Positions 1-64,000 of a DNA stretch of 64,000 nt are shown one piece after another. Made by a program: the position numbers and the translations under genes. Every line of letters begins with the position of its first letter. Position 1 is the first letter of the stretch. The stretch comes from Minisyncoccota bacterium (GTDB lineage: Bacteria > Patescibacteriota > Minisyncoccia > Phycocordibacterales > CAJQIN01), in the NCBI GenBank assembly GCA_905478465.1, contig CAJQIN010000012.1:32890-96889 (forward strand). Reading direction: 5' to 3'. The notes beneath the pieces were generated by a model, which saw nothing but the letters and a program-made list of their open reading frames with translations, ran no database searches and was not told the DNA's origin.

Positions 1-123
1 TTTTTCATTTTCACATTGCTTGAGTTTTTCTTTTAGTTTTTTAATAGGTGCTTGAAGTGCTTCTTCAGAACCGTCTTCAAAAATAATATCTGTGTCTTCT
101 TCGTGAGATTCTTTTTTTATCAT
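1..123 (-). CDS. Partial CDS (N-terminus only) that runs off the window start. The N-terminus MIKKESHEEDTDIIFEDGSEEALQAPIKKLKEKLKQCENEK looks like a GrpE nucleotide-exchange factor.
   Basis: My own translation of the reverse complement of bases 1-123. The ATG is at 121-123 on the minus strand. The acidic N-terminus followed by a lysine-rich coiled-coil start is typical of GrpE. Only about 40 aa are visible. Confidence 0.4.
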   Translation of the reverse strand, partial: MIKKESHEEDTDIIFEDGSEEALQAPIKKLKEKLKQCENEK

Positions 124-170
124 AGAGTATAAAAAATACTAAAATTCTAGCGTTGTAATATGTACACAAT

Positions 171-187
171 AAATGCAAAATATTTGC
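171..187. promoter_or_regulatory. 17-bp near-palindromic motif AAATGCAAAATATTTGC, upstream of the grpE-like gene. It is identical as a reverse complement to the motif in the fur/ZIP intergenic region.
   Basis: Read directly from the sequence. Its reverse complement, GCAAATATTTTGCATTT, occurs at 57555-57571. Confidence 0.35.
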
Positions 188-201
188 ACACGATAAGGAG
201 A

Positions 202-615
202 TTATCGCTTAGACCACTGTGGTGCTTTTCGAGCTTTCTTCAGACCGAACTTTCGTCGCTCTTTTGTTCTCTGGTCACGCTTAAGAAAACCAGCTTTTTT
301 AAGTTTACCTCTTAATTCAAGATCAAAAGCAACAAGTGCACGTGAGATACCGTGTCTAAGAGCTTCTGCTTGTGAGTGAGAACCTCCTCCTGATAAGTGT
401 GCTGTAACATCAAATAGTTCCTTTACCTCAGAAACAGAAAAAGCTTCTCTAGCTACTTTTGCAAGCTCAGGTGTTGGAAAATAATCTTCAATTTCACGAT
501 CATTTATTTTGAATGATGTTTTTTTAGCTCCTTTAAAAATACGAACTCGCGCAACCGATGTTTTGCGTCGTCCAACTGCTTCAATATATGTGTGTTCTGC
601 TGTTTTTGTTGCCAT
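202..615 (-). CDS. rpsI: 30S ribosomal protein S9
   Basis: 137-aa ORF. It has the conserved S9 C-terminus (GGGSHSQAEALRHGISRAL ... RDQRTKERRKFGLKKARKAPQWSKR). Confidence 0.93.
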   Translation of the reverse strand: MATKTAEHTYIEAVGRRKTSVARVRIFKGAKKTSFKINDREIEDYFPTPELAKVAREAFSVSEVKELFDVTAHLSGGGSHSQAEALRHGISRALVAFDLELRGKLKKAGFLKRDQRTKERRKFGLKKARKAPQWSKR

Positions 616-620
616 AATAA

Positions 621-968
621 TTATTCAGAAATAATAAGATTTTTCATCATACGAGCTCGTAGTCGATTAGTGGGAAGCATACCATAAACTGCTTTTCGTA
701 GTACTTCAGAGTATCCTTTTCGTGAAATCACTTGCTCCATTCGAGGTTGCTTCAAGCCACCTGGGTATCCTGAGTATTGTGAATATTTTTTCTGTACAAG
801 TTTCTTCTCGCTAATAGATGCTTTTGAAGCATTAGTAACTTCCACTTTCACATCGGGATATACATTAGGTTGATATTCTGGTAAATTTTTACCCATCAAA
901 ACAACCGCAATCTCCGTTGCTAGTCTTCCAATCTTTTTATCTGTTGCATCAAAGCTGTATGTTTTCAT
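621..968 (-). CDS. rplM: 50S ribosomal protein L13
   Basis: 115-aa ORF. L13-like sequence, and it sits immediately upstream of rpsI as in the conserved rplM-rpsI operon. Confidence 0.9.
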   Translation of the reverse strand: MKTYSFDATDKKIGRLATEIAVVLMGKNLPEYQPNVYPDVKVEVTNASKASISEKKLVQKKYSQYSGYPGGLKQPRMEQVISRKGYSEVLRKAVYGMLPTNRLRARMMKNLIISE

Positions 969-976
969 AAAAATTT

Positions 977-1324
977 CTATACAAATTCTATCTGTGCCAT
1001 TTTAGCGGCATCACTACGCTTAATATCAAGCTTGGTAATTCGAGTATATCCACCACTTCGACTCTTGTATTTAGGTGCAATATCTTCAACAAGTTTTTTT
1101 GTTGCAACTAAGCCAATACGTGAAGTAAGTATGCGACGTGCAGCAAGTGTATCTGCTTTTGCACGTGTTACAAGTTTTTCAATAACAGGCCGCATCTCTT
1201 TTGCCTTAGCTTCTGTTGTTTGAATCTTTTCGTGACTAATAAGTGACGATACGAGTGATTTCATAAGCGCTGTTCGTTGGTTTCTAACTCTGCCAAATTT
1301 TCTGTTTTTTTTGCTGTGGTTCAT
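977..1324 (-). CDS. rplQ: 50S ribosomal protein L17
   Basis: 115-aa ORF. L17 motifs are present (GRVRNQRTALMKSL, GGYTRI) and it follows rpoA as in the alpha operon. Confidence 0.9.
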   Translation of the reverse strand: MNHSKKNRKFGRVRNQRTALMKSLVSSLISHEKIQTTEAKAKEMRPVIEKLVTRAKADTLAARRILTSRIGLVATKKLVEDIAPKYKSRSGGYTRITKLDIKRSDAAKMAQIEFV

Positions 1325-1369
1325 AAAGGTGAAATGAAATACTACCTAATTTACTCTCTAAAGGCAAGC

Positions 1370-2329
1370 CTATTTTAGACTTACTTTTAACTCACTTAAT
1401 GCGGCCTTAATTTCTGTAATGCCCTTCTCACCTAGACCATCGATCTCTAGTAGATCATCTTCCTTTTTTCGGATAAGTCCTCCTATTGTACGAATATTGG
1501 CGTTTGTAAGAGCATTCTCTGTACGAGCTGATAGTTCTAGTGACTCAATACGAGTCTTGAGTATTTCTTGATCATCTTTAGAAAGTTCTTCACCCTCACT
1601 TGTTGGGATATCTGTGATAACTACCTCTGGCTCTTCTTCTTTAAAGCCGATAATAGCTTTAAGTTGACTGATCATTATCTCAATAGATTTTTCAAGTGCT
1701 TCTTTAGGAGCAACTGTTCCATTTGTTTCAATTCGAATTCGTAGACGGTTGAAATCTGTTCGATCTCCTACACGCATATTTTCAACCTCATAGTTTACAC
1801 GTTGAATAGGTGTGAATATGGCGTCCATAGCAATAGTCCCTATATCTACTTTTTCTTTCTGTAGAACATCTCTTTGTACAAAACCAATACCTTGCTGCAC
1901 TGTGATTTCCATATCAAGTTCCGCATTCTTATTTGTAAGGGTCGCAATAACCATATCATCATTCAAAATCTTCACTTGACCAGGAAGAGCTATGTCTTTT
2001 GCTGTAATGATTTGCTCTCCTTTTACTTTTAGAGTAAGTATTTGTGCTTCTGAGGTAAGCATTTGGATACTTAGTCTTTTAAGATTAAGTAAGATTGTGA
2101 TTACATCTTCTTTGATACCCTCGATAGTTGAAAACTCGTGATTTACACCAGTAATCTTAACAGAAGTAACCGCAGCACCCGGAAGAGACGACAAAATAAT
2201 TCGTCGAAGAGAGTTACCTAATGTGTGGCCGTATCCTGGATACAGACCATCTATTTCAAAAACTGCCTTGGAATCCTCTTCAAAAACAACTTTTGGTTTT
2301 GAAGGAAGTACGATGTCAAACTCGTGCAT
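1370..2329 (-). CDS. rpoA: DNA-directed RNA polymerase subunit alpha
   Basis: 319 aa with an N-terminal dimerisation domain (PGYGHTLGNSLRRIILSSLPGAAVTSVKI). It is positioned between rpsD and rplQ. Confidence 0.93.
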   Translation of the reverse strand: MHEFDIVLPSKPKVVFEEDSKAVFEIDGLYPGYGHTLGNSLRRIILSSLPGAAVTSVKITGVNHEFSTIEGIKEDVITILLNLKRLSIQMLTSEAQILTLKVKGEQIITAKDIALPGQVKILNDDMVIATLTNKNAELDMEITVQQGIGFVQRDVLQKEKVDIGTIAMDAIFTPIQRVNYEVENMRVGDRTDFNRLRIRIETNGTVAPKEALEKSIEIMISQLKAIIGFKEEEPEVVITDIPTSEGEELSKDDQEILKTRIESLELSARTENALTNANIRTIGGLIRKKEDDLLEIDGLGEKGITEIKAALSELKVSLK

Positions 2330-2395
2330 ACAAATGAATGGATTAAAAAATAACTTATAAATTATACTTCAAAATTTGTACAATAGCAACTAATG

Positions 2396-3004
2396 TTACC
2401 TACTGTAAAACTCTAGAACAGCATCTAAATTGAAAAGAAGGTCTTGAGCGGTAAGTTTTGGTGACCCCTGTACGGTAATTTTTCTTTTAGTAATATCCGA
2501 CTTCAGCCATGCTGGTGCTGTGTAGTTTTTCATTTTCTCTTCAATATCAGTAAAAAAACCTTTCTGGACACTTCCTTCTTTTACGGTAAGTTCATCCCCC
2601 TCCTTTACTTTATGGGAAGGAACATCGATCTTTTTTCCTGCGGAAAGAATATGTCCATGAGATACCATCTGACGTGCTGCTCGACGCGTAGGAGCGAATC
2701 CAGCACGGTACACAACGTTATCAAGGCGTGTTTCAAGTTTTGCAAACAAGACTTCTGTTTTCTCTGTATTTTTATCTTTCATTGTTTCCTCAACATAATT
2801 TGAGAATTGTCTTTCTGAAATACCATAAGTAAAACGAGCCTTCTGCTTTTCATTCATCTGATTTGCAAAATCTGTTTTAGCTCGTTGAAATTTACGAGTT
2901 TTACTTCTTCGTGCTTCAGAAGCTGCAAATTTTTGAGTTTGAGTTTTCTCAAAAATTGGTGCCCCTAGGCGTCGTGCTAATTTATATAATGGTCTTGCTT
3001 TCAT
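2396..3004 (-). CDS. rpsD: 30S ribosomal protein S4
   Basis: 202 aa. S4 N-terminus (ARPLYKLARRLG) and an S4 RNA-binding domain. Confidence 0.92.
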   Translation of the reverse strand: MKARPLYKLARRLGAPIFEKTQTQKFAASEARRSKTRKFQRAKTDFANQMNEKQKARFTYGISERQFSNYVEETMKDKNTEKTEVLFAKLETRLDNVVYRAGFAPTRRAARQMVSHGHILSAGKKIDVPSHKVKEGDELTVKEGSVQKGFFTDIEEKMKNYTAPAWLKSDITKRKITVQGSPKLTAQDLLFNLDAVLEFYSR

Positions 3005-3029
3005 TTCTAATTTTAAATTATAGTACCTA

Positions 3030-3461
3030 TTAGACTCTTCGTGGTTTTTTTGCTCGAGGACCGTTGTGCGGTACCGGTGTCACATCTTTAATATTTAAAA
3101 TATTAATTCCTTTTGATGTAAAGCCTCGAATGGCTGACTCTCTTCCAGAACCAACACCACTTACCACCACTTTTACATCCTTAACACCAAAAGCAGCAGC
3201 TCTTTCACCAACGGTTTCTCCGACCTTTGCAGCGGCAAAAGGTGTACCCTTTTTAGCCCCTTTAAATCCAAGAGAACCACTAGATGACCAAGCTAAAGTA
3301 CCTCCTGCAGTATCAGTAAATACGGCTTTGGTATTATTGTATGTGGCATGTACAAAAAATATACCGAGCGCATGCTTCTTTTTTCCAACTTTTGACGTCT
3401 TCTGCGCACGACTATTGTCGAACTCTCCTCCTGATTTTGTTGCAATTCTTTTCTTACCCAT
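3030..3461 (-). CDS. rpsK: 30S ribosomal protein S11
   Basis: 143 aa. S11 signature (HATYNNTKAVFTDTAGGTLAWSSSG ... RGFTSKGINI). Confidence 0.92.
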   Translation of the reverse strand: MGKKRIATKSGGEFDNSRAQKTSKVGKKKHALGIFFVHATYNNTKAVFTDTAGGTLAWSSSGSLGFKGAKKGTPFAAAKVGETVGERAAAFGVKDVKVVVSGVGSGRESAIRGFTSKGINILNIKDVTPVPHNGPRAKKPRRV

Positions 3462-3481
3462 AATATTACATTAATATAAAA

Positions 3482-3862
3482 CTATTTTTTATCAACTGCT
3501 CTACGTCCTGTACCCATGGTCTTTCGTGTGTTTCCGCGTCGAGTACGTGAATTTGTTTTTGTTCGCTGTCCTCGCGAAGGAAGACCTACAGAATGTCTCT
3601 TTCCTCGGTACGTCTGAATGTCTCTTAATCTCTTTATGTTACCTGAAACTTCTCGTTTTAAGTCACCCTCTATAACAAGTTTCTCTACTTCTTTTCGGAT
3701 AAGGGCCTCTTCTTCAGTAGTAAGTTCCTTTGCCTTTCTTCCTGAATCAATTTTAACTGATTTCAAAATCTCAAGAGCCAAAGGTCGTCCTACACCATAA
3801 ATAGCAGTGAGGCTGATCTCTAATCTTTTTTCATCTGGAATTGTAATACCTTCTATACGCAT
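3482..3862 (-). CDS. rpsM: 30S ribosomal protein S13
   Basis: 126 aa. S13 N-terminus (MRIEGITIPDEKRLEISLTAIYGVG) and a basic C-terminus. Confidence 0.92.
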   Translation of the reverse strand: MRIEGITIPDEKRLEISLTAIYGVGRPLALEILKSVKIDSGRKAKELTTEEEALIRKEVEKLVIEGDLKREVSGNIKRLRDIQTYRGKRHSVGLPSRGQRTKTNSRTRRGNTRKTMGTGRRAVDKK

Positions 3863-3881
3863 AAAATAATATGTTTAAAAA

Positions 3882-3998
3882 CTACCCTTGTCGGGCTTTT
3901 CTTCGTGGATTTTTTTTGTTAATCCGATACAGCTTACCTTTTCTTTTAACAAGCTTGTCGTTTGGATCAGATTTTTTAATTGAAGATTTAACTTTCAT
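3882..3998 (-). CDS. rpmJ: 50S ribosomal protein L36, cysteine-less (non-zinc) form. This ORF is not in the supplied ORF track.
   Basis: My own translation of the minus strand gives [38 protein letters not shown] (38 aa). It has the L36 framework (MKV..S.KK ... VKR.G ... RQG), but the four Zn ligands are replaced by D, D, N and R. It lies between infA and rpsM, the canonical rpmJ position. Confidence 0.8.
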
Positions 3999-4012
3999 GT
4001 ATTATGTAAAAA

Positions 4013-4234
4013 CTACAAACGTCTTGAAATTCTACCTTTTCCCCCGTAAGGGTCAAGATCTAATCGCACCTTATCTCCAATAAGAACTCGAATTCGATTC
4101 ATTCGCATCTTACCAGAAAGATATGCTATTTGCTCCTCCTCCACCCCTTCGAGCTTGATACGAAACATTGCGTTTGGCAAAGCTTCAGTTACAACTCCTT
4201 CAGTACTATTATCTTGTGGTTTATTTTCTTCCAT
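4013..4234 (-). CDS. infA: Translation initiation factor IF-1
   Basis: 73 aa with an S1-like fold ([61 protein letters not shown]). Confidence 0.93.
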
Positions 4235-4272
4235 TGTTGGGCAATGAAAGATATGTTAACAAACCTATCATA

Positions 4273-5553
4273 TTAGTCAAGGACTTTTTCTACTGAAATC
4301 TCATCTTTCTCGTACGGAAAGGTTCGACTCCAAAATGGATAGATGGTAGCTGTCGCTTTCTCAATACCTTCGTATATACTCAACATTTTTGATAGGTTAT
4401 TTTTAGGCTGTCCAAGCAGATTATCTACCACAGCATTTGTATCAAAACTCCACACCAAATGAGCATCGCCCACAACACGCACAGACAGATCAGTATCATC
4501 TACGGTAAGATCAGTATCTTCGGGAAGATATATATCCAAGTCTGAAATATTTGTTATCTCTACAGGCACAGTATTATTAAGAGATGCTTGTTTGGCCACA
4601 AAACTTTCTAATTGAACCCTGTCTATAACAATAGCCGTAAGTGTGCCGCTTTGTGTAAAAAGTACTTCAGATTCTGTCACATCTTCTTGTTGCATTGAAT
4701 CAAACAAAAATGTAGTTCCATTTTGTGGAATAACTTTTTCAGTACCTAGACGAGCCTGAAGATCGGTAAGAAGTTTCTCTTGAAGCTTACCGCGTAAGGA
4801 GCTAGAAATTGTATCCTTGTCCTCAGGAGAAACGTATTTTTGCAACCCTTTAACACCACCACTCATGTTAGTTTTTGATCTTGCAAAAAAAGTCTCGTAT
4901 CTAGCGTCACCCTCAAATCCTGGAATAGTAAAGTCAGTAAGTCCCATATTATATTTTTCACCAGCTTCATCTGCGACAACGATTACTTCTATTTGTCCAG
5001 GAACAATTTCGCCATTTATTTCTTTCTGTCCAGGGACAATAATCTCTTCTTGTATACGGTAAATAAGTCCTTCTGGAGATTCAAAACGAGTCTGAGTAAT
5101 CAAGGTTTGAGGAGAAGAACTGTGAGTATTATAGACAATAATTGTTCCAGTAGATTTCTCTTCAACATACTGTTCCGTACTAGCCTCTGTAGTATATGTC
5201 ACACTATCACTCACGTGCGCGCTTGTATACGAAGATGATGTGGCTGTACCGGTTTTGATAATAAATGAATTATCAAGTGTCACACTTTGTTGCTTCGGCG
5301 TAATAACAATAGTCGCACCTTTGAAAAAAGATGAGATAGCAAAACCAAGAACTATTATTGATATAGCTGCAATACTCCACAAAGTTACTTTTGAAAAATC
5401 TCTAGGACGATACTCTGAAGGATTTGTTTCTGTTTTAGCACTTCTCTTTCGTATATTTTTCTTCAATACTGCGGTGTGATTACTAGGCATAGGAATATCT
5501 CGAATTGATCGACGAACAGAATCTTTCATACCATCTATACTATTTTTTTTCAT
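4273..5553 (-). CDS. Hypothetical membrane-anchored protein. It has a basic cytoplasmic N-terminus, a single transmembrane helix and an extracytoplasmic domain of about 350 aa.
   Basis: 426-aa ORF. Hydrophobic segment WSIAAISIIVLGFAISSFF. I recognise no family. Confidence 0.5.
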   Translation of the reverse strand: MKKNSIDGMKDSVRRSIRDIPMPSNHTAVLKKNIRKRSAKTETNPSEYRPRDFSKVTLWSIAAISIIVLGFAISSFFKGATIVITPKQQSVTLDNSFIIKTGTATSSSYTSAHVSDSVTYTTEASTEQYVEEKSTGTIIVYNTHSSSPQTLITQTRFESPEGLIYRIQEEIIVPGQKEINGEIVPGQIEVIVVADEAGEKYNMGLTDFTIPGFEGDARYETFFARSKTNMSGGVKGLQKYVSPEDKDTISSSLRGKLQEKLLTDLQARLGTEKVIPQNGTTFLFDSMQQEDVTESEVLFTQSGTLTAIVIDRVQLESFVAKQASLNNTVPVEITNISDLDIYLPEDTDLTVDDTDLSVRVVGDAHLVWSFDTNAVVDNLLGQPKNNLSKMLSIYEGIEKATATIYPFWSRTFPYEKDEISVEKVLD

Positions 5554-5572
5554 ACAAGTTTATTATAAAGTT

Positions 5573-6718
5573 TTAAGATTTTAATTGAAAATTATTATTA
5601 ACAAAACTAACACTAATTGCAACAAAAGGATCCCCGGTAACTCCTTTGCGAAAAGATACCACGTCCTCAAAATGACCCGCTTCTAACATAATTATCTTAC
5701 AACCTAATTCAGAAAGTTTTTTCATAAAAATATTAACAACACCAACATCTCCTGTGACAAAAATTGTTTTCTCCTGAGAAATGTATGGGGTAATTTTTTC
5801 TTGCCATGTTTCAAGAATAGGCGTAATCTTTTTTTCAATCTTATCTATACGACCCTTGTCTAGAGTCCCTGCAGCATACATTTGCAACATTGATAATTCC
5901 GCAGCATAAAACTCACCCTCCTTATCGGTTAATGCTCTAATAAGAGTATTCCGCCCATAAGGAATAGTAGCGGTTTGAGTAATAACATCATTTGTTATTA
6001 CAGAAATATCTGTAATCTCTCCCGAGATATCAATAATACAAGAATTTGAATCAGCTGGAAAAATATTAGTTATGGTTCTATAAGCTGCTAAAGAGAATGA
6101 ATGATGCACTATTTTTTTCGGTTGAACATGTTTATGCACAAGATTTTCAATTTTTTGAGACATATCTTGAGGGATAACACTAATGAATGTTGATATTTCC
6201 ACATCTCTAGCCTTTTTATTCTGTGGTTTTGTTGTTACATAACCATTTAACAATGTTTGTGTTATTTTTTGTTCAATTAAAATTACCTTTTCCTTTATTT
6301 CTAACTTATTCTCAAAATCTTCACGTTCTTTTGTAAGCAAGTTATATAAATAATGTTCAGTTAACAAGATAGGGGTTTTTTCATGCAAAGAAATGGTGTG
6401 TGCTTCCGAAGCGAACCATGGAGATGAGTACACACAAGTTACTTGGTGAATACTCTTGTTTTGCATACGTATAAATTTAGTATGCAAAAGTCCTTTTTTA
6501 ACTATGTCAGAAACAACATTGTCTAAAACTTGAAGCATTGCCGATACATACCTTGATCCTGTGACATCTTCTTGTATAGGTATTGCCAATCTATTACTAT
6601 ACAGAACGCTTGGTACATGCCCTTGTGAAAATAAAACTAAAGATCCGCCAATGCTTGCGCTACCTATGTCTAGAACAATAGAAATTTCTTGCTTTTTTTT
6701 AGATACAAACAAACTCAT
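5573..6718 (-). CDS. Actin-like ATPase fold protein of the FtsA/PilM-like (ASKHA) superfamily. The exact family is uncertain.
   Basis: 381 aa. The N-terminal phosphate-1 motif ISIVLDIGSASIGGSLV is typical of FtsA, PilM and Ppx-GppA type ATPases. Confidence 0.45.
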   Translation of the reverse strand: MSLFVSKKKQEISIVLDIGSASIGGSLVLFSQGHVPSVLYSNRLAIPIQEDVTGSRYVSAMLQVLDNVVSDIVKKGLLHTKFIRMQNKSIHQVTCVYSSPWFASEAHTISLHEKTPILLTEHYLYNLLTKEREDFENKLEIKEKVILIEQKITQTLLNGYVTTKPQNKKARDVEISTFISVIPQDMSQKIENLVHKHVQPKKIVHHSFSLAAYRTITNIFPADSNSCIIDISGEITDISVITNDVITQTATIPYGRNTLIRALTDKEGEFYAAELSMLQMYAAGTLDKGRIDKIEKKITPILETWQEKITPYISQEKTIFVTGDVGVVNIFMKKLSELGCKIIMLEAGHFEDVVSFRKGVTGDPFVAISVSFVNNNFQLKS

Positions 6719-6798
6719 AGAAATAGTATATCAGAGTCGAGTCAGGTTGGGATAATGTTAACCTGTGTGTAAGTTAATAGACACCTATACCACTATAT

Positions 6799-8556
6799 TT
6801 ATTCAAGAATAGCTTTAATTCTTCTAACTCCAGCAGAACTAGATTCTTGTTTTTTTATACGAAACACTCCAAGATCTTTAGTATTTTCAACGTGTGGTCC
6901 CCCACAAAATTCTTGTGAATACACAACCCCATTTTCATCTTCAATAGAGTACACAGAAACTATATCAGCATACTTTGTGCCAAATTCCATCTCAGCGCCT
7001 AGTTTTTCAGCTTCTTCTTTAGGCATTTCTTTTCGAATTACCTTGTGGCCTTCTTTTATTCTATCGTTCACAAATTTTTCAACTTGAGATTTTTCTTCAT
7101 CAGTAAGTTTTCTATCGAATGAGAAATCTAGACGCAAACGTTCGTCAGTAATATTTGACCCTTTTTGCTTTACCTCCTTTCCTAGTACTTGTTGTAATCC
7201 AGCAAGAAGAAGATGATGAGCTGTGTGTAACTTTGTAATCTGCTCACTATTTCCTCCTAATCCACCTTTAAATTTTCCAGCAGATGCTGTTCTGGATTGT
7301 TCTTGATGCTTTTTCAGTTCCCCATCAAAAGACTCCCTATCCACAATGATTCCCTTTTCTGTCGCAATTTCTTCAGTCATTTCAATAGGAAAACCATATG
7401 TAGTAAATAGAATGAATGCATCTGTTCCTGAAATGTGTTTACCTAATTTTTCTAACTGTTTGATACCTAGAGCAATAGTTTTTGAAAATTTTTCAACTTC
7501 TTTTTCAATTTCTGAACAAATAATGACAATTTGTGCCGTGATATCTGGATACTGTTGTGAATAAATGCCAGAAACAGCTCCAGTTAAAGCTGTAATATCT
7601 CCAGTTGTCAGTGTTTTATTTACTGTATGAAAAATCGCCCGACGAAGTAGTCTTCTAAGTACGTAACCCTTATCCGTATTTGAAGGTCTCACACCATCTG
7701 CAATCATAAATGTCGCCGTACGAATATGATCAGAAAGTATTCGTTGTGACCGAACATTATTTGTCAGCGTTTTTGCACAATCCATAACCGGAGCAAAAAG
7801 ATCTGTTTCAAAAATACTATCTTTCTTTTGAAGAACCATAAGAAGTCGCTCAAGTCCCGAACCAGTATCAACATTTCTGTTGGACAGCTTACCCACAATT
7901 TCACCATCTTTTTTGAGATATTCCATAAAGACATCATTCCAAATCTCAACAACTTTTTGAGACTCATCAGCTTTTTCAAATTGTTCTTGAGTAAGGTCGC
8001 CAAGACCCTCTTCGGTAAGATCGTAAAACATTTCTGTACTTGGACCGCTGGGTCCGCTCTCTCCAGCACTCCAGAAATTGTCTTTTCCAAGAAAATATAT
8101 CCTATTTTCTGGTATACCTGTTTTTTTCCAAAAATCTACCGAATCAGTATCTCTTGAAACATTATCATCACCAGCAAACACCGTGACATATAAACGATCT
8201 ATATCAAGACCAAAACCTTCTTCATGTGATGTTAGAAGCTCAAAACTCCACTGTATAGCGTTTTCTTTGAAATAATCACCAATAGACCAGTTCCCTAGCA
8301 TTTCAAAAAAAGTACCATGTGTTTTGTCGCCAATGTCATCAATGTCAGTTGTTCGCACACATTTTTGAACACTAGCAAGCTTACTTCCTTTTGGATGTGA
8401 ACCTTGGAGAATGTAAGGTACCAAAGGCTGTACTCCAGCAGTTGTAAAAAGTGCTGAAGGGTCATTTTCAGGTACGAGAGAAGCTGACGGGAGCACTGCG
8501 TGTTCTCGTTTAGCAAAAAAATCTAAAAATCGTTCTCGTACATCCTGTGAATTCAT
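6799..8556 (-). CDS. alaS: Alanyl-tRNA synthetase, short form that lacks the C-terminal C-Ala domain
   Basis: 585 aa. Class II AlaRS N-terminus (FLDFFAKREHAVLPSASLVPENDPSALFTTAGVQ ... QKCVRTTDIDDIGDKTHGTFFEMLGNWSIGDYFK) and an editing-domain HxxxH region (HTAHHLLLAGLQ). Confidence 0.85.
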   Translation of the reverse strand: MNSQDVRERFLDFFAKREHAVLPSASLVPENDPSALFTTAGVQPLVPYILQGSHPKGSKLASVQKCVRTTDIDDIGDKTHGTFFEMLGNWSIGDYFKENAIQWSFELLTSHEEGFGLDIDRLYVTVFAGDDNVSRDTDSVDFWKKTGIPENRIYFLGKDNFWSAGESGPSGPSTEMFYDLTEEGLGDLTQEQFEKADESQKVVEIWNDVFMEYLKKDGEIVGKLSNRNVDTGSGLERLLMVLQKKDSIFETDLFAPVMDCAKTLTNNVRSQRILSDHIRTATFMIADGVRPSNTDKGYVLRRLLRRAIFHTVNKTLTTGDITALTGAVSGIYSQQYPDITAQIVIICSEIEKEVEKFSKTIALGIKQLEKLGKHISGTDAFILFTTYGFPIEMTEEIATEKGIIVDRESFDGELKKHQEQSRTASAGKFKGGLGGNSEQITKLHTAHHLLLAGLQQVLGKEVKQKGSNITDERLRLDFSFDRKLTDEEKSQVEKFVNDRIKEGHKVIRKEMPKEEAEKLGAEMEFGTKYADIVSVYSIEDENGVVYSQEFCGGPHVENTKDLGVFRIKKQESSSAGVRRIKAILE

Positions 8557-8588
8557 ATACTATAACTTACGCTATCTTAGCCACTCTT

Positions 8589-10349
8589 TCAAGAAAGAAG
8601 TTGTTCTAGCGTTTTAATTTCTTGACTAATAACAGAAAGTCCTTTTGTATATGTTTCTTTTTTCTCAGTATCAATACCCATACGCTTGAATATCTCTCGC
8701 GGAGACACACTTCCTCCACTTGAAAGAAAATTTATGATATCTTTTTTAATACTTGGATTTTCTACATACTTTGCATACAAAGCATTGCTTACGATACAAC
8801 CGTACGCATATGTGTACACATAGAAAAATCTACGAAAATGACTCCAGTACACGAACAGGTTTCCAACTACATCAGGTACTAGAACATCTGAACCAAGGTA
8901 TGCTCGTAAGTGCTTTATTAACATTGCCCCAATTTTTTCTTTAGATTGGAAACCTTCCTTTCGGATCATGTTGTGTAGCTCAAGTTCAAAATTAAATGCC
9001 GACACCTGCCTATAAATAGTACTGACCTCATCACTAATTCGATCATGGAAAAGGACAATTTTTTCTTTCTTTGTTAGACCTTTCGCCACCTCATTCATAA
9101 CCACCTTTTCAAAAAAAGTACTGGCAACTTCTGCTATAGAAATAGGATAATCCTGATATAGCACATCTTGTTTTTTACTTAATTCACTATGAAAAGCATG
9201 CCCCATTTCATGAGCAAATGTACGCAAGGACCGAAAGTCATTAGTATGATTCAAAAATACATATGTAGGCACATTAACAGCACCTGCACAAAAAGCCCCT
9301 CCCATCTTTCCTTTCTTAGGGAAAGCACTTATTTGTCCGCTTTCAAGCATGCGATTAAAAATATCTTCAAATACTGGATCAAAGTTCCTAAAAGCTTTTC
9401 GAAGAATTTTAACACTTTCTTCAAAAGTAAACTTTGTAGATATTTTTCCTATCGACACGTCTTTGTCAGCATACTCCATATCTTTCAATCCTAAAGCTTT
9501 CTTTTTTAGAGTGTAAAACTTTTTTGATGTTTTGTAGTCACCAGATACAGCCTGAGTAACTGCTTCAAGTTCAGCGCCAGTGTTCTCAAAGGAAAGTACA
9601 GTAGATGAGTACGGCTTTTTGAAGCCACGAAGTTCATCTGTAATCTTCTTATCTATAATGACAGCATTAAGCTCACTTTCAGCAAAATCAGACCCTTTTT
9701 CAAAAACCGCATACACTTTTTTAAACAATTCTCTACGTTTTTTTGTACTCAAGTTGCTAATACTTGAAACTGCTTCGTCTAAAGGAACAAGTGTTCCGTT
9801 TAATTCAATCTCTTGTTTAGCCAGAAATTTTTGTACCCCCTCAGTCCATAAATCATAACTTGTTTGTTTTTTTAAGCTTAAAATATTTTCCTCATCCTCA
9901 GATAGCATATGTTCACTTTGATCAAATATCTGCTTCAAAAAATAGGAATATTTTTTTATAGACGTAGCCTGCAGTAGACTTTTTTGTGTTTTTTTATCCA
10001 GAGCACCTAATCTTAATTGTACAAAACTAAGATTATTCAAGGCCTTAGTGATCCTCTCGTCTATTTGGTACATTCGCTGTTGAACTTTTTCATCAAAAGA
10101 GTTTAGTTGGAAATTCAAACTTATATAGTAAGCAGTTTTAACAAGTCCAGGATGTTCAAAGAATTTTTTATACTTCTCAAGAATAACCAGAAGTGTACCT
10201 GGTTTTTTGAAATCTGCCTTTTTTGAATAGTAGTTAGTACGAAATTTTTCAATAGCTTGTTCTGCACTACGTATATCTTTTTCTATTAAGGGGTCTGTAG
10301 GAGAAAGATAAAGTTGTTTTAAATTCCATTCTGCTTGTATTTTTTTCAT
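8589..10349 (-). CDS. pepF: Oligoendopeptidase F, M3B family metallopeptidase
   Basis: HEXXH zinc motif (FAHEMGHAFHSELS). I placed the start at the internal Met (MKKIQAEWNLKQLY), which removes the overlap with the ogt gene. The ORF track extends it to 10415. Confidence 0.8.
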   Translation of the reverse strand: MKKIQAEWNLKQLYLSPTDPLIEKDIRSAEQAIEKFRTNYYSKKADFKKPGTLLVILEKYKKFFEHPGLVKTAYYISLNFQLNSFDEKVQQRMYQIDERITKALNNLSFVQLRLGALDKKTQKSLLQATSIKKYSYFLKQIFDQSEHMLSEDEENILSLKKQTSYDLWTEGVQKFLAKQEIELNGTLVPLDEAVSSISNLSTKKRRELFKKVYAVFEKGSDFAESELNAVIIDKKITDELRGFKKPYSSTVLSFENTGAELEAVTQAVSGDYKTSKKFYTLKKKALGLKDMEYADKDVSIGKISTKFTFEESVKILRKAFRNFDPVFEDIFNRMLESGQISAFPKKGKMGGAFCAGAVNVPTYVFLNHTNDFRSLRTFAHEMGHAFHSELSKKQDVLYQDYPISIAEVASTFFEKVVMNEVAKGLTKKEKIVLFHDRISDEVSTIYRQVSAFNFELELHNMIRKEGFQSKEKIGAMLIKHLRAYLGSDVLVPDVVGNLFVYWSHFRRFFYVYTYAYGCIVSNALYAKYVENPSIKKDIINFLSSGGSVSPREIFKRMGIDTEKKETYTKGLSVISQEIKTLEQLLS

Positions 10350-10359
10350 ATATTTTATA

Positions 10360-10602
10360 TTATTTTTCCGCTTCAAGTATTTTTTTCTTTTTTTCAAACC
10401 CACGATTATAGCCACCCGTTTTTCCGTCAGAACGAACTACTCTGTGGCACGGTATACCTTGATCGTAATTTGTATGCAAGATATTTCCCACAGCACGATA
10501 TGCCATTGGGCTTCCAGCTTTCTGAGCAACTTCTTTGTATGTTAAGGTTACTCCTGAAGGAATTTTCTTCACCACAGCGAAAACTTTTTCTTTAAAAATC
10601 AT
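10360..10602 (-). CDS. ogt: Methylated-DNA--protein-cysteine methyltransferase, single-domain (about 81 aa)
   Basis: PCHRVV active-site motif plus an HTH region (TYKEVAQKAGSPMAYRAVGNILHTNYDQGIPCHRVVRSDG). I chose the start at MIFKEKVF, where the ATG is at 10600-10602 on the minus strand. Confidence 0.8.
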   Translation of the reverse strand: MIFKEKVFAVVKKIPSGVTLTYKEVAQKAGSPMAYRAVGNILHTNYDQGIPCHRVVRSDGKTGGYNRGFEKKKKILEAEK

Positions 10603-10662
10603 ACATAAAATTATAACAAAAAAACTAGTGGAATATATTTGAAACATTCCACTAGGTACTCA

Positions 10663-10833
10663 TTACTTATTTGCATTTTCCTTTCCCTTCTTTGTGTTGT
10701 AAAATTTTTTCTGTGCACTGCGAACTTCCTTGAGATACGTACTATATTCGCAGGGATTCTTTTTTGCCTGTGCTGCCACAGCAGCATAGACATCGAGAGT
10801 ATCATCCCGACCATCAATACATAAAAGTGTCAT
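10663..10833 (-). CDS. Small hypothetical protein (56 aa) with a strong Shine-Dalgarno sequence
   Basis: AAGGAGGTG lies 7 nt upstream of the ATG (MTLLCIDGRDDTLDVYAAVAAQAKKNPCEYSTYLKEVRSAQKKFYNTKKGKENANK). No family recognised. Confidence 0.45.
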   Translation of the reverse strand: MTLLCIDGRDDTLDVYAAVAAQAKKNPCEYSTYLKEVRSAQKKFYNTKKGKENANK

Positions 10834-10938
10834 AATACACCTCCTTGGTATTCGGACCCTCTTTAAAGCTAAAAAATACAAGAAACACTCTTATATCTTT
10901 ATTTTCTAATTATATTATACACCCTAAAGAACAAAATG

Positions 10939-11790
10939 TCAAGCATCTGAATGAACACAAATTAGTTTCACCTCCTCCAGTACCTTGGTCTTTTTTTGTA
11001 CAGATAGACCCAAAACATCCAGAACTTCTGGATTATTCTTAACATGTTTTAATAACACCACCCCTCTCTCTAAGAGCAAATTCTTTTCCGCTTTTGAAAG
11101 TGTTGTTAATGTAGTTAAAGGATGCAAATCTGCTTCAGTAATAAAATCATGTAAGTTACCCTTCTTTGGATAATCCCAACCAATAATTTGTAATTGCTGA
11201 CAGGCAGCATACTGTTTCGCACTCTGTGTGAACTTGGTATTAGTAATAAGCCATCCATCTGTCATTTTTCTTTCTTGTTTGTCTATAACAATAGCGACAT
11301 CTCTCAAATCATCGAAACGAGATTTTATATACAAAGCAACTTTAGTATCTGTTTTTGTTCCATGATTATTATGAAATTTTGCTTCTATAAGGTGCACTTC
11401 AGCATCATTATATGCCAAGACATCTATCTCATGACTAATACAATGTCCTTGGATAACACGCCCTATCTGAACCTTATAACCTTTCTGAATAAAAATCTCA
11501 CCAATAAACTTTTCAAAAGGAAAACCTGAAGGACCCAAATCCATCACGGCACGACGAAGAGAATATAATCCAGCAACAGGTTTAGTATTTCCTTTTTTAA
11601 GAAGAGTAAAAGCTTGCTGGTATATCCGCCTTGTCGTCATCCCATCTTGTAATCCTTTTTCTATCTCAGTAAGAATGGATTTTATAAGCAAAGGTTGTGC
11701 ACCGGCACGACGAAGAGATCTGATAAGTTTTGAAGAATCAAAAGGTTCTTTTTGACCATTCGCTTTTGTAATAATAATTTGTTGACTCAT
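10939..11790 (-). CDS. ATP-cone domain fused to a Mrr-like restriction endonuclease (PD-(D/E)xK) domain
   Basis: N-terminal ATP-cone (IIITKANGQKEPFDSSKLIRSLRRAG ... AGLYSLRRA), as in NrdR and RNR regulatory domains. The C-terminal half carries a D...E.K nuclease signature (HEIDVLAY ... VHLIEAKF). Confidence 0.65.
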   Translation of the reverse strand: MSQQIIITKANGQKEPFDSSKLIRSLRRAGAQPLLIKSILTEIEKGLQDGMTTRRIYQQAFTLLKKGNTKPVAGLYSLRRAVMDLGPSGFPFEKFIGEIFIQKGYKVQIGRVIQGHCISHEIDVLAYNDAEVHLIEAKFHNNHGTKTDTKVALYIKSRFDDLRDVAIVIDKQERKMTDGWLITNTKFTQSAKQYAACQQLQIIGWDYPKKGNLHDFITEADLHPLTTLTTLSKAEKNLLLERGVVLLKHVKNNPEVLDVLGLSVQKKTKVLEEVKLICVHSDA

Positions 11791-11805
11791 ATAAATATTA
11801 GTATA

Positions 11806-12882
11806 TCACTCTATAATACCACCTCCCAAACAAACATCACCACTATAGACCACTAGAGACTGTCCTCGCACAGGAATATCACAAGATTTGCTAAATTTAA
11901 CACTCCACACATCATCCTTGCATAACAAATTTGCTTTAGATACTTTCTGTCTATAACGCATTTGTATACCATATTCTTTCTGAGACACCGGTTTCTCCCC
12001 TACCCAATTCACTTCACGAAGTGTGTGTGAGTTAAGGGTAGATGTTTTTGCCGGTTTCCTAGAAACCATTAATGTATTTTTTACGACATCTTTTGAAATG
12101 ATGTAATAAGGCTCATCATTAACTTTTTTTTCTGTAATAGTAAAATTATGACGTTGTCCGATTGTATACGAGACAGCCCCGTTGTGTTTACCTACGGGCT
12201 CTCCAGATTCATTTAATACCACACCTGCACTAGGATGCAGATAGTGTTTTAAAAATTCTTCCATATTAATATCTTCAAGAAAACATACACCCTGACTATC
12301 TTTTTTTAGAGCTGTTACAAGATTATATTTCTTAGCCAATTTTCGTACTCTTTTTTTCTCCAAAGAACCCAAAGGAAAAAGTGTCTTGGCAAGGTGTTTC
12401 TGCGTCAATGTCCATAAAAAATAACTCTGATCCTTGTTTGTATCTTTTCCGCGCAACAATTCATACTTAGTATTTTTTTTGGCACGTACCTGAGCATAAT
12501 GTCCTGTCGCTATGTAATTTGCACCATCTTCTATTGCCCAATCAAAAAAACCACCGAACTTTATATACTTGTTACACATAATATCAGGATTGGGAGTTTC
12601 TCCTTTTTGGTATTCAGCTAGTAGATAATCTACTACTTCTTTTTTGTACTCCTTAGACAAATCCAGTGTCTTAAAAGGAATATGAAGCTGTGCACATATT
12701 CTCATTGCATCCCTTCTACTCTCCTTCCAAGAACACCTAACCCATTCTGGATACCAACCTTTTATATAGACACCCACAACTTCAAAACCTTGAGACTGCA
12801 GTAATGCTGCGGTTACCGAACTATCAACTCCTCCAGAGAGCCCTACGTACACCTTTTTTCTTTTTTTATATTTCCAAAACAT
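11806..12882 (-). CDS. mnmA: tRNA-specific 2-thiouridylase
   Basis: PP-loop motif (VYVGLSGGVDSSV) plus the conserved MnmA catalytic region (GETPNPDIMCNKYIKFG ... YIATGHYA). Confidence 0.88.
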   Translation of the reverse strand: MFWKYKKRKKVYVGLSGGVDSSVTAALLQSQGFEVVGVYIKGWYPEWVRCSWKESRRDAMRICAQLHIPFKTLDLSKEYKKEVVDYLLAEYQKGETPNPDIMCNKYIKFGGFFDWAIEDGANYIATGHYAQVRAKKNTKYELLRGKDTNKDQSYFLWTLTQKHLAKTLFPLGSLEKKRVRKLAKKYNLVTALKKDSQGVCFLEDINMEEFLKHYLHPSAGVVLNESGEPVGKHNGAVSYTIGQRHNFTITEKKVNDEPYYIISKDVVKNTLMVSRKPAKTSTLNSHTLREVNWVGEKPVSQKEYGIQMRYRQKVSKANLLCKDDVWSVKFSKSCDIPVRGQSLVVYSGDVCLGGGIIE

Positions 12883-13857
12883 TTACCAAATATATAAAGC
12901 TTTCTTTTCTTTGTGTTCTGCAAAAGTTTGTGAATAATGCACAAAACCATCAGAATCAGCAAGGAAAAACAAATATGGAGATTCTTTTGGGTGTAATGTA
13001 GCTAAAATTGCATCTAAACTTGGATTAGAAATGGGCGTAGGAGGCAATCCTTTGTGTACATACGTATTATATGGAGAATCATTTTTTAAATCTTCTAAAG
13101 TTAAATCTGCGGTAGTTTTGCCATTCAAGTATCGAAAAGTAACATCAACCTGAAGCGGCATTCCGATTTTAAGACGTTTCCATAAAATACCTGCAACATA
13201 CTGCCGATCTTCTGTACTTGAAGCTTCAGCCTCAACAATAGAGGCCAGTATTATAATATCTTCTATGGATTTTTCAGATTTCTGAACATCCTCCTGAAGA
13301 GAATTTATTTTTTTATAAAAAGTATCTTCTAAAATCTGCGCGACGACATCTGCAGTACTCGAGGGTAAAAAGTAATACGTATCAGGAAATAAGTAACCTT
13401 CTTTATCCTGTGTAATTTCTAAAAAAACATCTACATCAAAATTCGGCAAATTTTCTGCAAGAATTTCTGCAACATCTACACGACTTAACCCTTCAGGAAT
13501 AGTAACTCTTACAGACACCTGACCAAGATCTCCCCTCAGAAGTCTCACTGCCACATCGTAGACACTTTCAGGAGTATCAAAATAATATGTTCCAGCCTGT
13601 ATCCCACTCTCTCCACGAAGTAAGATTATTATTTTTGATAATATAAATGCTGAACGAATAATACCCTTCTCCTTCAGAAGAATAGCTGTTGTCTGTGCCG
13701 TTTTACCGTTCTCAATAGAAACGAGAGTATTATCTGGAAAATTAACAGGTGCTGAAATACAAAGACTGTATAACATACCAAGAATAATCAATATGCTAGC
13801 AATATAAGCTAATATATGATGAAAATATGTGCGTAAAAAAGATTCTGTATTAGACAT
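12883..13857 (-). CDS. mltG: Endolytic murein transglycosylase, YceG/MltG family
   Basis: N-terminal transmembrane helix and YceG signatures (GYLFPDTYYF, PTPISNPSLDAI). Confidence 0.8.
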   Translation of the reverse strand: MSNTESFLRTYFHHILAYIASILIILGMLYSLCISAPVNFPDNTLVSIENGKTAQTTAILLKEKGIIRSAFILSKIIILLRGESGIQAGTYYFDTPESVYDVAVRLLRGDLGQVSVRVTIPEGLSRVDVAEILAENLPNFDVDVFLEITQDKEGYLFPDTYYFLPSSTADVVAQILEDTFYKKINSLQEDVQKSEKSIEDIIILASIVEAEASSTEDRQYVAGILWKRLKIGMPLQVDVTFRYLNGKTTADLTLEDLKNDSPYNTYVHKGLPPTPISNPSLDAILATLHPKESPYLFFLADSDGFVHYSQTFAEHKEKKALYIW

Positions 13858-15053
13858 TATATAGGAAGATTTGCTGGTGGTTCTGCTTTTTTAGAAGGAA
13901 TACGAACAAAAGTAGGTGTCTGTACAGCAATACCACTGACCGGACGAAAAATTGTAGCTAACTCTTCTGTAGTTAAAATAAAAGGTTTTTGTTGAAAGTA
14001 CTTATATGGCTCTTGATGAAAAGAACGAAGTTTGTATGCCTCCAAATACTGACGTTCTATGGCATTTCGGCGCATACGTCTGAAATCTTGCCAAGGATAG
14101 TCAAAATCTGTAAAATTACCTAACTTAAAACCATTAAGGGTATTAGAGCCGTATTGTCTAAATGTTCCTATCAGACCAGGAATATTGTCAGCGTTAAAGG
14201 CATCTCCTTCAGCAATATAAGCACCTCGGATAGCAGTATCAAAAGCCGGTTTTGATAGACTTCTCTCGAGCGCTACAATAGCATCTTGTTCTCCTTTTGT
14301 TTGAGGACGCGGGAACTTACCCTCACCTGGACTAAATTCTTCTAAGATATTTTTTATTTCAGTTTTCACGCCTAGTTTCCAATCATCTTTTTTAAACAAA
14401 CGACCCTCTTTCAACCACTCATCTCTGTTGGCCTGAATTAGAATCTGTATCCAACACTGCTCACCTTTTTTCAAGGAACCCAGATACTCAAGCACAGCAG
14501 TCATGGGATCAATCTTACTCTCCTCTTCTTGATCCTTATCAAGCCCATAATCAATATATGTTTTTATAGGATATGCATCAGCTTTTGCAAGCCTAAAATT
14601 TGTTATCCACATTCCCCATTTTGAACTATTAGACACATGAGGTGTATAGTCTTCAACTTCATACAATTCAATATTGGGATATTGGGCATATAACTGATGT
14701 TCAATCATTCCTCTAAATTTTTGAAATGTCCAAATATAAAAATGAACTTCTCCACCAAGAGACACTAATTCTAGAGAAAACCAAGGGGGAACCTTTCCTG
14801 TAATGTATGTATCTATATAAGTAGCAGATCCTTTTTGATATAGAGCACTCAAAAAAATCTCCATAGCAAGTGGTGATTTGATTATTTCTTTTGGCATCTT
14901 TATTTCAAGTAAAACTTTCTTCTGTTTAGAGATAAAAGATTGACGAACATATCTCAACCACACAGGAAAAAAAGAAAATACCAATAAAACGGGAAGCCAC
15001 ACAAAAGATGTTTTATAAAGAAGCGCTAGAGCATCCAAAAATATATCAAACAT
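13857..15053 (-). CDS. Hypothetical membrane-anchored protein. It overlaps mltG by one base (ATGA).
   Basis: 398-aa ORF. N-terminal hydrophobic helices. No family recognised. Confidence 0.45.
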   Translation of the reverse strand: MFDIFLDALALLYKTSFVWLPVLLVFSFFPVWLRYVRQSFISKQKKVLLEIKMPKEIIKSPLAMEIFLSALYQKGSATYIDTYITGKVPPWFSLELVSLGGEVHFYIWTFQKFRGMIEHQLYAQYPNIELYEVEDYTPHVSNSSKWGMWITNFRLAKADAYPIKTYIDYGLDKDQEEESKIDPMTAVLEYLGSLKKGEQCWIQILIQANRDEWLKEGRLFKKDDWKLGVKTEIKNILEEFSPGEGKFPRPQTKGEQDAIVALERSLSKPAFDTAIRGAYIAEGDAFNADNIPGLIGTFRQYGSNTLNGFKLGNFTDFDYPWQDFRRMRRNAIERQYLEAYKLRSFHQEPYKYFQQKPFILTTEELATIFRPVSGIAVQTPTFVRIPSKKAEPPANLPI

Positions 15054-15117
15054 ACCTATATATTATAGCGCAATAAAAAACATCCTGCATAAATGCAGGA
15101 TGTTTTTCTGTGAAAAA

Positions 15118-16164
15118 CTATTTAGCAACAGAGTATTTTCCATCCTTATTTCGCTTGAAGTAATTCTGATTTTGAAGGTTAACAAAAATAGTATTCTCCT
15201 TAACATACCTCTCTTTTAGCACCTTATCCACAATTTCTTCTCGAGTAAGCGGTCCTTCTTTTTTAAGAATATTTTGAATAACATCTTTTACAACACCACT
15301 CATATATCCCCACTCACTAAGAGCATACAGTCCCCGACCAACCAAAACAAATCTTGGGTCTTTAATTAGTTCATTGTGTGTAGTAGCCTCGTGTGCTTTT
15401 TTGTTAAAAATTTCAGAAATTGACTTAGCTACTTCTCTAAAATGAATTGGGGATCCGTGTCTTCTTATAACAAGAAATGCGTAATCTCTAATACCCTTAG
15501 CGTTAATATTTGGAGAATCAGATCTTCCCCATTCATTTAAAGGATTCTTATCTATTTTCTTTGATAGACTAAGCCACCTCTTGATAACTTCTTCATTTTT
15601 ATATTTCTCAGAAATATCCTTAATGTGTTCCAAAAAATCATTAATCATTTCTGATTCTGAGACAATATCATCATCACTTAAACCTGAGTATAACTTTTCA
15701 AGAGTGCTGTGAATAGTTTTTGATATTCCCTCATCAACATTCCAACGGTGCTTATAACTATCATTCTCTTTCTCCATAGCAAACGGATTTCCAATTACTA
15801 GCAAAAAATGTAAATGATTTTTTGTACTTGCTTCATTTGTGATAGTCTCCAGTAAATCTTCTTCAGAAACAATAGCACCAATGTTCTCTATATGCTTCTT
15901 AAGCTCTTCGAAAATAATTTCTTCTTTTTCATATGCCCCAGACTTTCTAATAGTGTTAAGAGAGTGATTTTCAATTTGTCGCACACGCTCACGTGTAATA
16001 CCATATTTTTTACCAATAGACTCCAGAGTCAAGCGTTGTGTACTTGTTCCAAGCCCGTATCGTCCCGTAATAACATCCTTTGCTCGATCATTTAGTACAG
16101 AAAGAAGGCGTTTAGTTACTTGTTTGGGTTTGAAAGATATAGTTGCTATTGTTTTTTTTGCCAT
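15118..16164 (-). CDS. Protein with an N-terminal sigma-70 region-4 HTH and a C-terminal HARE-HTH-like domain
   Basis: The N-terminus (GRYGLGTSTQRLTLESIGKKYGITRERVRQIENHSL) matches sigma-70 region 4.2. The C-terminus (HFREVAKSISEIF ... DPRFVLVGRGLYALSEWGY) resembles the HARE-HTH of the RpoE delta subunit. Confidence 0.5.
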   Translation of the reverse strand: MAKKTIATISFKPKQVTKRLLSVLNDRAKDVITGRYGLGTSTQRLTLESIGKKYGITRERVRQIENHSLNTIRKSGAYEKEEIIFEELKKHIENIGAIVSEEDLLETITNEASTKNHLHFLLVIGNPFAMEKENDSYKHRWNVDEGISKTIHSTLEKLYSGLSDDDIVSESEMINDFLEHIKDISEKYKNEEVIKRWLSLSKKIDKNPLNEWGRSDSPNINAKGIRDYAFLVIRRHGSPIHFREVAKSISEIFNKKAHEATTHNELIKDPRFVLVGRGLYALSEWGYMSGVVKDVIQNILKKEGPLTREEIVDKVLKERYVKENTIFVNLQNQNYFKRNKDGKYSVAK

Positions 16165-16220
16165 ATGTATTAGTTATGTGGTTTAATTTTTATCACTATC
16201 GTAAGATAAAGTCAAGTATA

Positions 16221-19079
16221 TCAGACTTTTGTGTCTGTTGCAAAGCTGACTAACCTGTCAGGAATAAATTTCTTTAATTCGTATGATGCACTGATCCAAC
16301 GAAAAATTTCTTCTGTTTCTTTAATTTTTTGTACCACATCACCCTCAGTACTACCAACTGGAACCCGAATGGTCCCCCTCATTTTTCCATCAACCTGAAC
16401 TGCAATTGTTGTCTCAGCATCCATGATCTTCTCATGATCATACTTAGGCCAACTCTGCACATGAATAGATTCTGATCCTGCTACTACTTTCGACCACAAT
16501 TCTTCAGCAAGATAAGGAGCGAAAGGTGCCAGAATTTTTAAAGTCATCTGATACTGTTCTTTTGTTAAAGACTTAGTCTTCTCAACATGATTTAAGAATA
16601 TCATCATGGCAGAAATAGCAGTGTTAAATTTGAACTCAGACATATCACTGGTTACTTTTTTTAACATTTTGTGCAACTCTTTTTCCACACGCTCAGAAAC
16701 ACCCTCTTTTTCTATATAAGCTTCAAGTCCACACAGACGCTCTAAAAATCTTCGTATACCAGCAATACCCCCCATATCCCAGGGATACGATCCTGCCTCT
16801 CCGTACGGTCCAATAAAAGCCAAATACATACGCACAACATCTGCTCCCACCTTTTCTACCATTGCATCTGGATCCACGACGTTACCCTTAGACTTACTCA
16901 TTTTTTGTCCATCAGGACCCATAATAAGACCTCTATTGATACGCTTTCTGAAAGGTTCCATTTCTGCAACAGCACCAATATCAAAAAGTACTTTTTGTAA
17001 GAAACGAGAATAAAGCAAATGAAGTGTGGTATGTTCTGATCCTCCAAAATATTGCCCAACAGGCATCCATGCTTTCTGTGCTTCTAGCGAGGAAATAGAT
17101 TCCTTATTATGTACATCAATATACCTAAGAAAATACCAAGATGAATCAATAAAAGTATCCATCGTTTCAACTTCCGGAGTCCATCCTTTTCCAAAAATAT
17201 CTTCTGTATTCTTCTTTAACATCTCAGACTTATCCAAGGGCGCCTTGCCTGTCGGCGTAAAGTCAACATCTTCTGGTAGAATCCATGGTAAATGTTCCTC
17301 CGGAACAGCATGTGGTTTTCCATCAGGATCGAAAACAATAGGAATTGGAGTACCCCAATATCTCTGACGTCCTATGGACCAATCCCTAAGCTTAAATGTA
17401 GTCTTCAAATTTCCATTAACCTTTTCCGTTATACTCTTTTGAACCTCTGTTGAGAGACTACCGTCAAATTCTCCAGAGTTTATAAGTATCCCTTCTCCTG
17501 TATACGCGTGTCTTTCTACACTAAAAAACTCTTGAATATGCGGAAGTTCAGAGACAGGATTAAAATCCCTAAAATTATCAATAGGTACCCAGACAACATC
17601 ATGTAGACCCTTCTCTTCCTGGGTAATTTCATCTTTTTCTAGATCTCTTAGTTCAATATAAAATACTTGAGAAAAAGCTTTTCGATTAACATCCTTATGA
17701 GCCACATAAAAACGTGATTCCATTTGCCACCCAATTCTCTCTATTTTTCCAACATTTTTATACCCAGTCTCTTCTTGTACTTCACGCAAAACAGCATCTT
17801 CATAACTCTCTCCCTCTTCAACACCACCAATAACAAAAGTTTTCCAAGGCTGTTGCTTCCATTGAATTTGAATTATTCTGTCTTCCGTTGGGTGCTTAAC
17901 AATGACTTGAACATTACGTCTCGGAGAAATATCCTTACCTTCCAAAGGAGGATTATCTTTATCTACAAAAATTGGTGCAATAACTTGCACAACAGGGAGG
18001 TTGAACTTTTCTGCAAACTCAAAATCACGCTGATCATGTGCTGGTACAGCCATTACCGCGCCTGTACCATATCCTCCAAGAACATAATCGGATACAAACA
18101 CAGGAATCTCCATATTATTTGCTGGATTAATAGCGGTAATCCCTTCAAGTAATACGCCAGTTTTTTCTTTTTGATTAGCTTGACGCTCGAGTTCACTTTT
18201 TTTGATAGATTTTTGAACATATTTCCGAACCTCTTCTTTATTCTTTATTCTTGATTTATTTTCACTAAGCGCTGAATCAATAAGCTCATGCTCTGGAGCC
18301 ACCACAAGATACGTCACTCCAAAAAGAGTATCTGCTCGCGTCGTAAATACAGATATATTTTCTATAGTATCTTCTGTTATAAAATTAATAAGAGAACCCT
18401 CCGATCTTCCAATCCAATTTCTCTGCTGTTCTTTTATTTGTTCTGGCCAATCAAGATCATCAAGGTCATTTAATAACCTTTCCGCATAATCTGTAATTTT
18501 TAACATCCACTGTTTCTGTTTTCTTTTTTCTATCTCCGTACCACATCGTTCACATTTTCCATCTACCACCTGTTCATTAGCTAAAACAGTTTTACACGAC
18601 GAACACCAGTTTACTGTCGTCTCCGCTTTATACGCCAAACCTTTCTCAAACATTTTAGTAAAAATCCACTGGGTCCATTTGTAATACTTAGGATCAGATG
18701 TGCGAAGTTCTCTAGACCAATCAAACATAGTTCCCATTGATTGAAGTTGCATCTTCATGTAATCAATATTGCCATATGTCCATTTTTTTGGATCAAGTCC
18801 GTGTTTTATGGCTGCATTTTCCGCAGGAAGCCCGAAAGAATCGAAACCGATAGGATACAAAACATTCTTCCCCTGCATACGCATAAAGCGTGCATATATA
18901 TCTGGAATAGCAAAAGCATACCAATGTCCAATATGGAGATTTCCTGATGGATACGGAAATTCAACTAGTGTGTAGAAATTTTCTGCACCTTCTTTTTTTT
19001 GCGGTGTTTCGTAAAGCTTATCCTCTATCCACTTATTTTTCCATTTTTTCTCTATTTCTTTATGGTCGTATTCTTTCAT
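16221..19079 (-). CDS. leuS: Leucyl-tRNA synthetase carrying an inserted Nudix hydrolase domain of about 150 aa
   Basis: Class I motifs HIGH (NLHIGHWY) and KMSKS. ZN-1 (CSSCKTV ... CERCG), TRADTLFG and AVMAVPAHDQRDFEFAEKFNLPV are all present. Between that segment and GILINSGEFDG sits a Nudix fold with a canonical Nudix box (GGVEEGESYEDAVLREVQEETGY). I placed the start at MKEYDHKEIEKKWKNKW. The ORF track extends it to 19127. Confidence 0.88.
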   Translation of the reverse strand: MKEYDHKEIEKKWKNKWIEDKLYETPQKKEGAENFYTLVEFPYPSGNLHIGHWYAFAIPDIYARFMRMQGKNVLYPIGFDSFGLPAENAAIKHGLDPKKWTYGNIDYMKMQLQSMGTMFDWSRELRTSDPKYYKWTQWIFTKMFEKGLAYKAETTVNWCSSCKTVLANEQVVDGKCERCGTEIEKRKQKQWMLKITDYAERLLNDLDDLDWPEQIKEQQRNWIGRSEGSLINFITEDTIENISVFTTRADTLFGVTYLVVAPEHELIDSALSENKSRIKNKEEVRKYVQKSIKKSELERQANQKEKTGVLLEGITAINPANNMEIPVFVSDYVLGGYGTGAVMAVPAHDQRDFEFAEKFNLPVVQVIAPIFVDKDNPPLEGKDISPRRNVQVIVKHPTEDRIIQIQWKQQPWKTFVIGGVEEGESYEDAVLREVQEETGYKNVGKIERIGWQMESRFYVAHKDVNRKAFSQVFYIELRDLEKDEITQEEKGLHDVVWVPIDNFRDFNPVSELPHIQEFFSVERHAYTGEGILINSGEFDGSLSTEVQKSITEKVNGNLKTTFKLRDWSIGRQRYWGTPIPIVFDPDGKPHAVPEEHLPWILPEDVDFTPTGKAPLDKSEMLKKNTEDIFGKGWTPEVETMDTFIDSSWYFLRYIDVHNKESISSLEAQKAWMPVGQYFGGSEHTTLHLLYSRFLQKVLFDIGAVAEMEPFRKRINRGLIMGPDGQKMSKSKGNVVDPDAMVEKVGADVVRMYLAFIGPYGEAGSYPWDMGGIAGIRRFLERLCGLEAYIEKEGVSERVEKELHKMLKKVTSDMSEFKFNTAISAMMIFLNHVEKTKSLTKEQYQMTLKILAPFAPYLAEELWSKVVAGSESIHVQSWPKYDHEKIMDAETTIAVQVDGKMRGTIRVPVGSTEGDVVQKIKETEEIFRWISASYELKKFIPDRLVSFATDTKV

Positions 19080-19128
19080 GATGTGATGCATTGTAACATT
19101 TTTTTTAAAAGCCAAAACCCCCACCAAA

Positions 19129-19151
19129 AAACCACCCCTCCAGGGTGGTTT
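19129..19151 (-). terminator. Rho-independent terminator-like hairpin downstream of surface-protein gene copy A
   Basis: AAACCACCC-CTCCA-GGGTGGTTT. On the minus strand it is followed by a U-rich tract. Confidence 0.5.
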
Positions 19152-19164
19152 CCATCTCCCAACA

Positions 19165-22107
19165 CAATCCCAATTATTGTTCTTGGAATTCAGGATTCAC
19201 AGTAATCTCAAAGGGTTCAGTCTCACAGGAGTCTGTAAGTCCTTCAGTATTAGTCACAGTTACCTTTGCATTCTTGGTTCCGGTGGTTAGGAACTTCAAG
19301 GTTTGTGTTTGGTCACTGAGGTTCTGTGGTGTATATAGATTTTCATCTATTATCTCCCATTCATATGATAATCCAGTGGTTTCTCCGGTGACTACAACAG
19401 TGAGATCCATATCTTGATTCACGTAGTGAGGAGATGTGGGTTCTGCGGGTCCACAAGATCCAATATCGAAGTTACCTGTCTCTGGTGGATCTGTGGGATC
19501 AGGGTCGGTGTCAGTATCAGTATCTGATGGATCAAGATTTGAAACGGTAATGGTTTCAGAATCCATGATCTTTTGTCCATCAGGTCCGAAACAGAGATAA
19601 TAGAAAGTGGTGTTTTCTGTGATTGGACTTGAGGTTTGTGAACCAGCTACGTTTGGTGTTATTTCTTTGTAGAAAAGCTGTAATGGTGTGTAATCTGAGG
19701 TACTCCAGTTATTGTTTGCAGGATCTGAGACAGCTCCACAACTACTTGCACCTGATGAATTCCAATCAAGATCTACGGTCTCTCCTGAAGAGACAAGGTT
19801 TCGATCAACAGATAGATCAATGATGGGTAATGGTTGGAGGACGGTGACGGTTTTTTCATCAGTTACAGTGGTTCCGTCTAATCCATCACATGTAATGGTG
19901 TATGTGGTGGTACGTGTTGGTGATACTACTTTATTTCCACTTTTGATGTTGTCGGTCCAACCGTATGTGGGGGTGATTGGTATGAGTGTTAGGTCACCGA
20001 TAATAGGCATTCCTATTATCGATGGATATACCCCTGTTGTCATTACGGGTCCAACGAAATTATTATCTACCGGTACTGATACGGTTGGTATATCTGCTAA
20101 TGTTGTACTCTTTAGAGTACCGGTACAACTTGAAACATTCTCTGATGACCACTCAAGGGTTGATGAGTTTCCTCGGTCTATGGTTTCGGGTGTGATGGTG
20201 AGAGAGACGGTGGGTGCGGCGGGTTTGGTGACGGTGTATGAGTTGGAGAGGGTGCCGTAAAACAAATAAGGATCGTCTCTATAAAAAGCAATGCTTCCAT
20301 CTCGATATTTAACATATCCTAAAAATGACCAGTCTGTCGCATCTGACAAGACATACCGACTTGTTTCTTCAAAAAAATTTGCTTGCATTTCATCAAAGTC
20401 AGGTACAATAATAGTCTTAATATTAGCTACAGCAGTTCCACCTCTTCCAACAGTAGCGTCATAATCTTCTGTAGTCACGATAGCGTCTTTACTGTATCTA
20501 GAATAAGACCATTCACTAGGTTTAGATTTCATAAGCCTTAGAAGATCAGGAACATAAGCATAAATCCAACCCGAAGGATCAATAATATATACAGAAGAAT
20601 TAGAGGAACTTCTTATCATGCTATCTATTTGTTCTTCTCTGCGCTCTTCAGTAAACAAAGTAGCGTAAGCAAATCCCTGATTTCCACAAGTGTGTAACCA
20701 AATACTAATAGTTTCGATAAGCTCCTCCCCAACCTCAAAACTATCCTTATTTAAAGAGGTTGTAATGTGCACATGATGTGACACACTCAAATACGTCGCC
20801 GCCTCCACCTCCTGCCCAAACATCCCACCAACCACAATAAGTCCCACAAAAAGCATCATCATCGGAGTTGTACTTGATCGCTTCTTCAAAAGATAACCAA
20901 GACCCAACAGAATAACAATCAAAGCGATAATTGACAGAAGAATGGTTGTAATATTCCCTCCTGTATCTGTTTTTGGTGTCTGGACTTCTCGGGTTGCAAG
21001 AATACCTGAGTCATCAGCTACGGTAGTCATGATAGTTGGAGCAGTACAGTTTCGAGTGACCTCGAAAGTATACGTTCCGGTAACATCAACTTCTGGATCA
21101 ACTGATACTGTCTGGGTATCAGCACAAGAGTTGTTGTTGGCATCAACTAGAGCAATGGTCAGGGTTGGATTTGAAAGAGGGGTTGAGGTAGCTAATGATC
21201 CTGGATATGAATCAGCAGATCCTGACCAGAAGACTTCCACAGTAGCGGTGTCCCCCTTCTGGTATGAGGTTTGATCTGGGGTGACGTTTTGAATGGTGGC
21301 CGAGTTTCCTCTGATGACATAGTGAGGAGTAATTTCATTTGAGACAGTATTGTCATTTTGGAGGGTAATGATGGTGTCATATGCCTGTGGAGCCTGTGGC
21401 AGATGCATAGTGATGTCTAGGGTTTTGGTTTGATTTGACTCCAGAGTGTATGTGTCTGTACTAGTGTATGTCTCAATCACTGGACCTGAGATAGTACGTT
21501 CGTGTGTAATGAAATGTGGTGAGAGTGTTTGTGGGTCTTTTGTACTGTTTGTGACCTCACATGAGAGGATTAGGGTGTCAGTGGCTTCAAGGTCGATACC
21601 TTGGAAGATAGTATATGTCTCATTGTTGTATGTGAACAAACAAGAAGCGGTATCAATAGCAACATACTCTCCTGTTCCTTGGAGAGTGATTGTCTGTACT
21701 GGTACTTGAGAGAAACGAAGACCTGAACTGTTTTCAGATATCATCCAGATTTCGTGTTCTCCTTGGAGGTATGTGGGTGGTGTGTATGTAACTGTTTTGG
21801 TGACACGATCTCCTTCATTGAGAGCTACGATATCATCGAATACTTTGATGTCTGCTGTTTCTCCTGTTTCTGAGTTAATGAGAACAATACTGTAACGGAT
21901 ATCTGATTGATAGTTGAACTTGTTGACGATGTCGAAGTCTAGAGTATATGTATTCTCAGTTCCATTGAAATATGTTATTTCTGCATTATATATACTGACA
22001 TCTGCTACCAAGGTGAGGTCTGATGTATCAACGGGTATTTCTTCTTGCGCGAAGAGTGGGGTGATGATGAGGAGTGAAAGAAGAGAGAGAAAGGTGAGTT
22101 TTTTCAT
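19165..22107. repeat. Direct repeat copy 1, 2,943 bp, 100% identical to 44470..47412
   Basis: All ORF-track ORFs on both strands are identical at a constant offset of 25,305 bp. Read directly, identity starts at CAATCCCAATTATTG, just 3' of the stop, and ends exactly at the ATG. Confidence 0.9.
19174..22107 (-). CDS. Large secreted two-ectodomain surface protein, copy A. Order of parts: signal peptide, ectodomain 1, transmembrane hairpin, ectodomain 2 with Ig/PKD-like repeats.
   Basis: 977 aa. Signal peptide MKKLTFLSLLSLLIITPLFAQ. Transmembrane helix ITTILLSIIALIVILLGLGYLL, then a short loop KKRSSTTP, then a second hydrophobic segment MMMLFVGLIVVGGMF. C-terminal repeats of the form ...TL(E/D)W(S/N)S...SSC(T/G). 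D/T/P-rich linker DPSDTDTDTDPDPTDPPETG. Confidence 0.7.
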   Translation of the reverse strand: MKKLTFLSLLSLLIITPLFAQEEIPVDTSDLTLVADVSIYNAEITYFNGTENTYTLDFDIVNKFNYQSDIRYSIVLINSETGETADIKVFDDIVALNEGDRVTKTVTYTPPTYLQGEHEIWMISENSSGLRFSQVPVQTITLQGTGEYVAIDTASCLFTYNNETYTIFQGIDLEATDTLILSCEVTNSTKDPQTLSPHFITHERTISGPVIETYTSTDTYTLESNQTKTLDITMHLPQAPQAYDTIITLQNDNTVSNEITPHYVIRGNSATIQNVTPDQTSYQKGDTATVEVFWSGSADSYPGSLATSTPLSNPTLTIALVDANNNSCADTQTVSVDPEVDVTGTYTFEVTRNCTAPTIMTTVADDSGILATREVQTPKTDTGGNITTILLSIIALIVILLGLGYLLKKRSSTTPMMMLFVGLIVVGGMFGQEVEAATYLSVSHHVHITTSLNKDSFEVGEELIETISIWLHTCGNQGFAYATLFTEERREEQIDSMIRSSSNSSVYIIDPSGWIYAYVPDLLRLMKSKPSEWSYSRYSKDAIVTTEDYDATVGRGGTAVANIKTIIVPDFDEMQANFFEETSRYVLSDATDWSFLGYVKYRDGSIAFYRDDPYLFYGTLSNSYTVTKPAAPTVSLTITPETIDRGNSSTLEWSSENVSSCTGTLKSTTLADIPTVSVPVDNNFVGPVMTTGVYPSIIGMPIIGDLTLIPITPTYGWTDNIKSGNKVVSPTRTTTYTITCDGLDGTTVTDEKTVTVLQPLPIIDLSVDRNLVSSGETVDLDWNSSGASSCGAVSDPANNNWSTSDYTPLQLFYKEITPNVAGSQTSSPITENTTFYYLCFGPDGQKIMDSETITVSNLDPSDTDTDTDPDPTDPPETGNFDIGSCGPAEPTSPHYVNQDMDLTVVVTGETTGLSYEWEIIDENLYTPQNLSDQTQTLKFLTTGTKNAKVTVTNTEGLTDSCETEPFEITVNPEFQEQ

Positions 22108-22141
22108 ATGTAGTGGTGAATAAATTATTTAATATGATTAA

Positions 22142-22169
22142 ATTATAACACTCACCAAAAACCAAGCAA
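22142..22169 (-). promoter_or_regulatory. Sigma-70-like promoter upstream of surface gene copy A (TTGCTT-N16-TATAAT on the minus strand)
   Basis: Read directly from the sequence. On the plus strand it appears as AAGCAA ... ATTATA. Confidence 0.45.
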
Positions 22170-22178
22170 TTACAATTT

Positions 22179-23279
22179 TTATATCTTAAACTCAATCACA
22201 TCTCCATCTTTTACTACATACTGCTTACCCTCTGTACGAACGAGTCCTTTTTCTCTAGCAATACCAAAAGAACCAGCATTTAATAATTCTTCCCAAAATA
22301 TTATTTCTGCTTTAATAAACTTATCCTCAAAATCTCCATGAATAGCAGCTCCAGCTTGTGGAGCTGTTGAACCTTCTTTTATAGTCCACGCACGAGTTTC
22401 TTTTTCTCCTGTTGTGAAATATGTAATGAGATGTAAAAGTTCGTACCCCTTACGAATAAGCTCATCGATACCATCATCAGGTGCTCCTCCAAGCTCCTTT
22501 CGAAACTCATTTCGCTCTTCCTTATCAAAATCTTTTAAATCTAATTCAATACCAGCATCAATAAAAACATATACAGCATTGTTATCATCTAAATATTTCT
22601 GTAACTCTTGAAACTTATCATCATTTAATTCATCAAGATTTCTTGAATTTTGTTTTTTATTAAGAGCATATAAAACTTGTTTTGCCGTAATAAGATGCAA
22701 ACCTTTCAAAATTACAACTTCATCCTTTTCCATCCCCAGAGTCAAAGCTAGATTATCCCCAAGCAAGTGCTCTTTGAGACGCACAAGTAAATCTCTTTCC
22801 ATAATAATTTTAGCGTCTCCTTTCTTTGCTTCACGTTCTACGGTCTGTAATCTTTTTTCTACAGTCTGTAGATCAGCAAGAATAAGTTCAGTATTAATAG
22901 TACGAATATCAGAAAGAGGATCTATTTCACCGTGCACATGATGCACATCCTCATCCTCAAAAATACGTACTACATGACAAATAGCATCTGTTTCTCGAAT
23001 ATTAGTAAGGAATTGATTTCCAAGCCCTTCTCCTTCAGAGGCACCCTTCACGAGTCCAGCAATATCAACGAACTCTACTGCAGCAGGAATCGTTTTCTGT
23101 GTCTTACTAAACTCAGCTAATTTATGCAGACGAGTGTCAGGCACAGCAACAACCCCTACAGATGGATCAATAGTGGCAAAAGGATAGTTTGCAACAAGAA
23201 CACTCTTTTTTGTAAGTGCATTAAATAAAGTCGATTTTCCGACATTTGGTAATCCAACAATTCCGATTGATAGTGACAT
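22179..23279 (-). CDS. ychF: Ribosome-binding ATPase YchF (Obg-like GTPase family with a TGS domain)
   Basis: [23 protein letters not shown] ... [19 protein letters not shown]. Confidence 0.9.
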
Positions 23280-23407
23280 AGTCTAGATACGTTATCACAA
23301 AGAAGACAAAATAAAAATACCAACACATCTGCTACAAGCTGACGTATTGGTATTATGTGCGTAGATTATTTGAACTGAAAACTATTTGTCTGTCCATGAC
23401 AACCCCT

Positions 23408-23674
23408 TTACTTTACACTTGAAAACTGTCTGAGATATTCAGCTGAATATTCAATACCCGTATCGATAACTTCTTCAACTTCCTGATCACTTAAGCCAAG
23501 TTCTTTTCCTTGAATACGAAGATTGTCAACCTGATCCTTTTTCCACGATTGATACTCCTTAGATGCGCCGGCACGTTCTCCCTTTTTCGCACTTCCTATA
23601 TCTAAAAAATATTTTTCCACAAAGTCCTCAAAACATTGCTTAACTTCTGACAAAAAAATTTCTGTATTATCCAT
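23408..23674 (-). CDS. Hypothetical small acidic protein (88 aa)
   Basis: ATG at 23672-23674 preceded by GAGGAG. The ORF track starts it at an upstream TTG. Confidence 0.4.
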   Translation of the reverse strand: MDNTEIFLSEVKQCFEDFVEKYFLDIGSAKKGERAGASKEYQSWKKDQVDNLRIQGKELGLSDQEVEEVIDTGIEYSAEYLRQFSSVK

Positions 23675-23786
23675 AATAATACTCCTCAAAGTTACGAAGT
23701 AATCTACGCAAATTCCATATTAAGTAAATATAAAAAACCAGCGTTTGTCAAACACTGGTTTTATATAGGTTAGAGAAAAAAATGTA

Positions 23787-24215
23787 TTATTTTTTCTTAA
23801 ACTTATCTCTAGCACGTCTATGAGCCGCCTGAAACTTCTTAGAAGGCTTAGAAACCCTTCTTGATGATAGAAAGAAGAAAGAAACTTTTTGAAGACTTGT
23901 CCACCGCCCTTCAAACCATCTCAGATATTTACTCTTCTCCTCACTGATAGTTTTTTTGATTCTTTCTGTTTCCTCGCGAGCATCAGCAAGACTTCTTTTT
24001 TCCCTACTCTTTACATCTTCAAGCTCTTTCCGATATCTGTTTCTAATATCCCTTCGATTTCTTTCAGACCTATCCTTGATTTTTTGAGCTATATTTCCTC
24101 TCAGAGAAAGTTGCTTCATAAGATCAAGAATACGATTTAACATGTTTCTACGTTCCTCCTCAAACAATTCAAATTTTTTTACAAGTGGCGTAAAAAGGTC
24201 TTTAAAGCGTCCCAT
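23787..24215 (-). CDS. Hypothetical basic coiled-coil protein (about 142 aa)
   Basis: Start MGRFKDLF, with a GGAGGG RBS upstream. The C-terminus is rich in K and R. Confidence 0.4.
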   Translation of the reverse strand: MGRFKDLFTPLVKKFELFEEERRNMLNRILDLMKQLSLRGNIAQKIKDRSERNRRDIRNRYRKELEDVKSREKRSLADAREETERIKKTISEEKSKYLRWFEGRWTSLQKVSFFFLSSRRVSKPSKKFQAAHRRARDKFKKK

Positions 24216-24321
24216 GCTAGCACCCTCCTCTCTTTTGTAATAAGGGATAACTGTTTCTATATACACGATACATCCAAACTCCCCAAAAAACAAATACCAG
24301 CTAAAGCTGGTATTTTAATTT

Positions 24322-24543
24322 TTACATTAATCCTTTAAGTTCATTTTGATACTTTTGCATCACAGACATCGTTGCGCTCATCTGATCTTTTCCCGCTTTT
24401 ACCTCTACCTGCACTTCCTCTGCAATTTTTTTAAAAAAATCAGGATTTTTCTCAATCATACCTAAAATCTGATCTTGTTGATCTTGAGGAACATCTTTCA
24501 TCTGAGACTTCAACATTTTTTTCATTAAAAAGTTTTTAAACAT
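24322..24543 (-). CDS. Hypothetical small protein (73 aa)
   Basis: ORF only. Confidence 0.3.
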   Translation of the reverse strand: MFKNFLMKKMLKSQMKDVPQDQQDQILGMIEKNPDFFKKIAEEVQVEVKAGKDQMSATMSVMQKYQNELKGLM

Positions 24544-24580
24544 ATATACAAAAAATTATTTACAGAAATTATATTTTACC

Positions 24581-25393
24581 CTACCCAAGACGACTATTCA
24601 AATACGCTAAAGCTCCATACAAACCTCCAACAGCTCCAAGCTGGGCTTTCTTTATTATTGGCTGTATGGGATATACTTTTGATATCTCTTTAAGATACAT
24701 TTCTACCCTTGAAACTTGAATAGCAGGACTTCCTGTAATCATGGAACCACCAAGCACAATCACATCTGGCGACCAGTGTACTCTTGAATTATGAAGTCCA
24801 TAAGCAAGTTTCTCTGCTAACTCTTCCCAGATAAAATTATCCTGGGATATCTCATATGCTTTCTTTCCAAAACGTTCTTCAACTGCCCTACCAGAAACAA
24901 GTTCTTCAAGAGTATGTTGCATATCAATAATTTCTGTTCCGGGTTCAAAACCAAGAGCATGTTCATCTATCTCCCCGTTTACAATTCGAGCTCCGCCAAC
25001 ACCAGTACTTACCGTCATGTACATCACAATACTCTTCCCCATGCCAGCACCAGAAACAGCTTCACCCAAACCAACAACTGCGGCATCATTTTCGATAAAC
25101 ACAGGACATTTAAAATCTGTTTCAAGTCGTTCATCAATAGGCTTATTCACCCACCCAGACAAGTTAGGAGAACGAGTAAGTTTTGAGCGCGTCGCATCAA
25201 GAGTTCCACTAATTCCTCCAGCAATACCTTTTATTTCCTCACGAGTCATTCTTTCTACATGATTACAAATACCTGCAATACCCTTCTCATAATCTTGTTC
25301 TGTATCAAAAATAACAGGATCTGCAAAACTTTTTAGATCTTTTGAAAGAGCTAATCGTGTCTTTGTGGCACCTATATCAAAAAGAAGATACAT
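24581..25393 (-). CDS. ROK-family sugar kinase (glucokinase-like)
   Basis: N-terminus MYLLFDIGATKTRLAL and ROK motif ENDAAVVGLGEA. Confidence 0.7.
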   Translation of the reverse strand: MYLLFDIGATKTRLALSKDLKSFADPVIFDTEQDYEKGIAGICNHVERMTREEIKGIAGGISGTLDATRSKLTRSPNLSGWVNKPIDERLETDFKCPVFIENDAAVVGLGEAVSGAGMGKSIVMYMTVSTGVGGARIVNGEIDEHALGFEPGTEIIDMQHTLEELVSGRAVEERFGKKAYEISQDNFIWEELAEKLAYGLHNSRVHWSPDVIVLGGSMITGSPAIQVSRVEMYLKEISKVYPIQPIIKKAQLGAVGGLYGALAYLNSRLG

Positions 25394-25394
25394 A

Positions 25395-26387
25395 TTATTT
25401 AATAATTAATTTTTTAAACTCTTCTACCATCGGTACTTGTTCAGCTTCTGTTCCGTATAAACGTGAAATACTTAGCGCTGTCCAATCTGCAACAAGAAGT
25501 GTCGAGAAAATCTTTTCAAAAAGAGATGCTCCATTTATTTCACGTACAATTACCTCAAATCCTTTTTCCTCAAAAATCTTTTCGGTAACATCCATTCTTT
25601 TTTGAATATGTTCATTATCATCCCTGTCTTTAAGGAAAATAAAAGTAAATTTTTCTGACAATTCTTTTGTACTATCAATAAAGTCAAAGCCCGTCATTTC
25701 ATTATGATTTAACTCTGGGAAAACATTATAAAATGCAGGAATCTTCCCTGTTTCATTAAATTTAATCTTCCAGTTATACACAAGAGGCAGATTACGAAGT
25801 GAGCTATATATAACAGGTACTTTGCCTTTTAAATTTTCTGCCAACTCCTTACCTGCACTTTCATACTCTTCAGGCTTCAAAACATTTGCCACCTGAGCAA
25901 GATCAAATGCCAATTGCCCATTTCCAATAAGCGCCGCTAAAGCAACGAGAGAATATCCAAGCGCACTTCGTGGTTGAATACCCGTAGATGGAATTTCTAT
26001 ATACGGAATATTATATTCTTTAGCTTTTTCGATCAGCTTTCCTCCTGTCGCCATAACCGCCATGGAATATCCGTGTGCAATACCGTCATCAAGAAAACTC
26101 AAAACTTCTTCAGTATTACCAGAATAAGAACTAGCAATAAGAAGACTGTCCTTCAGAAAAGACTCGTCGTAAGGAGGCATATCATAATCACGATGTACGT
26201 ATAAATCAATTCCAGGTTGCCACATTTTAATAAGTCCTGTTGAAAGATGAGATCCACCCATACCAGCTACAACAATTTGTTTATGTGCCACTTTTAAATT
26301 ATCCATATTTTCGATAATAGGTTTCCAAGAAAATTGTGTCGCAAATTTTTTTATAGCTTCTTCCATATATTTTATATTATTACACAT
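25395..26387 (-). CDS. Bifunctional phosphoglucose/phosphomannose isomerase (SIS domain, archaeal-type PGI)
   Basis: VVAGMGGSHLS motif, and it sits in the pentose-phosphate cluster. Confidence 0.7.
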   Translation of the reverse strand: MCNNIKYMEEAIKKFATQFSWKPIIENMDNLKVAHKQIVVAGMGGSHLSTGLIKMWQPGIDLYVHRDYDMPPYDESFLKDSLLIASSYSGNTEEVLSFLDDGIAHGYSMAVMATGGKLIEKAKEYNIPYIEIPSTGIQPRSALGYSLVALAALIGNGQLAFDLAQVANVLKPEEYESAGKELAENLKGKVPVIYSSLRNLPLVYNWKIKFNETGKIPAFYNVFPELNHNEMTGFDFIDSTKELSEKFTFIFLKDRDDNEHIQKRMDVTEKIFEEKGFEVIVREINGASLFEKIFSTLLVADWTALSISRLYGTEAEQVPMVEEFKKLIIK

Positions 26388-27092
26388 TTATAATTCTAAA
26401 TCAGTACAGAGAGTCACTTTTTTCATATCTTTCCATACCTGCGCTGGCATAACATGATACGGTAATTTCTCACCTTTAATCTTCTTTAACATTAAGTGTT
26501 TTTGTTCACCACATGCAAATGCTATAGCATATTCAACTTCCTGCAGAAGAAAACTAAGTGTCACAGTAAAACGTATAGAATGTTGATTCTTACCCTTCGC
26601 ATCATATCCTACTACCCACTCATCATCTAGAAACAAATCATTAAAACATTTTTCACTCTCTGGAAAAGGGAAAATACCAGCAGTATGCCCATCGTCTCCC
26701 ATACCCAATATCGCACACACAATACCCTCAGGATTTCTTTTTCTCCACATTCGCAACTGCATTTCATAATGTTGCACGGCCCTCGGCAAAGATTCCCCTT
26801 TATATATTTTAGTACCTATAATAGACACTTGTTTTTCTAATAATTTATCAAAAAAATCTGTCTGCTCAAATTGAGTGAAATTATTCACAAGCGGGTCCAT
26901 ACTAAACCTGTCATCGATAACAGACATTGTAATTCTCTCATCGACGTACTCAGCATCAACGTGTTCAAACACAGAGAAAGCAGATCCTCCAGAAAACATC
27001 AGTAATACAGGAACATCCTTATGCTCCTTCAAAAAATTATTTATTTGTTTGCCTGCCTGAACTTCAGGATGAGTATCAATACAGTATTCCAT
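26388..27092 (-). CDS. pgl: 6-phosphogluconolactonase (NagB/RpiA/DevB family)
   Basis: LLMFSGGSAFSVF motif, plus its position between pgi and gnd. Confidence 0.7.
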   Translation of the reverse strand: MEYCIDTHPEVQAGKQINNFLKEHKDVPVLLMFSGGSAFSVFEHVDAEYVDERITMSVIDDRFSMDPLVNNFTQFEQTDFFDKLLEKQVSIIGTKIYKGESLPRAVQHYEMQLRMWRKRNPEGIVCAILGMGDDGHTAGIFPFPESEKCFNDLFLDDEWVVGYDAKGKNQHSIRFTVTLSFLLQEVEYAIAFACGEQKHLMLKKIKGEKLPYHVMPAQVWKDMKKVTLCTDLEL

Positions 27093-27991
27093 TATTCACC
27101 TTTAGCATTATGTCCACCAAACATATTTCGTAATGTTGCAAGAACTTTTCCGGTATAACTTGGATTTCCTTTAGACTGCACTCGAAAATTAAAAGCTCCC
27201 TCTATAACAGGAACATCTACACCTAGTTCTTTTGCTGTCTCCACAGTCCACTGACCTTCACCGCTATGCGCAACCTCTCCAGAGATACTTTCAAGATCTT
27301 CTCCATATTGTTCATATCCATCATGCAACCAATTAACCAATCTTGACTCAATAACACTTCGACAATTATAAATACGTGATACATCAGTTAAATTAAAATC
27401 AAAATCAGAAACTTTGAGCACTTCCATACCTTCAGCAAGAGCCTGCATCATTCCGTATTCAATACCGTTATGCACCATTTTTGCGAAATGTCCTGCGCCA
27501 ATCTTTCCAAGATACTGATAACAGTCAGGTGCTGCGGCTGCCTGAAATAGAGGAAGAAGTGTCTCATAGGTATTCCGGTCACCTCCGATCAAAATACAAG
27601 CACCGTGCCTAGCTCCCCAAGGACCTCCACTCACGCCAGCATCCATAAATTTAATACCTAAATTAGAAAGCTCTTTCTCTCGACGAATAGTATTTTTGTA
27701 GAAAGAGTTACCTCCATCAATAACAATGTCTCCTTTTTGCAAAAATGGAAGAATTTCAGTAATGACATCATCTACCACAGCATGCGGCACCATGAGCCAA
27801 ATAATTCTCTGATCAGTATCAAGGTTCTTAAAAACCTCTTCATACGCATATGCAGGTACAGCACCTTTATCCGAAACTTCTTTCACAGCTTCTGGACTTC
27901 TGTTATATGCAACAATTTCAAGACCCTCTTCGAGCAATAACTGCACCATCCCTTTCCCCATTTTTCCCAAACCAATATATCCAATTTTCAT
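27092..27991 (-). CDS. gnd: 6-phosphogluconate dehydrogenase, short (about 300 aa) decarboxylating form
   Basis: MKIGYIGLGKMGKGMVQLL Rossmann N-terminus. It has the short 6PGDH form (about 300 aa) and lies next to zwf. Confidence 0.8.
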   Translation of the reverse strand: MKIGYIGLGKMGKGMVQLLLEEGLEIVAYNRSPEAVKEVSDKGAVPAYAYEEVFKNLDTDQRIIWLMVPHAVVDDVITEILPFLQKGDIVIDGGNSFYKNTIRREKELSNLGIKFMDAGVSGGPWGARHGACILIGGDRNTYETLLPLFQAAAAPDCYQYLGKIGAGHFAKMVHNGIEYGMMQALAEGMEVLKVSDFDFNLTDVSRIYNCRSVIESRLVNWLHDGYEQYGEDLESISGEVAHSGEGQWTVETAKELGVDVPVIEGAFNFRVQSKGNPSYTGKVLATLRNMFGGHNAKGE

Positions 27992-27997
27992 ACAATG

Positions 27998-29452
27998 CTA
28001 TAAATTATTTGATAATGACATGATATCTTCTGGATTATCTCCAATATGATATTTATGCAATGGAATATGCCTTAAGTTATCTTTCACGGACATAATAAAC
28101 TTCCACGATGATTTCACTTCAGCTGTATTAATAAATGATGTTTGATCTCCAGCAATACAATCAAAAAGAACTTTTTCGTAGGCATCAATATGTACAGACG
28201 CATCTTCATGATACGAGAAATAAAGTTCTTTAGGCTCTATCTTATGTTCAAATCCTGGAACTTTAACCCAAAAAAGAATTGCAATTTTTTCTTCCGGCTG
28301 AATAGAAATAGTAAGTTTATTATGTTCTTGCATTTCGTGTTGCATAGGCATAAAAGAACCTTTTGTTGCATCTTTGAAATTAATAATAATTTCTACCCGA
28401 GACTCTTTCAGGGCTTTTCCGCTAGTTAAGCGAAACGGAACACCTCTCCAGCGCCTATTTTTTATACGTGCCACCAAAGAAAAAAATGTTTCGGTATCTG
28501 AATCTTTTGCAACACCCTCTTCATCTCGAAAACCATTATACTGCGCCCGCACCACACCAGTTTTAATACTTTTTTTAGTATATTTTTGTAAATATGTAAA
28601 AACACGAGCACGCTCTTTTCGCACACTAGAACAATGTAAATCTTTTGGCTGTTCCATGGCAATAAGTGCAAGCATTTGAAGTAAGTGATTTTGTCCAACA
28701 TCACGAAGCGCACCATTGTCGTCATAAAAAACACCGCGCCCCTTAGCAGTATTACTTTCAAAAAGTTTTATATCGACAGACTCAATATGCTTCCTATTCC
28801 ACAATGGCTCAAATAGCGTATTTGAAAAACGAAATGCCAAAATATTTTGTAGTGTTTGTTTTTCAAGATAATGGTCAATACGATACACCTGTTCCTCCTT
28901 AAACAAGGTTCCCAAAAGAATATCTAGCTTCTGAGCCGTTTCAACATCTTTTCCAAAAGGTTTTTCAATAAGTATTCTAGTCCAACCATTCATATCATCA
29001 CAAGGAACAGAAAGGCCTGAATCAGCTAAATGATTTAATATAAGCTCATATAGAACAGGTGGAACTGAAAGATAGAAAAGTTTATTAGAACACTGTCCCC
29101 AACCAGCATCAATGGAGTCAAAAAGTTTCTGTGAATTGATATACGTTTCAGAAACATCAAAGTTCCCCTGAGAATACTGAACATGTTCCAAGAAAGAGAC
29201 GAGGATCGATTCATCATATGTTTTCTTTTTTAAAACAGCATCACGCACAAACTTCTGAAAATCTTCTCGACTAATATCTCGACGAGCAATACCTACAACA
29301 GCAAATTTTTCTGGAAGAAGTTTTTTTTGATACAGGTCAATAAGGGCTGGGAATATCTTCTTTTGAGCTAAATCTCCCGTCACACCAAAAATAGCAAAAA
29401 TAGTAGGGACATTATGTCGATGTATTTTTTCATTAATACCTGAATTATTCAT
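27998..29452 (-). CDS. zwf: Glucose-6-phosphate 1-dehydrogenase
   Basis: IFGVTGDLAQKKIFPAL and RIDHYLEKQTLQN motifs. Confidence 0.88.
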   Translation of the reverse strand: MNNSGINEKIHRHNVPTIFAIFGVTGDLAQKKIFPALIDLYQKKLLPEKFAVVGIARRDISREDFQKFVRDAVLKKKTYDESILVSFLEHVQYSQGNFDVSETYINSQKLFDSIDAGWGQCSNKLFYLSVPPVLYELILNHLADSGLSVPCDDMNGWTRILIEKPFGKDVETAQKLDILLGTLFKEEQVYRIDHYLEKQTLQNILAFRFSNTLFEPLWNRKHIESVDIKLFESNTAKGRGVFYDDNGALRDVGQNHLLQMLALIAMEQPKDLHCSSVRKERARVFTYLQKYTKKSIKTGVVRAQYNGFRDEEGVAKDSDTETFFSLVARIKNRRWRGVPFRLTSGKALKESRVEIIINFKDATKGSFMPMQHEMQEHNKLTISIQPEEKIAILFWVKVPGFEHKIEPKELYFSYHEDASVHIDAYEKVLFDCIAGDQTSFINTAEVKSSWKFIMSVKDNLRHIPLHKYHIGDNPEDIMSLSNNL

Positions 29453-29554
29453 AGAAGATTATTATAACAAAAAAGCACGAGGCGGTTATACAAACCGCAC
29501 TCGTACTTATTGAATTCTATTTGAAACCTCAACTATTTTTTTGTTTTTTGTGGA

Positions 29555-29824
29555 TTATAGAGCGTCTATCATCTTATTAAGCTTAGTCCTAACTCCTCCC
29601 CGTATATTGTTGGAATCAAGCACTTGACGTGCTTTATTAGCATCCTCGCAGCGCAAGGTGCCAGCCAGCAACTTGTTAACAACAGACTGATCTCTTGGCA
29701 ACATTTTTTTCAAACATCTGCCCATCTGAATTTCAACTTTTTTATGAGCCCCACTGTTAACTGCTGATTTATTTCCAGCACAATTGGTCTTCCTGACCGT
29801 TGTTGAACACATAGACATACGCAT
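29555..29824 (-). CDS. Small protein (89 aa) with a strong RBS. Its C-terminus weakly resembles the anti-sigma-28 factor FlgM.
   Basis: TAAGGAGG lies 5 nt upstream of the ATG. Compare C-terminus KARQVLDSNNIRGGVRTKLNKMIDAL with the FlgM C-terminal pattern ...AIRNGELKMDTGKIADAL. Confidence 0.35.
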   Translation of the reverse strand: MRMSMCSTTVRKTNCAGNKSAVNSGAHKKVEIQMGRCLKKMLPRDQSVVNKLLAGTLRCEDANKARQVLDSNNIRGGVRTKLNKMIDAL

Positions 29825-30047
29825 GTCCTCCTTAAAAAGAAACGAAAAGAACTATTTAACCTACACTAATAAAATACTGTACCATACTAAATAAAGTGCG
29901 CAATATTTTATTTATTTTGATAAATCAGGAATCACATGTAGCAAACTATCTGGTTCACAAACAATAGTTTCTTTACTAGTTTCGATTTGTTGACTCTTAA
30001 GAAACTTCTGCAGATCATCATGCTTCGGTCTTATAAAAAGAACAGCA

Positions 30048-30260
30048 TCATCCAAAGTTTCTACCAATAACTACAGGTAACAATATATCCGCCTCACAAA
30101 CATCATAACGTCTACACAAAAGCAACATTTCTGCTCGAACACCAGGATCATCTATAGACCTAGCGCTATACTTATATTTATTTTTCATCAAAGATGCGGC
30201 TAAAAGATGAGTATCAAAACACGAAAAATACCCGTACAGTGTTATTTTTGGAATAGGCAT
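30048..30260 (-). CDS. Hypothetical small protein that may be a thioredoxin/glutaredoxin-fold remnant. A +1 frame continues past the stop.
   Basis: MPIPKITLYGYFSCFDTHLL ... LLPVVIGRNFG-stop. Read in the +1 frame, the sequence continues DDAVLFIRPKHDDLQKFL, which loosely resembles a glutaredoxin C-terminus. Confidence 0.25.
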   Translation of the reverse strand: MPIPKITLYGYFSCFDTHLLAASLMKNKYKYSARSIDDPGVRAEMLLLCRRYDVCEADILLPVVIGRNFG

Positions 30261-30361
30261 AAAAGTCCCCTTTATAAAAGTAGTGTTCCTCACAACAGAC
30301 TCTGTATGCAGTATAGTCCTATAAAACAATTTGTAAAATTGAAATAATCACACTATCTATT

Positions 30362-30393
30362 AAAAAAACAAACGCTATTGCGTTTGTTTTTTT
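30362..30393. terminator. Bidirectional hairpin terminator immediately 3' of tRNA-Ala
   Basis: AAAAAAACAAACGC-TATT-GCGTTTGTTTTTTT. Confidence 0.65.
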
Positions 30394-30399
30394 AATTTG

Positions 30400-30473
30400 T
30401 GGACCCGAGAGGACTTGAACCCCCTGCCTCCTCAGTGCAAGTGAGGCGCTCTAGCCAGATGAGCTACGGGCCC
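30400..30473 (-). tRNA. tRNA-Ala (anticodon UGC) with the G3:U70 identity pair. CCA is not encoded.
   Basis: Reverse complement is GGGCCCGTAGCTCATCTGGCTAGAGCGCCTCACTTGCACTGAGGAGGCAGGGGGTTCAAGTCCTCTCGGGTCCA. I folded the cloverleaf by hand. Anticodon loop CTTGCAC, T-loop GGTTCAAGTCC. Confidence 0.88.
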
Positions 30474-30556
30474 AAATAAAATACATCCATAAAGGATAAA
30501 AGAAATTGTACCGAAAACAGAGCAGAAAGCAAGTATTTTACACAAAAAACAGCTTT

Positions 30557-31528
30557 CTACACCTTCAACATGGCTCTTTCAAGGATATGCCCTAAAAATT
30601 CAGACAGATCACTTCCCGACTGCACGAGCGCATGAGAAAGTAGCGAAGCTTCTGTCAAACCTGGCAAAGTGTTTACTTCCAAAAAATATACACCCCTCTT
30701 TGGATGAACAATAAAATCTGAACGTGAATAATGACGAAGACCGAGAACTTCGTGTGCAAGTTTAGTTAATCTCTGTATTTCCTTTTTTTCACTATCAAAA
30801 AATCTTCCCGGACAATACATACTATGCATGTCATCTGAATACTTTGAATCATATCCCCAGACATCAGTACCAGAAGTATCAACAATCTCCGTGGGCATCA
30901 ATGTATAATTTTCTTCTCCCCGGAAACCCTCAACAATCCCACAGGTTGCCTCTTTTCCTTGTATGTACTCTTCCACAATAACCTTATCTGCATATGTAAA
31001 AGCTTGCTCAAGTGCATCGGTTAGATCTTTTTCAGTACGAGCAACTCGCACTCCTACAGAAGACCCTCCAAAGAGTGGCTTAATAACCGAAGGTTGTGGA
31101 AATGTGTGGAATACTTCTCGCACTTTTTCTGAACATAAATCATTTTTATGCAAAACCATATGTATTGGCATACGCACATCATGCACCTTAAGTATTTTTT
31201 TTGTCATAGCTTTATTCATGCCCACTGCAGATGCCAGTGAGGTAGATCCTGTATATGAAACTTCTTCTCTCTCTAGAATACCCTGAACCTTTCCATCCTC
31301 ACCATATTCTCCATGCAGGGCATTAAACACAACATCTACTTTTTTTAAAATATCTTGCGGTTGTACAACATGGCCATCAACATGCCATTCTCCCTGTTTA
31401 GAAATAAAAATATCAATAGGAACATACCCTTCTGGAAGATGCTTTAGTACCTCCGATCCAGAAGATAGCGAAACTTCGTATTCACTCGAAGGTCCCCCTC
31501 TCAGTACACCAACAATAGTTTGCGTCAT
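30557..31528 (-). CDS. ddl: D-alanine--D-alanine ligase
   Basis: ATP-grasp enzyme. N-terminus IVGVLRGGPSSEYEVSLSSG, C-terminal ...EVNTLPGLTEASL. Confidence 0.85.
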   Translation of the reverse strand: MTQTIVGVLRGGPSSEYEVSLSSGSEVLKHLPEGYVPIDIFISKQGEWHVDGHVVQPQDILKKVDVVFNALHGEYGEDGKVQGILEREEVSYTGSTSLASAVGMNKAMTKKILKVHDVRMPIHMVLHKNDLCSEKVREVFHTFPQPSVIKPLFGGSSVGVRVARTEKDLTDALEQAFTYADKVIVEEYIQGKEATCGIVEGFRGEENYTLMPTEIVDTSGTDVWGYDSKYSDDMHSMYCPGRFFDSEKKEIQRLTKLAHEVLGLRHYSRSDFIVHPKRGVYFLEVNTLPGLTEASLLSHALVQSGSDLSEFLGHILERAMLKV

Positions 31529-31699
31529 TAAATAAGTATAACAAAAAAAGGACTTCTATTGCTACGAGCAAAGAAGTCCTTGTGTACGAAAGATAAGTGA
31601 GCTCAATCGAATAGATTACTAAAACGAAATAGACACATGGTGTCAGGTTCTAGGTCTAGAGCACATCCCCTTATCTAGATAGGGTATATCATACTCAAT

Positions 31700-32971
31700 T
31701 TATTTGTCAACCTTTTTAACCCCCTTTTTTTCAAACATTGCTGTAGAGCGTTTTTTTCTATGAAAATTAATAGCAAAACGGTGAGCCTCTATATTAGCGA
31801 GCAATACTTCTTTTTCTTTTACCGTCACACCAAGTATCATCTTAGCTCTATGTTTTGCATCTTTTGTCACAGCAACCACCGGAATCTCTACCCCACTCTC
31901 CCTCAAAACTCTTTCAATAGCATTCTTTTGTGCTTTTCCGCCATCAGCCACAATGAGTCTTGGATACTTCCACTCAGGGTGAGTCAAACGACGTTCCACT
32001 ATTTCTCTTAAAGCCTTTGTGTCATTTATACCAGGACTGTCTTTAATGATAAATTTTCTATATTCATGCGGAAGTGGTAGTCCATTTTGTACAACAGCCA
32101 TAACACCAACAACACTCCTTCCTTGAGTATGCGCAACATCATATGCTTCAATACGATATTTATCATCTTTTTTATCATGATAAACAAAACTATCATCTAC
32201 CAAAGACACATCCTTAATATGTTGTAATGCAAAAATTTGTTTTTTTATACGCTGTGCATCCTCAAACTCTTCCCTTTTTGCTGATAAAAACATATCCTTT
32301 TCAAGAGAACGTATAAGTTTCTTATTTTTACCTTGAAAAAATAAAACTAAATTTTTAATATTTTTTTTATATAAACCAGATGCATTCTTTAAAGATGTGT
32401 CAGGAAGAAGCCCTATTTGAGTATAGAAATTACTATTAGATGATTTATGCGACTTACCGTCTCTAAAAGGAAAAATCTTTCTAAGAATCTTTAAAGCCTC
32501 TTTCAAAGATTTACCATGAGGGAAAGGTCCAAAATCATGAGCAATAGAAATACCAGATAGAGAGACCTTATCATTCAAAAGATCATGTCCACGAACCAAA
32601 AGAACTCTTGGAAATTCTTCTTTTGTGATAAGAACATGGTTGAAACTTTTATTATCTTTTTCCTTACTATTATAAACAGGCTGATATTTTTTAATAAGAT
32701 TCGCCTCAAGAATAAGAGCTTCTAGTGCCGAAGGAGTCTCTTGCCAATCTATTGAATCTGACTCTTCTACCATTTTAGCAATCAAAGGACTTCTCACAAC
32801 ACTCATATCCTTCTGAAAATAACTTCGTACTCGATCTTTAAGAGACGTAGCCTTACCAATGTATAGGATATTTTTACCTTTTTTAAAAAAATATACCCCA
32901 GACACATCAGGAATATTCAACTTTAGTATATATTCATTATTCACCTCTAGAGTATAAGGTGTCGCACACAA
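31700..32971 (-). CDS. uvrC: Excinuclease ABC subunit C, short form that lacks the C-terminal HhH domain
   Basis: GIY-YIG N-terminus (GVYFFKKGKNILYIGKATSLKDRVRSYF), a UvrB-interaction helix (EEFEDAQRIKKQIFAL) and a C-terminal endonuclease domain (IEAYDVAHTQG). Confidence 0.8.
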   Translation of the reverse strand: MCATPYTLEVNNEYILKLNIPDVSGVYFFKKGKNILYIGKATSLKDRVRSYFQKDMSVVRSPLIAKMVEESDSIDWQETPSALEALILEANLIKKYQPVYNSKEKDNKSFNHVLITKEEFPRVLLVRGHDLLNDKVSLSGISIAHDFGPFPHGKSLKEALKILRKIFPFRDGKSHKSSNSNFYTQIGLLPDTSLKNASGLYKKNIKNLVLFFQGKNKKLIRSLEKDMFLSAKREEFEDAQRIKKQIFALQHIKDVSLVDDSFVYHDKKDDKYRIEAYDVAHTQGRSVVGVMAVVQNGLPLPHEYRKFIIKDSPGINDTKALREIVERRLTHPEWKYPRLIVADGGKAQKNAIERVLRESGVEIPVVAVTKDAKHRAKMILGVTVKEKEVLLANIEAHRFAINFHRKKRSTAMFEKKGVKKVDK

Positions 32972-33202
32972 ATATCAACAAAACTTATTTGCAAAAAAAT
33001 ATCAGAGGTTTACTATAATAACTAGGTCTGAACTTTTCTTATCTTTATAAGGGGAACACGGATGTCATCTTCTGGTAAATGTTTGGTGCAAAAAACAGGA
33101 CAAAAAACACCGACAAAAAAACCAAAAAAGGAAAACCCAGGAAACACATACGCAAAAAGGCTAAAACAACTCGGCAAATAGAAACCCTCACAAAAAAATA
33201 CT

Positions 33203-33231
33203 AATATCCTGTGCATATAACACAGGATATT
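33203..33231. promoter_or_regulatory. Perfect 11-bp inverted repeat (AATATCCTGTG-N7-CACAGGATATT). It lies 3 bp upstream of the -35 of the small plus-strand gene.
   Basis: Read directly from the sequence. It could be an operator or a bidirectional terminator. Confidence 0.4.
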
Positions 33232-33234
33232 TTA

Positions 33235-33262
33235 TTGCTTAAAAAATATTACATGGTATAAT
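33235..33262 (+). promoter_or_regulatory. Near-consensus sigma-70 promoter TTGCTT-N16-TATAAT, followed by RBS AGGAGG
   Basis: Read directly from the sequence. -35 at 33235-33240, -10 at 33257-33262, RBS at 33275-33280, ATG at 33286. Confidence 0.6.
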
Positions 33263-33285
33263 AAAATTTAGAAAGGAGGTTCAAT

Positions 33286-33543
33286 ATGGATCCTCTAAAA
33301 GAAATGGATCAAATTTTATCTAAAGGTACCAATATAACTCTTGCTGAGATTACTCGCTTTGGAGACATCTTAGAGAGAGTTAGGGAAGATTTAGTAGAAA
33401 AATCTAAACGCATGAATAAACTAAAGAAGCAGGTGCATGCAAAGTGTAATCACACGTTCGTCACAGAGCATCCTAAATGCTTTGAATCCTGGAAAGTTTG
33501 TACAAAATGTGGATTTTCGACAGACATTGTCTGTCGAAAATAA
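33286..33543 (+). CDS. Small Cys/His-rich protein (85 aa), a possible zinc-ribbon. It is the only plus-strand gene between uvrC and uvrA.
   Basis: Strong promoter and RBS. C-terminus HAKCNHTFVTEHPKCFESWKVCTKCGFSTDIVCRK. A hairpin terminator follows the stop. Confidence 0.6.
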   Translation: MDPLKEMDQILSKGTNITLAEITRFGDILERVREDLVEKSKRMNKLKKQVHAKCNHTFVTEHPKCFESWKVCTKCGFSTDIVCRK

Positions 33544-33544
33544 A

Positions 33545-33585
33545 TTCCTAACCTTCAAAGAGAAGTGTTAGGAATTTTTTAATAT
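33545..33585. terminator. Hairpin terminator AATTCCTAAC-N14-GTTAGGAATT followed by TTTT. It is shared by the convergent small gene and the 3' end of uvrA.
   Basis: Read directly from the sequence. Confidence 0.5.
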
Positions 33586-36156
33586 TTTCTTCAAATACTT
33601 TCCGGTATGTGACCCCTTCACCATTGCCACCTGCTCAGGTGTTCCTTTGGCAACAATACTTCCTCCGCCGATTCCACCCTCCGGACCTATATCAATGACA
33701 TAGTCTGAACTTTTTATGACATCCATATTATGTTCAATAACTACCACGGTATTACCTTTATTAACAAGCTGCTGCAAGATTTCAATTAATTTCTTCACAT
33801 CCTCATAATGCAAACCAATAGTTGGTTCGTCTAACAGATACACTGTTTTCTGTGTGTGTTGTCTATACAATTCTGAAGAAACTTTGACGCGCTGAGCTTC
33901 TCCCCCCGAAAGAGTCGTAGCAGATTGTCCTAGTGTAAGATACCCTAGACCTACCTCATTTAAAGTTCGTAGCCTATCTGCAATAGCAGGAATGTCTTCA
34001 AAAAAACTATAAGCCTCTTCAACTGTCATCGAAAGAACATCATAAATACTCTTATCTTTATACTTCACATCAAGAGTTTCTTTCATAAAACGTTTTCCAT
34101 TACAAACATCACAAGGAACATAAACTGTTGGTAAAAAATGCATTTCAACAGCAATTTGACCATTTCCCTGACATGCCTCACATCGACCACCTTTTACATT
34201 AAAAGAAAATCTTTTCGGTTTCCATCCACGAGATTTTGCTTCTAAAGTCTCAGCAAACAAATCCCGGATAAAAGTAAAAGCTCCTGTATAGGTAGCTGGG
34301 TTTGATCTAGGAGTTCTACCTATCGGAGATTGATTAATTAGGATAGTTCGACCCACATACTCTGTACCAGAAAAAGAAGTACAGTTATAGATATCATTAG
34401 ATCGATACCTTCTATCAAAACGCGCTTGCATATTCTTATGCAAAATTTCATACATAAATGAAGATTTCCCTGATCCTGAAACACCAGTAACTGTAATTAG
34501 TCTTCCCAGAGGAAGATCAACATTCATGTTTTTAATATTAAAAACATTACCACCTTTAATAGATATTTTTCCTTGCGGAGCATTCCTTCTTTCTTTCGGT
34601 ATTTCAATTTTCTCTACCCCGGTTAAATACTGTAACGTTAGGGATTTTTTAACACTCTTAGAATCATCAATCAAAGTATCCAAATAATCAGCAACTATAA
34701 CACTTCCTCCACGAATACCTGCACCCGGTCCAATATCAATCATATAGTCTGATGCAAAAATAGTATCCTCATCATGTTCCACAACAAGAATTGTATTACC
34801 CATGTCACGTAGATTAAGAAGAGTTTGAATCAATCGGTCATTGTCCCTAGAATGCAAACCAATAGTTGGTTCGTCTAATACGTAGAGTGCTCCCACAAGA
34901 CCCGAACCAAGCTGAGACGCCAACCGAATACGCTGTGCCTCGCCCCCAGAGAGAGTATGTGCTCGTCTATCAAGTGTTAGATAGTCTATACCAACATCTA
35001 ACATAAATTTTAATCTATTTGAAATTTCTTTGGTAATAACTTTTGAAATCTCTTTCTGTGTATCAGTAAGCTCTAAGTGCTCAAAAAAACTATACGCCTC
35101 TAGAATAGACATACCTGTAACATTTACGATATTTTTCTTCTGACCACTCTTGTCAGTTACAAAAATATACAAAGCCTCACTCCGCAAACGCGCACCTTCA
35201 CACACAGTACATATTTCATCCCCAAAAAGATGCTTCGTTCCAAGACCATTACATTCAGCACAAGCTCCATATGGAGAGTTGAATGAAAAAAGACGTGGTT
35301 CAATTTCAGGAAAAGAGAAGCCGTCATAAGGACACATAAACTTTGACGAAATAACTTTTTCTCCTTGAGGTGTTACTAATTTAATCAAACCTTCTGACTC
35401 ATCAAGAGTTCTCTCAACAGCTTCACCGAGACGTTCCTTGGTATCTTCACTTATCTTTTTGAGATCTGTTACATAAAACTCATCTACTAGCACATCGATA
35501 TTATGTCGTTTATTTTTTGACAAAACAATTTTGTCTTGCAAGTCATAACGTTTTCCATCAATAGCTACAAACTTATACCCCTTTCCAAGTAAATCATATA
35601 ATAGCTGATAGTATTCCCCTTTTCGTCCGACAACAACAGGTGCATAAAGTTGAACCTTTAAGTCACTCACCGATACCCCTAACACTTCTTTGACTCCAGA
35701 TATTTTAATAGACGTAATCGTTTTAACAATTACACCTAAAATTTCTTCTTTAGAAAGTTTTTTTATTTCACGTCCACACTCAAGACAATGAGGAGCACCA
35801 ATACGAGCAAACAAAATACGAAGGTAATCATATATCTCTGTAATGGTTGCCACTGTTGAACGAGGATTATTAGAACGTGATTTTTGGTCAATAGAAATAG
35901 CCGGAGAAAGTCCTTGTATTTCATCCACATCAGGCTTTTGCATTTGATTTAAAAACTGTCGCGCATACGAAGACAGAGATTCTACATACCTACGCTGTCC
36001 TTCGGCAAAAATAGTATCAAAAGCGAGTGAAGATTTTCCTGAACCCGACAAACCAGTAAAAACCACCATCTTATTACGAGGCATTTTAACTGTTATATTT
36101 TTTAAGTTATGAGTACGTGCACCTTTAACTACAAGAAAATCTTCTCCTTTTTTCAT
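33568..36156 (-). CDS. uvrA: Excinuclease ABC subunit A
   Basis: 862 aa. [10 protein letters not shown] ... [37 protein letters not shown]. Two ABC ATPase modules and zinc-finger Cys clusters. Confidence 0.93.
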
Positions 36157-36198
36157 CTATAGGATACTAGCAAGTAATGAGTAGTTTGACCAACAAAA

Positions 36199-36591
36199 CT
36201 ATTTGGTATCAACACCCTCAGATGGAATATATTGCTCAACCTCTTTTACGATATCATCAAGAACAACAGTAGCCTTTATGATAAATTTCTCAGCACCAAG
36301 CTTTATACCCTTATCGATGTCTTCTCTTTGTCCAAGATTCGAGAATAGAATAACAGGAATATTTTTTGTTTCTTCATTAGATTTTATTTGTTCTAAAACT
36401 TCAAAACCACTCATCTCCGGAAGAAGAATGTCCAATAAAATAACAGCTGGTTTTTCTTCCTGAACCATTTTAAGGGCATCTTCACCATTAGCAGCATGGA
36501 TCATTTGATATCCTGCAGCAGAAAGCTTCTTAGCTACAAGACTACTTAAAAACTTATCATCCTCAATCGATAAAACTTTTTTATTTTGCAT
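36199..36591 (-). CDS. Response regulator, receiver domain only (CheY-like)
   Basis: 130 aa with no output domain. Conserved residues SIEDD, LLDILLP, KFIIKA. Confidence 0.8.
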   Translation of the reverse strand: MQNKKVLSIEDDKFLSSLVAKKLSAAGYQMIHAANGEDALKMVQEEKPAVILLDILLPEMSGFEVLEQIKSNEETKNIPVILFSNLGQREDIDKGIKLGAEKFIIKATVVLDDIVKEVEQYIPSEGVDTK

Positions 36592-36607
36592 ATGTAATTA
36601 TTATATA

Positions 36608-37369
36608 TTAAGTAGTAGGAATAATAAAATAAAATGTTGTACCTGTTTTTTCACTACTTTCAAACCATATCTTACCTCCATGCTTCTCAATAATTCCCCT
36701 TGCTATGAAAAGCCCTAACCCTGAACCTTTTTCTTGAAAATGTGAAGCATTCGATGCACGAAAAAATCTTGAGAAAATATTTGATTTTTCTAATTCAGGA
36801 ATTCCAATACCACTATCTTTAATTGAAACTTTAACATCACCCGTCTCTTTTTCAATTCGTATAAGTATCTTATCACCCGCACGACTGTATCGTATGGCAT
36901 TTTCAAATAAATTCTGAAAGGCTACAACTAGTTTTTCTGCATCAGCATTAATAATTATAGGACCTTCAGGATTAACCTCATACAAAACCTGAATTTTTTT
37001 CTTTGCGATATAAGGATCCAGTACTTGAATAGCCTGAGAGAAAAGTTTTGCGATATCTACCTCTTTCTTACTAAGAATAAATTTATCCTCATCAATCCGA
37101 ATAGAGTCGAGCATTTCATCAATCAGTAAAAGGACTCTTTCATTTGAATCAAAACTCTTCTGAAGCCACTCTTTCTGCTCTGCATTCATTTCTCCCACAT
37201 CTCCATCAAGAAGCATCTTGAGGGTCCATTTTAGACCAGCAAGAGGTGTTTTGATCTGATGTGTGGCCATTGAAACAAAATCAGATTGTTTATTAGTGAA
37301 ATTCCAAAGGCGTTCAGTACCTGAAGTATTATCTTTATCCGAAATAAGATGAAATGATAGTCGTGACAT
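36608..37369 (-). CDS. Sensor histidine kinase, cytoplasmic (HisKA plus HATPase_c, no transmembrane or sensor domain)
   Basis: H-box MATHQIKTPL, N/G boxes FENAIRYS and DSGIGIP ... GSGLGL. Confidence 0.8.
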   Translation of the reverse strand: MSRLSFHLISDKDNTSGTERLWNFTNKQSDFVSMATHQIKTPLAGLKWTLKMLLDGDVGEMNAEQKEWLQKSFDSNERVLLLIDEMLDSIRIDEDKFILSKKEVDIAKLFSQAIQVLDPYIAKKKIQVLYEVNPEGPIIINADAEKLVVAFQNLFENAIRYSRAGDKILIRIEKETGDVKVSIKDSGIGIPELEKSNIFSRFFRASNASHFQEKGSGLGLFIARGIIEKHGGKIWFESSEKTGTTFYFIIPTT

Positions 37370-37402
37370 AACAAAATAATATTAATATACAAATACAGTA
37401 TA

Positions 37403-39430
37403 TCATCTTTTTTTAGATTCCTCTTCTTCAATCTTTTTTATCTCATCTCTTATAATAGCAGCTGTTTCAAAATCTAAAATTTTAACAGCCTCAGACATCT
37501 GCTTTCTCTTAACCTGAAGTAACTTCTTCATGTTTCCTTTATAAGCCTCTTTTTCAATAGTATATATCTCTTCTACAGCTTTCGTATGTTCGGACTTCAT
37601 TTGCTCTGTAATATCTTTAATGTTTTTATGAATCGTTGTGGGAGTAATATTATGCTTTTTATTGTACTCCAGCTGTATATTTCTTCTTCGATCTGTCTCA
37701 GCAATAGATCTCTCAATTGAACCAGTAATAACATCGGCGTATAGAATAACTCGACCTTCAACATTTCTAGCCGCACGACCAATAGTTTGCACAAGAGCTG
37801 TTTCTGAACGCAAAAATCCCTCTTTATCAGCATCAAGAATACCAATAAAAGAAACTTCTGGTAAATCAAGGCCTTCTCGAAGCAAGTTTACCCCAACCAA
37901 ACAATCAAATTCACCCTTACGAAAAGCAGTGAGTATTTCAATACGTTCAATGGTATGAATTTCACTATGTAAATATTTTGTTTTTACACCTTTCTCAAGA
38001 AGATAATCAGATAGATCCTCCGCCATTTTTTTTGTTAAGGTGGTGGCAATAACACGTCCCCCTTTTTTAATTGCCTTTTCAGCCTCTTTAATAAAATGTG
38101 TTACCTGCCCAGGATGTGCACCTTTTTCTGTTACTGGCACAATATCTACCTGAGGGTCAATGAGACCTGTTGGACGAATTACTTGTTCGGCAACAACAGA
38201 ACTCTTATCCTTTTCATATTTTCCCGGGGTTGCTGTTGTGTATAAAACTGAACCTACTCGATCTTCAAATTCATCAAATGTTAATGGCCTATTATCTTTA
38301 GCACTAGGCAGTCTAAAACCATGCTCAACAAGATTTTGTTTTCTAGAAGCATCTCCAGCAAACATCCCTCCTATTTGTGGCACAGCAACGTGTGATTCGT
38401 CTATGATGGTAAGAAAATCAGGACGACCATCTGCAGTATGCGGAAAATAAGACAAAAGTGTATCGGGGGCTTCACCTGTTTTCTTACCGGAAAAGTGCCT
38501 TGAGTAATTTTCAATTCCATTACAATATCCAACTTCCCTAATCAAAGCCAAGTCATATCTAGTACGTCTTTTGAGACGTTCTGCTTCAAGTATTTTTCCA
38601 GATTTTTCAAATTCTTTTAATCGTTGCTCCAATTCTTTCGTAATAGTACCTAATGCTCTTTTCTGCTGTTCTTTATTTGTCACAAAATGCTTTGCAGGAA
38701 AAACAAATACAACATCAAGTTTCTCCTGAATCATGCGTGTAATAGGGTCTATTTTTGTAATACTACAAATAACATCTTGGTCAATCTCTATCGCAAAAAT
38801 ATATCTTTCATGTGCAGGCATTATTTCTATAGTATTTCCAATAACACGAAACAAACTTGGCGTTAAATCCGCATTTGTTCTTTCATAATGCAGACCTACC
38901 AAAGTATCAATGATATTTTTTCGAGAACTCTTTGCCCCTTTTTCAATTTTAAAATTAACTTTCTCATACTCTTTCGGAGAACCCAATCCATAAATACATG
39001 AGACTGAGGCAACAATAATAACATCCTTCCTTGTCAACAAAGATTGGGTGGAGGCGTGTCGTAACCGATCAATTTCCTTATTAATCTGAGCCTCTTTCTC
39101 TATGTACGTGTCACTTCCTGGCAAATATGCCTCAGGTTGATAGTAATCATAATAAGAAACAAAGTAATGAACAGCATTATTCGGAAAAAATTCTTTATAC
39201 TCCTGAGCAAGCTGAGCAGCTAATGTTTTATTATGCGCAATAACTAACGTAGGTTTATTTACTTCAGTAATGACATTTGCAGCCGTAAATGTCTTTCCGG
39301 ATCCTGTAACCCCTAACAATGTCTGATGTCCATTACCTTTCTTGATACTTGTAATAAGCTTTTTAATAGCAGCAGGCTGATCTCCAGATGGTTTAAAATC
39401 ACTTTTTAACTGAAATATTTTTTTAGACAT
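37403..39430 (-). CDS. uvrB: Excinuclease ABC subunit B
   Basis: 675 aa. GDQPAAIKKL ... LLGVTGSGKTF helicase motifs and a C-terminal UvrB/UvrC interaction helix. Confidence 0.93.
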   Translation of the reverse strand: MSKKIFQLKSDFKPSGDQPAAIKKLITSIKKGNGHQTLLGVTGSGKTFTAANVITEVNKPTLVIAHNKTLAAQLAQEYKEFFPNNAVHYFVSYYDYYQPEAYLPGSDTYIEKEAQINKEIDRLRHASTQSLLTRKDVIIVASVSCIYGLGSPKEYEKVNFKIEKGAKSSRKNIIDTLVGLHYERTNADLTPSLFRVIGNTIEIMPAHERYIFAIEIDQDVICSITKIDPITRMIQEKLDVVFVFPAKHFVTNKEQQKRALGTITKELEQRLKEFEKSGKILEAERLKRRTRYDLALIREVGYCNGIENYSRHFSGKKTGEAPDTLLSYFPHTADGRPDFLTIIDESHVAVPQIGGMFAGDASRKQNLVEHGFRLPSAKDNRPLTFDEFEDRVGSVLYTTATPGKYEKDKSSVVAEQVIRPTGLIDPQVDIVPVTEKGAHPGQVTHFIKEAEKAIKKGGRVIATTLTKKMAEDLSDYLLEKGVKTKYLHSEIHTIERIEILTAFRKGEFDCLVGVNLLREGLDLPEVSFIGILDADKEGFLRSETALVQTIGRAARNVEGRVILYADVITGSIERSIAETDRRRNIQLEYNKKHNITPTTIHKNIKDITEQMKSEHTKAVEEIYTIEKEAYKGNMKKLLQVKRKQMSEAVKILDFETAAIIRDEIKKIEEEESKKR

Positions 39431-40649
39431 TTTTTCTGTAATATTTTTTTAAGAATGATTCTTTAAAAATTGCAAAATTTCCATCTTGAATTGATTTCCT
39501 AATATCACTCATGAGCTTCGTAATAAAAGCAATATTATTAATACTTGCAAGTGTTCCGGCAACCATTTCATCTGCCCTAAAAAGATGTGCAACATATGCT
39601 TTTGTATATTTTTGTTCAAAATCCCACAAACCATTCTCATCTAACAAAGTAAAATCTGTTGTATATTTCTTATTAGAAATCCTTATAGGTCCATATTCTG
39701 TATAAACAACACCATGTCGTCCAACACGTGTTGGAGCAACACAGTCAAACAAATCACATCCATTCTCTACTCCCATTAAAATATCTACCGGCTCACCTAT
39801 GCCCAATAAATGTCTGGGTTTTTCCTCAGGAAGAATGTCATTAACCCAGGCTACAGCAGTAGACATATCCTCTTTTTCAAAAGAACCTCCAATACCAAAA
39901 CCATCAAACGACATCTCAGAAATAGTTTTAGCACTTTCTTTTCTTAATTCTTCATATCTCCCACCTTGTACAACACCAAACAAAGCCTGCTTCTCTGAAG
40001 CTAAGGTATTTTGCATATGAGATTGCAATGAACGTTTTGCCCACCGATGAGTACGATCAAGCGCTTCCTTTTGATACTCGTATTCAGCCAAAGGCGATGT
40101 GCACTCATCAAAAGCAAACATAATATCAGCTCCAATATTATGCTGAATTTCAATAGAACGTTCTGGGGTAAATCTATGTAAACTGCCATCTAGGTGCGAA
40201 GTGAAGGTCACTCCGTCCTCATCTATATGTGCCAACTTTGCATGCTCAGTCAAGGTTTCCTCTCGAAAAACATCTAGCCCGTCTGCATCAACTACATCTG
40301 TAGATATTTTACTGATATTTTTTCCAAAAGCTGTTCCTAGAGAGAATACCTGAAATCCTCCAGAATCGGTAATTGTTGGACCATCCCAACCCATAAAAGA
40401 ACCTAGCCCTCCAGCACCTTTTACTATTTCTTCACCAGGTTGTAGGAATAGATGATAAGTATTAGCAAGTACTGCTTGCACACCAACATCTTGTACATCT
40501 TTAGGGAGTACTGACTTTATCGTAGCTTTCGTACCGACGGGTGTGAAGTTAGGTGTATCAATATGACCGTGCGGTGTCTCGATACGCCCTACACGTGCGC
40601 TACTCTTGGTATCCTTAGCAACTATTTCAAACTGTAATGGTTTCTTCAT
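39423..40649 (-). CDS. tgt: Queuine tRNA-ribosyltransferase
   Basis: FEIVAKDTKSSARVGRIETPHGHIDTPNFTPVGT ... LANTYHL. The C-terminal region is where the Zn-binding Cys/His cluster of Tgt is expected. Confidence 0.88.
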   Translation of the reverse strand: MKKPLQFEIVAKDTKSSARVGRIETPHGHIDTPNFTPVGTKATIKSVLPKDVQDVGVQAVLANTYHLFLQPGEEIVKGAGGLGSFMGWDGPTITDSGGFQVFSLGTAFGKNISKISTDVVDADGLDVFREETLTEHAKLAHIDEDGVTFTSHLDGSLHRFTPERSIEIQHNIGADIMFAFDECTSPLAEYEYQKEALDRTHRWAKRSLQSHMQNTLASEKQALFGVVQGGRYEELRKESAKTISEMSFDGFGIGGSFEKEDMSTAVAWVNDILPEEKPRHLLGIGEPVDILMGVENGCDLFDCVAPTRVGRHGVVYTEYGPIRISNKKYTTDFTLLDENGLWDFEQKYTKAYVAHLFRADEMVAGTLASINNIAFITKLMSDIRKSIQDGNFAIFKESFLKKYYRKNV

Positions 40650-40688
40650 ATAACCAGACTAGTTGCGAATATACTTTTCGTCAATGTC

Positions 40689-41216
40689 TTACTGTTGCGT
40701 AGACTGTACACCCAAAAGTTCTACATCAAAAATTAATGTAGCATTCGCAGGGATAAGATATTCTCCAGTCTGAGGATTTTTAATTCCAGCTGAACCGTAG
40801 GCATATTCAGACTTAATAGTTAGTTGTCTTTTTCCTCCAATCTTCATACCAGCAACTCCAAGATCCCAACCTTTAATTACAGAACCATACCCAAGAGGAA
40901 ACTGAAAAGGTTCCCCCCGAGAAACTGAACTATCAAAAACAGTCCCGTCTTCAAGACGCCCAGTGTAATGCACAGTAACTAATGATCCATTAGTAGCAAC
41001 TTCCCCTGTTCCAATAACTTCATCTTTCATGATAAGTGCGTCTGATTCTGATACCGGTTGTTTTTGTTCATCTGTCATATTTAAAGTTTGATTTAATGTG
41101 TAATTACTAGAAGAGTCTGAAAAAAAAATTTTATTAATAAAAGGAAAGAAAAGAATAAGTATAACAATCACTCCTGCTGCTACAGCTATCCATTCCCTAG
41201 ATGTGTATTTTTTCAT
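40689..41216 (-). CDS. FKBP-type peptidyl-prolyl cis-trans isomerase, membrane-anchored
   Basis: TVHYTGRLEDGTVFDSSVSRGEPFQFPLGYGSVIKGWDLGVAGMKIGGKRQLTI. I placed the start at MKKYTSREW. The ORF track extends it to 41336. Confidence 0.82.
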   Translation of the reverse strand: MKKYTSREWIAVAAGVIVILILFFPFINKIFFSDSSSNYTLNQTLNMTDEQKQPVSESDALIMKDEVIGTGEVATNGSLVTVHYTGRLEDGTVFDSSVSRGEPFQFPLGYGSVIKGWDLGVAGMKIGGKRQLTIKSEYAYGSAGIKNPQTGEYLIPANATLIFDVELLGVQSTQQ

Positions 41217-41294
41217 ATGTATATTACAAAACAAATAATATCTAAAGTATAATACGAGCTCCCAAATAAGTACAATTTTGGTATACTGTAGAAC

Positions 41295-42017
41295 ATGATA
41301 AAAAAAGCAGACAACCCAAAAGCAGGTAAAACACACTCATTTACCCCATTAACCCTCAATGAAATACGTCAAGCAACAGAAAAACGTATTGAAAAGATAC
41401 AAAAAGAATTCTCAGAGGGATTCAATCTAATAGAAAATCATCCACGCTCTGTTACTTTTTTTGGTTCAGCTCGCCTGTCTGAAAAACATCCTTGGTATAT
41501 AAAAGCGCAAGAATTGGCTCGACGCATATCATCTGAATTACAATACTCAGTTTTAACAGGAGGTGGTCCTGGAATTATGGAAGCAGGAAATCGTGGAGCA
41601 CATGAAGCCGGAGGTAAATCTCTTGGACTTGATATTGAACTTCCACATGAACAAAATAAAAATCCATACACAACAGAATCTGCTAGTTTTTATTATTTTT
41701 TCAGTCGTAAGGTTTGCCTCTCATTCTCTGCTGAAACATATGTATTTTTCCCCGGTGGCTTTGGTACTATGGACGAAATATTTGAAATACTAACACTAAT
41801 ACAAACTGGAAAAATAGATCCTGTACCAGTAGTCCTAGTCGGAAAAAGCTACTGGAAACATCTGGATAAATTTATACAAAAGATACTGGTAAAAAATAAA
41901 TTTATAGACCCTGATGACACAAAACTTTACACAATTACTGACAACCTAGATGAAGTACTTGAAATTATAAAAAATGCACCCGTACGAAACGGTATTCGTT
42001 TTGAGGAAGAAAAATAA
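41295..42017 (+). CDS. LOG family protein (TIGR00730, cytokinin riboside 5'-monophosphate phosphoribohydrolase-like)
   Basis: VTFFGSARL ... LTGGGPGIMEAGNRGA ... FPGGFGTMDEIFE. Confidence 0.8.
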   Translation: MIKKADNPKAGKTHSFTPLTLNEIRQATEKRIEKIQKEFSEGFNLIENHPRSVTFFGSARLSEKHPWYIKAQELARRISSELQYSVLTGGGPGIMEAGNRGAHEAGGKSLGLDIELPHEQNKNPYTTESASFYYFFSRKVCLSFSAETYVFFPGGFGTMDEIFEILTLIQTGKIDPVPVVLVGKSYWKHLDKFIQKILVKNKFIDPDDTKLYTITDNLDEVLEIIKNAPVRNGIRFEEEK

Positions 42018-42022
42018 AAAAT

Positions 42023-42053
42023 AAGTGCGTTCTTTGTTTAAAAGAACGCACTT
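42023..42053. terminator. Bidirectional hairpin terminator AAGTGCGTTCTTT-N5-AAAGAACGCACTT flanked by A and T runs
   Basis: Read directly from the sequence. It sits between the convergent LOG gene and the 42078 ORF. Confidence 0.6.
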
Positions 42054-42077
42054 TTTTATTTTCTGTTTAAAAAAATA

Positions 42078-42356
42078 CTAGCTGATTTCAGCCACGTGCA
42101 CCGTAGGAATAGAAAGTCCACGCTGCACAGGAATAGCCACAACCACTACAGAACACATAGCCTGTTCTTTGTTAGCCGGCCAGTTGCCCTTCTTAGGAAG
42201 AACAAGTTGAGTTCCCTCATACATACCAAGTACATTTCTTGAGGAGGGATCAGGATTATAAAACATAACACCCCCAATCATAGTATCTACAGGAAGTGTA
42301 CCGTTTTTCACAGATGAATTAATCGCCGTCATACAAGGCCCCTTAATATAGAACAT
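42078..42356 (-). CDS. Hypothetical small protein (92 aa)
   Basis: ORF only. Confidence 0.3.
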   Translation of the reverse strand: MFYIKGPCMTAINSSVKNGTLPVDTMIGGVMFYNPDPSSRNVLGMYEGTQLVLPKKGNWPANKEQAMCSVVVVAIPVQRGLSIPTVHVAEIS

Positions 42357-42447
42357 GCCTGAATCCGTCAGGCGCGGTTGTTGCTCTACTCCTTTGTAAG
42401 CAACTGTCCAAGAATACTATACCAAAGATAAACCAATCTGTGAAGAA

Positions 42448-42720
42448 CTACCACTCACAAGTATAGGCACAGACACTCGTACACAATTCCTCCTCTGTTG
42501 CACATGCTGTACCACAAGTATTAAAATTTCCTTTTTTTTCTTTACAATCTTTTATAAGAGGAGATTTATTTTCAGATAAATTAACAGTATAGACTATTTT
42601 ATTTTCATACACAGCTTGAGTAGATACCAAACGTCCAGGCTTTACACCATAAGAAATAAAAAAATACCAAATAATGATATTTACCACGACCAACAATGCA
42701 ACCTTACTTCGATATCCCAT
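42448..42720 (-). CDS. Hypothetical small membrane-anchored protein (90 aa) with a Cys-rich C-terminus
   Basis: N-terminal transmembrane helix. C-terminus CGTACATEEELCTSVCAYTCEW. Confidence 0.35.
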   Translation of the reverse strand: MGYRSKVALLVVVNIIIWYFFISYGVKPGRLVSTQAVYENKIVYTVNLSENKSPLIKDCKEKKGNFNTCGTACATEEELCTSVCAYTCEW

Positions 42721-42728
42721 AAGAATAA

Positions 42729-43472
42729 TTATTTAGAATCAGTAATAATAGATATAGTAACACGATATTCATCCATAGATATTTCTTCAATTGTTTTCTC
42801 TGGCATTACCGAAAGTATTTTTATCAAATAATCCCCTGCCAAAAATTCATCATCATTTGTCGTAATAGTGTAATTACCTTTCTCGCCAGAAAAAACATCT
42901 TCAACAGAAATATCCACAGCAATACGTCCAGTCTGCACACACACAACTCCAGTAACACACCGACTATCTTCAAGAATTTTATTAAGAACTATTTTTAAAC
43001 CATCATACTCAACCTTTTGCCCTACCGAAAATGTAGTTATTTTTTGAGGGATATCCGTCCACAAAACTTTATATATCTCAGAAATACCCTTAACCGGAAA
43101 ATCAAACCTATCCATAGTATTTCCTTCAGAATCTAATCCTGTCACATATATCTCCCTTGCCATAACTGGATCAGGCAATGACATAATCCATGTCTGTTTA
43201 TCACCATACGACTCAACTAGATGACCCTGCCCAATTGACACAACTTCTTTTTCAGCACTATACACAAAAACTTCAACCGACGCCGCGTCAACAGTTTCAA
43301 TAACAAAATTACTATCAGTGGCTGAGAACCCATAGATCAAACCTGTTTCGAGTGAAGTTTTGCTAATATTTTCTGTCTCAATAGAACTTGTACTATTAGT
43401 AGCAGACATGTACACCAAAAAACCTCCAAGCAACACAACACTTATTCCTACAGCAATCCAATCTTTTTTCAT
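42729..43472 (-). CDS. Hypothetical membrane-anchored protein (247 aa)
   Basis: N-terminal transmembrane helix (IAVGISVVLLGGFLVYM). Confidence 0.4.
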   Translation of the reverse strand: MKKDWIAVGISVVLLGGFLVYMSATNSTSSIETENISKTSLETGLIYGFSATDSNFVIETVDAASVEVFVYSAEKEVVSIGQGHLVESYGDKQTWIMSLPDPVMAREIYVTGLDSEGNTMDRFDFPVKGISEIYKVLWTDIPQKITTFSVGQKVEYDGLKIVLNKILEDSRCVTGVVCVQTGRIAVDISVEDVFSGEKGNYTITTNDDEFLAGDYLIKILSVMPEKTIEEISMDEYRVTISIITDSK

Positions 43473-43486
43473 TTAATAAAAGTTGA

Positions 43487-43990
43487 TTACTCTACTGTTT
43501 TAAATAGACTTGAAACAGGATCATTACCGTCAATAACAAGAGAGTCAAAATTTTGATCAAATTCTTTATCACCATTATCACGATATATAACTACACTATA
43601 TTCGTTTTCAGATATAGTTGGACGTAATAGGTCAACGGTAACATCCTGATATGAGCCAGTAGAAAGACGCACAGCACCAAGAATATTACCCATCTGTCCA
43701 CCTACTACTTCTCGTACTGCCAACCAACCATCTAAAGAAACTTTCACTGAAGCAATATCTACCGTTTCGCCAGCAACCTGATCTTGTACTGAAATATATT
43801 CTCCTTCCTGTTTTTGTACGTCTTTTGTTACTACATCTTTTGTATGATCAAAAACAATACTTTCTTTTTGCTGCTCTGTATTAGATTCAATACTATTACT
43901 CTCTCCTGAAGACCTTCCAGCCACAAAACCAATGATAAGACCTGCTACCAAGGCAATTACTACGGGTGTGTATATTTTTGATGTATCCAT
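43487..43990 (-). CDS. Hypothetical membrane-anchored protein (about 167 aa)
   Basis: I placed the start at MDTSKIYTPVVIALVAGLIIGFVAG, which begins with a transmembrane helix. The ORF track extends it to 44038. Confidence 0.4.
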   Translation of the reverse strand: MDTSKIYTPVVIALVAGLIIGFVAGRSSGESNSIESNTEQQKESIVFDHTKDVVTKDVQKQEGEYISVQDQVAGETVDIASVKVSLDGWLAVREVVGGQMGNILGAVRLSTGSYQDVTVDLLRPTISENEYSVVIYRDNGDKEFDQNFDSLVIDGNDPVSSLFKTVE

Positions 43991-44051
43991 ATATCTATAA
44001 TTAACGTACTTAATATTCACAGAATAGCACGAATACACAACGATTCAAGAA

Positions 44052-44090
44052 CAAAAAACCGGCGCGCTTGAATAAGCAACGCCGGCCGGG
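44052..44090 (-). terminator. GC-rich rho-independent terminator (CCGGCG-loop-CGCCGG followed by UUUUUUG on the minus strand)
   Basis: Read directly from the sequence. It is the only strongly GC-rich hairpin in this neighbourhood. Confidence 0.6.
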
Positions 44091-44469
44091 ACCCACCCTC
44101 TGAACTAATCCAAAGGTACTGATGGAATATTATCTGGAAGAAACACACTTGCGGTTAAGCTACTCGGCTCCTCCAAAACACTTTGTGTAACTTCAAAGAA
44201 CGCTACGAGGGTATTCTCAAGACCAGAAAAAACTGCTGGCATTAAGAACTTGATAGTAATTAGTATCATGATCAGACACAATGCGCTGAATAATTTCATA
44301 TATTCATGTGCCTGAGAAAGATGTTACTGTATTCGGACAAGAATACAGCGTGAACTAATTGTTCACTACCCCTCTCTTCTCTTTAATCAATAGAATTTAA
44401 TTAATGAAAGAAAAGAGAGGATTAGCTTCTCTATTCTAATTTAAATTATAATCTATTTTACTAATATGT

Positions 44470-47412
44470 CAATCCCAATTATTGTTCTTGGAATTCAGGA
44501 TTCACAGTAATCTCAAAGGGTTCAGTCTCACAGGAGTCTGTAAGTCCTTCAGTATTAGTCACAGTTACCTTTGCATTCTTGGTTCCGGTGGTTAGGAACT
44601 TCAAGGTTTGTGTTTGGTCACTGAGGTTCTGTGGTGTATATAGATTTTCATCTATTATCTCCCATTCATATGATAATCCAGTGGTTTCTCCGGTGACTAC
44701 AACAGTGAGATCCATATCTTGATTCACGTAGTGAGGAGATGTGGGTTCTGCGGGTCCACAAGATCCAATATCGAAGTTACCTGTCTCTGGTGGATCTGTG
44801 GGATCAGGGTCGGTGTCAGTATCAGTATCTGATGGATCAAGATTTGAAACGGTAATGGTTTCAGAATCCATGATCTTTTGTCCATCAGGTCCGAAACAGA
44901 GATAATAGAAAGTGGTGTTTTCTGTGATTGGACTTGAGGTTTGTGAACCAGCTACGTTTGGTGTTATTTCTTTGTAGAAAAGCTGTAATGGTGTGTAATC
45001 TGAGGTACTCCAGTTATTGTTTGCAGGATCTGAGACAGCTCCACAACTACTTGCACCTGATGAATTCCAATCAAGATCTACGGTCTCTCCTGAAGAGACA
45101 AGGTTTCGATCAACAGATAGATCAATGATGGGTAATGGTTGGAGGACGGTGACGGTTTTTTCATCAGTTACAGTGGTTCCGTCTAATCCATCACATGTAA
45201 TGGTGTATGTGGTGGTACGTGTTGGTGATACTACTTTATTTCCACTTTTGATGTTGTCGGTCCAACCGTATGTGGGGGTGATTGGTATGAGTGTTAGGTC
45301 ACCGATAATAGGCATTCCTATTATCGATGGATATACCCCTGTTGTCATTACGGGTCCAACGAAATTATTATCTACCGGTACTGATACGGTTGGTATATCT
45401 GCTAATGTTGTACTCTTTAGAGTACCGGTACAACTTGAAACATTCTCTGATGACCACTCAAGGGTTGATGAGTTTCCTCGGTCTATGGTTTCGGGTGTGA
45501 TGGTGAGAGAGACGGTGGGTGCGGCGGGTTTGGTGACGGTGTATGAGTTGGAGAGGGTGCCGTAAAACAAATAAGGATCGTCTCTATAAAAAGCAATGCT
45601 TCCATCTCGATATTTAACATATCCTAAAAATGACCAGTCTGTCGCATCTGACAAGACATACCGACTTGTTTCTTCAAAAAAATTTGCTTGCATTTCATCA
45701 AAGTCAGGTACAATAATAGTCTTAATATTAGCTACAGCAGTTCCACCTCTTCCAACAGTAGCGTCATAATCTTCTGTAGTCACGATAGCGTCTTTACTGT
45801 ATCTAGAATAAGACCATTCACTAGGTTTAGATTTCATAAGCCTTAGAAGATCAGGAACATAAGCATAAATCCAACCCGAAGGATCAATAATATATACAGA
45901 AGAATTAGAGGAACTTCTTATCATGCTATCTATTTGTTCTTCTCTGCGCTCTTCAGTAAACAAAGTAGCGTAAGCAAATCCCTGATTTCCACAAGTGTGT
46001 AACCAAATACTAATAGTTTCGATAAGCTCCTCCCCAACCTCAAAACTATCCTTATTTAAAGAGGTTGTAATGTGCACATGATGTGACACACTCAAATACG
46101 TCGCCGCCTCCACCTCCTGCCCAAACATCCCACCAACCACAATAAGTCCCACAAAAAGCATCATCATCGGAGTTGTACTTGATCGCTTCTTCAAAAGATA
46201 ACCAAGACCCAACAGAATAACAATCAAAGCGATAATTGACAGAAGAATGGTTGTAATATTCCCTCCTGTATCTGTTTTTGGTGTCTGGACTTCTCGGGTT
46301 GCAAGAATACCTGAGTCATCAGCTACGGTAGTCATGATAGTTGGAGCAGTACAGTTTCGAGTGACCTCGAAAGTATACGTTCCGGTAACATCAACTTCTG
46401 GATCAACTGATACTGTCTGGGTATCAGCACAAGAGTTGTTGTTGGCATCAACTAGAGCAATGGTCAGGGTTGGATTTGAAAGAGGGGTTGAGGTAGCTAA
46501 TGATCCTGGATATGAATCAGCAGATCCTGACCAGAAGACTTCCACAGTAGCGGTGTCCCCCTTCTGGTATGAGGTTTGATCTGGGGTGACGTTTTGAATG
46601 GTGGCCGAGTTTCCTCTGATGACATAGTGAGGAGTAATTTCATTTGAGACAGTATTGTCATTTTGGAGGGTAATGATGGTGTCATATGCCTGTGGAGCCT
46701 GTGGCAGATGCATAGTGATGTCTAGGGTTTTGGTTTGATTTGACTCCAGAGTGTATGTGTCTGTACTAGTGTATGTCTCAATCACTGGACCTGAGATAGT
46801 ACGTTCGTGTGTAATGAAATGTGGTGAGAGTGTTTGTGGGTCTTTTGTACTGTTTGTGACCTCACATGAGAGGATTAGGGTGTCAGTGGCTTCAAGGTCG
46901 ATACCTTGGAAGATAGTATATGTCTCATTGTTGTATGTGAACAAACAAGAAGCGGTATCAATAGCAACATACTCTCCTGTTCCTTGGAGAGTGATTGTCT
47001 GTACTGGTACTTGAGAGAAACGAAGACCTGAACTGTTTTCAGATATCATCCAGATTTCGTGTTCTCCTTGGAGGTATGTGGGTGGTGTGTATGTAACTGT
47101 TTTGGTGACACGATCTCCTTCATTGAGAGCTACGATATCATCGAATACTTTGATGTCTGCTGTTTCTCCTGTTTCTGAGTTAATGAGAACAATACTGTAA
47201 CGGATATCTGATTGATAGTTGAACTTGTTGACGATGTCGAAGTCTAGAGTATATGTATTCTCAGTTCCATTGAAATATGTTATTTCTGCATTATATATAC
47301 TGACATCTGCTACCAAGGTGAGGTCTGATGTATCAACGGGTATTTCTTCTTGCGCGAAGAGTGGGGTGATGATGAGGAGTGAAAGAAGAGAGAGAAAGGT
47401 GAGTTTTTTCAT
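44470..47412. repeat. Direct repeat copy 2, 2,943 bp, identical to 19165..22107
   Basis: See copy 1. Confidence 0.9.
44479..47412 (-). CDS. Large secreted two-ectodomain surface protein, copy B. It is 100% identical to copy A.
   Basis: Identical 977-aa translation. It is divergent from the plus-strand exonuclease gene and lacks the copy-A promoter sequence. Confidence 0.7.
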   Translation of the reverse strand: MKKLTFLSLLSLLIITPLFAQEEIPVDTSDLTLVADVSIYNAEITYFNGTENTYTLDFDIVNKFNYQSDIRYSIVLINSETGETADIKVFDDIVALNEGDRVTKTVTYTPPTYLQGEHEIWMISENSSGLRFSQVPVQTITLQGTGEYVAIDTASCLFTYNNETYTIFQGIDLEATDTLILSCEVTNSTKDPQTLSPHFITHERTISGPVIETYTSTDTYTLESNQTKTLDITMHLPQAPQAYDTIITLQNDNTVSNEITPHYVIRGNSATIQNVTPDQTSYQKGDTATVEVFWSGSADSYPGSLATSTPLSNPTLTIALVDANNNSCADTQTVSVDPEVDVTGTYTFEVTRNCTAPTIMTTVADDSGILATREVQTPKTDTGGNITTILLSIIALIVILLGLGYLLKKRSSTTPMMMLFVGLIVVGGMFGQEVEAATYLSVSHHVHITTSLNKDSFEVGEELIETISIWLHTCGNQGFAYATLFTEERREEQIDSMIRSSSNSSVYIIDPSGWIYAYVPDLLRLMKSKPSEWSYSRYSKDAIVTTEDYDATVGRGGTAVANIKTIIVPDFDEMQANFFEETSRYVLSDATDWSFLGYVKYRDGSIAFYRDDPYLFYGTLSNSYTVTKPAAPTVSLTITPETIDRGNSSTLEWSSENVSSCTGTLKSTTLADIPTVSVPVDNNFVGPVMTTGVYPSIIGMPIIGDLTLIPITPTYGWTDNIKSGNKVVSPTRTTTYTITCDGLDGTTVTDEKTVTVLQPLPIIDLSVDRNLVSSGETVDLDWNSSGASSCGAVSDPANNNWSTSDYTPLQLFYKEITPNVAGSQTSSPITENTTFYYLCFGPDGQKIMDSETITVSNLDPSDTDTDTDPDPTDPPETGNFDIGSCGPAEPTSPHYVNQDMDLTVVVTGETTGLSYEWEIIDENLYTPQNLSDQTQTLKFLTTGTKNAKVTVTNTEGLTDSCETEPFEITVNPEFQEQ

Positions 47413-47526
47413 GGGTGAATGTTTAATGGTGATAATGTTGAAATTATACCACTAATAAGTTACAAACTAAAAAAATTCTGTATAATTTTATAAACTTGCA
47501 CTAGACAACATGCTACAATATTTATT

Positions 47527-48255
47527 ATGCAAAAAATAATTTTTCTTGATACAGAAACAACAGGTGCCGAGCTTGGTACGGATCGTTTAGTAGAAGTCTG
47601 CTACAAAATTCGTGGTGACGAAGAAATACACACAGAACAATTCAAACCACCCCTACCCATTTCGATCAAGTCAATGAGTATTACACATATTACCAACAAG
47701 ATGGTTTCTGAAAAAAAACCCTTTGAAGGAAGTGATATGCAGGAAACTCTTTCGAAACTTCTCAAAGATCACATACTTGTAGCGCACAATGCCCCTTTTG
47801 ATATTGCCATGCTTGAATCAGAAAATCTAAAAGTACCACAATCTATTGACACACTTCGTATTGCACGTGCATTAGATGAAGATGCTATTATTCCAGAGTA
47901 TAATCTTCAGTTTCTTCGATACTATCTTGATCTTGATATAGAAGGTGCCGGAGCACATGATGCAGAAAGTGATGTCCGCACACTCGAAGCGCTCTTTGAA
48001 AGACTTTTTCAAAAAATACAGTTGGATACCAAAAACGAACAAGAAACTCTTGAGAAAATGCTCGACATATCAAGTAAGCCATCTCTCATGAAAAAATTTA
48101 ATTTTGGCAAACATAAAGAAAAATTAGTAAAAGATGTCGCACAATCTGACCGAGGATACCTAGAATGGCTATACAAACAAAAAATAGAAAATGGCGAGGA
48201 AGGACAAGATGTAGACTGGATATACACACTCAAATACCACCTAAACATTTTGTAA
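47527..48255 (+). CDS. DnaQ-like 3'-5' exonuclease (DEDDh) with a C-terminal extension of about 70 aa
   Basis: Exo I motif IIFLDTETTG, Exo II motif LVAHNAPFDIAML and Exo III motif GAHDAESDV. Confidence 0.78.
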   Translation: MQKIIFLDTETTGAELGTDRLVEVCYKIRGDEEIHTEQFKPPLPISIKSMSITHITNKMVSEKKPFEGSDMQETLSKLLKDHILVAHNAPFDIAMLESENLKVPQSIDTLRIARALDEDAIIPEYNLQFLRYYLDLDIEGAGAHDAESDVRTLEALFERLFQKIQLDTKNEQETLEKMLDISSKPSLMKKFNFGKHKEKLVKDVAQSDRGYLEWLYKQKIENGEEGQDVDWIYTLKYHLNIL

Positions 48256-48292
48256 CAAAAAAACATCTCTTACGAGATGTTTTTTTGTTACA
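48251..48292. terminator. Perfect 19-bp inverted repeat (TGTAACAAAAAAACATCTC-TTAC-GAGATGTTTTTTTGTTACA) acting as a bidirectional terminator
   Basis: Read directly from the sequence. Confidence 0.7.
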
Positions 48293-48298
48293 AAACCA

Positions 48299-48808
48299 TT
48301 AAGCAAAAGAACTCAAAAGATAACCGATATAGTACGAGATTCCCGCAGCAGCTGCACCAATAAGTAATGTCTCAATTGCCTCCAACCAAATAGGGTTTCT
48401 TGAAATATAAGCTTTAGATGCGCCAACCAGAAAGAAAGCAATTCCCGTTGCGACAGATGCTATGAGGAAAGTTTTTTCAAAAAGATTTGGAAATATAAGA
48501 AGTCCAACATATGGCAACACCGGTACAGCACCTACAATAAGAAAAGAAATAAATGTTGCTGAAGCAGTCTTCAAAGGCTCCTTATTCTTCTCATTTACAT
48601 CAGACTTCACTGACAGATAATTTGAAGCAGCCATTGAAAAACCATCAGCAAAAAGATTAGCAAATCCTAAAATCAGGATAATGGAAGGAGACAGTCCTGC
48701 ACCAACTACTCCTGCCGTTACAGCAAACGTGGTTACAGCACCATCTATACCTCCATATACAAGTTCTGGTAAATATTTTCTAATTCGAATCATCATACGC
48801 AAGTGCAA
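48299..48808 (-). CDS. VIT1/CCC1-family membrane protein (putative Fe/Mn transporter)
   Basis: ELVYGGIDGAVTTFAVTAGVVGAGLS motif. Confidence 0.7.
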   Translation of the reverse strand: MHLRMMIRIRKYLPELVYGGIDGAVTTFAVTAGVVGAGLSPSIILILGFANLFADGFSMAASNYLSVKSDVNEKNKEPLKTASATFISFLIVGAVPVLPYVGLLIFPNLFEKTFLIASVATGIAFFLVGASKAYISRNPIWLEAIETLLIGAAAAGISYYIGYLLSSFA

Positions 48809-48850
48809 TAAATTTTTAATTAAGTTGATACAGTGTATCAGAAAAAACTT

Positions 48851-49894
48851 CTATAAAAAGGGCAATAAATCAAGTAGCACACGCACCATTGCCTTAGTCT
48901 CATTTGCATAGACTGAAATAATAATTGAAAATATTACAAGAGCCCCGTATAACATGTTTCTAGGACGTTGTACTTTATGATGAATAAGAATCATCATAAA
49001 AAATGCAATAGCAATGAGCAGTGAAATTGCATACAAAACATACTCTGCAATCTTAGTTGGATTCAAAAGTATCCACTCATACCAAGATGTATATTTTTCA
49101 TATCCAGGGGCTTGACCCTGAAGAACTTGAGCATCATTAATATTCTCTACATCCGAAATAGGATCCATATCTAGTACAGGCTCAACGACAACGACAGGAG
49201 GAACACTTTCTACTGAAATAAATTTCTGTTCGGCACTTTCTTTTTGCTCCAATAATTCCACAGACTGTTCCTGTATATCTGTAGCGACTGATTTAGACAC
49301 GGGCATAAATACAGATGTTGCAACAGGATCTGGCACTGGTGCAGGAGTTCCAAAAGTCTGCACAACAAAAACAGTCGCATGACCATCATACGTACCCTCT
49401 GCTGTTGCAATACCAACCTCAGTAAAATTAGAATTAAGAATATTTTCACGATGCCCCGGAGAATTCAACCATGCGGCATTAACATCTACAGAGTCTGCAA
49501 AATCAATAGCCAAATTCTCTCCTCCATATATAAATTTATATCCCGCCACCCCAAACCAATACCACGGAGTAACACCATCAGGACTATTGTGTGCAAAATA
49601 TCCATTTTCTGCCATGTGATCAGCCTTAAGTTGTGCTACACGCTCAAGATCAGGACTTGTAATAAGTGGATCTAGATTATTGTCAATTCTTGTTTCATTT
49701 GTAAGATCAACAAGAACAGCAGGATAAATAGCAGATAACAAACCACTTTTTTCTACTACCACAGAAACAATCGAAGCTCCGAGAAGAGTTCCAAATATAA
49801 TAAGAAGAAAAACAAAAGTTGATACACCACGAAAAATACCTGGCCTATAATCATTTTCTTCGCTCGGAACAAAGTATGTTTTTATCTTTTTCAT
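48851..49894 (-). CDS. CAP/SCP domain protein (YkwD-like), membrane-anchored
   Basis: GYFAHNSPDG ... GENLA ... WLNSPGHRENIL. Confidence 0.72.
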   Translation of the reverse strand: MKKIKTYFVPSEENDYRPGIFRGVSTFVFLLIIFGTLLGASIVSVVVEKSGLLSAIYPAVLVDLTNETRIDNNLDPLITSPDLERVAQLKADHMAENGYFAHNSPDGVTPWYWFGVAGYKFIYGGENLAIDFADSVDVNAAWLNSPGHRENILNSNFTEVGIATAEGTYDGHATVFVVQTFGTPAPVPDPVATSVFMPVSKSVATDIQEQSVELLEQKESAEQKFISVESVPPVVVVEPVLDMDPISDVENINDAQVLQGQAPGYEKYTSWYEWILLNPTKIAEYVLYAISLLIAIAFFMMILIHHKVQRPRNMLYGALVIFSIIISVYANETKAMVRVLLDLLPFL

Positions 49895-49933
49895 ATACTA
49901 TATTATACCATAATAATACAAGATTTGCAATAT

Positions 49934-50938
49934 TTACCAATTCTCAAATATAGCCTTGCCCTTTTCCCAAAATTCAGGATGTCCCTGTATCTTCATCCAA
50001 TACCACCATTCTGCCCCCCAAAGAAACTGTGTATCAAAACCAGTTTCTTTAGCAAAGTGTATTATTTCATCAAAATTTTCTAGACTCATACGATTTAACT
50101 GGGTTTCTATGGAAGTATTTACAATAGAATCCACAAGCCATGGCTCTGTTGAAAGTTCAATAATTAGAGTAGGTTGTTTTTTATAAAAGTAACCCATAAT
50201 ATTCTTTTTAAAAGAATAAAATGACGCTGGTAAACGAGACTTAAACATTCCAAGTTCTGGATTCCAAAAATATCTATACAAACTTGTACCAAAAACATCT
50301 CCAACCTGATATGCATTGTGCCATGTTCCTAAATTTCCACTATCAGTAACAAGAACAGGTGTGCCCGGATCAAGTTTGTGAACAAGAGCCACTTCCTCCT
50401 TCAAAAATTCTTCATCAAGTTCCCCGCAATGATCATAAGCAAACAGACTTAAAAAAGGTTCGTTTTCAATCTGCCAATATAAAATATTGTCATAGTCTTT
50501 ATACCTAGAAACAACAACCGTAATATATTTCAATAATGCATCATTACGTTCTTCAATTGTTTTATCTTCGACCCAGTACGGATCATGACATTCCGGCCAC
50601 CTAGGCAAACGCCGTCCTATAGCAAAAATAACCCTTGCATCACGACGTCTCGCTTCACTCATCTGGTAATCTAGCTCCGTAAAATTGAATAGGTTTTCTT
50701 CAGGTTCGGTATTAGGCCAATGCGCGGAGAAACGAAAATTTCGCACCTTCAGATCATCAAGAATAGCTAAAAATGTCTCTTCAAATGGCAAATTTAATTC
50801 ATCTGTACGAAACTTACTGAAAGACATTCCATAGGTGATATTTTTTGGAATTTCACGGAAAGACAGAATAAACCACAAACCTATCAGAATACATGCCGTC
50901 AATAATATTATTTTGAATATTTTTTTTACGTATTTCAT
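49934..50938 (-). CDS. Membrane-anchored glycoside hydrolase, clan GH-A-like. The family is uncertain.
   Basis: N-terminal transmembrane helix. A YWQIENEP motif, which I read as the acid/base motif. Confidence 0.5.
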   Translation of the reverse strand: MKYVKKIFKIILLTACILIGLWFILSFREIPKNITYGMSFSKFRTDELNLPFEETFLAILDDLKVRNFRFSAHWPNTEPEENLFNFTELDYQMSEARRRDARVIFAIGRRLPRWPECHDPYWVEDKTIEERNDALLKYITVVVSRYKDYDNILYWQIENEPFLSLFAYDHCGELDEEFLKEEVALVHKLDPGTPVLVTDSGNLGTWHNAYQVGDVFGTSLYRYFWNPELGMFKSRLPASFYSFKKNIMGYFYKKQPTLIIELSTEPWLVDSIVNTSIETQLNRMSLENFDEIIHFAKETGFDTQFLWGAEWWYWMKIQGHPEFWEKGKAIFENW

Positions 50939-51876
50939 AAAAACAAAAGGAATAAACCTACAACAATAAAACTCACTGAAATAACTTTGTGTAGTATCTC
51001 ACGCTTTCCAACATTTTCTCCTACTTCCCTAGGTGTTTTATGTCCAAATAATAATGCAAACAAAATCAGAAATACAAACTGTAATCCGCCAAGGGCATTC
51101 ACAATAGATATATCCCCTAAATCAATAGCCACAAGCCCTAAAATAGCAGCTACGCTAGCAATAAGCTTATTTCCAAGAATCCATGCTCCAGCTCGAACAT
51201 TTTCCCCTCTTGACTGCTTAAAAACCCTGAACCGAACACTTCTCAAAGAAAGAAGCGACAGTGCAGCAATCACTCCTGCCATTCGTGTCCAGAAAAAACC
51301 ATCACTGAAATTTTCTTGATTAAAAATAATCTTTAGTAACACAGAATGGACAGCAAATAATACTCCTGAAAAAATAGCCAATCGTACAGTTCTCATTGAA
51401 CATCTCAAATGAGATATAAGGAGCGTACCTACAACAAGTAAAACAAAGGCAATGAAAGTATAAGTAGTAAAACGAGCATCAAATACAAAATAACTTAATG
51501 AAAAAGTCGCAACTGCAGAAACAGCAGTTACTATAGGTATTACATCTGAAGCATCTGATTGACGCAAAGATTTAAATAGAAAGATAAGAGCCTGCAACGT
51601 TACAAAACCAAATATCAAGGAGATAATAACCAGGTGAAGAGAAGGTATGCTTAATTCTCTAAAAGATGGGAGGGCAATATTATATGAATTCAAAACTGGA
51701 TTAAGAGCATCTCCAATCAATAGTACAAAAATAGAAGTACTCGACAAAATATTTACATAAAAAGCATATACCACCGGATTTGGAAGACCAGGTTTTGAAA
51801 CAATATACTTATCAACAAGTACAACAATGGCATTCAGAAACTGCACCAGAACAACAATTAAAATCCATATTTCCAT
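50935..51876 (-). CDS. Polytopic membrane protein, probably a DMT/EamA-like transporter
   Basis: About 10 predicted transmembrane helices in two halves. A 4-bp ATGA overlap with the next gene. Confidence 0.45.
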   Translation of the reverse strand: MEIWILIVVLVQFLNAIVVLVDKYIVSKPGLPNPVVYAFYVNILSSTSIFVLLIGDALNPVLNSYNIALPSFRELSIPSLHLVIISLIFGFVTLQALIFLFKSLRQSDASDVIPIVTAVSAVATFSLSYFVFDARFTTYTFIAFVLLVVGTLLISHLRCSMRTVRLAIFSGVLFAVHSVLLKIIFNQENFSDGFFWTRMAGVIAALSLLSLRSVRFRVFKQSRGENVRAGAWILGNKLIASVAAILGLVAIDLGDISIVNALGGLQFVFLILFALLFGHKTPREVGENVGKREILHKVISVSFIVVGLFLLFL

Positions 51877-51879
51877 AGA

Positions 51880-53037
51880 TTATGTGTGCAAAGAATTAGA
51901 TTTACATATATCCCTATACGCAAGTGCAGATTTTCTAATAGTTCGTTTTTGATTTTCATAATCTATTTCGATAAGACCAAATCTTTTACCAAAACCATGT
52001 GCCCATTCATAATTATCAAGAAGAGACCAGTACAAAAATCCTCGAACAACAGCACCGCGTTCAATAGCAACATGCATCCAATACAACATATCCCTTATAT
52101 AATCTTCACGATAAAAATCTTTTTCATCAGCAATACCAGCTTCTGCAACAAAAAGTGGTTTATTATACTGCTTCAACTCACGAAGTGTATGATAAAGTCC
52201 TTCGGGATATAGATCCCACCCCATGTCACTTTTTTCATAAGTAGCAGTATCTCCAAATTTTTTATGAAAATAATAATTTAATCCAATAGAATCAACACTT
52301 TGTTTTATTTTATTTAAAAAACGACGATTCCACCACCAACCCATAAAAAGTGCGGCAATTTTATTGAAAGGATTCCAATTTGCATGCCAATAAAAATTAT
52401 CTTTCACAATACCTACCTCACAAGCAATATCAAGATTTTTAATCTTTTCGTATGCACGAATATGTGCCCTAACAAGATTATTAAAAACTTTATTATACAA
52501 ACGTAAACTTCTTTTAAACGGAGGCCAGAATTTTCTAATATATCCATTATTTGTGTACACCAATGGTTCATTAATAGTCACCCAATGTCGACAGTAATCA
52601 CCAAGATTCTTTACAACAAACTCACAATATCTAGCAAAAAACTCTGGAGATTTTTTATTTTCAAATCCCCCCTGATCAGCAAACCATTGTGGAAGAGTAA
52701 AGTGCCACAATGTCACAAAAGGCATCATTCCTCTATCATGTATAGATTCTAGTACTTTTTTGTAGTGCTCTATTTCAGCCATGTCAAACTTCCCTTCTTC
52801 TGGCTCAATGCGAGCCCATTCAATAGAAATCCTTGTGGCATTATGTCCAAGAGATTTAGCCATATCAAAATCTTCTTCATACCTATTATAATGATCACAA
52901 GCTTTTCCACAGACGGGGACTTTTCCGTCTCTAGAACCTTTTGCCCAATCACAATTTTCAATACCTCCTTCTACTTGATATGAAGCACTGGCTGCTCCCC
53001 AATAGAACCCTTCAGGAAATGTTCGCTTATCTTTCAT
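51880..53037 (-). CDS. Glycoside hydrolase family 1 (beta-glucosidase-like)
   Basis: FPEGFYWGAASASYQVEGG and TINEP motifs. I placed the start at MKDKRTF. Confidence 0.8.
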   Translation of the reverse strand: MKDKRTFPEGFYWGAASASYQVEGGIENCDWAKGSRDGKVPVCGKACDHYNRYEEDFDMAKSLGHNATRISIEWARIEPEEGKFDMAEIEHYKKVLESIHDRGMMPFVTLWHFTLPQWFADQGGFENKKSPEFFARYCEFVVKNLGDYCRHWVTINEPLVYTNNGYIRKFWPPFKRSLRLYNKVFNNLVRAHIRAYEKIKNLDIACEVGIVKDNFYWHANWNPFNKIAALFMGWWWNRRFLNKIKQSVDSIGLNYYFHKKFGDTATYEKSDMGWDLYPEGLYHTLRELKQYNKPLFVAEAGIADEKDFYREDYIRDMLYWMHVAIERGAVVRGFLYWSLLDNYEWAHGFGKRFGLIEIDYENQKRTIRKSALAYRDICKSNSLHT

Positions 53038-53093
53038 AAAGATATTATAACAGAACAAGAGTAGTACTCCCAAATTTTAAAGCATATTTTTAT

Positions 53094-53564
53094 TTACACA
53101 TGACATGTCGGGTCAATCCCCTTCTTTTCAAAATATCTTTGGTGATATTCTTCTGCAGGAAAAAACTCTACAGCCTCCACAATCTCGGTCACAATATTTT
53201 GCATATATTGCTCTTGTACTTTTTCTTTTGATTCTTCCGCAAGATTCTTTTGCACATCATCCAGATAAAAAATAGCTGAGCGATACTGCTCACCAATGTC
53301 AGGACCTTGTCTATTTAGAGTTGTTGGATTATGAGTTGTCCAAAAAATATCCAATAGTTCTTCATAAGACACTGATTCATCCTCATATTCCACGAGTACT
53401 GCCTCAGCATGACCACTTGATCCCTCACACACTTCTTCATAATGAGGTGAACTAGTACTACCTCCGGTGTATCCAACCGTCACATTATGCACTCCTTTTA
53501 TTTTTCGAAATACACTTTCCACTCCCCAAAAACAACCCTCAGCAAATATAGCTTTTTGTATCAT
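53094..53564 (-). CDS. msrA: Peptide methionine sulfoxide reductase A
   Basis: AIFAEGCFWGVE motif. Confidence 0.9.
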   Translation of the reverse strand: MIQKAIFAEGCFWGVESVFRKIKGVHNVTVGYTGGSTSSPHYEEVCEGSSGHAEAVLVEYEDESVSYEELLDIFWTTHNPTTLNRQGPDIGEQYRSAIFYLDDVQKNLAEESKEKVQEQYMQNIVTEIVEAVEFFPAEEYHQRYFEKKGIDPTCHV

Positions 53565-54609
53565 TTTCTTTTGAAATTAACTGACAAATATTTTTCATTA
53601 AATGTGGTCCTGTATATATCATACCGGTAACAAGTTGCAGAAGATTAGCACCTGCGTGAAGTTTTTCTAACGCATCCTGAGGAGACAGTATTCCACCACA
53701 GCCAATGATGGTAAAATTATTTCCACAATATTTTCTTGTCTTTTTAATCAAATCAGTTGATATCTCTCTACAAGGTAAACCACTCAGACCCCCTTGATAC
53801 GAACCTGGCACCTCCTTACGACAAGACAATTTGGTGTAATCTTTATTTAAATTTCCAATGATAACACCTGAAATACCGTACTCCATAACCACATCAAGAA
53901 GCTTCTGTATTTCAGACCAAGAAAGATTAATAGGCATTTTTATATACAGAGGTTTTTTTATACCCAAATTATTTACATGACCAAGTAGTTGTCTCAACAA
54001 TAAAGGTGTCGTGAAAGATTCTCCCCCAAAAGCATTTGGACATGAAATATTAATTGTGTAATAATCTCCAACCTCAGAATCATTAAGCTTTCTCAGGGAA
54101 TATATATAATCTTCTATAGCACCTTCTGTATCTACGCACTCTTTACAATTTGTTTTAGCAACAGACACACCAACAACAAACCCTTCTTCTTTTTTATTTT
54201 TAGAAAGCCTGCTCACGATAGAGTCGACCCCTTTATTTTTTAAACCCTTATTAACCAAAATACTTTGAGACTTTTTTAAACGCCTAAGTCGTGGCTTAGT
54301 ATTTCCTTCATATGCTCGTGCTGTCACAGAACCAACTTCTACCCCAGCAAAAGAAACCTTTGATAAAATCTTCGTAAGATATCCATCATAATCAAACCCT
54401 GCAGCTAGAACAACAGGATTTCTGTATTTAATACCGTCAACCACAACACTTATATCTTTTCCTCGATAACCGTACAAAAATGAGACAAGTATTTTACCCA
54501 ACCTAGATTCTCCACACACTCTTCCGAGTACAACAAACACATCATGCACCTTTTCTGGATCAAAAAGAAACAGTACCGGTTTAAATATGTAGCAATATAA
54601 AAAAGACAT
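53539..54609 (-). CDS. pyrD: Dihydroorotate dehydrogenase (quinone), class 2-like
   Basis: RNPVVLAAGFDYDG ... GFVVGVSVAKTNCKE ... GIIGNLNKD. Confidence 0.7.
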   Translation of the reverse strand: MSFLYCYIFKPVLFLFDPEKVHDVFVVLGRVCGESRLGKILVSFLYGYRGKDISVVVDGIKYRNPVVLAAGFDYDGYLTKILSKVSFAGVEVGSVTARAYEGNTKPRLRRLKKSQSILVNKGLKNKGVDSIVSRLSKNKKEEGFVVGVSVAKTNCKECVDTEGAIEDYIYSLRKLNDSEVGDYYTINISCPNAFGGESFTTPLLLRQLLGHVNNLGIKKPLYIKMPINLSWSEIQKLLDVVMEYGISGVIIGNLNKDYTKLSCRKEVPGSYQGGLSGLPCREISTDLIKKTRKYCGNNFTIIGCGGILSPQDALEKLHAGANLLQLVTGMIYTGPHLMKNICQLISKENDTKSYIC

Positions 54610-54644
54610 TAGAAAGAGTATAATATGATTATCAAAAGAAAGAT

Positions 54645-55100
54645 ATGTTTAAAATACTTACAGAGATCATACATACCATCGTTTCTTTAGGAGGACGAGC
54701 AAATGTAAAAACCGAACGTTTTTTAAGATATTCAGCCTCAGGTGCTTTTACCTTTATTATCGATTTTATTGGTTTATGGTTTTTGATTCAATATCTAAAC
54801 ATACATTATGTACCAGCACTTTCTATTTCTTTCCTAATATCTGCATACATTCACTACAATATTGTTCGTCACTGGGCATTCAAGGGCACTAAACGTGAAA
54901 TTTTTTCTGGATATCTAATATTTTCCACCATATCAATAACCGGCCTTTTGCTAACAACAGGAATCATGATTATTTTTGTCGAATATTCTAATCTTGGAGT
55001 ATATATTTCTAGAATTATTACTGCTTTTTTTATCGGAGTATGGAACTACAATCTAAATCTCTTTTTCAACTTTAAGACTCACAACACAGAGCTTTATTAA
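54645..55100 (+). CDS. GtrA-family membrane protein
   Basis: FLRYSASGAFTFIIDFIGLWFL ... RHWAF. Confidence 0.7.
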   Translation: MFKILTEIIHTIVSLGGRANVKTERFLRYSASGAFTFIIDFIGLWFLIQYLNIHYVPALSISFLISAYIHYNIVRHWAFKGTKREIFSGYLIFSTISITGLLLTTGIMIIFVEYSNLGVYISRIITAFFIGVWNYNLNLFFNFKTHNTELY

Positions 55101-55181
55101 GAGTAAAATATCTCCTCAAAAAAATCACAGAATATATTCTGTGATTTTTTGTTAATTCTTTAAATTAAAACACCAATACCC

Positions 55182-56972
55182 TTACTTCTGTCTAGGGTTT
55201 TTCTTCCTAGCATTTTCAGTCAGAAACTTCTTTCGAAGACGAATGTCCTCAGGTGTAATCTCAAGGTATTCATCATCTCTCATTAATCCAAGAGCTCTCT
55301 CAAGAGTTAGATCAAAATGTGGAGTAATTTGAACCACACCATCAGATCCTGAAGCTCGCATGTTCGTCAACTGCTTTCCTTTTATGGGGTTTACTGTCAT
55401 GTCTTCACCTTTTGATGTATTTCCAACCACCATTCCTTCATACACATCGGTTGTTGGAGGAATATAAAGCACACCTCTTTCTTGCAAGTTTGCAAGCGCA
55501 AAAGCCAAAGATTTTCCGGTAATCATAGACACCATTGATCCATACTCAGTTTTCATAATGGCTCCTGCATAAGGACGAAAATCTAGAAAAAGAGAAGTCA
55601 TAATACCCTCTCCCTTTGTCTCAATTACAAATTCGTTTCGATACCCAAGTAATCCTCGTGTTGGCACATGAAAAACCATTCTAGTCTGACTACCTTCTTG
55701 CTTCATATCCATCATTATTCCTTTTCTATTTCCAAGTTTTTCTATAACAACACCTGAAAATTCTGTTGGTACAAGAATGGTAACTTCTTCAAATGGTTCA
55801 CTTTTCACACCATCTATTTCCTTAACAATAACTTCTGGTTGTGAGACAGCTATTTCAAATCCTTCTCGACGCATATGCTCAAGAAGCACGGCAAGATGGA
55901 GTTCTCCACGTCCAAATACTTGAAAACGATTATCCTCACCGAAAGTAATTCTGAGTCCAACATTAATTTCAAGTTCTTTTGCAAGTCGATCACGAATCTG
56001 TCTAGAGGTAAGGAATTTTCCTGAGCGCCCCGCAAAAGGAGAATCGTTTACAAACATAAAAAGAGATAAGGTCGGCTCATCAACAGTAATGGCCGGTAAC
56101 ATTTCCCCATCTTCAACATCAACAATGGTGTGCCCAATATAAATCTCTGGTATACCGGCAATCATTACAATATCTCCAGTTTCAGCCTGATCCTCTGCCT
56201 TCTTTTGCATCCCCTCAAACGTAAAAAGTTTAGTTATTTTTCCTTTAAAAACTTCACCTGTAGGACTTTTGGCAAATACTTCTTGTCCTTGTTTTACAAC
56301 TCCAGAATAAATACGACAAATACCCATACGTCCAAGAAAATTATCATATGCGAGGTTAAACACTTGTGCCTGAAGAGGTTTTGTTTTTGATTCACTATCT
56401 GAAGCAGGTGGAACTACTTCTAAAATTAAGTCCAGAAGCGGTGACAAGTCACCTGATTCATCTTCCATTTTTATTTTAGCCATTCCATCACGTCCGATTG
56501 CATACACAGTTTTAAAATCTAACTGTTCTTCTGTCGCTCCTAAATCAAAAAATAATTCATACACTTCATCATGAGACTTCTTCACATCAGCAGTAGGCTT
56601 GTCAATTTTATTTAATACTAGAATAGGTTTCAGTCCAAGCTCCAGGGATTTCTTAAGCACAAATTTTGTTTGTGGCATTGGACCTTCAGCAGCATCTACA
56701 ACAAGAAGTACCGAGTCAATTGACCGCAATACACGTTCCACCTCTGAACCAAAGTCGGCATGTCCTGGTGTATCGAGAATATTGATTTTCGTATCCTTAT
56801 AAAAAACGGAGGTATTTTTAGCATAAATAGTAATACCACGCTCTTTTTCAAGATCATCTGAGTCCATAGTAGTGCCTTCTTCTACCATACCTGCCTGTTT
56901 CAAAATGGCATCTGTTAGAGTTGTTTTGCCATGGTCAACGTGAGCAATAATAGCTATATTTCTAATTTCCAT
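55182..56972 (-). CDS. typA: Translational GTPase TypA/BipA
   Basis: IRNIAIIAHVDHGKTTLTD ... DTPGHADF ... NKIDK. Confidence 0.92.
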   Translation of the reverse strand: MEIRNIAIIAHVDHGKTTLTDAILKQAGMVEEGTTMDSDDLEKERGITIYAKNTSVFYKDTKINILDTPGHADFGSEVERVLRSIDSVLLVVDAAEGPMPQTKFVLKKSLELGLKPILVLNKIDKPTADVKKSHDEVYELFFDLGATEEQLDFKTVYAIGRDGMAKIKMEDESGDLSPLLDLILEVVPPASDSESKTKPLQAQVFNLAYDNFLGRMGICRIYSGVVKQGQEVFAKSPTGEVFKGKITKLFTFEGMQKKAEDQAETGDIVMIAGIPEIYIGHTIVDVEDGEMLPAITVDEPTLSLFMFVNDSPFAGRSGKFLTSRQIRDRLAKELEINVGLRITFGEDNRFQVFGRGELHLAVLLEHMRREGFEIAVSQPEVIVKEIDGVKSEPFEEVTILVPTEFSGVVIEKLGNRKGIMMDMKQEGSQTRMVFHVPTRGLLGYRNEFVIETKGEGIMTSLFLDFRPYAGAIMKTEYGSMVSMITGKSLAFALANLQERGVLYIPPTTDVYEGMVVGNTSKGEDMTVNPIKGKQLTNMRASGSDGVVQITPHFDLTLERALGLMRDDEYLEITPEDIRLRKKFLTENARKKNPRQK

Positions 56973-57113
56973 AAAATAAATAATTAAATTGTTGTTTGTA
57001 TAAAAAACCTGAGTTTTTTGTTAGTTTTTCAAGATTATCAAGAAAAAAATAATCCGTAGTTTTTACACGGAAGAAGAATAACTATACACTATTTTTAAAA
57101 AAGATAAAGGGTA

Positions 57114-57533
57114 CTAATAATTATTTTTTGATACCCCGCATTTATTACACACCCCAAAAAATTCAAGCATATGACGATCTATACTAGAAAATGACCTAGT
57201 CTCTTTTATAACACTCTTTAAAATAGCAGGAGAAATACAGGCAGCAATCTCTTCTTTATACCCACATACCGTACATACAACATGATGATGGTGGTGTTCC
57301 TGAAATTCAAAATACGCCTTTCCTTTTCTAAAATCTGTCTGGTACACCAGCCCTCGAGAAACAAATATATCAAGAATACGATACACAGTTACTTTATTAA
57401 GAAATCCAACCCCTAAGGAAATATTCTCAATAGTGAGAGGTTCTCCTGTATCGATTAGATATTGCAAAACAGCAAGTCTTCCCTTGGTCACTTTCATGTG
57501 ATTTAGCTTAATAAGCTCTTGTGCATTCTTCAT
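57114..57533 (-). CDS. Fur-family metalloregulator. Zur is likely, given the divergent ZIP transporter.
   Basis: KVTKGRLAVLQYL HTH region, His-rich HHHHHVVCTVCG and a C-terminal CxxC. Confidence 0.8.
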   Translation of the reverse strand: MKNAQELIKLNHMKVTKGRLAVLQYLIDTGEPLTIENISLGVGFLNKVTVYRILDIFVSRGLVYQTDFRKGKAYFEFQEHHHHHVVCTVCGYKEEIAACISPAILKSVIKETRSFSSIDRHMLEFFGVCNKCGVSKNNY

Positions 57534-57554
57534 ATTTTATAGTATACTCTAAAA

Positions 57555-57571
57555 GCAAATATTTTGCATTT
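57555..57571. promoter_or_regulatory. Near-palindromic 17-mer GCAAATATTTTGCATTT in the fur/ZIP divergent intergenic region (candidate Fur/Zur box)
   Basis: Read directly from the sequence. It is the exact reverse complement of 171-187. Confidence 0.45.
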
Positions 57572-57590
57572 AAAATAAACCACTTTTACC

Positions 57591-58328
57591 ATGTATATAT
57601 ACTCACTTTGTAGCGTACTTATTGTTAGTCTCATATCTTTTGTTGGCGCCTTCTCTCTTGCCACACGTGAGAAAACTCTTAGGAAATACATAGTATTTTT
57701 TGTAAGTCTTGCTGTGGGTGCCCTACTTGGAGATGCTTTTATCCATCTTATTCCAGAAGCTTTCGAAAACACATCTTCTCCGACAATGGTCTCTCTCCTT
57801 ATTCTTGTAGGTATTTTTATATTCTTTATGTTTGAAAAAATACTTCACTGGCATCATCATCCAGAATGCTCAGACACACACATTCATCCAGTCGGAAAAA
57901 TGGTTCTTTTTTCTGATGGTCTTCACAACATGATTGATGGTGTGATTATTGGTATTAGTTATCTGATAAGTATGGAGGTTGGTATTGCAACAACTATCGC
58001 TGTTATTCTCCACGAAATTCCACAGGAAATTGGAGACTTTAGTATTCTAATCCACGCAGGATACAGTAAAGTAAGGGCTCTATGGCTAAATTTTATTTCA
58101 GCATTATTTGCTGTTGTAGGACTATTTCTTGTATTTATTGTAGGAGAAGCAACAGAGCACCTTATAACATTTATAATCCCCTTAGCTGCCGGAGGTTTTA
58201 TCTACATTGCTATGTCTGATCTTATTCCAGAACTTCACACTTTTAAGAAAAAGAAAAATACAATTACACAAATATGCGCTATCGCACTCGGTATACTACT
58301 GATGATTGGATTACTCTATCTGGAATAA
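57591..58328 (+). CDS. ZIP-family zinc/iron permease (ZupT-like)
   Basis: HEIPQEIGDF and HNMIDGV motifs. Eight transmembrane helices. Confidence 0.85.
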   Translation: MYIYSLCSVLIVSLISFVGAFSLATREKTLRKYIVFFVSLAVGALLGDAFIHLIPEAFENTSSPTMVSLLILVGIFIFFMFEKILHWHHHPECSDTHIHPVGKMVLFSDGLHNMIDGVIIGISYLISMEVGIATTIAVILHEIPQEIGDFSILIHAGYSKVRALWLNFISALFAVVGLFLVFIVGEATEHLITFIIPLAAGGFIYIAMSDLIPELHTFKKKKNTITQICAIALGILLMIGLLYLE

Positions 58329-58388
58329 AAAAAAATACCCTGTCAAAAAAACAGGGTATTTTATTTAAATATTATGTAATCTATACAC

Positions 58389-59231
58389 TTAAGAGAACCT
58401 AGCCTTAAGTCTCGATAGAATACTATTATGCTTTTGCGATATCCTACCTTCAGACAGACCTATAACCCCAGAAATTTCAGACATGGTCATACCTGCCCGA
58501 TAGTAAAGTACAAGTATGAGATATTCCCGTCGATCAAAAATTTTTCTTAGCTCATCAAAAAAAATATTCTCAGAAGCTATTTTTTTTGGATCAATAACAC
58601 TACCATCTTTCAAGATATCCCCCCGAGACACATTCCGATCTCCTGAAAAACCACCTTTTTCTGACCCCCCAAAAGAATCATCTAAACTTGCGATAGTCAC
58701 ACGGGCAATTTTATGACTTGCTAGTATCTTTTTCCACTCACGATCTAATAAATTCAAACCTTTCTGAATTTCTTCTGGTACAGGCAACTCGCCATGCTTT
58801 TTGTAGTAACATCTGCAAAAATCACTTAACTGATTTTCTCGACCACGTGCAACCCGAGAAACATGATCCATGTTACGAAGCATATCTACTATAGACCCTC
58901 TAATACGTATTGAAGAAAATGTTTCAAATTTTATGCCACGAGACAAATCAAATGCATCTATGGAATCCACCAGACCAAATATACCAGCACTCTCAATATC
59001 ACATTCCTCACACCCTATATTTTTTGGCAACCTTAAGCATATTCTGGTTGCCAAAAACTTTACAAAAGGTAGATAGTGCTCGATCAGCCGATTACGATCT
59101 GTATCTAGATGAGACTCCTCATACTTTCTCCATAAAACCAAGACAGCATCTTCTGTTGGAGACTTTTTCACATCAACAGCAAACTTCCTTGTCATAACAG
59201 CAGTCATTGTATTCCCCTTATAAAAGTTCAT
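58389..59231 (-). CDS. RNA polymerase sigma factor, FliA/WhiG (sigma-28)-like
   Basis: Region 2 RNRLIEHYLPFVKFLA and region 4 LILVLYYRAGMTMSEISGVIGLSEGRISQKHNSILSRLK. The latter closely matches the FliA C-terminus. Confidence 0.7.
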   Translation of the reverse strand: MNFYKGNTMTAVMTRKFAVDVKKSPTEDAVLVLWRKYEESHLDTDRNRLIEHYLPFVKFLATRICLRLPKNIGCEECDIESAGIFGLVDSIDAFDLSRGIKFETFSSIRIRGSIVDMLRNMDHVSRVARGRENQLSDFCRCYYKKHGELPVPEEIQKGLNLLDREWKKILASHKIARVTIASLDDSFGGSEKGGFSGDRNVSRGDILKDGSVIDPKKIASENIFFDELRKIFDRREYLILVLYYRAGMTMSEISGVIGLSEGRISQKHNSILSRLKARFS

Positions 59232-59308
59232 TCGTTCCTACACATTCCACATAGAAGTATGCTCTTGTCAAAGAAAATAGTCAAATAATTATCGTATTCA
59301 TAAGCTAT

Positions 59309-60571
59309 TTAATCCTTTTTACCAGCAGCTGCTTTTCCAGCCACATATCCAGTAGTCCAGCACATTTGAAGAGAGTACCCACCAGATGGACGATTAATAT
59401 GCAAAAGATCTCCGGTAAGAAATAAATTTGAATATAATTTAGATTGCATTGTTTTTGTATCCACTTCCTCAAGAAGAACACCTCCGTCTGATACCACAGC
59501 TCTATCAAGACCCATAAGATCCTCAATAAATACAGGCATAGTTTTCAATAAATTTACTAACATTTTTCGCTCCTCTTTTGTAACAGAATGAACTTTTTTT
59601 GACAGCAAATCTTTATCCAAAAGATGTTCCATAGCAGTTGTCATACCGTGCGGAACTATATCATCCAACACATTTTTAAACATTTTGTTTTTTGAAGTAT
59701 CGAGTTTCTTTATTATACTTTTTTCTAGTGATCCAATATCAGTATCTGGATACATATCTATTTCAGCTTTCACCTCACCCTCTTGCAGCAGTTTTCCTAC
59801 CTCACGAGCACTGTTTAAAATAAGAGGACCTGACAAACCAAAATGCGTAAAAAGAATTTTTCCTTTTTTTGAAAATCTCTTTTGTCCAGACACAAAAAAA
59901 GTAATTTTCATAAATGAAAGAGATATTCCAGAGACTGATTTTACCCACTCATCATAGGCTTTTAGAGGAACAATGTCAGGAGAAGATTTTTTTACAGTAT
60001 GTCCCAATTTTTCTAACCAACGAAACCCATCACCTGTTGAACCAGTTTGAGGAGCAGAGATACCACCCGTAGCAAAAACAAAGGCGTCTGCCGTATACTT
60101 CACTTTTTCTATCTGTACTGACTTTATCTTATGATCATCTGTAGCAGTAACCTTTGTTACCTTTGCCCCAGTCTTAACCGTAGTTCGATGGTACCTTGAA
60201 TACCTATTCATGAGATCGCACACATCTTTAGCATTTTGTGTATAAGGAAAAGCTCGCTGACGAGCTTCCACAACTAATCTTAATTTATTTTTTTCAAAAA
60301 AATCAAATGTATCTTGTACACCAAATTGAGAAAAAGGAGAGTAAAGAAAACCCTTAGCATCTCCATAGTGTTCAAGAAGTTTATGAATATCAAATTCTGC
60401 ATTTGTCACATTGCATCTCCCTCCTCCCGTAATTTTTAATTTTTCTCCTAGGTTGTTATTTTTTTCAACAAGTAACACTGATTTTCCGGCACGAGAAGCC
60501 ACACCAGCAGCCATCATTCCTGATGCACCACCTCCAACAACAATCACATCAAAATGAGTTTGAGTTTTCAT
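59309..60571 (-). CDS. HI0933-family FAD-dependent oxidoreductase (BaiN/aminoacetone-oxidase-like flavoprotein)
   Basis: FDVIVVGGGASGMMAAGVA ... ITGGGRCNVTN. Confidence 0.8.
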   Translation of the reverse strand: MKTQTHFDVIVVGGGASGMMAAGVASRAGKSVLLVEKNNNLGEKLKITGGGRCNVTNAEFDIHKLLEHYGDAKGFLYSPFSQFGVQDTFDFFEKNKLRLVVEARQRAFPYTQNAKDVCDLMNRYSRYHRTTVKTGAKVTKVTATDDHKIKSVQIEKVKYTADAFVFATGGISAPQTGSTGDGFRWLEKLGHTVKKSSPDIVPLKAYDEWVKSVSGISLSFMKITFFVSGQKRFSKKGKILFTHFGLSGPLILNSAREVGKLLQEGEVKAEIDMYPDTDIGSLEKSIIKKLDTSKNKMFKNVLDDIVPHGMTTAMEHLLDKDLLSKKVHSVTKEERKMLVNLLKTMPVFIEDLMGLDRAVVSDGGVLLEEVDTKTMQSKLYSNLFLTGDLLHINRPSGGYSLQMCWTTGYVAGKAAAGKKD

Positions 60572-60663
60572 ATAAAAATATATAATGACTTATTTTATAC
60601 AAAAAGTCAAGAGAATGTGTGGTATTACCACACATTCTCTTGACTATATTTTAATGTTTAGTC

Positions 60664-62079
60664 TTATAACTCTGCCCTAGCATCATATGCAAGATCTTCT
60701 GCATCTTCAGCATAACGTATAGCATCCTCATAATCAGCATCATCAAATGCATCTTCTGCATCACCTATTTTATCTAAAGCATCATCAAGATAATCTTCTG
60801 CATCATCGGTATCATCGCCATCATCTTGCGCATCAGTAATATCATCAACGATTTCGTAAATAGTCTCCCACACATCATCAATAGCATTTTGGGCATCGTC
60901 CTCTGTGTATGTTTCTAGAGATTCCAGCGCATCATCGATGAGATCTTCAATTTCTTCAACAGTATCTAGTACATCATCATAATCCTTGTCATCAAATTGA
61001 TCTTTTGCCTCATCAAGCAAATCTTCTGCCTCATCTAAATAATCTTCAGCATCATCAGTATCCCCACTTGCATCATCTACATCATCCCAGGCCTCCGCAA
61101 GCTCATCTTCGATATCATCAATAGCATCATCTGCATCAGATTTATCAGCACGACCTGATGAACTACCAATTTCATCAAGAGCATCATCTACAATATTTTC
61201 AATATCATCAATAATATCCAAAACTTCTTCATAGTCCTGATCGTCATACGCATCTTCCGCATCTTCCAACAAATCATCAGCTTCATCAAGATAATCCTCA
61301 GCATCATCTACATCCTCACCGTCATCATCTGCAGCATTCACATCATTTCGAGCATCATCAATCAAAATTTCAACATCATCAATGGCATCTTTTGCCTTAC
61401 TCTTTGTTGCATTTTTATTACTTGAACTCCCTCCATCGGCTTCATCATACGCATCATCTGCATCATTTATAGAGTTATCGGCATAATTTTCTGATTTTGA
61501 AAAGTTTTTTCCAAGAAAAGACTGTACGGCATCAAAAAAATTATCTTCCGCATCCCAATACATGTCTAAAGCATCATCATAGTTAGAATCATCAGTATCA
61601 AGATCATTAATAGCATCTCGCGCATCTTTTAAGATATTAATAGCATCTTGTACAGCATCTTTTGCACTTTGTTCTACAAATGTAACACTTGTATTTTGAC
61701 TAACTACAGTATTAACAGCTGGAGAAGTATTCCCAAGAATAGAGGCACTTGAAAGAGCCAGATATTTAGCTCTCGAAACTGGCCCAAAATAACCAGTTGC
61801 AGGACTTACACCATTTGCTTTTTGCCATGCAATGACAGCTTTCTTTGTAAGAGTTTGGTATAAATTAGTCTCTCTTCCAGAAGAACCTACACCTGTCTCA
61901 GCAACAGTGTATCCTTTTTCATTTAAATATCTCTGTAAACACCTAACCTCCTCACTCACAACTCCAATATCTAAATCTTGAGTGAAGGTACAGATACTAG
62001 CAGCATTTGCTGTTGAAGAGGTAAATCCGAATATAAATAAAAAAGCTCCTAGTGACAAAAAATACTTACTACATCTCAT
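60664..62079 (-). CDS. Secreted protein with a peptidoglycan-binding domain followed by three poly-acidic (D/E-rich) repeats
   Basis: Signal peptide, then a PG_binding_1-like segment (CLQRYLNEKGYTV ... AVIAWQKANGVSPATGYFGP). After that come three units of about 85 aa each of the form DD.EDYLDEA.DLL(E/D)(D/E)A.D..DD.DY(E/D).VLD....IE..D. Confidence 0.6.
   Translation of the reverse strand: MRCSKYFLSLGAFLFIFGFTSSTANAASICTFTQDLDIGVVSEEVRCLQRYLNEKGYTVAETGVGSSGRETNLYQTLTKKAVIAWQKANGVSPATGYFGPVSRAKYLALSSASILGNTSPAVNTVVSQNTSVTFVEQSAKDAVQDAINILKDARDAINDLDTDDSNYDDALDMYWDAEDNFFDAVQSFLGKNFSKSENYADNSINDADDAYDEADGGSSSNKNATKSKAKDAIDDVEILIDDARNDVNAADDDGEDVDDAEDYLDEADDLLEDAEDAYDDQDYEEVLDIIDDIENIVDDALDEIGSSSGRADKSDADDAIDDIEDELAEAWDDVDDASGDTDDAEDYLDEAEDLLDEAKDQFDDKDYDDVLDTVEEIEDLIDDALESLETYTEDDAQNAIDDVWETIYEIVDDITDAQDDGDDTDDAEDYLDDALDKIGDAEDAFDDADYEDAIRYAEDAEDLAYDARAEL
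60667..61482 (-). repeat. Intragenic tandem repeats of about 250 bp (three copies) that encode the acidic repeat units
   Basis: Protein-level periodicity, and a DNA rich in recurring GCATCATC/GATGATG. Confidence 0.5.
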
Positions 62080-62182
62080 GTTGTTGTTAAATTAATTTAA
62101 AACTTAATAGAATAATATCTTATAACCTTATTATTTTATCACACAAAAAACACACCCACATATAAGAATGTGCATATCTTTA

Positions 62183-62383
62183 TTAAGACAATAATTCTGG
62201 AGATACGGGAACAATAAAAATAGCAATAATATACGTTAATCCCACAGGAATAATTGCAGTAGAGAGCGCGACTAAAAGAAAGAGTAATCTTAATATTTTA
62301 GGATCAATATTAAAATATTCACCCAGACCACCAATAACTCCTGCGAATACTTTATTATTTTGACTTCTGTATAGTTTTTTCAT
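62183..62383 (-). CDS. PspC-domain membrane protein
   Basis: LYRSQNNKVFAGVIGGLGEYFNIDPKILRLLFLLVAL. Confidence 0.75.
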   Translation of the reverse strand: MKKLYRSQNNKVFAGVIGGLGEYFNIDPKILRLLFLLVALSTAIIPVGLTYIIAIFIVPVSPELLS

Positions 62384-62396
62384 ACATTTTATAGTA

Positions 62397-62480
62397 CTCT
62401 ATTAACGGAAGTCTTTCAAACACGCACCCTAGGCAAGGATGCCCCGCATCCCCGATCACCGATGCACCCCGCCAACCAAT
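62397..62480. ncRNA. GC-rich structured element of about 85 nt. It is either a 5'-leader for the pspC-domain gene or a small RNA ending in a plus-strand terminator.
   Basis: Two GC hairpins, GGATGC-CCCG-CATCC and CCCCGCC-N14-GGCGGGG. The second is followed by ATTTTTAT on the plus strand. GC content is well above the local background. Confidence 0.3.
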
Positions 62481-62503
62481 ACAGGAAGGCGGGGATTTTT
62501 ATA

Positions 62504-62932
62504 TTATACAAGAATTCCTTTCTCTACGATATCCCTCACATAAGCATCAAGTTCAGGTTCGACCCTCATCTCTTCAACGCTCATCTCTTCAACGCTCATC
62601 CACTTATATGAAATATTCTCACTAGTATCCAATACTGGGTCACCTTCTGTTTCTCCCACATAAGAAAGACGCACAATGTGTCGCTCTTCATTTGGAATAA
62701 TATCTTGCGCATGAATAAGCACAGGTTCTGAAGTAATAGTAAGTCCTGTTTCTTCTTGCACCTCACGTCTCAAATTATCAATAAGTATGGTTCCTGGATC
62801 TATACGGCCACCAACAATATCCCAACTTCCCTTAGTCTTTCCATATTTTTCAGACGAACGCTCGACGATTAAATACTTTCCTTCTTTATTTTTTAAAAAA
62901 ATCTTGGCTCCAACCTGTAAAGTAATAGACAT
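62504..62932 (-). CDS. Nudix hydrolase
   Basis: Nudix box GGRIDPGTILIDNLRREVQEETGL. I placed the start at MSITLQVGAKIF. Confidence 0.85.
   Translation of the reverse strand: MSITLQVGAKIFLKNKEGKYLIVERSSEKYGKTKGSWDIVGGRIDPGTILIDNLRREVQEETGLTITSEPVLIHAQDIIPNEERHIVRLSYVGETEGDPVLDTSENISYKWMSVEEMSVEEMRVEPELDAYVRDIVEKGILV
62567..62596. repeat. 15-bp perfect tandem duplication (CATCTCTTCAACGCT x2) inside the Nudix gene. It encodes MSVEE-MSVEE.
   Basis: Read directly from the sequence. Confidence 0.8.
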
Positions 62933-63000
62933 AATATTAATATTATACAATCTTAATATTTTAATGCACACTCCTTAAAAACTGCTATAATACGCCTCAT

Positions 63001-64000
63001 ATGGACGAAAAATTCAATAAACCGTACGACCCAAAGACAACTGAAGAAAATATCTACTCAATCTGGCAAGAATCTGGTTTTTTTAACCCTGACAATCTAC
63101 CCCCAAGACATCAGAAACCTTTTACCATTGTAATGCCACCACCAAATGCCAATGGGAATCTACACACGGGGCATGCTCTTTTTATCACCCTTGAAGACAT
63201 AATGACTCGCTTTAAGCGTATGAATGGATTTAAAGCTCTTTGGATACCTGGAGCAGATCATGCTGGTTTTGAAACTCAAATTGTATACGAGAAAAAACTC
63301 GAAAAAGAAGGACGATCTCGTTTTAAAATGGATCCACAAGATCTATATAAAGAAATATATGACTTCACTATTGAAAACAAGACAAATATGGAAAACCAAG
63401 TTCGTAGACTTGGCGCATCTTGTGACTGGTCTAGAGAAAAATTTACCCTTGATCCTGGTGTTATAAAAAATGTTCAAAAAACATTCGCTAAAATGTACGA
63501 AGATGGTCTAACCTATCGAGGAAATAGAATGGTGAACTGGTGTACAAAACATCAAACATCTCTTTCTGAAGTAGAAACTGAAACACAAGAAAAGGTAGAT
63601 AAACTATATTATATAAAATATGGACCAGTAACAGTGGCGACCGTACGTCCTGAAACAATTTTTGGAGATGTGGCAGTAGCCGTTAATCCAAATGACGACC
63701 GCTATAAGCATCTAATAAACACAGAAATATCTGTTACTACACCTATCGGTGAAATGCTCCTAAAAGTTATCGGTGATGAATCCGTAGAAACAGATTTTGG
63801 TACCGGCGCACTCAAAATAACTCCAGCACATGACAAAAATGACTTTGAAATGGCCCTCAGGCATAACCTTCCATCTGTTGAAATCATTAACCAGTACGGA
63901 AAACTTAATGAAAAAACAGGAAAATATGCTGGACTAAAAATTAACATTGCTCGTGATGAAGTTGTAAAAGACCTTGAATTAATGGGACTCCTTGAAAAGA
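63001..64000 (+). CDS. valS: Valyl-tRNA synthetase, N-terminal part. It continues past the window end.
   Basis: My own translation gives MDEKFNKPYDPKTTEENIYSIWQESGFF ... PPPNANGNLHTGHALF ... DWSREKFTLDPG ... NWCTKHQTSLSEVE. This ORF is not in the track because it has no stop inside the window. Confidence 0.88.
   Translation, partial: MDEKFNKPYDPKTTEENIYSIWQESGFFNPDNLPPRHQKPFTIVMPPPNANGNLHTGHALFITLEDIMTRFKRMNGFKALWIPGADHAGFETQIVYEKKLEKEGRSRFKMDPQDLYKEIYDFTIENKTNMENQVRRLGASCDWSREKFTLDPGVIKNVQKTFAKMYEDGLTYRGNRMVNWCTKHQTSLSEVETETQEKVDKLYYIKYGPVTVATVRPETIFGDVAVAVNPNDDRYKHLINTEISVTTPIGEMLLKVIGDESVETDFGTGALKITPAHDKNDFEMALRHNLPSVEIINQYGKLNEKTGKYAGLKINIARDEVVKDLELMGLLEK

Follow-up and report, generated by a model that had tools for sequence, protein, structure and literature searches.

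By sequence comparison, the duplicated 977-aa protein encoded in the window (the whole stretch of 64,000 nucleotides that was analysed) belongs to a large unnamed family of surface proteins specific to Patescibacteria and is not a one-off fusion. Our overall explanation, to which we would give a probability of roughly 0.7, is that it is a surface precursor, both halves of which would be exported by Sec and parted by a cut of signal peptidase I (SPase I), and that its gene is most likely under a persistent constraint on codon choice.

Layout of the protein and its family

Hydropathy (Kyte-Doolittle, 19-residue window) finds three hydrophobic segments, at the N-terminus, at window starts of about aa 381-393 (peak 2.95) and at about 412-416 (peak 1.76). 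The last has a 15-residue core (M416-F430) that opens on a triple ATG (MMM, aa 416-418) and is followed by GQEVEA/ATY, the slash marking the predicted cleavage site; a core of this length could also stay in the membrane as an uncleaved second transmembrane helix. The layout of the first copy is as follows.

19174..22107, minus strand: whole open reading frame of copy 1, 977 aa plus stop, ATG start
22045..22107, minus strand: predicted N-terminal Sec-type signal peptide, aa 1-21 (MKKLTFLSLLSLLIITPLFA, cut before QEE; sequence and hydropathy)
20968..22044, minus strand: ectodomain 1, aa 22-380, family-defining, three beta-sandwich (Ig-like) domains (AlphaFold2, profile search)
20887..20952, minus strand: TM1, aa 386-407 (ITTILLSIIALIVILLGLGYLL), putative stop-transfer anchor of ectodomain 1 (hydropathy peak 2.95)
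20863..20886, minus strand: basic loop KKRSSTTP, aa 408-415, predicted cytoplasmic (sequence)
20800..20862, minus strand: second hydrophobic segment, aa 416-436 (MMMLFVGLIVVGGMF then GQEVEA/A), putative internal signal peptide (motif statistics, split genomes)
20233..20799, minus strand: first domain of ectodomain 2, aa 437-625, with family-conserved start TSLNKDSFEVGEEL (alignments)
19837..20232, minus strand: Ig-like repeat 1, aa 626-757, with an insertion of about 50 aa (HMM of CPR repeats)
19537..19833, minus strand: Ig-like repeat 2, aa 759-857 (HMM of CPR repeats, E 5.3e-12)
19474..19533, minus strand: acidic D/T/P linker, aa 859-878 (DPSDTDTDTDPDPTDPPETG; translation)
19177..19473, minus strand: C-terminal domain, aa 879-977, weakly PKD-like, ending …VNPEFQEQ-COOH (Pfam, tail motif)

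This agrees with the original prediction as to the signal peptide, the transmembrane helix, the KKRSSTTP loop, the signal-peptide-like second helix and the D/T/P linker, though ectodomain 2 (aa 437-977) is 541 rather than about 560 residues long. The N-terminal signal peptide is present in all homologues aligned. An LPXTG-like motif was not found before TM1 (sequence …EVQTPKTDTGGN), and the helix is internal rather than C-terminal, which places the protein outside the sortase-anchored class.

Using a 33-sequence alignment, AlphaFold2 models ectodomain 1 as all-beta (pLDDT 93.2, pTM 0.88), its three Ig-like domains covering roughly aa 37-143, 149-265 and 271-376. Structure comparison gives a generic resemblance only, to adhesins and matrix proteins with FN3/Ig domains in tandem arrays, and finds no specific structural relative; searching PDB sequences with the whole protein and with the ectodomain-1 profile returned no match. 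For ectodomain 2 the pLDDT is 51.6, falling below 50 in the first domain (aa 437-625), with the strands of repeats 1 and 2 confident. Both repeats are copies of an approximately 88-aa Ig-like repeat widespread in CPR secreted proteins (consensus PTVSLxAxPxxIxxGxSSTLxWSSxNAxSC…TTYTLxCxG), which were found by a profile HMM built from four CPR proteins (P0176, P0177, P0180 and P0181) and missed by BLAST; repeat 1 matches at aa 626-669 (E 3.6e-14) and at aa 720-757 (E 1.9e-10), on either side of the insert. Neither repeat has any Pfam match, nor does the first domain of ectodomain 2, and scanning the whole protein and seven separate segments against Pfam and NCBIfam gave only a sub-threshold match of PKD models (PF00801 / PF18911) to aa ~893-968 (E 3.4e-4; 21.0 bits against a gathering threshold of 23.5, and 20.8 against 27). 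Where two Ig/PKD-like repeats had been proposed, the Ig-like copies are thus real by profile, but the PKD similarity sits in the last domain (aa ~893-959) and stays below threshold.

Searching with the ectodomain-1 profile retrieves 1,972 cluster representatives (clusters of 50% identity) at E<=1e-3. In species-representative genomes there are 51 loci, nearly all labelled Patescibacteria/CPR and a few labelled Bdellovibrionales, Acidobacteriota or just 'bacterium'; one genome often holds two paralogues, and no gene neighbour is conserved across the 51 loci, the largest neighbour family occurring in five of them only. Five full-length homologues (P0001-P0005; E 5e-66 to 1e-35) all have the identical layout, and the invariant ectodomain-1 motifs of the family (PQAYD, GxSATIQNV and WSGSA) occur in the 977-aa protein. 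Among the best 150 of the 1,972 representatives about 89% keep the hairpin: 120 have two clear hydrophobic segments and a long tail, 13 more have a weaker second segment, below the threshold used, and 13 stop shortly after TM1. TM1 is conserved across the family, and the loop between the helices is net positive in 118 of the 120 (median 9 aa, 4 K/R), which by the positive-inside rule would have it face the cytoplasm. The protein studied here has each of these elements, namely a transmembrane helix (I386-L407), a short net-positive loop (KKRSSTTP) and a second hydrophobic segment (M416-F430) with a small-x-small end (VEA/A). Beyond the hairpin, the start of ectodomain 2 (…LNLDKSxYxPGE…; here TSLNKDSFEVGEEL at aa 449-462) is conserved in the family, and a hydrophobic-x-E motif lies in the last 8 aa of 89 of the 120 relatives compared to 3.3% of control windows (here terminal …PEFQEQ); aa ~476-616, inside the first domain, are lineage-specific in the alignments. 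A hairpin kept this widely, and close to 2,000 representatives sharing ectodomain 1, argue against a one-off fusion. We found nothing specific in the literature on the family, its C-terminal motif or bacterial internal signal peptides.

The stretch 19165-22107 recurs at 44470-47412 with 100% identity over 2,943 bp, running from the ATG exactly to 9 nt past the stop. The second copy and the elements read in the flanks are listed here.

44470..47412, minus strand: second copy (ORF 44479-47412), identical over 2,943 bp
22142..22150, minus strand: extended -10-like box TGTTATAAT, 34 nt upstream of the copy 1 ATG; a consensus match only, absent from the scan requiring a -35
47443..47451, minus strand: extended -10-like box TGGTATAAT, 30 nt upstream of the copy 2 ATG; read from the sequence, the flanks being otherwise unrelated
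19126..19150, minus strand: terminator-like hairpin ACCACCC-TGGAG-GGGTGGT plus TTTTT, downstream of copy 1 only; read from the sequence, not listed by the scan

The sequence of copy 1 is found also on an independent 7.9-kb scaffold (L054: YchF, gene, LeuRS), and both junctions of copy 2 occur in independent assemblies (L053, L058-L062); these contigs rule out an assembly artefact as the source, and the duplication claimed at the outset holds as an exact one. The flanks of the two copies share no significant homology (62 of 500 shuffles score equally well), and neither silent donor cassettes nor partial copies were found elsewhere in the window.

The junction between the two ectodomains

Three genomes (L012, L026 and L047) carry the family as two genes, split at the hairpin. 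Gene A stops after TM1 and a basic tail, and gene B, which overlaps the stop of gene A (ATGA in L026 and L047, ATGCATAG in L012), starts as M-basic-hydrophobic-A/V-x-A with a predicted cut before (D/K)T…, and continues into the LNLDKSxYxPGE domain as in the fused forms. In these genomes the second helix is gene B's own N-terminal signal peptide, and on this comparative evidence the gene is a fusion of two secreted-protein genes, the fused form being common and the split form overlapping and translationally coupled. An in-frame fusion and a helical hairpin had been offered as alternative readings of the architecture; given the family-wide hairpin and the three split genomes, both are borne out and amount to one thing, with both halves predicted to lie outside the cell.

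By rule-based judgement, aa 408-436 fit an SPase I signal peptide (basic n-region, h-region of 7-15 residues, small uncharged residues at -3/-1), with a basic KKR…, the core MMMLFVGLIVVGGMF, V at -3 and A at -1. A strict A-x-A is found at the expected distance past the second helix in 87 of the 120 relatives, compared to 16.7% of control windows, and nearly all of the others have (V/S/T/G)-x-A. The consensus of the site is G/P at -6, A at -3, K at -2 and A at -1, then D-T-F; the V at -3 found here (VEA/A) is allowed, but the family consensus is Ala.

Biogenesis would then begin with the N-terminal signal peptide directing Sec export of ectodomain 1, until transfer is stopped by TM1. The short basic loop would remain cytoplasmic, and the second hydrophobic segment would restart translocation as an internal signal peptide, leading to export of the 541-aa ectodomain 2. 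SPase I would most likely cut after VEA436, giving a membrane-anchored base (ectodomain 1 plus hairpin) and a free ectodomain 2, in which a conserved first domain and C-terminal tail would enclose variable Ig-like domains.

Two hydrophobic segments with a short basic loop between them would also suit a permanent hairpin, in which the second segment is an uncleaved transmembrane helix and a single polypeptide keeps the ectodomains tethered side by side. The topology is the same as in the cleaved model, and the conserved GG in the second helix could serve helix packing. However, an uncleaved anchor needs no motif of small residues at -3/-1 with a helix breaker at -6, which nearly all 120 relatives have and which in the split genomes belongs to a bona fide N-terminal signal peptide; the core here is moreover only about 15 residues long, and we think permanent tethering unlikely. 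The triple ATG that opens the second segment suggests another route, by which ectodomain 2 is made separately from MMM (aa 416-418) on the same mRNA. Met is about 4-fold enriched in fused relatives where this segment starts, and the split genes begin at the equivalent position, but no Shine-Dalgarno-like sequence lies ahead of the ATGs and the enrichment may equally be a relic of former start codons. Such an internal start, which we find quite improbable, would be an addition to full-length translation and not a replacement of it.

Fused genes can also arise falsely, when a sequencing or assembly error erases a stop codon or shifts the frame between adjacent genes. In the closest relative, L064, an A9 run carries a frameshift that splits the gene at the same loop, which points to a junction prone to error or slippage in some lineages. 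The junction here (AAG AAG CGA TCA AGT) has no homopolymer, though, and the two copies are identical, the same sequence is present in independent assemblies from several samples and about 89% of the best 150 family representatives are fused, which makes an artefact of this kind hardly credible. The cleaved two-part precursor is the reading we retain.

Codon usage along the gene

The ends of the gene had been described as GC-rich around an AT-rich centre. GC is 0.42-0.47 at both ends and 0.35-0.37 at 20300-20800, with 0.364 for the whole window, and GC3 is 0.379, 0.266 and 0.347 for aa 1-380, 437-620 and 621-977, respectively, compared to 0.246 +/- 0.026 in 42 other ORFs. About 0.23 is expected from the amino acids, so the effect is not due to amino-acid composition alone. 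A two-change-point fit to C- versus T-ending codons gave a 2dLL of 57.7, whereas none of 300 permutations exceeded 24.4, and divides the gene as follows.

21130..22107, minus strand: codon segment 1, aa 1-326, C3/(C3+T3) 0.53; fourfold sites A.42, C.27, G.05, T.27
20260..21129, minus strand: codon segment 2, aa 327-616, C3/(C3+T3) 0.17; fourfold sites A.30, C.08, G.15, T.47
19177..20259, minus strand: codon segment 3, aa 617-977, C3/(C3+T3) 0.49; fourfold sites A.45, C.29, G.03, T.23

The mosaic is thus real and its right boundary, near 20260, agrees with that of the original prediction, though the left one lies near 21129 and not at 20940. At fourfold sites segment 2 is indistinguishable from other minus-strand genes, and both GC3 and C3 fraction of the outer segments fall outside the range of all 42 other ORFs. 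The anomaly lies in over-represented C-ending (and A-ending) codons and depleted G-ending ones, not in a general GC shift. In the nearest relative, L064 (31-59% protein identity), the same break occurs where Ig repeat 1 begins, which is the position homologous to the second boundary, and the fourfold sites downstream have almost the same composition (A.43, C.26, G.04, T.27). In 40 family members from other genomes C-ending codons are slightly but significantly rarer between TM1 and +180 codons, and homologues in 36 other genomes have no systematic C3 excess over their neighbours. A pattern persisting across such divergence suggests an ongoing force rather than recent import, and a persistent, region-specific constraint on codon choice, although a weak explanation, is likelier to lie behind the mosaic than recent horizontal transfer.

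The earlier suggestion, that the exposed domains are of mosaic or horizontal origin, would have transfer or recombination bring in aa 1-326 and 617-977 from a lineage with other codon usage, leaving the central segment native. It would fit the two highly significant change points, a centre that is host-like at fourfold sites between outer segments lying beyond all 42 other ORFs, and the lack of a C3 excess in homologues of the 36 genomes, which makes the strength of the effect peculiar to this lineage. However, enrichment of C and A with depletion of G is not expected from a GC-richer donor, and the synonymous sites of L064 should be saturated, yet the break and the fourfold composition are shared. 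The dip after TM1 is family-wide, and the window contains no donor-like sequence or silent cassette. Though the composition is atypical, as would be expected of a horizontally acquired segment, the pattern is not absent from related homologues (L064 and the 40 members); recent horizontal origin of the outer segments is not well supported and we do not favour it, regarding it as possible but doubtful.

High expression was rejected as a cause of the bias, as the ribosomal-protein and rpoA genes at 202-3862 differ (C3 fraction 0.16-0.24), and so was strand bias, as plus-strand genes lean likewise but less (fourfold C.16 compared to.27-.29) and the gene is on the majority strand. The window carries a single tRNA.

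Known systems and a possible role

Polyproteins with internal signal peptides that are cut by host signal peptidase are known from flavivirus prM-E-NS1 and bunyavirus Gn/Gc. They too have one precursor, in which a stop-transfer helix is followed by an internal signal with a -3/-1 site, and two exported products, though these systems are viral and of the eukaryotic ER, with no relation in sequence or fold, and cleavage in the CPR family is predicted only. As a tentative proposal, which we consider rather unlikely to hold as a whole, the family could be a bacterial counterpart of such glycoprotein precursors. Two signal-peptidase cuts would divide the precursor into a conserved base that stays anchored and a distal part that evolves fast and is bound to it non-covalently, and the two together would make up the principal structure for host contact, or the coat, on Paceibacteria-type CPR cells. 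Around the hairpin the gene would have a zone of ordinary codons that are decoded slowly, lying between stretches of A/C-ending codons with Watson-Crick decoding, and this zone would pace translation during hairpin insertion and the second start of translocation. A bacterial precedent is the cytochrome b-c1 precursor (fbcH) of Bradyrhizobium japonicum, which is reportedly split at an internal signal-peptide-like sequence, one gene giving two membrane/periplasmic proteins; it belongs to a respiratory complex and is unrelated in sequence, whereas the CPR family has split and fused forms across a large family.

Among tandem Ig-like/FN3 surface and matrix proteins (V. cholerae RbmA, large adhesin repeats) no match spans the three-domain arrangement and there is no sequence similarity; the CPR protein lacks LPXTG or another known anchor, and the hairpin and internal signal peptide are not a feature of those families. 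The Pam pili (PamA/PamB), which are specific to CPR bacteria and implicated in their contact with hosts, likewise consist of abundant surface proteins that have an Ig-like fold and are exported by Sec; their pilins are two-domain proteins of 39-55 kDa that use donor-strand exchange, are encoded in a conserved operon and occur mainly in Saccharimonadia and Microgenomatia (bioRxiv 10.64898/2026.03.03.709456). The two share being Ig-like CPR surface proteins exported by Sec (predicted here), but by their description the pilins are set apart in architecture and taxon, with no hairpin or internal signal peptide described, and the family studied here lacks conserved neighbours.

The analysis establishes the layout and how widely it is kept, the equivalence of split and fused genes, the statistics of the cleavage motif and the fold of ectodomain 1. 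From these we infer the topology, the cleavage, any pairing between the two products and a function in attachment or as a surface coat; by analogy, a part in attachment or host interaction is plausible for a tandem Ig-like CPR surface protein. On the current view CPR/Patescibacteria live attached to other cells, and few surface proteins are so far characterised from them; for this family we found no Pfam or NCBIfam model, solved relative or paper. The persistent codon-usage discontinuity within one gene bears on composition-based calls of horizontal transfer in these genomes. Processing of a single precursor into two exported proteins by an internal signal-peptidase cut is rarely documented in bacteria, and the split and fused forms of the gene offer a natural experiment for a testable model of its biogenesis.

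Architecture and duplication of the surface protein

The gene starts with ATG and encodes 977 residues, with three hydrophobic stretches in the hydropathy profile. The two ectodomains and the hairpin that joins them (a transmembrane helix, TM1, a basic loop and a second hydrophobic segment) had been proposed in the original prediction, and translation of the ORF, hydropathy and the DNA place these elements within a few residues of where they had been expected.

Layout of the 977-residue protein (19174-22107, minus strand)
aa 1-21: signal peptide, predicted cleavage between A21 and Q22, then QEEIPVD…
aa 22-380: ectodomain 1
I386-L407: TM1
aa 408-415: loop KKRSSTTP
M416-F430: second hydrophobic segment, 15 residues, then GQEVEA/ATY (slash, predicted cleavage)
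aa 437-977: ectodomain 2
from A437: predicted N-terminal peptide of the cleaved ectodomain 2, ATYLSVSHHVHITTSLNK
window 19177-19194: C-terminal tail, …VNPEFQEQ

Ectodomain 2 opens with a short conserved start, followed by a lineage-specific stretch of ~140 residues that was resolved neither by searches nor by AlphaFold2. Two copies of an Ig-like repeat of ~88 residues, common in other CPR secreted proteins, then lead through the acidic D/T/P linker noted previously to a last domain with sub-threshold similarity to PKD in Pfam. The pair of "Ig/PKD-like repeats" described previously is thus retained as Ig-like repeats, with the likeness to PKD moved to the last domain. Structurally the protein belongs to the tandem Ig-like surface proteins. 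It is neither an LPXTG protein nor, by Pfam's threshold, a bona fide PKD-domain protein.

The duplication of the gene proved to be exact, with 19165-22107 and 44470-47412 being 100% identical across 2,943 bp, from the ATG itself to 9 nt past the stop codon. The flanks of the two copies are unrelated, and each copy has a separate TGnTATAAT box 30-34 nt upstream of its ATG. The exact protein is also found in public marine metagenome assemblies: one independent 7.9-kb scaffold (YchF, the surface protein gene and LeuRS) covers copy 1, five contigs enter copy 2 by 1.7-2.0 kb from the RNase T side, and one contig crosses its 3′ junction. All of these independent contigs agree with the window at 99.9-100% identity. 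Both copies are therefore genuine, as is the fused frame, and we rejected an assembly artefact as the source of either. A 159-kb NCBI contig also includes the gene, and the source samples are the marine series ERR43525xx / SOLA and JGI 3300045300. The duplication could reflect either recent ORF-precise copying or complete gene conversion between old paralogues.

Several other genes in the window deserve mention. Just downstream of copy 2 lies a 64-residue ORF (44105-44299, minus strand) with a hydrophobic N-terminus and a C3 fraction that is also raised (0.31), followed by a strong terminator-like hairpin. The leucyl-tRNA synthetase (16221-19127, minus strand) has a NUDIX hydrolase domain (PF00293, E 3e-14; Nudix box GVEEGESYEDAVLREVQEETGY) inserted at aa 404-519, just after the editing domain, and a secreted protein (60664-62079, minus strand) combines a peptidoglycan-binding domain (PF01471) with a long array of acidic, degenerate repeats of 42 nt.

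The hairpin and its second segment across the family

A word-indexed search identified five full-length relatives (27-36% identity), all with the same layout. Homologues, which the original prediction had proposed to seek in metagenomes, form a large family: a profile of ectodomain 1 alone, excluding the hairpin, matched 1,972 of 1.84 billion cluster representatives at E<=1e-3, of which 1,000 reached E<=1e-30. With no hairpin in the query, finding one in the matches is an independent observation. Among the best 150 of the 1,972, 120 show two clear hydrophobic segments followed by a long tail; in another 13 the second segment is weaker and falls below the hydropathy threshold used, and 13 stop soon after TM1. 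A net positive loop is present in 118 of the 120; the median values are 9 residues and 4 K/R. The architecture is therefore conserved and, judged from sequence, the predicted hairpin is a hallmark of the family.

In species-representative genomes the same profile identified 51 loci (best identity 38%), nearly all labelled as Patescibacteria/CPR (Parcu-/Paceibacteria, Moran-, Nomura-, Lloyd- and Kaiserbacteria), with a few assigned to Bdellovibrionales or Acidobacteriota or named just "bacterium". Two diverged paralogues occur together in at least six of the genomes. Across the 51 loci no neighbouring gene recurs consistently, so that genomic context gives no functional clue. A Sigma70_r4/HARE-HTH protein paired with a ~400-residue protein lies near family members in the window (13857-16164, minus strand) and in a contig of a relative (L001:202-4390), and was not seen at other family loci. 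The ~400-residue protein is DUF8128 in L001, and its counterpart in the window has no Pfam match at E<=1e-3.

The second segment ends in a strict A-x-A in 87 of the 120 relatives, compared to 16.7% of control windows from the same proteins, and nearly all of the remainder have (V/S/T/G)-x-A. The consensus has GG within the hydrophobic core, G or P at -6, A(-3) K(-2) A(-1) and then D-T-F, with V-E-A/A-T-Y in the protein studied here. The c-region of signal peptidase I substrates canonically has such a motif, and the second helix is predicted to be a signal peptide. The strongest evidence for this putative role is provided by the genomes with a split gene (L012, L026 and L047). Here the first gene closes with TM1 and a basic tail. 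The second gene overlaps the stop codon of the first (ATGA in L026 and L047, ATGCATAG in L012) and starts with M-(basic)-(hydrophobic)-AQA/DTF, -VRA/DTI or -ANA/KTF. The "LNLDKSxYxPGE" domain that comes next is the one that opens ectodomain 2 of the fused proteins. In fused proteins Met is ~4-fold enriched where the second segment begins, which is consistent with former or alternative start codons.

A similar picture emerges for the closest relative (TARA Oceans and related assemblies), which shares 59% identity with aa 224-399 and aligns colinearly along ectodomain 2 at 31%. A frameshift in an A9 run inside the KKK loop (L064:540-600, and also in L065 and L066) "splits" it, and one added A restores the fused frame …LKKKRSSSLVVLLFVALSVGFFTSVDTVEA/ATW. 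Because the same sequence occurs in three assemblies, the site may be slippage-prone, perhaps phase-variable, rather than an error. Fused and split forms thus appear to interconvert easily, and both are for that reason predicted to give the same exported products.

Codon usage along the gene

GC content varies along the gene, and the variation persists once amino-acid content is allowed for. C-ending codons (ACC, GTC, CTC, ATC, AAC, TTC, GAC and TAC) replace T-ending ones, TCA and CCA are up and G-ending codons are down. The mosaic composition first noticed by eye corresponds to two strongly supported change points in codon usage, which bound a central segment that resembles other minus-strand genes at fourfold sites; the C content of the outer segments is matched by neither ribosomal-protein nor plus-strand genes.

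Base fractions at fourfold sites
Surface protein, aa 1-326: A.42, C.27, G.05, T.27
Surface protein, aa 327-616: A.30, C.08, G.15, T.47
Surface protein, aa 617-977: A.45, C.29, G.03, T.23
Other minus-strand genes: A.33, C.07, G.13, T.47
Plus-strand genes: A.42, C.16, G.04, T.38
Ribosomal-protein genes in the window: A.44, C.08, G.07, T.42

Nearly all genes in the window are on the minus strand, where T exceeds A and G exceeds C at fourfold sites; this is reversed in the few plus-strand genes. Inside the surface protein gene there are long antisense ORFs of 87-182 residues (19712-20260, 20942-21274, 21446-21709 and 19145-19417, all plus strand), mostly in segments with a C-rich coding strand. 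These ORFs probably result from the skewed composition and are unlikely to be genes.

The mosaic had been taken to suggest horizontal origin of the exposed domains, a reading that is not favoured, owing to two findings. In the TARA relative the composition breaks at the corresponding place, where Ig repeat 1 begins: upstream it is host-like, and downstream the fourfold sites (A.43, C.26, G.04, T.27) are almost the same as in the gene studied here, at a protein identity of only ~31-59%. In addition, 40 family members from other genomes show a dip of 0.03-0.07 in C-ending fraction between TM1 and +180 codons (p = 0.005, 0.03 and 2e-5). A codon pattern that outlasts synonymous-site saturation needs a continuing cause. 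A- and C-ending codons form Watson-Crick pairs with UNN and GNN anticodons, so that one reading is that the outer parts would be selected for efficient decoding, with the hairpin zone unselected or deliberately slow. Recombination with a differently biased donor stays a live alternative, as homologues in general have no C3 excess over their neighbours, though the shared break and the dip make it rather unlikely.

C-terminal tail and proposed biogenesis

A hydrophobic-x-E motif lies within the last eight residues of 89 of the 120 relatives (74%), compared to 3.3% of control windows, typically as W-K/R-E-V-x-P or P-x-F/Y-x-E-x. We found no NCBIfam model and no literature for this motif, which is a candidate for an undescribed CPR sorting or docking signal; it may be a general one, since an unrelated CPR secreted repeat protein (P0176) ends in WIEVAP.

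In the biogenesis that we propose, ectodomain 1 would be exported by Sec until TM1 acts as a stop-transfer sequence. The basic loop would stay inside, in keeping with the positive-inside rule, and the internal signal peptide would re-start translocation so as to export ectodomain 2, with cleavage probably after A436. We infer this topology and cleavage from the architecture, for which the original reading is supported and sharpened. The nearest functional analogues are viral glycoprotein polyproteins, where cutting of an internal signal sequence yields two exported proteins, and the Bradyrhizobium cytochrome b-c1 precursor, which is reportedly processed in the same way; for the protein described here such cleavage is a prediction. 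The CPR Pam pilins (bioRxiv 10.64898/2026.03.03.709456) differ, by their description, in size, taxon, operon context and architecture. A role in host attachment is plausible by analogy, and the finding defines a large uncharacterised family of CPR surface proteins with a proposed, unusual biogenesis.
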